In this document: one piece after another, positions 1 through 24,000 of the stretch
Layout of the letters: every line of letters starts with the position of its first letter
How positions within the stretch are numbered: position 1 is the stretch's first letter
From: Mucilaginibacter lappiensis
Lineage (GTDB): Bacteria > Bacteroidota > Bacteroidia > Sphingobacteriales > Sphingobacteriaceae
Assembly (NCBI RefSeq): GCF_900155965.1
Contig: NZ_FTMG01000016.1
Location: 6,035 to 30,034, forward strand
Direction: 5' to 3'
DNA: 24,000 nt
The notes under the pieces: generated by a model
Databases searched by the model: none
The model's input: only the letters and a program-made list of their open reading frames with translations
Told to the model about the DNA's origin: nothing
Made by a program: the position numbers and the translations under genes

Positions 1-2
1 AC

Positions 3-506
3 GCACAAATGGCCGGGACATTAGGTGAAACAGAAACCGCTAAAAAATATCGGGCCATTGCCGAAGGCATGGTGCCTGAGTGGATAAAAATGGCTGACGC
101 CGGCGATCATTATGCACTCACTTTTGATAACAAAGATACCTGGAGCCAGAAATATAACCTGGTTTGGGACAAGGTCTTGAGCTTACATTTATTCCCTCAG
201 AAAGTTTATGATACCGAAACCCGGTACTATCTGACTAAAATAAATAAGTTCGGGATTCCGCTGGACAGCCGTAAATCATACACCAAGAATGACTGGATCG
301 TTTGGACGGCAACTTTTGCTCCTCAAAAGGATCAGTTCGAGGAGCTGATCAGGCCGCTTTATGTACATGCCCTGGAGACTCCATCACGCGTGCCGCTGAA
401 TGACTTTTACGATTCAAAAACGGGCATCAGGGAAAACTTCAAAGCAAGAAGTGTAGTTGGTGGTTTTTATATGAAAATGCTGGCTGATAAATTGAAAGCA
501 GAATAA
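3..506 (+). CDS. Glutaminase-A-like protein, C-terminal part (DUF1793-type region). The 5' end lies outside the window.
   Basis: The reading frame is open back to the window edge, with no stop in nt 3-8. The tail (KYNLVWDKVLSLHLFPQKVY...DSRKSYTKNDWIVWTATF) resembles the C-terminal domain of bacterial glutaminase-domain (DUF4965/DUF1793) proteins. Recognised from memory. Confidence 0.6.
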   Translation, partial: AQMAGTLGETETAKKYRAIAEGMVPEWIKMADAGDHYALTFDNKDTWSQKYNLVWDKVLSLHLFPQKVYDTETRYYLTKINKFGIPLDSRKSYTKNDWIVWTATFAPQKDQFEELIRPLYVHALETPSRVPLNDFYDSKTGIRENFKARSVVGGFYMKMLADKLKAE

Positions 507-608
507 ATTCGGAACACATAATATGAGCCGTATTTTTCCTGTTTTGGGAGTGGCGGGGCTATACGTGGCTCATATCATATCAGAGCCCAATTCTCTTATT
601 TCTATATA

Positions 609-1715
609 ATGAACAATAATAAATTGATCACCAAGCCGCATTACCCTATACTGGATGGTTTACGCGGTGTTGCAGCCATCATAGTTGTTACCTTTCACCT
701 GACTGAACCGTTGGGGAGCGGTCATCTGGATATTATAGTTAATCACGGATACCTGGCTGTCGATTTCTTTTTCCTGCTATCAGGTTTTGTTATCGGCTAT
801 GCTTATGACGACCGCTGGCATAAAATGACAATCGGCCGTTTCTTTAAACGCCGTATCGAGCGCCTTCAGCCGCTGGTGGTCCTGGGCATGACATTGGGTG
901 CTATAGGCTTTTACTTCACAGATTCAACGCTTTGGCCGCTTATCCATACCGTACCCTTTTGGAAAATGCTGTTGGTTTTGCTGATCGGTTACACTATTCT
1001 GCCTGTACCGCTATCCCTGGATATACGTGGCTGGCAGGAAATGCATCCACTTAACAGCGTAGGATGGTCTTTATTCTTTGAATACATCGCCAACATTCTT
1101 TATGCGGTTTGGATAAGAAAATTTTCAAAAACTACATTGGCTGTATTAGTATGCGTTGCGGCTGTAGCGCTTGCGTGCCTGGCGATCACCAATGGGGATG
1201 TCAGTGGCGGCTGGACATTTAACGTGGAGCAGGTGCGCGTGGGCATTACCCGCACAATATACCCGTTCTTTGCAGGCCTGTTGCTGTCGCGTATTGCTAA
1301 ACCCGTCCACATCAGGAATGCATTTTTATGGTGCAGCGTTTTATTAGCGATGGTATTGTATATGCCGCGCATCGGCGGTGCCGATCATCTTTGGATGAAC
1401 GGAATATACGAGTCTGTTTGCATCATTATCGTTTTTCCGCTTATCGTTTACCTTGGTGCCAGCGGTGAGGTCCATACCCAAGCGGGGAGCAGGATATGCA
1501 GGTTTCTAGGTGATATATCTTATCCTCTTTACCTGGTGCATTATCCGCTGGTTTATTTTTATGTGGCATGGATCAGCAATCATAAAGGCGTAACCATAGT
1601 ACAGGCCTGGCCTTATGCATTAGCTATTTTAATCGGTGCAATTATCCTGGCGTATATCACTTTGAAATGGTACGATGAGCCGGTTCGTAAATGGCTGCGA
1701 AAAAAATTGGGCTAA
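609..1715 (+). CDS. Acyltransferase family 3 integral membrane protein (O-acyltransferase type)
   Basis: 368-aa ORF with many hydrophobic segments. The N-terminus (LDGLRGVAAIIVVTFH...DFFFLLSGFVI) is typical of the Acyl_transf_3 family. Confidence 0.85.
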   Translation: MNNNKLITKPHYPILDGLRGVAAIIVVTFHLTEPLGSGHLDIIVNHGYLAVDFFFLLSGFVIGYAYDDRWHKMTIGRFFKRRIERLQPLVVLGMTLGAIGFYFTDSTLWPLIHTVPFWKMLLVLLIGYTILPVPLSLDIRGWQEMHPLNSVGWSLFFEYIANILYAVWIRKFSKTTLAVLVCVAAVALACLAITNGDVSGGWTFNVEQVRVGITRTIYPFFAGLLLSRIAKPVHIRNAFLWCSVLLAMVLYMPRIGGADHLWMNGIYESVCIIIVFPLIVYLGASGEVHTQAGSRICRFLGDISYPLYLVHYPLVYFYVAWISNHKGVTIVQAWPYALAILIGAIILAYITLKWYDEPVRKWLRKKLG

Positions 1716-1962
1716 AAGAAAAGTCTCCCGGATTCGGTAATGAGACTGAAAATAATTAATTGTAGAATTTTTACAACTAGCCAAGCCTAATCAGGACTAT
1801 TATCGAACCGCTTGATGCACGATTTACAAACATTCGCTAACGTTTAAATATTGGTTCAAATCCAGTTAGGGGGATGAAAACACTTTTACAAATACTTATC
1901 TAATAACAACTTAAATAAGCATTTGGCGTATAATTACCGGAGCTTTGTGTTCTGAAAATAAT

Positions 1963-1990
1963 TTGCAACATAAAATACGTTAGCCGGTCT
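1963..1990 (+). promoter_or_regulatory. Putative ECF-sigma-dependent promoter upstream of the sigma gene (-35 TGCAAC, -10 CGGTCT), suggesting autoregulation
   Basis: TTGCAAC (1963-1969), a 14-nt spacer, then CCGGTCT (1984-1990). The same architecture recurs at 3033-3060. The AAC-N17-GTC spacing matches the classic ECF promoter layout. Confidence 0.55.
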
Positions 1991-1998
1991 AATCAACA

Positions 1999-2592
1999 GT
2001 GAGCAACCTAAAGGATGAACAATGGAGCGACCAACGCCTGGTAACAGCGGTGTTAAACGGCCACCGCCATGCTTTTGGTTTGATCATTAAAAAGACAGAG
2101 GGACTGGTTGCGCAAATGACCTTTAAGATGATCAACAGTCCCGGCGACCGTAAAGACATCGCCCAGGATGTTTACCTGAAGGCCTTCAAAAATCTTCGTG
2201 GCTTTAAGTTTCAATCCAAATTATCTACCTGGATCGGTCAGATCGCTTATAATACCTGCCTCCATTATCTGGAGAAAAAGAAGCTGGTGCTAATCGACAA
2301 TTTTGGGGAAGATGGCGAAATTCCAGAAAATAACTTTAACAAAGATGTGAGGAATGACACGGAAGAAAAGCTGTTTAGCAAGGAACTGGCCAATATGCTT
2401 CACACGGAGATCGAGCAGCTTAAACCACTTTACAAAACACTTATTTCCCTATACCACCAGGAGGACCTAAGCTACGCAGAGATCGCCGAGATTACCTCTC
2501 TACCGGAAGGCACAGTCAAAAATTATATTTTCAGAGCAAGAAAAATGCTTAAAGAAAACATCTTATTAAAACATAAAAGGAACGAGTTATGA
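1999..2592 (+). CDS. RNA polymerase ECF-type sigma-70 family factor
   Basis: 197 aa. Region 2 (DIAQDVYLKAFKNLRGF) and region 4 (LSYAEIAEITSLPEGTVKNYIFRARKML) signatures are present. The start is GTG, directly after an in-frame TAA. It overlaps the downstream anti-sigma gene by 4 nt (ATGA). Confidence 0.9.
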   Translation: MSNLKDEQWSDQRLVTAVLNGHRHAFGLIIKKTEGLVAQMTFKMINSPGDRKDIAQDVYLKAFKNLRGFKFQSKLSTWIGQIAYNTCLHYLEKKKLVLIDNFGEDGEIPENNFNKDVRNDTEEKLFSKELANMLHTEIEQLKPLYKTLISLYHQEDLSYAEIAEITSLPEGTVKNYIFRARKMLKENILLKHKRNEL

Positions 2593-3044
2593 TAACAGCA
2601 CATCTTACCGATGCGGAGATACAGCTTTATGTAGCTGAACCGGAAATGACCAGTGATCAACTGAAAATACATATCCAAGACTGCGCAAACTGCCAGACTA
2701 GGGCTGTCAATTACCAGTTGCTTTTTAATGGTATTCAGGATCAGGCCAAACCGAGGTTTGATTTTGACCTTACAAGCCTTGTACTGGAACAATTACCGGA
2801 GCCGAAACGCGCATTCCCATGGGCTGCGGTGTTGGTATCAGTGTTTTCTATTATATTAATTGCCTTGTTAGCGGTATTCTTCTGGTCGTATATGGAGGCG
2901 GTTATCACGGGCGCTTCAACAGTCCTAATTGCAATTACAGTTACCGCAGCAGTCGTTATCTTGATTTTTCAGGCCCTTGAAATGGTTAAAAACCATCAAA
3001 AGCAGATACATACACTTTTAAACGCAAAAACATTGCAACTATAA
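2589..3044 (+). CDS. Membrane-anchored anti-sigma factor (zf-HC2-like)
   Basis: It is translationally coupled to the sigma gene. It carries an H-x3-C-x2-C motif (HIQDCANCQ) followed by two predicted transmembrane (TM) segments (AAVLVSVFSIILIALLAVFFW and VLIAITVTAAVVILIF). Confidence 0.75.
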   Translation: MITAHLTDAEIQLYVAEPEMTSDQLKIHIQDCANCQTRAVNYQLLFNGIQDQAKPRFDFDLTSLVLEQLPEPKRAFPWAAVLVSVFSIILIALLAVFFWSYMEAVITGASTVLIAITVTAAVVILIFQALEMVKNHQKQIHTLLNAKTLQL

Positions 3045-3060
3045 CTCGGGTAACCGGTCT
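3033..3060 (+). promoter_or_regulatory. Second copy of the putative ECF-type promoter, upstream of the 3090 gene
   Basis: TTGCAAC (3033-3039, overlapping the last codons of the anti-sigma gene), a 14-nt spacer, then CCGGTCT (3054-3060). It lies 29 nt upstream of the ATG at 3090. Confidence 0.55.
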
Positions 3061-3089
3061 CATCGGATATAAAAGCAAATCATAAAAAC

Positions 3090-3524
3090 ATGAAAAAGAT
3101 ATATATAACCCTTCTGTTGTTCCCAGGCGCTTTCGGGGCGTATGCGCAGAGCAGCACCAATTTAATGAGTGATAAGGGCACCTTCGAGGAATTTGTTCGC
3201 GATATCATGCTCCTGCTGATAGTCTTTTTGGTTACAAGTTTCATTCTTACGATGATCAGGCTCTTCCTGGATAACGGTCTAAAGAGGAAAATTGTAGAAA
3301 TGGGTACACCGGAGACGATAGTATCACAGTTAATGGCAACTGGTAAAAATGAGATCAGGAACAGCCTCAAATGGTTTTGCGCACTTTGCGGGATCGCTGC
3401 CGGGCTCGGCATCATCGGCTGTTATCAGCTGACGGATATCTATGCCCTCATGGTTATCGCATTTTGTTTAGCACTAGGCTTCCTCGGTCATTTCCTCCTG
3501 GCCAGTCGACTGAATAAAGAATAA
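3090..3524 (+). CDS. Hypothetical membrane protein with an N-terminal signal peptide
   Basis: 144-aa ORF. It has a signal-like N-terminus (MKKIYITLLLFPGAFGAYAQ) and several hydrophobic segments. No family recognised. Confidence 0.55.
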   Translation: MKKIYITLLLFPGAFGAYAQSSTNLMSDKGTFEEFVRDIMLLLIVFLVTSFILTMIRLFLDNGLKRKIVEMGTPETIVSQLMATGKNEIRNSLKWFCALCGIAAGLGIIGCYQLTDIYALMVIAFCLALGFLGHFLLASRLNKE

Positions 3525-3605
3525 CACTCCTTCTATTCGAAAAATGAAAACCCTGAAGGGTATGGGCATACTATGCCTGCTTTAGAAATATTAACACATC
3601 AAAAA

Positions 3606-3950
3606 ATGAAGAAATTAATCCCGGCAATTATTGCCGCCCTGCTATTACTATGCGTTTGTTTTGCCTTTTTCCTTCAAAATAAACGCAAGGGCGAAACGGT
3701 TCTTTCCATTAAAGACGCGGAATCCAGTTATATTTTTAAAGCTTCCTTTTACTCCGGAGCAACGCCGGAAGTAACCAGATATATGGACAGTTGCACTGGC
3801 ATACTCAGAAAGGAAAATGCCAGTTTCCATATTAAAATCTCAGATGGGGATTTAACTATTACGGCAGATAAGCAAGATAATTCTGTTATCGTTATATCTC
3901 ACATCAGAAAGATGTGCAAGGGCATCAGTGATATGCTTATCCAGAATTAA
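3606..3950 (+). CDS. Hypothetical membrane-anchored or exported small protein
   Basis: The ORF track starts at 3573. The internal Met at 3606 (MKKLIPAIIAALLLLCVCFAF) gives a canonical signal/anchor N-terminus, so I prefer it. No family recognised. Confidence 0.5.
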   Translation: MKKLIPAIIAALLLLCVCFAFFLQNKRKGETVLSIKDAESSYIFKASFYSGATPEVTRYMDSCTGILRKENASFHIKISDGDLTITADKQDNSVIVISHIRKMCKGISDMLIQN

Positions 3951-4005
3951 CCCACCCCTTTTATTACTTAAATCGGTCCAGTCTCCATTTAATTAAAACA
4001 CTTTT

Positions 4006-6456
4006 ATGAAATTATTTATCATGGCATTTTTTGCCATATGGCTTTGCTTTGCCCCAGATTTTCTAATGGCTCAAACGATAGTCGGCAAAATATCCGGAAA
4101 AGTTGTAGATGAAAATGGCCGGCCTATTGACGGCGCCACGGTATCCCTTATCCGGTTAAAAGATTCTGTGACTGTAAAATATGAACTGGCCGCTGCAGAC
4201 GGAAGTTTTAACTTTGGAATAAGCGATGTGGGTGTATACCGTATCCTGATCTTTTCCATTGATAAACTGCCTTATAAAAGCGAGAGAATAGCAGTGGATG
4301 CGCAGCACCTGCTGATCGGTTTAATCCCGATCACCATGCAAACAGTCGCCAAAACTTTAAAAGAAGTAGTGGTTACATCCAGGAAGCCTTTTCTGGAGCA
4401 GAAAATAGACCGCACGGTAGTCAATGTAGATGCACTGATCAGCAATGCGGGTACCACTGCGCTGGATGTGCTGGAAAAATCGCCGGGAGTTGCCATTGAC
4501 CAAGCCGGACAGATCAGTTTTCATGGCAAATCCGGCGTAGCGATCTATATAGATGATAAACCGACTTACCTTTCAGGCAGCGACCTGGAAAACTATCTTC
4601 GCTCCATGCCTTCATCAACCTTATCGCAGATCGAATTGATGACCAATCCGCCCGCTAAGTACGATGCTGCCGGAACCGCCGGGATCATCAACATCAAAAC
4701 AAAAAAGACGAAAGTGAAAGGATTTAATCTGGGGGTGAGCCTTGGTTTGCGTCAAAGCCGGTACACGGCTACGAATAACAGCATGGATTTTAACTATCGT
4801 AAGGACAAGGTAAATGTGTTCGGAACCTTCGCCTACACATTCAGCAATGGCTATAACGATATAGACATCAACCGCAGTTACTTTTATAATGCGGGACAGC
4901 CATCAGGCGCGTTTACCCAGAATTCGTATATCCGCTCTAAGAGCGGCGGGTACAATGCAAAGCTGGGTATTGACCTGTATACATCTGAAAATACTACCAT
5001 CGGCGTACTTTTAAACGGTATTGTTCGTTCTCCCGATCAATTCAATAGTAGCAAAGGTCAGTTATTTAATGCTGCTGGCCAGCCCGATTCTTCCATCATA
5101 TCAAAAAACAAGGAACAGGGCAAGTTTAAAAATGGCAGCGCTAATCTAAATTACAAGCATACCTTTAAAAAAGACGGACCGGAAATAACGGCCAACCTGG
5201 ATTACCTGGCTTTTGCGACGGACAATAACCAATCATTTTTAAACCAAAGCTATGCAACAACGGGTTCGGTTTCTATAGACCAGCTTAATGGCAACCTTCC
5301 CGCCGCCATTCATATCTATTCGGCCAAGGCAGACTACAGCCAGCCATTAGCCGGTGGCTGGAAGCTGGAAGCCGGCGTTAAAAGCAGCTATACCAACACC
5401 GATAACCAGGCCAATTATTTCGATATTGTAAACGGAAATACAATTACAGATGATGATAAGACCAATCATTTCTTATATAAAGAAGCCATCAACGCTGGCT
5501 ACATCAATTTAAATAGGGATTTTAAAAGGCTAAGCATACAGGCAGGTCTCCGTCTGGAAAACACAGATTCCCGCGGTCACCAATTGGGTAATGCCCAAAA
5601 GCCGGATTCTGCTTTTAACCGGAATTACACGGGTTTGTTCCCAACCATTTATCTCCTTTATAAATTGGATACATTGGGCGATCATCAGTTAAAGATGACC
5701 TATGGCCGCCGTATTGAACGCCCTTACTACCAGGACTTAAACCCATTTATATCTCCGCTGGATAAATATACCTTCTATATCGGTAACCCTTACCTGCGGC
5801 CTTCGTACTCGGGGAACTTTGAGTTGGGTTACATTTATAAAGACAGGATCTCGTTAACGATGACCTACACTGATATCCGTGACCGGTCAACAGAAACCAT
5901 CGAGATCCGTAACGGCTATTACTATGACCGTCCGGGGAATATTGGCAGCACAAAATTGTATGATTTGAATGCAGATGCAAGTTTCGATCCGGCACAGTGG
6001 TTTAACCTGGAATTGAGCGGGGACGTATGGCAGCTTCGCCAGGCGAGTGATTTTTACACAGGTACATTAAACAGCCACAACACCAGCTTCTCCGGGCAGG
6101 CGGTACTGCAGTTTAAGCTCAATAAAGGATGGACTTTACAAACAGACGGTAAATATCAAAGTAAACAGACCGACGCACAGTTTACGTTGGCTGCTAAGGG
6201 CCGCCTGAATATAGCTGCCTCCAAAGTACTGTCGCCGCGCACTACGCTAAAACTGAGTATCAATGACCTTTTAAATACGAACATTAACCAGGGAGTTATA
6301 AACAATCTGTATCAAACAAATGCCAGCTTTCGCACGCTGAAAGACTCACGTGCCGCACTGCTTACCTTAAGCATGCGCTTCGGAAAAGCTGTGAAGGATC
6401 AGCGCAAACATAATCAGACAGGCGCAGGTGAAGAGAGCGACCGGGTGAAAAATTAA
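4006..6456 (+). CDS. TonB-dependent-receptor-like outer membrane beta-barrel protein with an N-terminal carboxypeptidase-regulatory-like domain
   Basis: 816 aa. It has a signal peptide, a CarboxypepD_reg-like segment (GKISGKVVDENGRPIDGATVSL) and a plug-like segment (ALDVLEKSPGVAIDQAGQISFHGKSGVAIYIDDKP). A long region rich in beta-strand-like Y/N/G/T residues follows. It resembles the OMP_b-brl_3 family. Confidence 0.8.
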   Translation: MKLFIMAFFAIWLCFAPDFLMAQTIVGKISGKVVDENGRPIDGATVSLIRLKDSVTVKYELAAADGSFNFGISDVGVYRILIFSIDKLPYKSERIAVDAQHLLIGLIPITMQTVAKTLKEVVVTSRKPFLEQKIDRTVVNVDALISNAGTTALDVLEKSPGVAIDQAGQISFHGKSGVAIYIDDKPTYLSGSDLENYLRSMPSSTLSQIELMTNPPAKYDAAGTAGIINIKTKKTKVKGFNLGVSLGLRQSRYTATNNSMDFNYRKDKVNVFGTFAYTFSNGYNDIDINRSYFYNAGQPSGAFTQNSYIRSKSGGYNAKLGIDLYTSENTTIGVLLNGIVRSPDQFNSSKGQLFNAAGQPDSSIISKNKEQGKFKNGSANLNYKHTFKKDGPEITANLDYLAFATDNNQSFLNQSYATTGSVSIDQLNGNLPAAIHIYSAKADYSQPLAGGWKLEAGVKSSYTNTDNQANYFDIVNGNTITDDDKTNHFLYKEAINAGYINLNRDFKRLSIQAGLRLENTDSRGHQLGNAQKPDSAFNRNYTGLFPTIYLLYKLDTLGDHQLKMTYGRRIERPYYQDLNPFISPLDKYTFYIGNPYLRPSYSGNFELGYIYKDRISLTMTYTDIRDRSTETIEIRNGYYYDRPGNIGSTKLYDLNADASFDPAQWFNLELSGDVWQLRQASDFYTGTLNSHNTSFSGQAVLQFKLNKGWTLQTDGKYQSKQTDAQFTLAAKGRLNIAASKVLSPRTTLKLSINDLLNTNINQGVINNLYQTNASFRTLKDSRAALLTLSMRFGKAVKDQRKHNQTGAGEESDRVKN

Positions 6457-6535
6457 TGGGACATTTCATTTAAATCAAATATGCCTTTTAAATGAGTTGG
6501 AGCACTTTAAGAGAGTCCAGGACTCAAACCCCTGA

Positions 6536-6673
6536 AAGGAGTGGTTCGAAAAATGTTCCACTAAACCGCTCACTTCAATAGCTTTTAAATGTAGCTATTA
6601 TGACCAGGCACATTTTATTAAAGAGTTTAAATCTTATACCGGTTTAACGCCTAATCAGGTGAAAAAGCTTTAA
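6536..6673 (+). pseudogene. Remnant of an AraC/XylS-family regulator containing only the second helix-turn-helix (HTH) motif
   Basis: My own translation of this frame gives KEWFEKCSTKPLTSIAFKCSYYDQAHFIKEFKSYTGLTPNQVKKL*. This matches the AraC C-terminal consensus (..IA..cG..d.shF.r.FK..tG.tP..). A TGA at 6533-6535 precedes it and no start codon or N-terminal domain is present. Confidence 0.6.
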
Positions 6674-6684
6674 AGTTGTATCAA

Positions 6685-7611
6685 TTAATCAGATGAAAAA
6701 TCATCTATCATATTAAATGTGGGTACAAAATACAAGCTGCCTGTTTTGGCTGTGCTGAAATCTAATATCCTGTCATAATTTCCTTCGGGTGAACCGATAA
6801 ACATATTATTCAACATCTGTTGTACGGTGCTGAATGTACTTGCATAGGCTATAAAATAGGTGCCCATTTCGTTGGTTGACATATTGCCGAAGGGCATATT
6901 ATCCCGAACAATTTTAAGGTCGTCGCCAACATTGGCTAAGGCAATATGAGAGTTGGATGGTTTTACATCATCGCTCATTTCTATATCATTCGCTTTGTAT
7001 CTGCCGATTACTTTCTCTTGCTGTTCAGTAGGAAGTTCTTTCCACGCGGTTAAATTATGGATGTATTTTTGTACAAAAAGGTAACTGCCGCCCCGGTAAG
7101 CAGGGTCATCATTTCCTATCATACTAAAGAGTTCTCTATCCTGTCCGTGTGGATTCTCCGTACCATCAACAAAGCCTAAAATAGAGCGGCTATCCCAGTA
7201 TCGGAAACCATGAATTTCTTCCGTACTGATGGCCACCGGGCTTAAAATATTTGATATCTCGGCTGCCATATCGTAACAGATACTGGTGTTATCGGCCCTG
7301 ATATGAAAATGTAGGTCGCCTTTGGAAGAAACTGCGGTGTGTTTATTGCCAACGATTGGAGCAAAATTCGCCAGTTCTTTAGGCAGAGGAACAGGAAGTC
7401 CAAGACCAAGCCAGGCATCATGTCCAATTCCCATTACACAGCTTGCCCGGGAAACAGGGAAACGGATATTAGCAGAATTATTAAGATTGATGATCAGTTT
7501 ACAAAGTTGACCGAATGCCTCTTTAACCTCCGGGTTATCCTTAAAGCTCCAGACCATAAATATGGTATTGTTATTGGTATAGTCTGTTACATTTTGTGAG
7601 TCCGGCTTCAT
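6685..7611 (-). CDS. Dye-decolorizing (DyP-type) haem peroxidase
   Basis: 308 aa. It contains the DyP GXXDG motif region (GFVDGTENPHG) and has the typical length and architecture. Confidence 0.88.
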   Translation of the reverse strand: MKPDSQNVTDYTNNNTIFMVWSFKDNPEVKEAFGQLCKLIINLNNSANIRFPVSRASCVMGIGHDAWLGLGLPVPLPKELANFAPIVGNKHTAVSSKGDLHFHIRADNTSICYDMAAEISNILSPVAISTEEIHGFRYWDSRSILGFVDGTENPHGQDRELFSMIGNDDPAYRGGSYLFVQKYIHNLTAWKELPTEQQEKVIGRYKANDIEMSDDVKPSNSHIALANVGDDLKIVRDNMPFGNMSTNEMGTYFIAYASTFSTVQQMLNNMFIGSPEGNYDRILDFSTAKTGSLYFVPTFNMIDDFSSD

Positions 7612-7679
7612 AAATTATAATATATCTGTTACGTGTTACGAAAATAAACAAAATCGTCAACAGCATTACGATAGGACAG

Positions 7680-8528
7680 TTAATTCTGATCCTGAAAATC
7701 GGCGCCTATAGTAGTTGCCTTCCAGGCTTCCAGTTCATCAGTCATAGCGGCCAGTTTTTCTGATGCACGCTTATAGGCATCCTGTCCAAGATATAAATGT
7801 ATTGGCGGTTCTTGATTTTCGGAAAGCTGTATCAATATTTCAGCGGCTTTATCAGGATCGCCTGGTTGTTTGCCATTGGCTGCCAGGTAACGTTCCTGCG
7901 TATCTTTAACGGCCTGGTAGCCTTCGATCTTACTTTCGGTAAAAGCCAATGAATTTTGGGTGAGAAAACCTGTGCGGAAACCTGATGGTTCAACCGCGGT
8001 TACCTTGATACCAAACTCTTTAATATCAAGCGCTAATACTTCTGAAAAGGCCGTTACCGCGGCTTTGGTTGCCGAATATATTGACCAACCTGGTGCACCT
8101 ACAAAACCGGCAACGGAACTCATATTGATGATGAAACCATTCTTCTGTTTACGCATAACGGGCAGTACGCTCCTGGTAACGTTAATGGTAGCCAGAACAT
8201 TCACATCAAAAATATTCCTGATATCCTGTTCCATTATCTCTTCCACTGTGCCGGCCATCCCATAACCGGCATTATTAACCAGCACATCAATTCGCCCAAA
8301 GGCAGTGATCGTTTGCCTGATGGATTCATCAATACAATCCAGGTTATTCAGGTCGACTGCCAGTGGGAGAAATCGGTCCGTGTCTATTACGCCAACAGCA
8401 TCTTTAAGGCTTTGCGCATTGCGTGAAGTTGCGGCTACGCGATAACCATCGTTCAGCAACCTTTTTACCAAAGTAAGTCCCAATCCCTGGGAGGCTCCTG
8501 TTATGTACCAAACTTTTGATGAGTTCAT
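7680..8528 (-). CDS. SDR family NAD(P)-dependent oxidoreductase
   Basis: It has the TGASQGLG dinucleotide-binding motif, NNAG, and the YSATKAA catalytic motif. Confidence 0.88.
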   Translation of the reverse strand: MNSSKVWYITGASQGLGLTLVKRLLNDGYRVAATSRNAQSLKDAVGVIDTDRFLPLAVDLNNLDCIDESIRQTITAFGRIDVLVNNAGYGMAGTVEEIMEQDIRNIFDVNVLATINVTRSVLPVMRKQKNGFIINMSSVAGFVGAPGWSIYSATKAAVTAFSEVLALDIKEFGIKVTAVEPSGFRTGFLTQNSLAFTESKIEGYQAVKDTQERYLAANGKQPGDPDKAAEILIQLSENQEPPIHLYLGQDAYKRASEKLAAMTDELEAWKATTIGADFQDQN

Positions 8529-8539
8529 AGCTTGTTTGT

Positions 8540-9616
8540 TTAAGACGTCATGATCTTTGATGTATCCTCTATTAAGGATTGCATCAAAACAGCTGCCTTA
8601 GTATGTTTGAGTATAGGTGCAATTTGCCCGCCCCAGAACAATACCATATCCCATTTTTGCTGATCAAGTGCGGCTTTTCTTAGTGAAGACATAAACGTAG
8701 TTTGCAAAGGGAAGGGCAAAAATTGTTTCTCTTGGCCTATTAAATCTTTGGCTACCCTGCTGGTTATACCCCTGCCCAACCGCCCTGTAAAGGCACGCGA
8801 CAGTGTGGTGTATTTAGCGGCATCAGAAAACAACATTTGCCGGTGAGCGGGTAATGCGCCCGATTCATCACAAGCCAAAAACGCAGTGCCGATCTGCGCG
8901 GCATCTGCACCCAAAGTGAGCGCCGCGGCAACACCGCGACCAGTTGCAATACCTCCGGCGGCAATGATAGGCGTTTTTACCTTTTCCCTGATCAACTGAA
9001 CCAGCACAAAAGTTCCGGTAGTTGATTGTTCGGCAGAAGCCAAAAATGAGGGGCGGTGACCACCGGATTCAAAACCCGACGCGATGATCATATCTACACC
9101 GGCAGCTTCCAGGGCAATAGCTTCGTCAAGCGTTGTGGCGGCACCCACAGTTTTAATACCCAGTTTACCGCATTGCTCCAGGATATCTGCAGAGGGTATG
9201 CCAAACATAAAGCTGAATACTTTTGGACGAGTGCTCAAAATAACCTCAACCTGGTTTTCAAAGCGGGGTTTAAAGACCGCTGGTTTTTGGGGCAAAGCAA
9301 TCCCGGCTTCATCAAAATAGGGCTTAAATAAAGTTTTAGTCTGCTCAAAATGCTCGGCAGAAACAGTACCATCCACTGCATCGGTATCAGAAACCCACAG
9401 GTTAATATTGTAGGGCTTATTGGTGGCTGCTTTTAGCTGTTTATCCTTCTCATAGATCTCCTGCGGACTTAAAGTGTAGGCTCCAAATCCCCCTAAACCA
9501 CCTGCGTTAGATACTGTAGCCACCAATTCAACTGTAGACAGTCCTCCGCCAAATGGCCCTTGCATGATCGGGTAATCAATTCCTAATATTTCTGTTGCTT
9601 TTGTGTTATACCACAT
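8540..9616 (-). CDS. Nitronate monooxygenase (NMO / 2-nitropropane dioxygenase-like, FMN TIM barrel)
   Basis: 358 aa. The N-terminus (YPIMQGPFGGGLS) and the segments IIASGFESGGH and IIAAGGIATGRG are typical of the NMO family. Confidence 0.82.
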   Translation of the reverse strand: MWYNTKATEILGIDYPIMQGPFGGGLSTVELVATVSNAGGLGGFGAYTLSPQEIYEKDKQLKAATNKPYNINLWVSDTDAVDGTVSAEHFEQTKTLFKPYFDEAGIALPQKPAVFKPRFENQVEVILSTRPKVFSFMFGIPSADILEQCGKLGIKTVGAATTLDEAIALEAAGVDMIIASGFESGGHRPSFLASAEQSTTGTFVLVQLIREKVKTPIIAAGGIATGRGVAAALTLGADAAQIGTAFLACDESGALPAHRQMLFSDAAKYTTLSRAFTGRLGRGITSRVAKDLIGQEKQFLPFPLQTTFMSSLRKAALDQQKWDMVLFWGGQIAPILKHTKAAVLMQSLIEDTSKIMTS

Positions 9617-9660
9617 GATTATATAATTTTTATTGCTTTATGCCACCAATTATTTGTGAA

Positions 9661-9972
9661 CTAATAGCTATTTAACGCTGTCAAATAAACTACCTCTATC
9701 TCATCGTCTTTTATCTTCCCTTTCACGTAATCAAAGAACGTAGCAGCATAGTTATAAGTTTTATGTAATTCAAAAGCTTCCTGGTTTTGATACACCTCGT
9801 AATTAACAATAATCCGTGGCAAATCTTCCCGGGTATTCACCTGAAATAATTCGCAACCCGCTTCCTTGCGGGTTTCAATAGCCATTGTGACCATTGCGTT
9901 TTTTACTTCCTCCTCAAAACCCGGCAATATATCTATATTGGCGATCAACGTTATCTTACTATTCATGACCAA
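9661..9972 (-). CDS. Antibiotic-biosynthesis-monooxygenase (ABM) domain protein
   Basis: About 100 aa with a ferredoxin-like ABM pattern (GCELFQVNTREDLPRIIVNYEVYQNQEAFELH). The start could also be the Met two codons downstream (9966). Confidence 0.7.
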   Translation of the reverse strand: MVMNSKITLIANIDILPGFEEEVKNAMVTMAIETRKEAGCELFQVNTREDLPRIIVNYEVYQNQEAFELHKTYNYAATFFDYVKGKIKDDEIEVVYLTALNSY

Positions 9973-9989
9973 AATATTTTTAATATGTT

Positions 9990-10442
9990 TTATTGAGCGA
10001 TATCACTGATCATTTTATTAACGATGAGCCATTTGCCATCGATCTGATGGAAAGACAGTAACTCATGGTAATTGAAATCATACATTTTTACCTTTACCTC
10101 GGCAACGGCAATGGAATTTATTACCCTGATATCAATAATCTCCCCTTTAAATGGTTTGCCCGAATCTTTAGGGCTTTGGCGGTTTGCCACACCATCTAAA
10201 TATTGCTCCAGTGTTTTGGCATAGGGCTGTCCTTTTACATCACCAAATAATAATGTACCGCTGTAATAAATTTTGCTTAATGAGTTTACATCCCCTTCAT
10301 ATATTCCTTTGAAGTAGTGTTGTTCGAGCACCTCAGTGATGGCAGCTCTGCTTTGCTGATTACTTTCCATTTTCTTTAAGTTTTGTGCTTTAATGTTCTG
10401 CAAGGTACAGAACATTAAAGCGGTTAATAAAAGGGTTTTCAT
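9990..10442 (-). CDS. NTF2-fold protein (SnoaL-like / putative lumazine-binding type) with a signal peptide
   Basis: It has a signal-like N-terminus (MKTLLLTALMFCTLQNIKAQ). The core (HYFKGIYEGDVNSLSKIY...FHQIDGKWLIVNK) resembles the nuclear transport factor 2 family. Confidence 0.6.
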   Translation of the reverse strand: MKTLLLTALMFCTLQNIKAQNLKKMESNQQSRAAITEVLEQHYFKGIYEGDVNSLSKIYYSGTLLFGDVKGQPYAKTLEQYLDGVANRQSPKDSGKPFKGEIIDIRVINSIAVAEVKVKMYDFNYHELLSFHQIDGKWLIVNKMISDIAQ

Positions 10443-10443
10443 A

Positions 10444-11178
10444 TCAATTTAAATTATGCCCGGCTGCCATACCACCATCTACATTGATGATGGCGCCGGT
10501 AATAAATTTACTCTTGGCAACGGTATAAACCATTTCGGCAATGTCTTCCACTTCGCCTACTCGGTTTAGCAGATGTAAGCCAGCACTTTGGTCGGCTTTA
10601 TCGCCATGCATAGGGGTGCGGATAGTGCCGGGCGCGATAGTATTCACCCGGATGTTATCTTTACCAAACTCGCTTGCCAGCTGTATAGTAAGCGCTTGTA
10701 TAGCCCCCTTTGATGCCATTGGTGCAGTGATAGGAACTCCTGTAAGGGAGTGGTTCACTAAGGGTGTACCAATATTGATCACTACACCTTCGTGCTGTTT
10801 TAACATTTGTGGTATAACCGCCTGTGTGGTGAAATAGGTCCCTTTCAGGTTGGTATTCAAAAAGCGGTCGAGGTAAGCTTCATCCACTTCCAAAAAAGGT
10901 TTGGTTTCAAATATGCCTGCATTGTTTACCAACACATCTGCCGAACCAAATTTTTCGATGGCTTTGGCCACCAGCTGTTCGCCGGTTTGTTTATGGCTTA
11001 CGTTACCTGCTACCATGGCCAGGTTATCTCCGGCACCCAATTCGTTAAAAACTTGCTCCAATTTGTGGGCGGTTGAGGAATTGATCACTACATTATCGCC
11101 CTTTTCTAAAAAGTAACGGGCTATTTCTTTACCTATTCCGGATGATGCGCCGGTTACAATGACGGTTTGTTTTTTCAT
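10444..11178 (-). CDS. SDR family oxidoreductase
   Basis: It has the TGASSGIG motif, NNAG, and the typical 244-aa length. Confidence 0.88.
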   Translation of the reverse strand: MKKQTVIVTGASSGIGKEIARYFLEKGDNVVINSSTAHKLEQVFNELGAGDNLAMVAGNVSHKQTGEQLVAKAIEKFGSADVLVNNAGIFETKPFLEVDEAYLDRFLNTNLKGTYFTTQAVIPQMLKQHEGVVINIGTPLVNHSLTGVPITAPMASKGAIQALTIQLASEFGKDNIRVNTIAPGTIRTPMHGDKADQSAGLHLLNRVGEVEDIAEMVYTVAKSKFITGAIINVDGGMAAGHNLN

Positions 11179-11183
11179 GATTT

Positions 11184-11402
11184 TTATTTTTTATCGGCCG
11201 TAATACCTTTTTCTCTTAGCACGGATACTTGTTCACCGGCATAACCCCAATCGTCCAGGTCAACTTCCTGTATCACTACATGGGTTAAGTGCGGGTCTTT
11301 ATTGAGCGTACTGGTCAATAAATCGGTTACACCTTTTATTAAGGTTTGTTTTTGTTCACGGGTGACTCCTTCACGGGTGATTTCGATTTTTACGAATGGC
11401 AT
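11184..11402 (-). CDS. 4-oxalocrotonate tautomerase family enzyme
   Basis: 72 aa. It begins MPFVKIEI, giving the catalytic Pro1 after Met removal, and has the typical tautomerase length. Confidence 0.8.
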   Translation of the reverse strand: MPFVKIEITREGVTREQKQTLIKGVTDLLTSTLNKDPHLTHVVIQEVDLDDWGYAGEQVSVLREKGITADKK

Positions 11403-11413
11403 GGCTGTAATTT

Positions 11414-11965
11414 TTAAGCTAAAGCGGTTTCTGCAACAGCGTTAGCGGTGATGGTTACCTGTAATTCAAACTCATTGTAGATCAGGGTATCACCCAGGTC
11501 TTTGAAGAAATTGCCAGAACGAAACTTCATGCCGTATTTGGTACGGTCGATCACGATTTTGCCCGATGCGGTAATTGCATCGCCAGCATTTTCGATTTGC
11601 GCGTCGAACGCTACCGGATGGGTAAGGTCTTTAATAGTCAGGTCTCCGTTAATATGATAAGACCCATTTCCCTTCGGCACTGATGTGGTGATCACGAATA
11701 TAGCTTCGGGATATTGTTTTGAATTGAAGAAATCCTCAGAAGCCAGGTGACCTGCAAATTGATCGTTGGTAGCCGGATCGGTTATGTCCAGAATGTTGAT
11801 CGATGTAGTATCGATGGTAAACCGGCCGCCGGTAAGCTGGCCATTGTTAAGGGTTAAAGAACCTTCTTTAACAGAGATAGTTCCGTTATGTGCGCCGGTT
11901 ACTTTGCGACCAGTCCAGTCGATGTTACTTTTAGCGCTGGCGATTTTAAAATTTTGTGTTTCCAT
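11414..11965 (-). CDS. YceI family (polyisoprenoid-binding-like) protein
   Basis: 183 aa. The segments (WTGRKVTGAHNGT...FTIDTTSI...HLASEDFFNSKQYPEAIF...GDLTIKDLTHPV) are typical of the YceI family. Confidence 0.85.
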   Translation of the reverse strand: METQNFKIASAKSNIDWTGRKVTGAHNGTISVKEGSLTLNNGQLTGGRFTIDTTSINILDITDPATNDQFAGHLASEDFFNSKQYPEAIFVITTSVPKGNGSYHINGDLTIKDLTHPVAFDAQIENAGDAITASGKIVIDRTKYGMKFRSGNFFKDLGDTLIYNEFELQVTITANAVAETALA

Positions 11966-12020
11966 GTTTGTATGTCTTTAATGACAATACAAATGTGGGA
12001 AGGAACCGAGAGGAACTTAC

Positions 12021-12034
12021 GTGACCTACATCAC
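12021..12034. promoter_or_regulatory. CRP/FNR-type operator candidate 1 (GTGA-N6-TCAC)
   Basis: The sequence is cGTGACCTACATCACa. It lies upstream of the yceI-like operon start (11965) and downstream of the Crp-family gene. Confidence 0.5.
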
Positions 12035-12057
12035 ATTTAAAAAGGCTGTTAAATTAA

Positions 12058-12071
12058 GTGATGTACATCAC
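12058..12071. promoter_or_regulatory. CRP/FNR-type operator candidate 2 (perfect 14-bp palindrome)
   Basis: GTGATGTACATCAC equals its own reverse complement. Its centre lies 37 bp from the centre of site 1. Confidence 0.5.
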
Positions 12072-12082
12072 ATTTTGAATGA

Positions 12083-12655
12083 TCAGTGCTGATAAAGCCT
12101 GCTCAGTGTTTCTCTCGAAACCCCTAAATAAGCGGCAATGAGATGTTTAGGGACAATGTTGTAGAGTGCAGGATATTGAGCCAGCAGCTCTTCATAGCGG
12201 TGTTTAGCATCATTGTTCATGAATGATAATAACCTTTTTTGGGAAGCAACATAACCCTTATTGGTGCGCCAGCGAAAAAAATGTTCTACCTGGTGAATCT
12301 CGTTGCAAAGTTTTTCCCGGTCATCGTTTGACAGGCAGAGCACCTCAGCGTCTGTAATGCAATCCAAATTGATGGTTGCTTTAGCATTACTGTAAAGCGC
12401 GTTATAATCTGATGACCACCAGGTTGGCATAGCAAATTGGAGGATGAACATTTTAAGGTCATCATTGATATAGAATGACTTGAGGCAGCCATCCAGTACA
12501 AAGTATTCATGATCTACCTTGTCGCCCGCGGCAATAATAACCTGGCCTTTTTTGAAAGATTGCAGTTTGAAATGCGAAAAAAGATAATCGAACTGCTCAT
12601 CTGTTAACGATATAGTTTTAGCGATATGCTCTTTGAGTAATTCTTTTGCTTGCAC
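12083..12655 (-). CDS. Crp/Fnr family transcriptional regulator (cNMP-binding domain plus C-terminal HTH)
   Basis: 190 aa. It has the beta-roll pattern (FKKGQVIIAAGDKVDHEYFVLDGCLKSFY) and a C-terminal HTH (IAAYLGVSRETLSRL). Confidence 0.88.
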   Translation of the reverse strand: MQAKELLKEHIAKTISLTDEQFDYLFSHFKLQSFKKGQVIIAAGDKVDHEYFVLDGCLKSFYINDDLKMFILQFAMPTWWSSDYNALYSNAKATINLDCITDAEVLCLSNDDREKLCNEIHQVEHFFRWRTNKGYVASQKRLLSFMNNDAKHRYEELLAQYPALYNIVPKHLIAAYLGVSRETLSRLYQH

Positions 12656-13069
12656 AAATCAAAAATACTTAATGCATTTAATATTTTACATAGTTAAGAT
12701 AGGTTCGATATAAAGGGCTGGCCAAACTATTTCGACGAACATTAATGAACAAAAACTGGGTTAACATGAAAAGCTGCTATTTAGCATTAAAATTATATTA
12801 ACTTATTGATTTTTAATTAGTTAAATTTATTTCAACCATAAAAAGTGTAAACCATGTAAACCCACTTTTGTGATGAAATGGCCCGGCTATTTAGGGGTAT
12901 AGCCACCAAGGGGTATTGTTTAAAAAGGGCGTCATGCTGATTTCTATGATAAAAGCAAAAGGTTTTTAATTAAGAAAGCACTTTTTAATTCCCTCCCACG
13001 GGAGGGGTGCGTTGGGCAGGTGTAATGGCAGGGAGGGGTTTCTATGCACGATGATTATCCTGTTCCATA

Positions 13070-13579
13070 AAAGCCCCTTTCTCCCCTTCCCTCAATGTCA
13101 TTAAGTTAAGGGGAAACGCAAAAGCAATTCCGCAAAAGCCCCCTCTAAACGGCGACGCCCTCATGTAATAATCTCCCCCGGAAGGGGAGACTTAGCTTCA
13201 ATTTTTTAAAGTGCTCCCTACCGGGGAGGATTTAGGTGGGGCTCCATGTGCTTAACTTAATGACATTGCCCCTTCCCTAGGGAAGCTACTGTGTGTACAC
13301 ATCTTTTTGATAAAACCCCGAAGGGGTTTCATGTCGGTAGAAATAGGATCAAAAGAGGTTTACGTGCCGTAGGTACGTCACTATTGATCTTTGCAGGTCA
13401 AATAATGACACATCAATAGACCTGAATTAGGTTAGTTTAGTACCTACGGCACTAAAAAGAGGTAGAATTTTATTGTTTCTACCGACATTTTGCTCCTCTG
13501 GAGCGGCTTTTTCTAATTATTAGTGCATCAAAAAGATGTGTACACACAGTAGCCCTAGGGAAGGGGAGAAAGGGGCTTT
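13070..13579. repeat. Large imperfect palindromic element (possible MITE or structured element), interrupted by a nested insertion
   Basis: 13070-13092 (AAAGCCCCTTTCTCCCCTTCCCT) is the exact reverse complement of 13557-13579. After removing 13093-13278, the arm identity extends to 53 matched nt with one 3-nt indel. Internal arm pairs are 13331-13343 with 13476-13488, and 13364-13376 with 13440-13452. Confidence 0.7.
13093..13268. mobile_element. 176-bp MITE-like non-autonomous element with 18-bp perfect terminal inverted repeats (TIRs) and a 10-bp target-site duplication
   Basis: The TIRs are CAATGTCATTAAGTTAAG (13093-13110) and CTTAACTTAATGACATTG (13251-13268). The direct repeat CCCCTTCCCT flanks the element at 13083-13092 and 13269-13278. 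There is no ORF inside. Confidence 0.7.
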
Positions 13580-13593
13580 GGCTTCCTGAACGG

Positions 13594-13681
13594 CTGTCAT
13601 GCTGAGCCCCGTCTAAGTATGGTGGGCGGGCCTCTGCGCTCTACCCTTCGACGGAGCTCAGGGTGGCAGACCCCTTTTTTT
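13594..13681 (+). repeat. REP-like imperfect hairpin followed by a T-run (terminator-like on the plus strand)
   Basis: The arms 13594-13617 and 13646-13669 pair at 21 of 24 positions when read as plus-strand RNA (19 Watson-Crick, 2 G-U). T7 lies at 13675-13681. The GTCATGCTGAGC ... GCTCAG arm motif resembles intergenic repeats that are common in Sphingobacteriaceae (from memory). Confidence 0.5.
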
Positions 13682-13691
13682 AACATTTCTG

Positions 13692-14144
13692 TTACTTTAT
13701 TTTCAGGCTTTGGGCGGTTGCCAATAGCTCTTCCGCTGTCATAAAGCCTTCGGCTTTTTTGGCAATGCCGCCATCGGCATTTAAAAAGAACAGCGTTGGC
13801 GTTGCTCTGATCTTATACCTGTCGTTTAGCTTGTGCCCTTCGGGGCTATCGATATCAATGGCTACATCTACAAATTGCTGGTTGTATACATCACCCAATT
13901 TTTTCTGAACCAATACTTCCTGTTCCATTTTTTTGCAGGTAGGGCACCAGGAAGCATGGGCAAATACAAACAAAGGTTTATTTTCTGCTTTGGCAATTTC
14001 CTCGGCTTGTGCCAAAGAAGTGATTTTGAAATTTACCCCATCATGTGAACTTAACATGGGCTTGTATCTCCTGGTGCAGGAAGTAATACCGAAAGACAGG
14101 CCAGCAATGGCCGCGATCATAAATAATTTTTGAAATATTTTCAT
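13692..14144 (-). CDS. Thioredoxin-fold lipoprotein (Thioredoxin_7/DsbD-gamma-like, CxxC)
   Basis: It has a lipoprotein signal (LSFGITSC) and a WCPTC active-site motif within FAHASWCPTCKKM. Length is 150 aa. Confidence 0.8.
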   Translation of the reverse strand: MKIFQKLFMIAAIAGLSFGITSCTRRYKPMLSSHDGVNFKITSLAQAEEIAKAENKPLFVFAHASWCPTCKKMEQEVLVQKKLGDVYNQQFVDVAIDIDSPEGHKLNDRYKIRATPTLFFLNADGGIAKKAEGFMTAEELLATAQSLKIK

Positions 14145-14162
14145 TTGATTTTAATTAATAGG

Positions 14163-14810
14163 TTATGCAACTTTTAACTGGATTTTCCGAAAGATGATCT
14201 TATACGCCAGCACTACTCCGGTTAATAATAAAGTACAACCCAATACCCAGTTGATGAGATTGTGTTGGGCTTTCAACACATTCATGAGATAGTTTCCTGC
14301 GCAGCCGTAAATTAGAAACGCCAAGCAGGTACCCGTACCAATAGCCGTTATATATATGTTGTAATTAGCCGCATCGGAGTATAATACCTTTCTGCCTTTT
14401 AGTACCGCCGTCCATCCCAGCCAAAACGGAATATGGAGCGGATTAAGCAAACTGAGCACCAGTCCCGAGTAAAATGGCTGCATGCCTATAAATGGCAGGG
14501 TATCCTCAAAATTGCGCATGTGAAATGCCGCTTCCAGACTTTTATAGGCCAGGTACAAAATGGCAAAGCAAAATACCACACTTAAGTATCTGAATAGTTT
14601 TTGTAGATGACCCAACTTATCGAGTAAAAACAGCGCTACCCTAACCAGGCTTACTTCAACCAAAATGGCGGCAAACCCAAATTCAAAGGCACCCATGAAA
14701 TTATTATTGAGCGCATAATTGGCTACACTAGTATTTAAGGTACCAATAGGCAATGCCCCAATAAAACTAATACTGAAAGCGGCAAAAAATAATTTAAAAT
14801 ATCTGGACAT
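14163..14810 (-). CDS. LysE/RhtB-type small-molecule exporter-like membrane protein
   Basis: 215 aa with about six hydrophobic segments. The N-terminus (FIGALPIGTLNTSVANYAL) resembles the LysE-family translocator pattern. The family call is tentative. Confidence 0.55.
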   Translation of the reverse strand: MSRYFKLFFAAFSISFIGALPIGTLNTSVANYALNNNFMGAFEFGFAAILVEVSLVRVALFLLDKLGHLQKLFRYLSVVFCFAILYLAYKSLEAAFHMRNFEDTLPFIGMQPFYSGLVLSLLNPLHIPFWLGWTAVLKGRKVLYSDAANYNIYITAIGTGTCLAFLIYGCAGNYLMNVLKAQHNLINWVLGCTLLLTGVVLAYKIIFRKIQLKVA

Positions 14811-14812
14811 GG

Positions 14813-16600
14813 TTAGGCAATCAGTTTTAAATAGTTGGTATTATCTTTTAACATTTTCATGCCTTCTGTGTAGGTCATGTATTTAAGATTTTTATTTTTC
14901 AGGTTGATGGCGCTGATATCATGTAGAAGCTTCCAATGTTTCATGATCTCTTTCCAGGCAAAAAATATGGAATGTTTAGGGTCATAAATATGGGTAGGTT
15001 CGCTGCCAGCTCCGTTCAACTCGATGATAGTAAAGTTTTTTCCCTGGCATAGTTCTTCCCAGGTATTGTACATCACATCCATCCTGCCGAAATAAAACTC
15101 AGGTATCTGCCGGCAAACAGCATCAATATTTTGGGTTAATTCCTCCGAGATCAAATGTGTTAGATCAATAAATTTAGCGCCCCTGGCGTGGTTGCCATAA
15201 GGAACCAATACCCGCTTTTCGTCTAAAGGTAATATCTCTTGAAGTTCAGTAGCATGGGTGATCATTAGCTCGGGTAACTGCAACAAATAGCGGGGTTCTT
15301 TGGCCATCAATTCGGCAATGGTGGATATGCCATTACCCGTAACTGTTAAAAATTCCTTACCCACAATACCCGATATATGACCTTTATCCTCACCCGGAAT
15401 CCTGTAATAAAATATCCCTACCTCATGTTGATATGGAACAAAAGCCTGCACTAAAAAATCAACTTTCATGGATTGTACGTATTGAGTTAGTTCCTGGTCG
15501 TTGTATATTTTCTTAACCAGTATGCCCCGGCCGCCTATATCGGGTTTCAGTATTAGTGGATAGCTTAAATTTTCTTGTTTGATGACTTGTTTTATTTGTT
15601 CTATCGGTGTTCTTGCTTTAAAGAAAAAAGTTTCCGGTTTGTATGGTTCGGGCATCTGGTAATGGATGAGCCATTTGCTTTCCATAGCAAAGCCACCGTT
15701 TTCGATTTGAGGATTCGCGGTATTAAAAAAGAAAAACGAACGTGATTTGAAACTCAGCCAAAACCAGTAAAACATAATGGGTGCATACACCGAATTGAAT
15801 GACCAGTACTCCCAGTTAAAAAGCCTGATCAGGAAGCGTTTTACAGCAAAAAAGCGCGGCAATATACCTGATGGATATATCTGAGCGGGGCTTTCAATAG
15901 CAAGGTCATTTACATATTGTTTATTTTCTTTCAGATCTTCATAGGTCATGGTGATGTTGCCATGCATTACGCTAATATTGGTTACGCTCATTGTTTTCAT
16001 TTTTCCGTCGCGGTTAATAACCAGGCCGTCCCGCAGATCTCCTTCACCGGCGTGTTTGTGAAAGTGGAGGATGTCATTGGTAGTTTTGGGGTAATCGGAT
16101 CGTTGCCAGTTACTAAACCAGTTCTCCCGTTTACCGGCCGCCATTTGATCATATAATGTAGCTGACGACCAGATATGGGCTGTATTTATGCTGATGGATG
16201 TAGTATGTTTTTCTTCCCCATCCCAGCGGCATTCATACAATTCGCCCGAGGTATACAATATCAATGTGAATGGTTCAACACCATTCAAATCCGTGGTGTT
16301 ATAGTAATGGGCGGGTAGCTCTGCTTCGATAATTTCCTTCAATACAATTCCGCGGCTTTTCCGGTAATTTTCTTGTCTTGCATGTTTTACAAATGCGCCG
16401 TTAAGCAGTACCACCAGGTCGCCATTATTTTTGGCTGCTATCCAGCTACCATGCTTATCCGGATCTTTAGGATAAAGCAATTTCGCGTTCCCGGTGTTAT
16501 AAATTTCAGGAGCAAGGGCGATGCCCCGGGTTATATGCTCATCCCGATTGGAGGTCAGAAAGAAACCATCTTTGCCGGGAATATAGGTTACTGTGCACAT
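14813..16600 (-). CDS. Fusion protein with an N-terminal NRDE/TANGO2-like (Cys1, Ntn-like) domain, a hydrophobic linker and a C-terminal ATP-grasp ligase domain
   Basis: The N-terminus is MCTVTYIP...LTSNRDEH, which includes the NRDE motif. The middle is aromatic and hydrophobic (WEYWSFNSVYAPIMFYWFWLSFKSRSFFFF). The C-terminal half (PLILKPDIGGRGILVKKI...FLVQAFV...IELNGAGSEPTHIYD) looks like an ATP-grasp domain. Its start overlaps the DinB gene by 13 nt. Confidence 0.7.
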   Translation of the reverse strand: MCTVTYIPGKDGFFLTSNRDEHITRGIALAPEIYNTGNAKLLYPKDPDKHGSWIAAKNNGDLVVLLNGAFVKHARQENYRKSRGIVLKEIIEAELPAHYYNTTDLNGVEPFTLILYTSGELYECRWDGEEKHTTSISINTAHIWSSATLYDQMAAGKRENWFSNWQRSDYPKTTNDILHFHKHAGEGDLRDGLVINRDGKMKTMSVTNISVMHGNITMTYEDLKENKQYVNDLAIESPAQIYPSGILPRFFAVKRFLIRLFNWEYWSFNSVYAPIMFYWFWLSFKSRSFFFFNTANPQIENGGFAMESKWLIHYQMPEPYKPETFFFKARTPIEQIKQVIKQENLSYPLILKPDIGGRGILVKKIYNDQELTQYVQSMKVDFLVQAFVPYQHEVGIFYYRIPGEDKGHISGIVGKEFLTVTGNGISTIAELMAKEPRYLLQLPELMITHATELQEILPLDEKRVLVPYGNHARGAKFIDLTHLISEELTQNIDAVCRQIPEFYFGRMDVMYNTWEELCQGKNFTIIELNGAGSEPTHIYDPKHSIFFAWKEIMKHWKLLHDISAINLKNKNLKYMTYTEGMKMLKDNTNYLKLIA

Positions 16601-17088
16601 GCCTTCCTGTATTTAAGTGTGGAGGCCGCAACTCCAAATTCTTCAGGGATATCAATCTCCGATACAGCATTAATACCGATGCGGATAAGTGCCATGTGGT
16701 GAACGGTATGCTCCATATTGTAAACCAGTTCGCGTAAATAGTTAGTTACTACTTCTGCCTGGTGATCAGCATCGGCTCCGTACTCTACATGTAAAGCAAA
16801 GCTCTTGTCGGGCTTATCTAAATGATCAGCTATTTGATGTAGTGCTGCAATGGCTGCGTTTTTATCAGATTCGATAGCATGGTTCCGGATACGTTTATCA
16901 TAATCAACCACCCCGCTTTCATAACCTTTATACAGTTCGATAAAAAACTCCAGGATGTGGCGAGTATGCTGCCCTATGCTTGAATGGGATAATAATTTTA
17001 CGGGTTGTGTATACTGTTCGTTTGTAAGATTATCTATAACAAACTCCAGTTGCTCCAATAAATTTATTATTGGCTTTTTAAGTTTCAT
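16588..17088 (-). CDS. DinB family (four-helix-bundle, metal-dependent) protein
   Basis: 166 aa. It carries His-rich motifs typical of DinB/YfiT-like proteins (GQHTRHILEF and EHTVHHMALI). Confidence 0.75.
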   Translation of the reverse strand: MKLKKPIINLLEQLEFVIDNLTNEQYTQPVKLLSHSSIGQHTRHILEFFIELYKGYESGVVDYDKRIRNHAIESDKNAAIAALHQIADHLDKPDKSFALHVEYGADADHQAEVVTNYLRELVYNMEHTVHHMALIRIGINAVSEIDIPEEFGVAASTLKYRKACAQ

Positions 17089-17110
17089 GATGTTTAAATT
17101 TATTATTTGC

Positions 17111-17512
17111 CTATGCGTGAATAAATGGGATATAGGACACCAATTGTTTTCTGAATATCAACAGGAGGATGGAACAGCAAATAAAAACTGCTAATGCCAG
17201 TACAAATAATTGTCCTCCGTCGTTTTGTACAACGATGCCTAATTTGGTGAGGTGTGACAGCAGTGCACCGGCCATAATGCCTACTGCTAATAACGCACCC
17301 AGGCTGGTGGTTTTGGGAATTAACAACAGGATGGAGGCTATCAGTTCTAAAGAGCCGATCCCGATTCGTCCCCAGGGCTCTAAACCAAGGGTTGAAAAAA
17401 TATATACTGATTCCGGGGCTGCTGTAAACTTAAAATATAAGGTTTGGAGCATAATTATCGCGGCGGCAAGGCGCAATACCCAGGCTAAAATATTGATGGG
17501 TGTACTTGTCAT
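17111..17512 (-). CDS. DoxX family inner-membrane protein
   Basis: 133 aa with four hydrophobic helices. The pattern (LRLAAAIIMLQTLYFKF...GSLELIASILLLIPKT...GIMAGALLSHL) is typical of DoxX. Confidence 0.78.
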   Translation of the reverse strand: MTSTPINILAWVLRLAAAIIMLQTLYFKFTAAPESVYIFSTLGLEPWGRIGIGSLELIASILLLIPKTTSLGALLAVGIMAGALLSHLTKLGIVVQNDGGQLFVLALAVFICCSILLLIFRKQLVSYIPFIHA

Positions 17513-17523
17513 AATTTTATTTT

Positions 17524-18210
17524 TTAATGATGTTGGGCGATTGGGGTATGATTTGTAGCTAACCTCAATGCAGCCTTGGTTATATCACGACCAGCCTCTT
17601 GTTTGGATTGAAGCGGGAATGATTGAAATACCACATCTTTATTGATGATGGTGATCTTATTGGTATCAAAACCGAAGGTAGCTCCGCTATCCTGGGTTGA
17701 GTTTAGTACAATAAGGTCGAAGTTCTTTTTATATAGTTTATGTACTGCATTTTGCTCCTCGTTATTTGTCTCTAAAGCAAAACCTACTGCAATTTGATCG
17801 TTCCGTTTCACCTGCCCGAATTCACAGGCGATGTCTACATTCTTAACCATTTTCAGCTCAAATTCACTTGCCGATTTCTTCATCTTATAGGTGAAAATTT
17901 CGGCGGGTTTATAATCAGCAACCGCCGCTGCAAAAACAACGATCTGTGCCGATTGGAAATAGGGCTGGCTGGCCGCAAACATTTCATCCGCCGATTGAAC
18001 ATGAATAATGCTGAGGTTAGGATGAGCTAATGCTAAACCTACCGGGCCAGATACCAGGACAACAGTGCAACCCTGCTCTAAGAAAGCGGAGGCGATAGCA
18101 TAACCCATTTTGCCCGATGAGTGATTACTGATATAGCGCACCGGGTCAATGGCTTCCCGGGTAGGCCCCACGGTAATTAATACCAAAGGACCCTTTGTGG
18201 TGGTGTTCAT
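17524..18210 (-). CDS. Stand-alone CoaB-type phosphopantothenate--cysteine ligase domain protein (no CoaC flavoprotein domain)
   Basis: 228 aa. It aligns by eye to the C-terminal half of E. coli Dfp/CoaBC (ITVGPTREAIDPVRYISNHSSGKMGYAIA, AAAVADYKP, MVKNVDI, VGFALETNN). Confidence 0.85.
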   Translation of the reverse strand: MNTTTKGPLVLITVGPTREAIDPVRYISNHSSGKMGYAIASAFLEQGCTVVLVSGPVGLALAHPNLSIIHVQSADEMFAASQPYFQSAQIVVFAAAVADYKPAEIFTYKMKKSASEFELKMVKNVDIACEFGQVKRNDQIAVGFALETNNEEQNAVHKLYKKNFDLIVLNSTQDSGATFGFDTNKITIINKDVVFQSFPLQSKQEAGRDITKAALRLATNHTPIAQHH

Positions 18211-18216
18211 GACGGG

Positions 18217-18660
18217 TTAGTTATTGTCCTTTATTGCAGGCCATTTTTCATCGGCCGTTTTGATCAGGTTTTGCTGATCTTTTGACCACATCTCTTTCAC
18301 CTTGCTGTTGTAGTTGAAATAAAGCTTATCGTTTACTACTGTCCAGGTATCAGTTTGAGTAGGAGCCTTGTGCCCTTGTGATAAACCATAAGCGCAATAA
18401 CCACCATATTGAGGAGCATATTTATCCGGATCGGATTTAAATGCTTCCAGATTTTTGCGGGATGCGAAAAGCCAGGTGGCTTCTTTCCATTGGTAGCTCA
18501 GGCTATCAGAGCCCTTCATTGGTTTTGACTCTGTAAAAAAGGCAACTGGATCGTAACCTTTAATGGCTTTACCGCCAGGTGCAAATATTTCTGATTTTTG
18601 TGCTTTTGCCTGTGCTATTCCTAAAAAAGCGATGAAGGCGATAAGAATGGTGCGTTTCAT
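18217..18660 (-). CDS. Secreted YHS-domain protein (paralog B)
   Basis: It has a signal peptide. The motifs GYDPVAFF and YAPQYGGYCAYG match the YHS-domain proteins that are common in Bacteroidota. Confidence 0.75.
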   Translation of the reverse strand: MKRTILIAFIAFLGIAQAKAQKSEIFAPGGKAIKGYDPVAFFTESKPMKGSDSLSYQWKEATWLFASRKNLEAFKSDPDKYAPQYGGYCAYGLSQGHKAPTQTDTWTVVNDKLYFNYNSKVKEMWSKDQQNLIKTADEKWPAIKDNN

Positions 18661-18708
18661 ATGAATTATTTAATTAGTGTGCGAAATAAGTTTTATAGGG
18701 GAAATGGT

Positions 18709-19179
18709 TTACTGAATGATCTTGGCCCAGTTAGCATCGGCTTTTCTTTTAAGATTGCTTTCGTCTTTATCCCAGGATTTTTTGGTGTTATTAAAAAACT
18801 TATTGTAGAAAAGGTAAAGCTTACCATCAAGCAGTTTAAAAGTGCCGGGATCAATATCTACCTTCTCGCCGGTTGCTCCCATGGCATAAGCACACCAGCC
18901 GCCGTATTGTGGCTGATATTTAGCAGGGCTGGCTTTAAACAGATCCCTGTTTTGTATTGATGAAAAACGGTAGGTGATACCTTCTATAACGAGAGTAATA
19001 TCTTTTTTTCCTTCCTGAGCTTTGTGGGCGGTGAAGTAGGAAACCGGGTCATAACCCCTGATAGCTAATCCGGAATCATCCAGGTTAAATTGTTTTTTGT
19101 GAAATTCGGTAGCGTTTTGTGCTGAAGCTACGCGAATAATAAATAGAGCTGCAACAAGCAGGGCGAACATTTTTTTCAT
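18709..19179 (-). CDS. Secreted YHS-domain protein (paralog A)
   Basis: It has a signal peptide. The motifs GYDPVSYF and YQPQYGGWCAYA are present. It is a clear paralog of the adjacent gene. Confidence 0.75.
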   Translation of the reverse strand: MKKMFALLVAALFIIRVASAQNATEFHKKQFNLDDSGLAIRGYDPVSYFTAHKAQEGKKDITLVIEGITYRFSSIQNRDLFKASPAKYQPQYGGWCAYAMGATGEKVDIDPGTFKLLDGKLYLFYNKFFNNTKKSWDKDESNLKRKADANWAKIIQ

Positions 19180-19316
19180 GATCTTATTATCTTGATTAGT
19201 TGTTTTGCTGCTTTGTCGGAGATTACCGGCGATCCTTACAATAATTTTTAATTAATTAGCAAAGGGCCGGATAGATGAAGCTTGCGGAAGGGGAGACTTT
19301 CCTAGGATGTATTAAA

Positions 19317-19354
19317 GAAAAAGCCCCTGAATTCTAAAATTCAGGGGCTTTTTC
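19317..19354. terminator. Bidirectional rho-independent terminator ending the upstream PUL transcription unit
   Basis: It has a perfect 17-bp stem (GAAAAAGCCCCTGAATT / AATTCAGGGGCTTTTTC) and a 4-nt loop, with A- and T-rich flanks on both sides. It lies 33 nt downstream of the DUF3472-like stop codon on the minus strand. Confidence 0.85.
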
Positions 19355-19386
19355 TTTTTAGCCAGAACATATTACACTATTTATAT

Positions 19387-20508
19387 CTATGGCTTTTTTT
19401 CTTCCAAAACTGTTTTTTTAATTGGAGAAAGCTGACCAAAAATATCTGTTATCTGCAGGGCTATATAATAATCCTGGGCTTTCAGATTCATACCTTTAAC
19501 TAAAAAACCTGTGCTGGTGAGGTCCGGGTCAGTTCCTTTGATAGATGCAATGGGATTGCCAGCATATGAGCTATTTTCATATATTTTTATCTCATAGCTT
19601 AACTGTGGTGTTGCGGTTGGTAACATGCTCCAGTTTACAAAGATCTTTTTCTGTGAATGATCATAATAGGATGCCAGGTCATAAATACTAGCCGGCAGAA
19701 TCTCTGGTTTATCTTTTTGATGAGTGGGATAAAAAGTTTTCGGCTGTCCCGGAGTTGTACCGCATGAAGTTATTTTTACACCATCATTACCATATTTTTC
19801 CGCCTTCCATGAACCGTCACCTGCTTCAGCTACCAGGGAGTCCGGATGTGCCCATTTGTTCTGATCGGTTAACATCCAGTAAGATTTGTAAACCGCTGTT
19901 CTGGATCTTTTCTGCTCATCGGCAAAGTTTTCCAGGAAACTGCCAATATCGCCATGAAGCATAGCTTCCTTTTCGGGCACCACAAAGGTTACATAATGCC
20001 GGTAAGTTTTCTCGCTTTGGTCATATATCCAGTAACCAACCATTGTTGTAGAATCATTTACTGTCCATCGTTTTACAATATTGGTGTACCAATGATCGGG
20101 CTTCCAACCAAAATCGGCATGTGAGTGCAATCCGGTCCCCTCACCACCAAAGCCACCAACAAAAGTTAGCGGGTCCTTATACTGTGCTGATAACTGAACC
20201 TTGTTAGGAAAATCCCAGATGGAAAATATGTTATTGGGCATACGTGTTTCATTTAATCCCGCCTTTTGTATCCCGCAATAACCACCGCTTTTGCCAATAC
20301 CAAACTGCACACTGCAGGCATAAGTATATGGAGCCAAGCCATCTGCCGGAAACATCACATCAGCCATCATCAGTTCGGCTTTAATCTTATTCATTTTTAC
20401 CGTTTTTACATATGGCCCCCATTTTGGACAGCTCTGCTGAGCAAGGCTATATGTAGCCGTGGCTAGTGTTAGTATCGGAATAAAAAGGTACTTTATATTT
20501 AATTTCAT
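19387..20508 (-). CDS. Secreted DUF3472-like protein with a C-terminal Fn3/Ig-like module
   Basis: 373 aa with a signal peptide. The segments GKSGGYCGIQ...IFSIWDFP...GGFGGEGTGLHSH resemble DUF3472. The family call is from memory only. Confidence 0.5.
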   Translation of the reverse strand: MKLNIKYLFIPILTLATATYSLAQQSCPKWGPYVKTVKMNKIKAELMMADVMFPADGLAPYTYACSVQFGIGKSGGYCGIQKAGLNETRMPNNIFSIWDFPNKVQLSAQYKDPLTFVGGFGGEGTGLHSHADFGWKPDHWYTNIVKRWTVNDSTTMVGYWIYDQSEKTYRHYVTFVVPEKEAMLHGDIGSFLENFADEQKRSRTAVYKSYWMLTDQNKWAHPDSLVAEAGDGSWKAEKYGNDGVKITSCGTTPGQPKTFYPTHQKDKPEILPASIYDLASYYDHSQKKIFVNWSMLPTATPQLSYEIKIYENSSYAGNPIASIKGTDPDLTSTGFLVKGMNLKAQDYYIALQITDIFGQLSPIKKTVLEEKKP

Positions 20509-20532
20509 GTGCTTTAAATAAGCTTAAATTAA

Positions 20533-21528
20533 CTAGTTGTGTGCTGCATCTATCGTTTGTTCTACTACCAGGTAAGAGCCCGGTACGTATATGCGTATAG
20601 GGAACCGAAGATTCAAACTATACATTCCATCGGGTAATCCGTCATTATGCACAAACTGGGTAGGTATCCTCTGGTAAATATTAAATTGGTTACCTAAGGT
20701 ATTTAATGGAAATGGCGTAAATGGGAATCTAAACACCGAGGCATCGTCGGTATAATAATATGATTTAGTGTACTGCTGTAATGATTGTAAGTAAGGCGGA
20801 TTAGGATTTAACCCAGCGGCCGGCCGGCTGATGATCTCTCCTTTTTTAGGATTAAAAAATACGCCGTTTTTATCCTTATACTTAACAGTGATCACATTCG
20901 GGGTATCAGCAACTCTGGTTACCGTTAACAATGGCGGTTTACCCACTACAGATTTACTTTCATTACCAACCATTATCCTGGTTTCGCTGGTTGATCCTAT
21001 AGTTGGTATCGACTCAAAGGTGGTGGTATCCCGGAGTAAGAAATCGCCTATTTTGGGGTATACTTTTGTCCCAGTTTCGTTTTTTATTTCCAGGTCAAAT
21101 TGATATTCTCCGGCGGGTAGTTGTAGGGCTCCGTAGTTGCCTAATATCTGGCCACTGGAAGGGTTAATGGAAATAGGCGCTACATTAATGGTTTTAAGTT
21201 TAGCATTGATTAGTTGCAGGGTGGTATCTGTTTTAGGGTCATACAATCCTGTCCAAACAGAAACGGGGTATGTTTTGCTAAACAGATCATCTACAATTTT
21301 ACCGGTTGCTTTATCATAAAAATGGATCACTTTTACCGAAAAAGGTTGCGAGGTCCCGTCGCCATTCAATCCTGCACTAAGAAATGCCCGCCCTTTTGGA
21401 ATGATGATAGGGCTTTGCTCATAATGAATATATGGGCTCAAAAAGCCAGTGCCTGTTTTTTTACATGCGTAGCTTGTTACTAAACATATAATGAGTAATG
21501 GGATATATATAAAGAGGTTACGTTTCAT
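20533..21528 (-). CDS. PUL-associated surface lipoprotein (DUF5007-like)
   Basis: The ORF track starts at 21576. The Met at 21528 gives a lipoprotein signal (MKRNLFIYIPLLIICLVTSYAC) and removes the overlap with the upstream gene. Its position after the SusD and fasciclin genes is typical of DUF5007 genes (from memory). Confidence 0.55.
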   Translation of the reverse strand: MKRNLFIYIPLLIICLVTSYACKKTGTGFLSPYIHYEQSPIIIPKGRAFLSAGLNGDGTSQPFSVKVIHFYDKATGKIVDDLFSKTYPVSVWTGLYDPKTDTTLQLINAKLKTINVAPISINPSSGQILGNYGALQLPAGEYQFDLEIKNETGTKVYPKIGDFLLRDTTTFESIPTIGSTSETRIMVGNESKSVVGKPPLLTVTRVADTPNVITVKYKDKNGVFFNPKKGEIISRPAAGLNPNPPYLQSLQQYTKSYYYTDDASVFRFPFTPFPLNTLGNQFNIYQRIPTQFVHNDGLPDGMYSLNLRFPIRIYVPGSYLVVEQTIDAAHN

Positions 21529-21535
21529 GTTGTGG

Positions 21536-22225
21536 TTATTGTTTAAAAAATAAAACATGTGAGTTACTAAGCACATTAAGTTGGCCTGTTGAAGTGGTAA
21601 GACCTGTTGTTTGGCACAGTACCCGAACCCCTACGGTATCTGGTATGTCTGATGCTACTACAACATTGGGTAGTTTCCCTTTTATAAATGTGTAGTACTC
21701 TATACTCGGAGCAGTACTGGTTGCAGAGGTGTAGCCTAAATTAGGGTCATATGTTTTTTCGAACGATACTACCGCCTGGCTCCCGGTTTTGGAAGTATTG
21801 AAAACAACCCCATTTTCGGTTAGTGAACCATAAGTTACTGTTTTAGGAATGATGTAAGTGTTCAGTGAATCTTTAAAAACGTTCAGATCGTATTTGATCA
21901 ACGTATCGATACTATACCTGGCAAAGGGATTCTTTTTTTGAGCCTGTAAAGTTTTTGCTTGTAAATAATTGTTAATGGCAAAATCTGTTGGTGCATAAAA
22001 TGTGATACCTTTTTGATTGATCACATCTTTTAATCCAGCCTTATCAACCACCAATAATAAAGTATCAAACATATTATATCTGTTACTTTTTAAATAATCA
22101 TAAGTGCTTAAAGTTGTGGTTGTGTTTTCCAGTTTACCACCAACGATATAATCGTTTTTTTTGCATGAAACCAGTATGATACCGGCCAATGCAGAAATCA
22201 TAAAGAATTTAATTATATTTTTCAT
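21536..22225 (-). CDS. Fasciclin (FAS1) domain lipoprotein
   Basis: It has a lipoprotein signal (ILVSC). The segments LLLVVDKAGLKDVINQKGITFYAPTDFAINNYL are typical of a FAS1 domain. Confidence 0.7.
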   Translation of the reverse strand: MKNIIKFFMISALAGIILVSCKKNDYIVGGKLENTTTTLSTYDYLKSNRYNMFDTLLLVVDKAGLKDVINQKGITFYAPTDFAINNYLQAKTLQAQKKNPFARYSIDTLIKYDLNVFKDSLNTYIIPKTVTYGSLTENGVVFNTSKTGSQAVVSFEKTYDPNLGYTSATSTAPSIEYYTFIKGKLPNVVVASDIPDTVGVRVLCQTTGLTTSTGQLNVLSNSHVLFFKQ

Positions 22226-22246
22226 TTTTTTATCTGTTTAAGTGAA

Positions 22247-23779
22247 TTATTGACCTGCTGATGCCCACCATGCATTTTGTGTTAGCAATGGATCCTGCGG
22301 TAAAAGTGTCCTCAAATCAAGCGGCCATAAATAGCCCCGGTTAGTTATGCGATTAGGCAAGTAGCCATCGATAGAATTATCATAGTTGGGGTTCGTGATA
22401 AGACCCGATCGTACAAGGTCAAAATACCATTGCCCTTCACCGTATAATTCTCTTCCCCGCTCGTCCATTATGGTATACAGCAAATCGTTTTGACTGGTAA
22501 AAACATAAGGATCAAGACCTGCTCTTTGACGTACTCGGTTGAGATACATTAAAGCGCTTCCCGTATTTCCCTGATTCAGATCAGCTTCGGCTTTTAGTAA
22601 GAAGATATCGGCAAGACGTAAAACAACCATGTTGTTGCTTACAAAAGGAAGCGTTTGCTGTTGTGGGTTTTGGTATATCACGTTGGCATACTTAACCATT
22701 AGGGTGCGGGCGCTTTGCAAACCATAAAAGGTTGATTTTATACGTACATCTTTTTTTGAGGCAGTGGTATCATATAAGCTATTAACCAGGTCCTTATTTA
22801 CCGACCATCCATAGCTTTTACCTTTTACAAATGGATCTCCTAAAAAAACCGAAAAAACGTTATTGTTGTTATCATTGGTAGCATCCCCGCGCTGTGCTTC
22901 ATTCTGATTGGGAGAATAGATCATGTTGATCTCAAAGATGCTTTCCGGGCTTTGGCCTTTAAAGATATGAGAAAAGTTGGCCCCTGTTTCAAGCGAATAC
23001 CCACCGTGTTGTATAACGCTATCGGCTGCTGCTGATGCCAATTGATATTGCTTTTGCCACATATACACCTTTGATAAAAGCGCAAATACTGATCCTTTAC
23101 CCGCCTGAACAGCAACTTGTGAGGCATTGGAATAATTATAACTTAAAAGGCTGGCACTTTTTTTCAGATCACTCACTACCTGGTTAAAACCATCCGCATC
23201 TTTGCTTCGGGCAATCGGCTTGGCGTTGATAGGATCTGTATAGGCTTGAGTAACAATCACAGGTTCTCCCCAAACTTGTGTGATATAATAATAGCAATAA
23301 GCCCTTATGAAATAAGCTTCGCCCATAATTTGATTTTTAGTAGCAACAGGATCATCCTGGAAATTGGCTGCGGCTATATTGGGTACCTTACTCAATATCA
23401 AATTACACTGGCTTATAACCTGGTAAAAACTGGTCCAGTTATGTAATATTGGTTCGCGATAAGGTACGTAGTTAAAGTTCCATTGATTGATAGAGCTTAA
23501 ACTGCCCAATTCAAAATTTTCATAAGCCGAAAATTCATTGGCCGTTGCATCACCAAAAATGAAATAAGCCTGGCCATTTGTTAAGGCTGTACGCAACAGG
23601 CCGTATGCACCTGCCAGTCCGCTTTCGGCAGCTCTTTCACTTGTCCAGAAATTATTGTCGGTTGGTGTATCAATTGGGCCTTCGTTAATGTACTTTTTGC
23701 AGGATGTAATTAATCCAACGCCGCAAATAATTATAGCTATAATGTATTTATTTATATACTTTTTCATCTGTAATTTCAT
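22247..23779 (-). CDS. RagB/SusD family nutrient-binding outer-membrane lipoprotein
   Basis: 510 aa with a lipoprotein signal (GLITSC). TPR-like SusD hallmarks are present (AYFIRAYCYYY..., RLADIFLLKAEA, ERGRELYGEGQWYFDLVR). It lies directly downstream of the SusC-like gene. Confidence 0.9.
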   Translation of the reverse strand: MKLQMKKYINKYIIAIIICGVGLITSCKKYINEGPIDTPTDNNFWTSERAAESGLAGAYGLLRTALTNGQAYFIFGDATANEFSAYENFELGSLSSINQWNFNYVPYREPILHNWTSFYQVISQCNLILSKVPNIAAANFQDDPVATKNQIMGEAYFIRAYCYYYITQVWGEPVIVTQAYTDPINAKPIARSKDADGFNQVVSDLKKSASLLSYNYSNASQVAVQAGKGSVFALLSKVYMWQKQYQLASAAADSVIQHGGYSLETGANFSHIFKGQSPESIFEINMIYSPNQNEAQRGDATNDNNNNVFSVFLGDPFVKGKSYGWSVNKDLVNSLYDTTASKKDVRIKSTFYGLQSARTLMVKYANVIYQNPQQQTLPFVSNNMVVLRLADIFLLKAEADLNQGNTGSALMYLNRVRQRAGLDPYVFTSQNDLLYTIMDERGRELYGEGQWYFDLVRSGLITNPNYDNSIDGYLPNRITNRGYLWPLDLRTLLPQDPLLTQNAWWASAGQ

Positions 23780-23787
23780 TGAATTAA

Positions 23788-24000
23788 TTAAAACTGAACA
23801 CTTACACCCAAGGTTACTTTCTTAGGGATGGGATAAGTTGCCCCATCGTAAATACCAAACGGATTTACCTGCTCGGCATCGGGAACTTTAGCCTTTTGGA
23901 AAGTATAAACATTCTGTAAAACTGCATAGAAACGGCAGCCTGAAAGACCCAATGCATCTAAATACCTTTTAGAAAGTTTGTATCCTAAAGAGATATTGGT
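23788..24000 (-). CDS. SusC/RagA-type TonB-dependent receptor, C-terminal 70 codons. The 5' end lies outside the window.
   Basis: My own reverse-strand translation gives ...TNISLGYKLSKRYLDALGLSGCRFYAVLQNVYTFQKAKVPDAEQVNPFGIYDGATYPIPKKVTLGVSVQF*. It ends in the aromatic residue typical of SusC barrels. It is absent from the ORF track because it has no start codon in the window. Confidence 0.85.
   Translation of the reverse strand, partial: TNISLGYKLSKRYLDALGLSGCRFYAVLQNVYTFQKAKVPDAEQVNPFGIYDGATYPIPKKVTLGVSVQF

Follow-up and report, generated by a model that had tools for sequence, protein, structure and literature searches.

A widespread Bacteroidota operon joining a TANGO2-like domain, an ATP-grasp ligase and YHS proteins, with a possible role in envelope defence against thiol stress

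Eight ORFs were located on the minus strand between positions 13692 and 19179 of the window, the 24,000-nt stretch of Mucilaginibacter lappiensis DNA that was analysed (Table 1). The intergenic distances recomputed from the ORF coordinates, 48, 6, 11, 22, -13, 2 and 18 nt, exactly matched those of the initial annotation, whose tightly packed operon of eight same-strand genes between flanking hairpins was borne out. The operon is apparently uncharacterised, as had also been proposed, and no description of these gene combinations was found in the literature searched. All eight genes recur in the identical order in L002 and L003, two further genomes of the genus Mucilaginibacter, so the layout is not due to chance. 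Terminator-like sites inside the operon were at chance level (8 vs 7.9 expected), and the eight genes are predicted to be co-transcribed as a single unit from an ECF-sigma promoter. The upstream hairpin (folded region 19310-19362), positioned after the stop of a DUF3472 gene (19387), is predicted to terminate that gene and to insulate the operon. The downstream hairpin adjoins a repeat-rich 1-kb non-coding stretch and is not a canonical intrinsic terminator, because it lacks a U tail.

Table 1. Features of the operon and its flanks, in the direction of transcription.
Feature	Position	Strand	Remarks
Bidirectional intrinsic terminator	19317..19354	.	20-bp stem, -29.9 kcal/mol, z = -8.2, A-run and U-run flanks
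Predicted ECF-sigma promoter, TGTAAGG-N15-CGAC	19215..19240	-	Ends 35 nt 5' of the YHS1 start codon
YHS1, secreted YHS-domain protein, single Cys96 in GWC motif	18709..19179	-	NF041384, 137 bits; signal peptide
YHS2, YHS1 paralogue (36% identity), single Cys89 in GYC motif	18217..18660	-	NF041384 match
Stand-alone CoaB-like ligase lacking CoaC, with just the phosphopantothenate-cysteine-ligase domain	17524..18210	-	DFP/CoaB domain, E 6.6e-64
DoxX_2 inner-membrane protein, 4 hydrophobic segments	17111..17512	-	DoxX_2, 33 bits (cutoff 26); 63/80 loci
DinB-superfamily protein	16588..17088	-	DinB_2, 20 bits; 77/80 loci
NRDE/TANGO2 Ntn-hydrolase-like domain, residues 1-245	15866..16600	-	TANGO2, 40.4 bits (cutoff 22.6)
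ATP-grasp amide ligase domain, residues 246-595	14813..15865	-	pLDDT 88.4; GshF 3ln6, 1.6e-10
LysE-family exporter, 5 hydrophobic segments	14163..14810	-	LysE, 47 bits; 34-36/80 loci
Thioredoxin-fold lipoprotein, WCPTC motif	13692..14144	-	Thioredoxin_2, 64 bits
GC-rich hairpin 3' of the last gene	13594..13669	-	-38.1 kcal/mol, z = -2.6 (region 13590-13675)

The first two genes encode a pair of YHS proteins, both with signal peptides visible in the sequence, which matched the YHS_seleno_dom family NF041384 with 137 and 159 bits (cutoff 70). The lone cysteine of each is invariant and is located at the family's selenocysteine position, the selenocysteine motif being GxU (PMC13188914). The DinB protein scored below the 24.8-bit Pfam cutoff for DinB_2, a profile matched by 11 of 27 orthologues (best E 4.6e-10), and its invariant residues are H41, R43, H44, H127, H130 and H131. 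Its stop codon sits within codons 4-5 of the NRDE gene, and the resulting 13-nt overlap, ATGTG[CT]ACAGTAA, was retained in 65 of 70 pairs.

In M. lappiensis, the NRDE and ATP-grasp domains are fused in one ORF (14813-16600). The NRDE half begins with Met1-Cys2 and contains an SNRDE motif, with C2, R19, D20 and E21 invariant, and Foldseek matched it to human TANGO2 (9bwa, 2e-9; 8sv7, 4e-9); its closest folds are, besides TANGO2, those of hydrolases of acyl amides and of acyltransferases, enzymes whose substrates are lipidic. In TANGO2, the role of nucleophile has been proposed for Cys2, and the crystal structure was modelled with this residue oxidised (PMC12359130); acyl-CoA is bound by TANGO2 (PMC11867700). 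The C-terminal half, in which K352, E527 and N529 are invariant, gave a weak match to the RimK ATP-grasp profile, and its closest Foldseek neighbours were the GshF ligase module, cyanophycin synthetases and Ddl; some neighbours, cyanophycin synthetase and ArgX among them, are ligases of peptide or protein C-termini.

A synteny survey of 80 related genomic loci showed that DinB was present in 77, DoxX in 63, YHS in 58, LysE in 34-36, the thioredoxin gene in 5 and the CoaB-like gene in 4. The conserved core comprises one or more periplasmic YHS proteins, the membrane protein DoxX and three cytoplasmic proteins (DinB, NRDE and ATP-grasp), and LysE commonly comes next; the CoaB-like and thioredoxin genes are lineage-specific Mucilaginibacter add-ons. 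The operon is modular, with many parts gained or lost between genomes: over half the loci lacked LysE and 22 had no YHS gene, some of these on contigs that end early, and about a quarter of the loci carried DinB-NRDE-ATP-grasp with no YHS gene within 7 kb. NRDE and ATP-grasp adjoined in every case, fused in about 20 genomes and as separate genes in about 60 of the 80 loci, so that the ligase fused to an Ntn-like domain, as first annotated, describes M. lappiensis but is not a general feature. Relatives of the ATP-grasp protein occurred in further fusions, namely LysE-ATP-grasp (P0280/L085), VTT/DedA-ATP-grasp and NRDE-alpha/beta hydrolase-VTT-ATP-grasp; the first of these, from a homologous operon, backs the earlier proposal that the ligase is coupled to LysE export. 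The operon of M. lappiensis, a soil bacterium, represents one form of an unstudied gene set that is widespread in Bacteroidota.

The CoaB-like protein aligned over its full length to CoaB domains of known structure (E 4e-48 and 4e-40). It retains the catalytic motifs of CoaBC, the phosphopantothenoylcysteine synthetase/decarboxylase (PVRYISNHSSGKMG, AAVADY and KMKK), but differs in lacking the CoaC domain and in scoring below the CoaBC equivalog cutoff (202 vs 219.7 bits). By sequence it belongs to a separate stand-alone clade, the best 120 homologues all being 218-274 aa long with PF04127 only. In five genomes, members of this clade lie with YHS genes in clusters of a second type, and the clade's accessory YHS-linked clusters in nine genomes contained no adjoining CoaC gene in any. 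The initial annotation had proposed a cysteine ligase as a step of the system and a cysteine-derived thiol or metallophore as its product. Neither is supported for the family, because the CoaB-like gene, the sole basis for "cysteine-derived", lies outside the conserved core, being present in just 4 of the 80 loci, and the thioredoxin gene, with its visible lipoprotein-type N-terminus (…GITSC), was found in only 5. In Mucilaginibacter the CoaB paralogue, which has all catalytic motifs, could supply phosphopantothenoyl-cysteine or a similar cysteine amide to the module; a cysteine-derived product would then be plausible in this genus, though not in general.

The motif TGTAAGG-N15-CGAC had a single match in the whole window, at the front of the operon (0.12 expected). 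In 1.45 Mb of related loci, 44 matches to the ECF-type motif were observed, compared with 3.1 in shuffles, and 32 of the 44 lay at most 200 nt upstream of YHS, ECF sigma/ZAS, DM13, DoxX or DUF1223 genes. Homologous operons share the motif with the genes of an ECF sigma factor whose zinc anti-sigma factor is soluble and of the RsrA/MseR type, and the motif also precedes genes for DUF1223, DM13, a secreted AhpC/TSA protein and secreted proteins rich in Met. It is similar to the Caulobacter sigmaF site, GTAACC-N16-CGAA (PMC3511200). The sigma factor in related genomes is of the TIGR02943-like ECF type and its partner is a small soluble zinc anti-sigma factor; all 22 anti-sigma candidates contained C-x25-H-x3-C-x2-C and matched NF052368 antisigmaE, and RsrA and Neisseria MseR have the same ligand spacing (PMC2893595). 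No cognate sigma/anti-sigma pair was found within the window, and none of the best 120 matches was an M. lappiensis orthologue. Because this promoter type also stands before ZAS-sigma genes, the operon is most likely induced by thiol-reactive stress. By homology, such stress in or near the envelope would inactivate the zinc anti-sigma factor, with hypochlorite-type oxidants, disulfide stress and possibly copper as candidate inducers. The thiol/redox theme proposed earlier is thus supported by the shared promoter and by the position of the YHS cysteine.

Similar regulatory settings are found in bufferin operons and ECF regulons (Caulobacter sigmaF, Neisseria sigmaE-MseR, Haemophilus RpoE2), which respond to HOCl or metals and share the TIGR02943-type ECF sigma, the Cys/His zinc anti-sigma factor, a GTAA…CGA-type promoter, DoxX and a periplasmic, signal-peptide Cys protein (PMC3511200, PMC2893595, PMC7907618, PMC11626156). 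The operon described here differs in having no MNIO/DUF692, DUF2063 or DUF2282, its enzymes being DinB, NRDE and ATP-grasp, in having a YHS domain in the periplasmic protein, and in the frequent presence of an exporter. The actinomycete SigR-RsrA thiol-stress regulon also combines a soluble ZAS anti-sigma factor of identical ligand spacing with a thiol-redox regulon (PMC2893595), but belongs to another phylum and another sigma group, and the regulon here is mostly periplasmic or membrane-bound.

We tentatively propose, with a probability of about 0.4, that these genes form a thiol-stress-induced envelope defence operon, in which a small amide, made by a ligase/amidase module, would be exported by LysE to periplasmic Cys/Sec redox proteins. 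The ATP-grasp enzyme would form an amide bond on a small carboxylate via an acyl phosphate, and NRDE, as an N-terminal-nucleophile hydrolase acting through Cys2, would either cleave such an amide, as in glutathionylspermidine synthetase/amidase, or provide the amine, as in class-II amidotransferase-synthetases. DinB, translationally locked to NRDE, may perform a metal-dependent, probably thiol-directed step. The product would leave through LysE, whose family exports small amino-acid-like molecules, and in the periplasm the two YHS proteins, each with one redox-active Cys, and the CxxC lipoprotein would use or recycle it, with DoxX providing the link to the membrane.

Glutathionylspermidine synthetase/amidase (E. 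coli Gss; trypanothione synthetase-amidase) likewise joins an N-terminal Cys-nucleophile amidase to a C-terminal ATP-grasp-type amide synthetase and has a connection with thiol stress. The Gss product accumulates once the amidase cysteine is oxidised. Cys2 of TANGO2, modelled as oxidised, offers a parallel (PMC12359130). The two differ in the amidase fold (CHAP/papain-like in Gss, NRDE Ntn alpha-beta-beta-alpha here), in the ATP-grasp subfamily, and in that NRDE and ATP-grasp are mostly separate genes tied to DinB and an exporter. The domain order of the NRDE-ATP-grasp fusion is also that of class-II glutamine amidotransferase-synthetase fusions such as asparagine synthetase B, in which an N-terminal Cys Ntn domain precedes an ATP-dependent carboxylate-activating domain. 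That domain is a PP-loop synthetase rather than an ATP-grasp, however, and NRDE is nearest to acyl-amide hydrolases, acyltransferases and TANGO2, not to PurF-type amidotransferases (PMC12359130). The best ATP-grasp fold match, the GshF module, adds an amino acid to a cysteine carboxylate, but the sequence identity is low (15-18%), the scores of cyanophycin synthetase and Ddl are nearly equal to it, and the operon has no GshA-like partner. Several observations weigh against a defence operon with an exported amide: LysE is present in fewer than half of the loci, YHS is missing from 22 of 80, the ATP-grasp neighbours include peptide/protein ligases, the folds nearest to NRDE are those of enzymes with lipidic substrates and TANGO2 binds acyl-CoA, DinB scores below its cutoff, the window contains no sigma pair, and the bufferin system can do without its DoxX gene (PMC11626156).

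Remodelling of membrane lipids seems unlikely. In this reading, the substrate of ATP-grasp would be a membrane lipid or lipo-amino acid, such as an aminolipid of the ornithine or glycine type, whose free carboxylate it would amidate. NRDE, joined in some genomes by an alpha/beta hydrolase, would take the modification off or transfer the acyl group, and LysE or DedA/VTT would act as the flippase that brings the product to the outer leaflet, in an MprF-like layout of synthase, flippase and hydrolase. The ATP-grasp fusions with DedA/VTT and alpha/beta hydrolase are consistent with this, as are the YceI and outer-membrane beta-barrel genes (12-15 loci each), the acyl-amide-acting relatives of NRDE and the acyl-CoA binding of TANGO2 (PMC12359130, PMC11867700). 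Also in its favour are an OlsF-like acyltransferase that adjoins the four-domain fusion in L086, but was found in no other fetched locus, and the conserved aromatic-rich helical segment before the ATP-grasp domain, which is, however, too weakly hydrophobic for a membrane span (Kyte-Doolittle maximum 0.7). The known exports of the LysE family also argue against a lipid, and DinB, YHS, DoxX and the thiol-sensing regulator would be left without a role.

It is also unlikely that the operon merely collects a stress regulon without a common pathway, in which periplasmic redox proteins, a quinone-linked membrane protein, detoxifying enzymes and an exporter act independently and the CoaB-like protein raises coenzyme A synthesis under thiol stress or is the housekeeping CoaB. 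The modularity, the same promoter before unrelated periplasmic redox genes and the retention of every phosphopantothenate-cysteine ligase motif would fit, but DinB, NRDE, ATP-grasp and exporter look like a physical or metabolic unit, judging by their invariant adjacency, the conserved 13-nt overlap and the recurrent gene fusions, and accessory clusters never beside CoaC would be unusual for an essential gene. Maturation of YHS or another secreted Cys protein by DinB, NRDE and ATP-grasp before export, as MNIO/DUF2063 do for bufferins in proteobacterial ECF-controlled DoxX operons, is improbable despite the same regulatory shell (PMC11626156, PMC7907618, PMC2893595) and the fold neighbours acting on peptide or protein C-termini, given the loci with the three enzymes and no nearby YHS, the folded ~150-aa YHS domains that are not short precursor peptides, the lack of MNIO, DUF2063 or DUF2282 among window ORFs of at least 110 aa (Pfam scan), and the fusion of the ligase to a small-molecule exporter, which favours a small product.

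The gene set pairs a protein related to TANGO2, a human disease protein, with an amide-forming enzyme and an exporter, and could reveal the function of the TANGO2 family.

The eight minus-strand ORFs of the operon were confirmed with the boundaries and the intergenic distances (48, 6, 11, 22, -13, 2 and 18 nt) reported in the initial annotation, and the 595-aa protein is 100% identical to the M. lappiensis NCBI entry. The family assignments made there, namely two YHS proteins, DFP/CoaB, DoxX_2, TANGO2/NRDE, LysE and a thioredoxin fold, also held. The upstream hairpin is the strong terminator that had been proposed, is bidirectional and ends the preceding DUF3472 gene (-29.9 kcal/mol, z -8.2); the hairpin downstream was confirmed too (-38.1 kcal/mol, z -2.6), though it lacks a U tract. 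Terminator-like sites inside the operon were at chance level, and a Rfam scan of the window found no family. A 1-kb non-coding stretch with nested perfect inverted repeats separates the thioredoxin gene from a Crp-like gene; it looks like a MITE-like element inside another MITE-like element, with no Rfam match and no copy among 89 fetched loci. Further downstream there is a run of redox and detoxification genes, and YceI, Crp-like and SDR genes were recurrent near homologous operons too. The genes upstream of the operon look like part of a polysaccharide-utilisation-type locus with no relation to it.

Positions of the operon and of the features described in the window and in related genomic loci (L numbers)
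Feature	Sequence	Position	Strand	Content
Second ECF sigma region	window	1999-6456		unrelated ECF sigma, membrane-bound anti-sigma, two small membrane proteins, outer-membrane beta-barrel
ECF sigma/ZAS pair of the window	window	1999-3044		not the operon regulator
ECF sigma of this pair	window	1999-2592
Anti-sigma of this pair	window	2589-3044		membrane-bound, HxxxCxxC
Beta-barrel protein	window	4006-6456		TonB-dependent type
Redox/detoxification run	window	6685-12655	minus	Dyp-type peroxidase, two short-chain dehydrogenases, nitronate monooxygenase, lumazine-binding-like protein, YceI, Crp-family regulator
Non-coding repeat stretch	window	12656-13691
Inverted repeat pair	window	13070-13092/13557-13579
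Inverted repeat pair	window	13093-13110/13251-13268
Inverted repeat pair	window	13269-13282/13553-13566
Inverted repeat pair	window	13285-13311/13527-13553
Operon	window	13692-19179	minus	eight genes
DinB/NRDE overlap	window	16588-16600		13 nt
ECF-type motif	window	19215-19240	minus	single match (0.12 expected), ending 35 nt before the YHS1 start
Upstream genes	window	19387-23779		DUF3472 protein, unassigned 347-aa protein, fasciclin-domain protein, SusD-family protein
Met/Lys/His-rich secreted protein	L003	6230-6601		directly behind the motif
Met/Lys/His-rich secreted protein	L012	3103-3330		directly behind the motif
Split NRDE and ATP-grasp genes	L014	10001-11788
YHS, DinB_2 and ATP-grasp fusion genes	L086	385-7377		69% GC contig, not Bacteroidota

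This set of genes is widespread: a profile of the 595-aa protein had at least 501 genomic matches, and 2034 protein clusters are relatives of the NRDE–ATP-grasp protein. A scan of 1.84 billion representatives gave 2722 representative clusters related to the ATP-grasp half, some of them outside Bacteroidota. The profile served to fetch 80 genomic loci, drawn from Sphingobacteriales, Chitinophagales, Flavobacteriales, Cytophagales and Saprospiraceae; the eight proteins were located in each of these, and all neighbouring ORFs were clustered. DinB was located directly upstream of NRDE in 77 of the 80 loci, and DoxX, YHS and LysE were found in 63, 58 and 34-36 loci, respectively. Synteny of all eight genes was borne out in part: two loci (L002 and L003) carry the complete set in identical order, but thioredoxin occurred in 5/80 loci and the CoaB-like gene in 4/80 (three Mucilaginibacter, one Pedobacter). 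The operon family is modular. Among the products of its recurrent extra genes, DM13 was seen in 27 loci, an ECF sigma factor in 23 and its partner of 80-115 aa in 22; YceI was present in 15, each of two types of outer-membrane beta-barrel protein in 12-14, an alpha/beta hydrolase in 10, and DUF1223 and a HAD hydrolase in 8 apiece. In the non-Bacteroidota locus L086, a DinB_2 gene and a divergent YHS gene precede a gene for a 1121-aa NRDE–alpha/beta-hydrolase–VTT–ATP-grasp fusion; the linkage of YHS, DinB, NRDE and ATP-grasp reaches beyond Bacteroidota.

All 22 small partners linked to the sigma factors contained C-x25-H-x3-C-x2-C without a membrane span and matched NF052368 "antisigmaE", and the sigma factors were nearest to TIGR02943. 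The same spacing is found in Streptomyces RsrA and Neisseria MseR, soluble zinc anti-sigma factors (ZAS) whose cysteines are required for function (PMC2893595). Both the sigma genes and the first genes of the operons shared in their upstream regions the ECF-type motif TGTAAGG-N14-17-CG[AT]C, which is similar to the Caulobacter sigmaF site GTAACC-N16-CGAA (PMC3511200). It matched 44 times in 1.45 Mb of loci versus 3.1 times in shuffled sequence, and 32 of the 44 matches lay at most 200 nt upstream of YHS, sigma/anti-sigma, DM13, DoxX or DUF1223 genes. Also found behind the motif were genes for DUF1223, for a secreted AhpC/TSA protein and for secreted proteins rich in Met; those of L003 and L012 are small, have a very high content of Met, Lys and His and could act as sinks for copper or oxidants, and no Met-rich counterpart was found in the window. 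Many homologous operons have the motif but no adjoining sigma gene, which makes regulation in trans the usual case. The operon-linked sigma/anti-sigma pair is not in the window, and the best 120 matches to this sigma factor included no M. lappiensis entry. The window's own ECF sigma/ZAS pair was rejected as regulator of the operon, being of a different family with 20-30% identity. Related ECF regulons respond to hypochlorite or metal in Haemophilus, Neisseria and Caulobacter, and contain bufferin operons, in which a DoxX gene lies beside that of a signal-peptide cysteine protein (PMC7907618, PMC2893595, PMC11626156, PMC12452194). From the motif, the ZAS partner and the kindred regulons, we infer that thiol-reactive stress at the envelope would induce the operon.

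YHS1 and YHS2 are paralogues with 36% identity, each with a signal peptide, and score 137.5 and 159.2 bits against NF041384 "YHS domain-containing (seleno)protein" (cutoff 70). Each has one invariant cysteine in GG-x-C (C89 in YHS2), at the position where selenoprotein members of the family carry selenocysteine in the motif GxU (PMC13188914, PMC1976440). Selenocysteine at the same site marks this cysteine as putatively redox-active. The thioredoxin carries WCPTC and is a lipoprotein; no cysteine is conserved in DoxX, and DoxX is dispensable in the bufferin system (PMC11626156). Maturation of a secreted protein, as for bufferins, is a rival explanation: the place of bufferin operons in the kindred regulons speaks for it, and against it none of the bufferin genes MNIO (DUF692), DUF2063 and DUF2282 precursor turned up in a Pfam scan of the window ORFs with a length of 110 aa or more.

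The AlphaFold2 model of the fusion, made from 55 homologues, had a mean pLDDT of 88.4. In this predicted structure the N-terminal half has an Ntn alpha-beta-beta-alpha fold like that of human TANGO2, with Foldseek matches in the PDB to TANGO2 itself (9bwa, E 2e-9, TM-score on target 0.64; 8sv7) and to the C45-like 3gvz. The TANGO2/NRDE profile (PF05742) matched at 40.4 bits versus a gathering cutoff of 22.6 (E 5e-10), and the Met1-Cys2 nucleophile and the NRDE motif were conserved in 55 sequences (C2, S17, R19, D20 and E21 invariant, N18 nearly so). TANGO2 has an Ntn-hydrolase fold, with Cys2 as the proposed nucleophile, oxidised in the crystal structure model, and is similar to acyl-amide hydrolases and acyltransferases (PMC12359130). 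The model had 287 PDB matches at an E-value of at most 0.001, of which the best, TANGO2-like matches aside, were the ATP-grasp ligases GshF, CphA, Ddl and ArgX; the C-terminal half matched the ATP-grasp module of bifunctional GshF (3ln6, 1.6e-10), cyanophycin synthetases and D-Ala-D-Ala ligases. Its nucleotide- and Mg-binding residues K352, G356, G359, E527 and N529 are invariant (Lys in KPxxGxxG; E-x-N). By sequence this half was not recognised as a glutathione synthetase (GshB/GshF module): generic ATP-grasp matches were weak only (7ta5, E 0.42), and the RimK ATP-grasp profile matched the fusion weakly. The window contains no gene for a GshA-like, gamma-glutamylcysteine-forming partner, and no family specific to the low-molecular-weight thiol pathways of glutathione (GshA), bacillithiol (BshA/B/C) or mycothiol (MshA/B/C/D) was matched within the operon.

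The fusion of a ligase to an Ntn-like domain, which the initial annotation had made part of its model, is not the rule in the family: in about 60 loci, NRDE and ATP-grasp, of about 240 and 350 aa, are encoded by two neighbouring genes, against about 20 loci with the fused form. The split genes, for example in L014, often share a reading frame with one stop between them. Selenocysteine insertion or read-through was rejected: the stop is TAA in 40 of the 47 in-frame cases and falls in a variable linker, which therefore indicates fusion by stop loss, not recoding. The aromatic linker was rejected as a membrane span (Kyte-Doolittle maximum 0.7) and is at most an interfacial helix. The same ATP-grasp family is also fused to LysE (P0280, in the homologous operon L085 with sigma, anti-sigma, DoxX, DinB and NRDE), to DedA/VTT (for example in Leptospiraceae) and to alpha/beta-hydrolase–VTT. 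These fusions suggest that the ligase would act beside a membrane transporter. Other members of the family are fused to a YqcI/YcgG domain at the C-terminus and to MORN repeats (P0352, P0275). Membrane-lipid amidation and flipping is a rival explanation of the operon; an OlsF-like bifunctional acyltransferase adjoins the fusion in L086, and this aminolipid lead was dropped because the neighbour is not recurrent.

The DinB protein of the window is sub-threshold (20 bits versus the DinB_2 cutoff of 24.8), and 11 of 27 orthologues match DinB_2 (best E 4.6e-10) and 5 match DinB. H41, H44, H127, H130 and H131 are invariant and form a putative His-rich metal site. The single-sequence AF2 model of DinB was too poor for use (pLDDT 41.8), and sequence and profile searches of DinB and YHS against solved structures gave only the DinB-like 3dka (E 0.38) and the YHS-like repeats of adenylate kinase 9, which are uninformative. 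The DinB stop codon lies within NRDE codons 4-5 through the 13-nt overlap ATGTG[CT]ACAGTAA, which was kept in 65 of 70 pairs and also sets the C-terminal CAQ of DinB. Mere co-regulation of independent stress genes is a further rival; the motif shared by unrelated genes speaks for it, and this conserved overlap speaks against it.

The CoaB-like protein matched the DFP/CoaB domain (E 6.6e-64), aligned at full length to solved CoaB domains (E 4e-48 and 4e-40) and retained the motifs PVRYISNHSSGKMG, AAVADY and KMKK, which we take to hold residues R206, N210 and K289 of E. coli CoaB. The kept motifs and the full-length alignment point to a protein that is probably a genuine CTP-dependent cysteine ligase. 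It scored 202.2 bits against the bifunctional CoaBC equivalog, under the 219.7 cutoff; the window ORFs that were scanned yielded no flavoprotein CoaC domain, and its best 120 homologues were all stand-alone (218-274 aa, at least 57% identical). In five Chitinophagales-type genomes (L081, L083, L087, L088 and L089), the stand-alone clade belongs to a second conserved cluster type, with tandem YHS_seleno_dom proteins, an HbpS-like protein, an SGL propeller and an SDR; a secreted HExxH protein occurs in 3/5 loci, and DM13 and a PRK-like kinase were each encoded in a single genome. A divergent Ferric_reduct–Rieske fusion and an S8 peptidase face this cluster. A different motif, TGTAA(A/T)T-N5-6-CGACAG, was observed ahead of the YHS genes in L081, L083 and L087, the three loci inspected for this. 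The CoaB paralogue therefore accompanies YHS proteins, not NRDE/ATP-grasp. Its travel with YHS, together with the finding that a CoaC gene never adjoins it in the loci examined, argues against a plain housekeeping role of the CoaB-like protein.

The best-supported reading is a stress-induced envelope defence operon, in which ATP-grasp, NRDE and DinB would form a membrane-proximal ligase/amidase module, with an exporter and periplasmic Cys/Sec proteins coupled to it. Architectural precedents fit the pairing of NRDE with ATP-grasp: glutathionylspermidine synthetase/amidase joins a Cys amidase, which oxidation switches off, to an ATP-grasp synthetase, and class-II amidotransferase-synthetases join an N-terminal Cys Ntn domain to a carboxylate-activating domain. 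The regulatory shell and several parts are of known kinds. Nothing was found in the literature on NRDE with ATP-grasp, YHS with DoxX or TANGO2 with DinB, and the DinB–NRDE–ATP-grasp–exporter core was in no described pathway in the literature searched; that the operon represents a wholly new metabolite pathway has a modest probability. The exported cysteine-derived compound proposed at first is possible for Mucilaginibacter, where the CoaB paralogue may supply phosphopantothenoyl-cysteine, but is not a general function of the family, given the rarity of the CoaB-like gene. It is a speculative and rather unlikely proposal that the core would synthesise and turn over a new small thiol or metal-binding amide, built in Mucilaginibacter on phosphopantothenoyl-cysteine, that its export by Bacteroidota would protect the periplasm, and that NRDE/TANGO2 proteins would be redox-switched amidases on pantothenoyl-cysteine- or pantetheine-type amide bonds. 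If true, it would give a concrete, testable biochemical function to the human TANGO2 family.

The envelope defence operon would define protection against thiol-reactive stress in many soil, freshwater and marine Bacteroidota, whose periplasmic redox buffering is poorly understood so far. It would also provide a bacterial handle on the NRDE/TANGO2 family, which has clinical weight and a contested biochemical function. The CoaB paralogue may be relevant to TANGO2 because TANGO2 binds acyl-CoA via its NRDE motif (PMC11867700) and its deficiency is relieved by vitamin B5, the CoA precursor (PMC11867700; 10.1101/2022.11.04.514597). That NRDE is conserved together with DinB and an ATP-grasp ligase, and occasionally accompanied by a CoaB paralogue, indicates the type of reaction to test.

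Follow-up and report, generated by a model that had tools for sequence, protein, structure and literature searches.

In Escherichia coli, glutathionylspermidine synthetase/amidase (Gss) carries in one chain an N-terminal cysteine amidase and a C-terminal amide synthetase of the ATP-grasp fold, which have opposing activities, and its amidase cysteine serves as a redox switch. Gss is soluble, acts on glutathione plus spermidine, and has an amidase fold that is CHAP/papain-like, not Ntn. The NRDE-ATP-grasp system described here, found in a soil Mucilaginibacter, shares a similar stress context and is an analogue of Gss by architecture only; a Pfam search of its 595-aa protein gave no CHAP or GSP-synthetase family matches.

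The biochemical function of TANGO2, the loss of which causes severe metabolic disease in humans, is disputed between that of a heme carrier, an acyl-CoA binder and a Cys-Ntn hydrolase. MprF-type proteins are fusions of a flippase with a synthase, and this transporter-plus-synthase logic resembles the LysE- or DedA-ligase fusions reported below. TANGO2 has been proposed to be a Cys-Ntn hydrolase acting on fatty-acid derivatives, and TANGO2 proteins have been likened to bile-salt hydrolase, ceramidase and NAAA (PMC13044924); human TANGO2 also binds acyl-CoA via its NRDE motif (PMC11867700). Reviews of aminolipids list unassigned steps, with no ATP-grasp enzyme among the entries (PMC11631085). 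Literature on NRDE with ATP-grasp, and on ATP-grasp with aminolipids or ornithine lipids, gave no account of the present system, nor was it described in literature on TANGO2, NRDE, DedA or DinB with ornithine lipid.

A protein with NRDE and ATP-grasp domains

The window (the whole stretch of 24,000 nucleotides that was analysed) contains one ORF with both domains, the parts of which are as follows:

14813..16600, minus strand: NRDE-ATP-grasp ORF (P0001), 595 aa, stop codon included (ORF call, homologues, alignment, AlphaFold2)
15893..16600, minus strand: NRDE/TANGO2-type Cys-Ntn hydrolase domain, residues 1-236 (Pfam PF05742, Foldseek, conserved columns)
15851..15892, minus strand: true interdomain linker, residues 237-250 (low pLDDT, gapped columns, split-locus junctions)
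15689..15850, minus strand: amphipathic helix and putative aromatic membrane-anchor module, residues 251-304 (alignment, AlphaFold2, Wimley-White)
14816..15688, minus strand: ATP-grasp catalytic domain and C-terminal helices, residues 305-595 (profile comparison with the PDB, Foldseek, invariant residues)

A preliminary description of this DNA had pointed to a single 595-aa frame that starts MCTVTY, carries SNRDEH (residues 17-22) and has its ATG (16598-16600) inside a DinB gene; all of this was borne out, the overlap with the DinB-like ORF (16588-17088) being 13 nt. More than 2000 NRDE-ATP-grasp homologues were found and 50 were aligned with the ORF over its full length (48-87% identity), which places the observation well beyond chance. 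In most relatives the two halves are separate genes, frequently in the same frame with a single stop codon between them, as might be expected if two genes had been merged by an assembly or annotation error. Fused full-length proteins of about 595 aa nevertheless occur in many independent assemblies, among them complete Mucilaginibacter chromosomes, and in 18 of 80 species representatives, all in one clade; the frame is open throughout the ORF in the window, and linker length is conserved. Such an error has a negligible probability, and because the homologues exist the ORF is no assembly artefact. The AlphaFold2 model of the protein has a mean pLDDT of 87.5 and a pTM of 0.59, so that the placement of the two domains relative to each other is not confidently predicted.

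The proposed assignment of the N-terminal half to the NRDE/TANGO2 family was upheld by a Pfam TANGO2 match of 40.4 bits (PF05742; cut-off 22.6, E=5e-10), confined to residues 13-149, and by a Foldseek match to human TANGO2; a genome-wide profile search scored the same ORF at 42.8 bits. Foldseek matched the N-domain to 8sv7, 9bwa and 3gvz with probability 1.00, and a four-layer alpha-beta-beta-alpha Ntn fold is predicted. Conserved positions comprise C2, R19, D20 and E21, which are invariant or nearly so in the homologue alignment, together with N67, S82-R83-G84 and R158. In the profile alignment R19, D20 and N67 pair with R26, D27 and N75 of human TANGO2, residues whose roles are taken from PMC13044924. 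The Met-Cys start and NRDE motif are thus common to this domain and to the human TANGO2/NRDE family (8sv7, 9bwa, CV2077 3gvz, Shewanella HtpA). In contrast to canonical bacterial NRDE genes, which match at about 1e-78, the domain reaches only E=5e-10 and represents a divergent subfamily; unlike known TANGO2/NRDE proteins, domains of its type occur either fused to an ATP-grasp ligase or in an operon with one. A profile search of the genome carrying the ORF detected no canonical NRDE paralogue.

One reading of this family resemblance is heme trafficking in the manner of the Shewanella NRDE protein HtpA, with a ligase unrelated to NRDE catalysis. A bacterial TANGO2 homologue was reported to aid cytochrome c maturation (PMC10470608), but a crystal study saw only nonspecific heme binding (PMC13044924), genes for heme or cytochrome maturation are not conserved nearby, and the divergent NRDE domain of the ORF retains the catalytic Cys, Arg and Asp; a heme-trafficking role is very improbable.

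The C-terminal half, previously described as ATP-grasp-like, indeed matches the ATP-grasp domains of cyanophycin synthetase and GshF with E-values down to 1.5e-11. The motifs LILKPDIGGRG (349-359) and ELNGAGSEP (527-535) proved invariant or nearly so in the 50 homologues. The family-invariant residues are K309, K352, R506, D508, E527, N529 and H537, and the first six of these are also invariant in 36 distant members. The family profile matched CphA2 (E=1.5e-11), GshAB (3.6e-9) and CphA1 (2.3e-7) in the PDB, and the E-x-N motif lines up with that of CphA2 and GshAB. Foldseek (E=7e-11) matched the ligase domain to 3ln6, 7wae, 7ta5 and Ddl; single-sequence Pfam ATP-grasp matches fell just under the cut-off (RimK, 20.8 vs 21). 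By both profile and fold, then, CphA1/CphA2 and GshF (GshAB) are the closest solved relatives and share the ATP/Mg-binding residues, and all of the nearest solved relatives join an amino acid to an alpha-carboxylate. They keep soluble N-domains or extra domains and use soluble peptides, whereas the ligase of the ORF has a module predicted to partition into membranes.

Identity with D-alanine--D-alanine ligase (Ddl) was rejected on scores of 14.1 bits for PF07478 (Dala_Dala_lig_C; cut-off 24) and 12-14.5 bits for the NCBIfam Ddl models (cut-offs 243-505). The ATP-grasp fold is common to both, but the ligase of the ORF lacks the Ddl N-domain and its context differs. Some metagenome-assembled genome annotations call split homologues 'D-alanine--D-alanine ligase', which is a wrong name.

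The order of the two domains, an N-terminal Met-Cys Ntn domain and then an ATP-dependent carboxylate-activating domain, matches that of asparagine synthetase B, and fusion would favour channelling. On that model the protein would be a glutamine-dependent amidotransferase, in which the Cys-Ntn domain releases ammonia and the ATP-grasp domain amidates an activated carboxylate. Pfam and NCBIfam matches with E-values up to 1 included no class-II glutamine amidotransferase (GATase_2-type), in structure the N-domain has TANGO2 proteins as its neighbours, one family has the ligase without an NRDE gene in the operon, and the model, at a pTM of 0.59, does not place the two domains confidently. An amidotransferase is accordingly quite unlikely.

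The aromatic module and the linker

The aromatic, hydrophobic stretch that had been described as a linker between the halves is present (NWEYWSFNSVYAPIMFYWFWLSFKSRSFFFF, residues 262-292), but it belongs to a conserved N-terminal module of the ligase. Phe, Trp and Tyr make up 15 of the 34 residues at 262-295, compared with 13% of the whole protein, and no other segment is predicted on the Wimley-White scale to partition into membranes in a strongly favourable way (best window 266-284). The module as a whole (residues 251-304) has the consensus WEYWP...FFFFNxANPxIENGG, with E264, W266, Y272, W279, S288, F290-292, N296 and G303 invariant, and AlphaFold2 models helices at 249-261 and 268-286 with a pLDDT of about 95. 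The aromatic helix is conserved across all members of the ligase family, and the module is retained in stand-alone ligases as well as in those fused to LysE, DedA or hydrolase domains. It stands where ATP-grasp enzymes have an N-terminal pre-ATP-grasp domain. No such Rossmann-like substrate domain is found in residues 251-304, which consist of two helices and a short conserved motif; the pre-ATP-grasp domain is replaced rather than just diverged.

A membrane location for the protein, which had been raised as a possibility, is plausible. With a value of 0.77, the Kyte-Doolittle hydrophobicity of the aromatic helix is too modest to establish a classical transmembrane span. A classical single-pass helix between the domains is unlikely because both flanking domains must be cytoplasmic, one for methionine removal and the other for ATP; in addition, the flanks carry Lys and Arg and the aliphatic hydrophobicity is modest. 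A monotopic or re-entrant anchor would be the preferred topology.

The true linker (approximately residues 237-250) is variable in sequence and length, forms gapped, unconserved columns in the 50-homologue alignment, and is modelled with pLDDT below 50 at residues 238-245. It is also where the stop codon falls in homologues encoded by two genes (59 split loci).

Fused and split forms and their neighbours

The fusion of NRDE and ATP-grasp domains is real. A survey of how often the halves are fused or adjacent had been suggested and was carried out on 80 species loci: 18 have the fused form, and 59 have adjacent genes on the same strand, the NRDE gene lying directly upstream of the ligase gene. 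Flavobacterium johnsoniae, a tractable relative, has the split genes together with an OlsF. Because the halves are neighbouring genes in most relatives, a Rosetta-stone link between them can be drawn. To call the fusion unusual was an overstatement, as many Sphingobacteriaceae, Chitinophagaceae and Spirosomataceae have it. The fused forms make up one well-supported clade in the tree, and a second, independent fusion places NRDE on hydrolase-DedA-ligase proteins of 1121-1158 aa in another lineage, giving at least two independent events. In other species LysE is joined N-terminally to the ligase (P0128, P0145, P0160), and VTT/DedA and alpha/beta-hydrolase domains are fused to it in other lineages. 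Operons of family f28 have no NRDE gene, so the amidase is dispensable in some cases, which counts against the idea that the previously suggested channelling between the two active sites is obligatory. Readthrough or recoding of the stop codon in split pairs is the less likely reading: the stops are mostly TAA, and several gaps have extra stops. The same frame is used in 47 of the 59 split pairs and other frames in 12; the same-frame pairs more likely represent an inherited ancestral arrangement.

The ORF lies in a tight run of eight genes, its neighbours in the window being:

13692..14144, minus strand: thioredoxin-like lipoprotein gene (Thioredoxin_2, E=1.4e-17)
14163..14810, minus strand: LysE-type translocator gene (PF01810), starting 2 nt past the NRDE-ATP-grasp stop codon
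16588..17088, minus strand: DinB-like gene (DinB_2, E=0.001, under the Pfam cut-off)
17111..17512, minus strand: DoxX-family membrane protein gene (Pfam DoxX_2/DoxX)
17524..18210, minus strand: stand-alone CoaB-like gene (DFP C-terminal domain; PF04127, E=6.6e-64)
18217..19179, minus strand: two tandem secreted YHS-like genes (18217-18660 and 18709-19179; YHS profile matches)

The conserved core is DinB-NRDE-ATP-grasp, frequently accompanied by DoxX, YHS-like and LysE genes. No partner of the NRDE-ligase pair is more constant than the DinB-like gene (orthologue in 71 of 81 loci), whose orthologues elsewhere do match DinB or DinB_2. DoxX genes are present in about 46 of the 81 loci, plus L082 and L119. 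The YHS-like genes, whose matches in the window (E=3.7e-6 and 0.0016) are both under the Pfam cut-off, belong to a cluster found in about 38-44 of the 81 loci and again in Planctomycetota loci. LysE occupies position +1 in 30 loci, and a separate alpha/beta-hydrolase gene occupies it in 8 Bacteroidia loci. The thioredoxin-like lipoprotein gene at the end of the run is lineage-specific (a cluster of only 2 members). A CoA link through the CoaB-like neighbour was rejected, as the cluster of this gene is limited to 5 loci, is lineage-specific and lies outside the conserved module. Scanning the window gave no Rfam matches; sigma-70 promoter and terminator sites in the operon showed no excess over shuffled sequence in a scan that did not include Bacteroidota promoters.

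Other Bacteroidia neighbours (MsrB, AhpC/TSA, DM13, thioredoxin, ECF sigma) have a redox-stress flavour that fits other readings besides lipid editing. The operon might serve stress defence through a soluble redox metabolite or small-peptide pathway. The product of the ligase would then be an amino-acid conjugate, a metal-binding peptide or a thiol of low molecular weight, to be trimmed or recycled by NRDE, used by the DinB-like protein and exported by LysE. DinB-fold thiol transferases exist, the glutathione-forming GshF domain is among the nearest solved relatives of the ligase, DinB, DoxX, thioredoxin-like, MsrB, AhpC/TSA and ECF sigma genes recur nearby, and the translationally coupled LysE protein is an exporter of the amino-acid type; the system is also kept in a family without OlsB-type genes (see below). 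However, such a pathway leaves unexplained the invariant aromatic module, the DedA/VTT and alpha/beta-hydrolase fusions and the adjacency of OlsB, PlsC and OlsF genes; the CoaB-like and thioredoxin genes of the window are lineage-specific (5 and 2 loci), and the conserved partners do not include a gene for a cysteine or glutamate ligase. A soluble product is therefore rather doubtful.

Aminolipid genes and the proposed reaction

Outside the class Bacteroidia, aminolipid synthase genes (OlsB-like PF13444 with PlsC-like, or OlsF-like) adjoin DinB-(NRDE)-hydrolase-DedA-ligase clusters (loci L081-L083, L085, L087-L089, L092 and L093). Such adjacency was found in 8 of 19 sampled Planctomycetota loci, the high-GC ones being covered by HMM scans over all stop-to-stop frames. 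OlsB/OlsA and OlsF, which have no sequence relationship to the ligase, thus share operons with the ligase module in several phyla. In the window OlsB/OlsF genes are not adjacent to the NRDE-ligase pair, and the region out to 8 kb from the pair is free of aminolipid synthase genes, both there and in 80 Bacteroidia loci; the genome of the ORF has one OlsF-like gene elsewhere (C15:194149-195903). In a family of Bacteroidota (f2) the system is present in 13 of 16 genomes and an OlsF/OlsB-like gene in 1 of 16; any PF13444 match occurs in 8 of its 61 genera, with just one match strong. Orthologues of the system therefore work without a detectable OlsB-type enzyme, and strict dependence on OlsF/OlsB was rejected. 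Among class-level genomes OlsF was not enriched with the ligase (14 of 30 ligase-positive vs about 32 of 45 ligase-negative genomes).

The family that largely lacks PF13444 genes would also be accommodated if NRDE were itself an acyl-transferring enzyme, its Cys2 moving a fatty acyl group from acyl-CoA or ACP to an amino acid and the ligase extending the head group to yield OlsB-independent lipo-amino acids. A model is available in isopenicillin-N acyltransferase, which belongs to the Cys-Ntn enzymes and works with acyl-CoA, but we know of no NRDE protein for which acyltransferase activity has been shown. The binding of acyl-CoA by the NRDE motif of human TANGO2 (PMC11867700) and the apparent membrane anchoring of the ligase are consistent with acyl transfer; the activity would be redundant where OlsB or OlsF adjoin, and every step of the scheme is conjectural. 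Acyl transfer by NRDE is unlikely.

The gene neighbourhoods, drawn from at least three phyla, suggest that the molecules edited by the pair are membrane lipids or lipid-like amides. The main reading, to which a probability of about 0.4 is given, is that an amide ligase and an amidase act as an interfacial pair to remodel lipids containing amino acids. The protein would be a bifunctional enzyme, probably active at the cytoplasmic face of the inner membrane. Its ligase half is a carboxylate-amine ligase of the cyanophycin-synthetase/GshF/Ddl branch of ATP-grasp, in which the amphipathic helix and the aromatic membrane-partitioning helix stand in place of the usual substrate-binding N-domain; it would convert a carboxylate to an acyl-phosphate and then join an amine, with the substrate in or on the membrane. 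The NRDE half, as a divergent TANGO2/NRDE Cys-Ntn hydrolase, would have its Cys freed by methionine removal and would attack an amide (or thioester) bond in the same class of molecule as the ligase substrate, either reversing the ligase product, as a write/erase pair comparable to glutathionylspermidine synthetase/amidase, or trimming a precursor. DinB-like, NRDE and ligase form an ancient three-gene module, with DoxX, YHS-like and a small translocator (LysE in the window, DedA/VTT in other phyla) as its usual companions. The likeliest substrates would be membrane lipids that contain amino acids, such as N-acyl amino acids of the ornithine, lysine or glycine type, whose free head-group carboxylate the ligase may extend or cap.

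A more specific version is doubtful as it stands: DinB-NRDE-ATP-grasp would be an undescribed lipid editor that places an amino acid or amine on the head-group carboxylate of an N-acyl amino-acid lipid, to be removed by the TANGO2-type Cys. Its products would be aminolipids of the lipodipeptide type or capped ones, with no known gene for either, and the exposed NRDE Cys might double as a redox switch. If this lipid-editing version is true, the TANGO2 family would gain its first defined chemical reaction. The fusions, together with operon conservation in several phyla, tie a TANGO2-type domain to a proposed chemistry of ATP-dependent amide formation at the membrane, and they narrow the search for substrates to membrane-bound amides or carboxylates. 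The system may fill unassigned steps of bacterial aminolipid biosynthesis, and it offers a testable bacterial setting for TANGO2 chemistry.

The NRDE-ATP-grasp gene and its operon

The NRDE-ATP-grasp gene belongs to a run of eight genes on the reverse strand (window 19179-13692), arranged head to tail with gaps of at most 48 nt.

Genes of the operon, in order of transcription
First of the run, from 19179, reverse strand: two YHS-like genes
17524-18210, reverse strand: stand-alone CoaB-like gene with the DFP C-terminal domain (E=6.6e-64)
Between the CoaB-like and DinB-like genes, reverse strand: DoxX
16588-17088, reverse strand: DinB-like gene (DinB_2 match, E=0.001, under the cut-off)
14813-16600, reverse strand: NRDE-ATP-grasp gene, one uninterrupted frame of 595 codons
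After the NRDE-ATP-grasp gene, reverse strand: LysE
Last of the run, to 13692, reverse strand: thioredoxin-like lipoprotein

The sequence features listed in the preliminary description were all recovered: the 595-aa product of one open frame starts MCTVTY, carries SNRDEH as residues 17-22 and a strongly aromatic run (NWEYWSFNSVYAPIMFYWFWLSFKSRSFFFF) as residues 262-292, and has the ATP-grasp signatures LILKPDIGGRG and, towards its C-terminus, ELNGAGSEP. Its ATG (16598-16600) lies 13 nt within the upstream DinB-like gene, as had been stated, and orthologues of that gene do reach DinB or DinB_2.

The constant partners across 81 loci are DinB-like (71 loci), DoxX (approximately 46), YHS-like (approximately 38 to 44) and LysE genes (33, of which 30 are at position +1); lineage-specific neighbours are the CoaB-like (five loci) and thioredoxin (two loci) genes. 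A general link to CoA through the CoaB-like gene was rejected, because this gene is a partner of the module in close relatives only. Rarer neighbours encode ECF sigma and anti-sigma factors, DM13, YceI, MsrB, AhpC/TSA and a separate alpha/beta-hydrolase.

The 1036 bp immediately downstream of the operon (12656-13691) contain neither an Rfam match nor an ORF of at least 45 aa; they consist of several short interspersed repeat families (units of approximately 80-290 bp, 75-99% identity, dozens of copies spread over many contigs of the source genome) and look like a nest of MITE/REP-like elements. Upstream, 19387-23779 encodes a DUF3472 protein, a fasciclin-domain protein, a SusD-family protein and a 347-aa ORF with only sub-threshold Pfam matches, and resembles the end of a polysaccharide-utilisation-type locus unconnected with the NRDE-ligase.

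Two enzyme domains and an aromatic module

The earlier interpretation is borne out in part, and both domain identities that it proposed were upheld. The TANGO2/NRDE profile (PF05742) matches residues 13-149 with 40.4 bits, above its cut-off of 22.6. In a profile of 20 NRDE domains, R19, D20 and N67 align with R26, D27 and N75 of human TANGO2, which a crystal-structure paper places in a putative Cys-Ntn active site (PMC13044924); C2, R19, D20, E21, N67, S82-R83-G84 and R158 vary little or not at all in homologue alignments. In the AlphaFold2 model of the whole protein (mean pLDDT 87.5, pTM 0.59), Foldseek matches the N-terminal half to human TANGO2 (8sv7, 9bwa) and CV2077 (3gvz), and the C-terminal half to GshF, cyanophycin synthetases and Ddl. 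The NRDE family has been proposed to consist of Cys-Ntn hydrolases of fatty-acid derivatives (PMC13044924), and acyl-CoA binding has been shown for it (PMC11867700); that the NRDE half has an acyl-transfer role is considered improbable.

Searched as a single sequence, the C-terminal half gave only sub-threshold ATP-grasp matches, but a profile built from 36 distant members of the family matched cyanophycin synthetase 2 (E=1.5e-11), GshAB (3.6e-9) and cyanophycin synthetase 1 (2.3e-7). Because K309, K352, R506, D508, E527, N529 and H537, which include residues of nucleotide-binding type, are invariant among these 36, the ligase looks catalytically competent. Its nearest solved relatives all join an amino acid onto an alpha-carboxylate.

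The reading of the aromatic stretch as a hydrophobic linker did not hold. The sole segment both variable in alignments and of low confidence in the AlphaFold2 model, approximately residues 237-250, is the true interdomain linker, whereas residues 251-304 are strongly conserved and confidently helical (motif WEYWP...W..W...S.FFF..xNP.I.NGG). As the family profile alignment places the canonical 'xK' start of ATP-grasp at K309, residues 251-304 therefore stand in for the usual N-terminal substrate domain of such enzymes, and the module is kept in stand-alone ligases of approximately 350 aa and in all other fusions of the family. Residues 266-284 form the best Wimley-White membrane-partitioning segment, with only modest aliphatic hydrophobicity. 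Since the domains on either side must lie in the cytoplasm and both flanks carry basic residues, we infer that the segment does not cross the membrane as a linker but is a monotopic or re-entrant anchor.

Fused and split forms

More than 2000 homologues were found, and the best 120, from Mucilaginibacter, Pedobacter, Chitinophaga, Puia and others, are all approximately 595 aa long and named only 'NRDE family protein'. The two halves are fused in 18 of 80 species-representative loci (the window being the 19th) and are adjacent same-strand genes, NRDE directly upstream of ligase, in 59; the remaining three have a ligase without NRDE directly upstream. The stop in the split forms is mostly TAA; 47 of 59 pairs share a reading frame, some gaps hold further stops, and many same-frame junctions (among L005-L080) are a lone TAA followed immediately by a start codon (e.g. 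L029:6109-6114, L018:8721-8726), an arrangement that is probably inherited rather than a sign of readthrough.

In a tree of ligase halves, every fused form falls in one supported clade (20 rows, with two secondary splits), and the Bacteroidia fusion thus has a single-clade origin. An independent fusion, in which NRDE fronts a hydrolase-DedA-ligase (1121-1158 aa), occurs in metagenomic lineages related to Planctomycetota sequences. Fusion at 18 loci, adjacency at 59 and this second event together indicate that the fusion is real and recurrent, and it marks a functional link. An assembly artefact joining two genes is ruled out by the homologues, by the fused relatives of approximately 595 aa and by their single clade. 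One locus recorded as a Brevundimonas vancanneytii MAG (L010) has a ligase (approximately 50% identical to the window protein) and neighbours that nest in a Chitinophagaceae/Sphingobacteriales clade; its contig is probably mis-binned or its record mislabelled.

Relatives of the ligase and its possible substrate

Approximately 1000 representative relatives of the ligase half (E<1e-30) are mostly stand-alone. Other architectures are LysE-ligase (P0128, P0145, P0160), DedA/VTT-ligase, alpha/beta-hydrolase-DedA-ligase, NRDE-hydrolase-DedA-ligase, ligase-YqcI/YcgG (P0233) and ligase-MORN (P0155), the LysE, YqcI/YcgG and MORN partners being joined to the membrane-anchored ligase module. In another class of Bacteroidota the gene order is OlsB-like (PF13444), PlsC-like (PF01553), DinB, hydrolase-DedA-ligase, with NRDE, YHS and DoxX added in one family. 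Algisphaera agarilytica and related contigs have DinB, TANGO2, hydrolase-DedA-ligase, with an OlsF-like bifunctional synthase and YHS nearby, and one further contig has OlsB, PlsC, DinB, TANGO2 and ligase in a single run. The ligase is present in 22 of 201 sampled Planctomycetota genomes, and OlsB/PlsC-type genes adjoin it in eight of 19 Planctomycetota loci examined, from mutually related genomes that still show at least three different arrangements.

At one locus (L094:3200-5676), DinB-TANGO2-hydrolase-DedA-ligase has directly upstream of it an alpha/beta-hydrolase gene and a gene for an acyl-acid amido synthetase of the GH3 family, giving this operon two kinds of carboxylate-amine ligase. 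At two Planctomycetota-type loci a TMEM164-like gene adjoins the OlsF-like synthase near the module (L087:14521-15267, L089:7436-8209). Elsewhere, at C13:37746-39848, the source genome has a second LysE paralogue and, approximately 700 bp away, a gene for a PlsC-like acyltransferase.

Because a soluble substrate domain is absent, the aromatic helix is an anchor, fusions to translocators and lipase-type hydrolases recur and the ligase repeatedly adjoins aminolipid synthases, it would most simply act on a membrane-embedded substrate; a soluble redox-metabolite pathway seems unlikely. In N-acyl amino-acid lipids exactly one carboxylate is free for ATP-grasp chemistry. An obligatory dependence on OlsB/OlsF products as substrate would predict an OlsB or OlsF gene in genomes that have the ligase. 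The source genome has one OlsF-like gene (C15:194149-195903), but the prediction failed in one large Bacteroidota family, where 13 of 16 genomes have the system and one of 16 an OlsF-like match, and where PF13444 matches occur in eight of 61 genera (just one of them strong); a class-level comparison found no OlsF enrichment in ligase-positive genomes. OlsB/OlsF products were therefore rejected as an obligatory substrate. In one family the operons lack an NRDE gene, a canonical one being located elsewhere in the genome. For these reasons, aminolipids, the favoured candidate for the substrate, are given a probability of only about 0.4.

The closest architectural precedent is glutathionylspermidine synthetase/amidase, in which an N-terminal cysteine amidase, its cysteine a redox switch, is fused to an ATP-grasp-fold synthetase. 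By analogy, and because the neighbours are of stress type, it is attractive to suppose that ligase and NRDE domain may form a write/erase pair; that the protein is instead an amidotransferase is highly improbable.

A literature search found no published description of the fusion or the module, and databases either label the protein by its N-terminal family alone or wrongly call the split ligase Ddl. The NRDE-ATP-grasp protein is built from known domain families and is widespread and uncharacterised, and the fusion provides a practical experimental way into TANGO2 chemistry.
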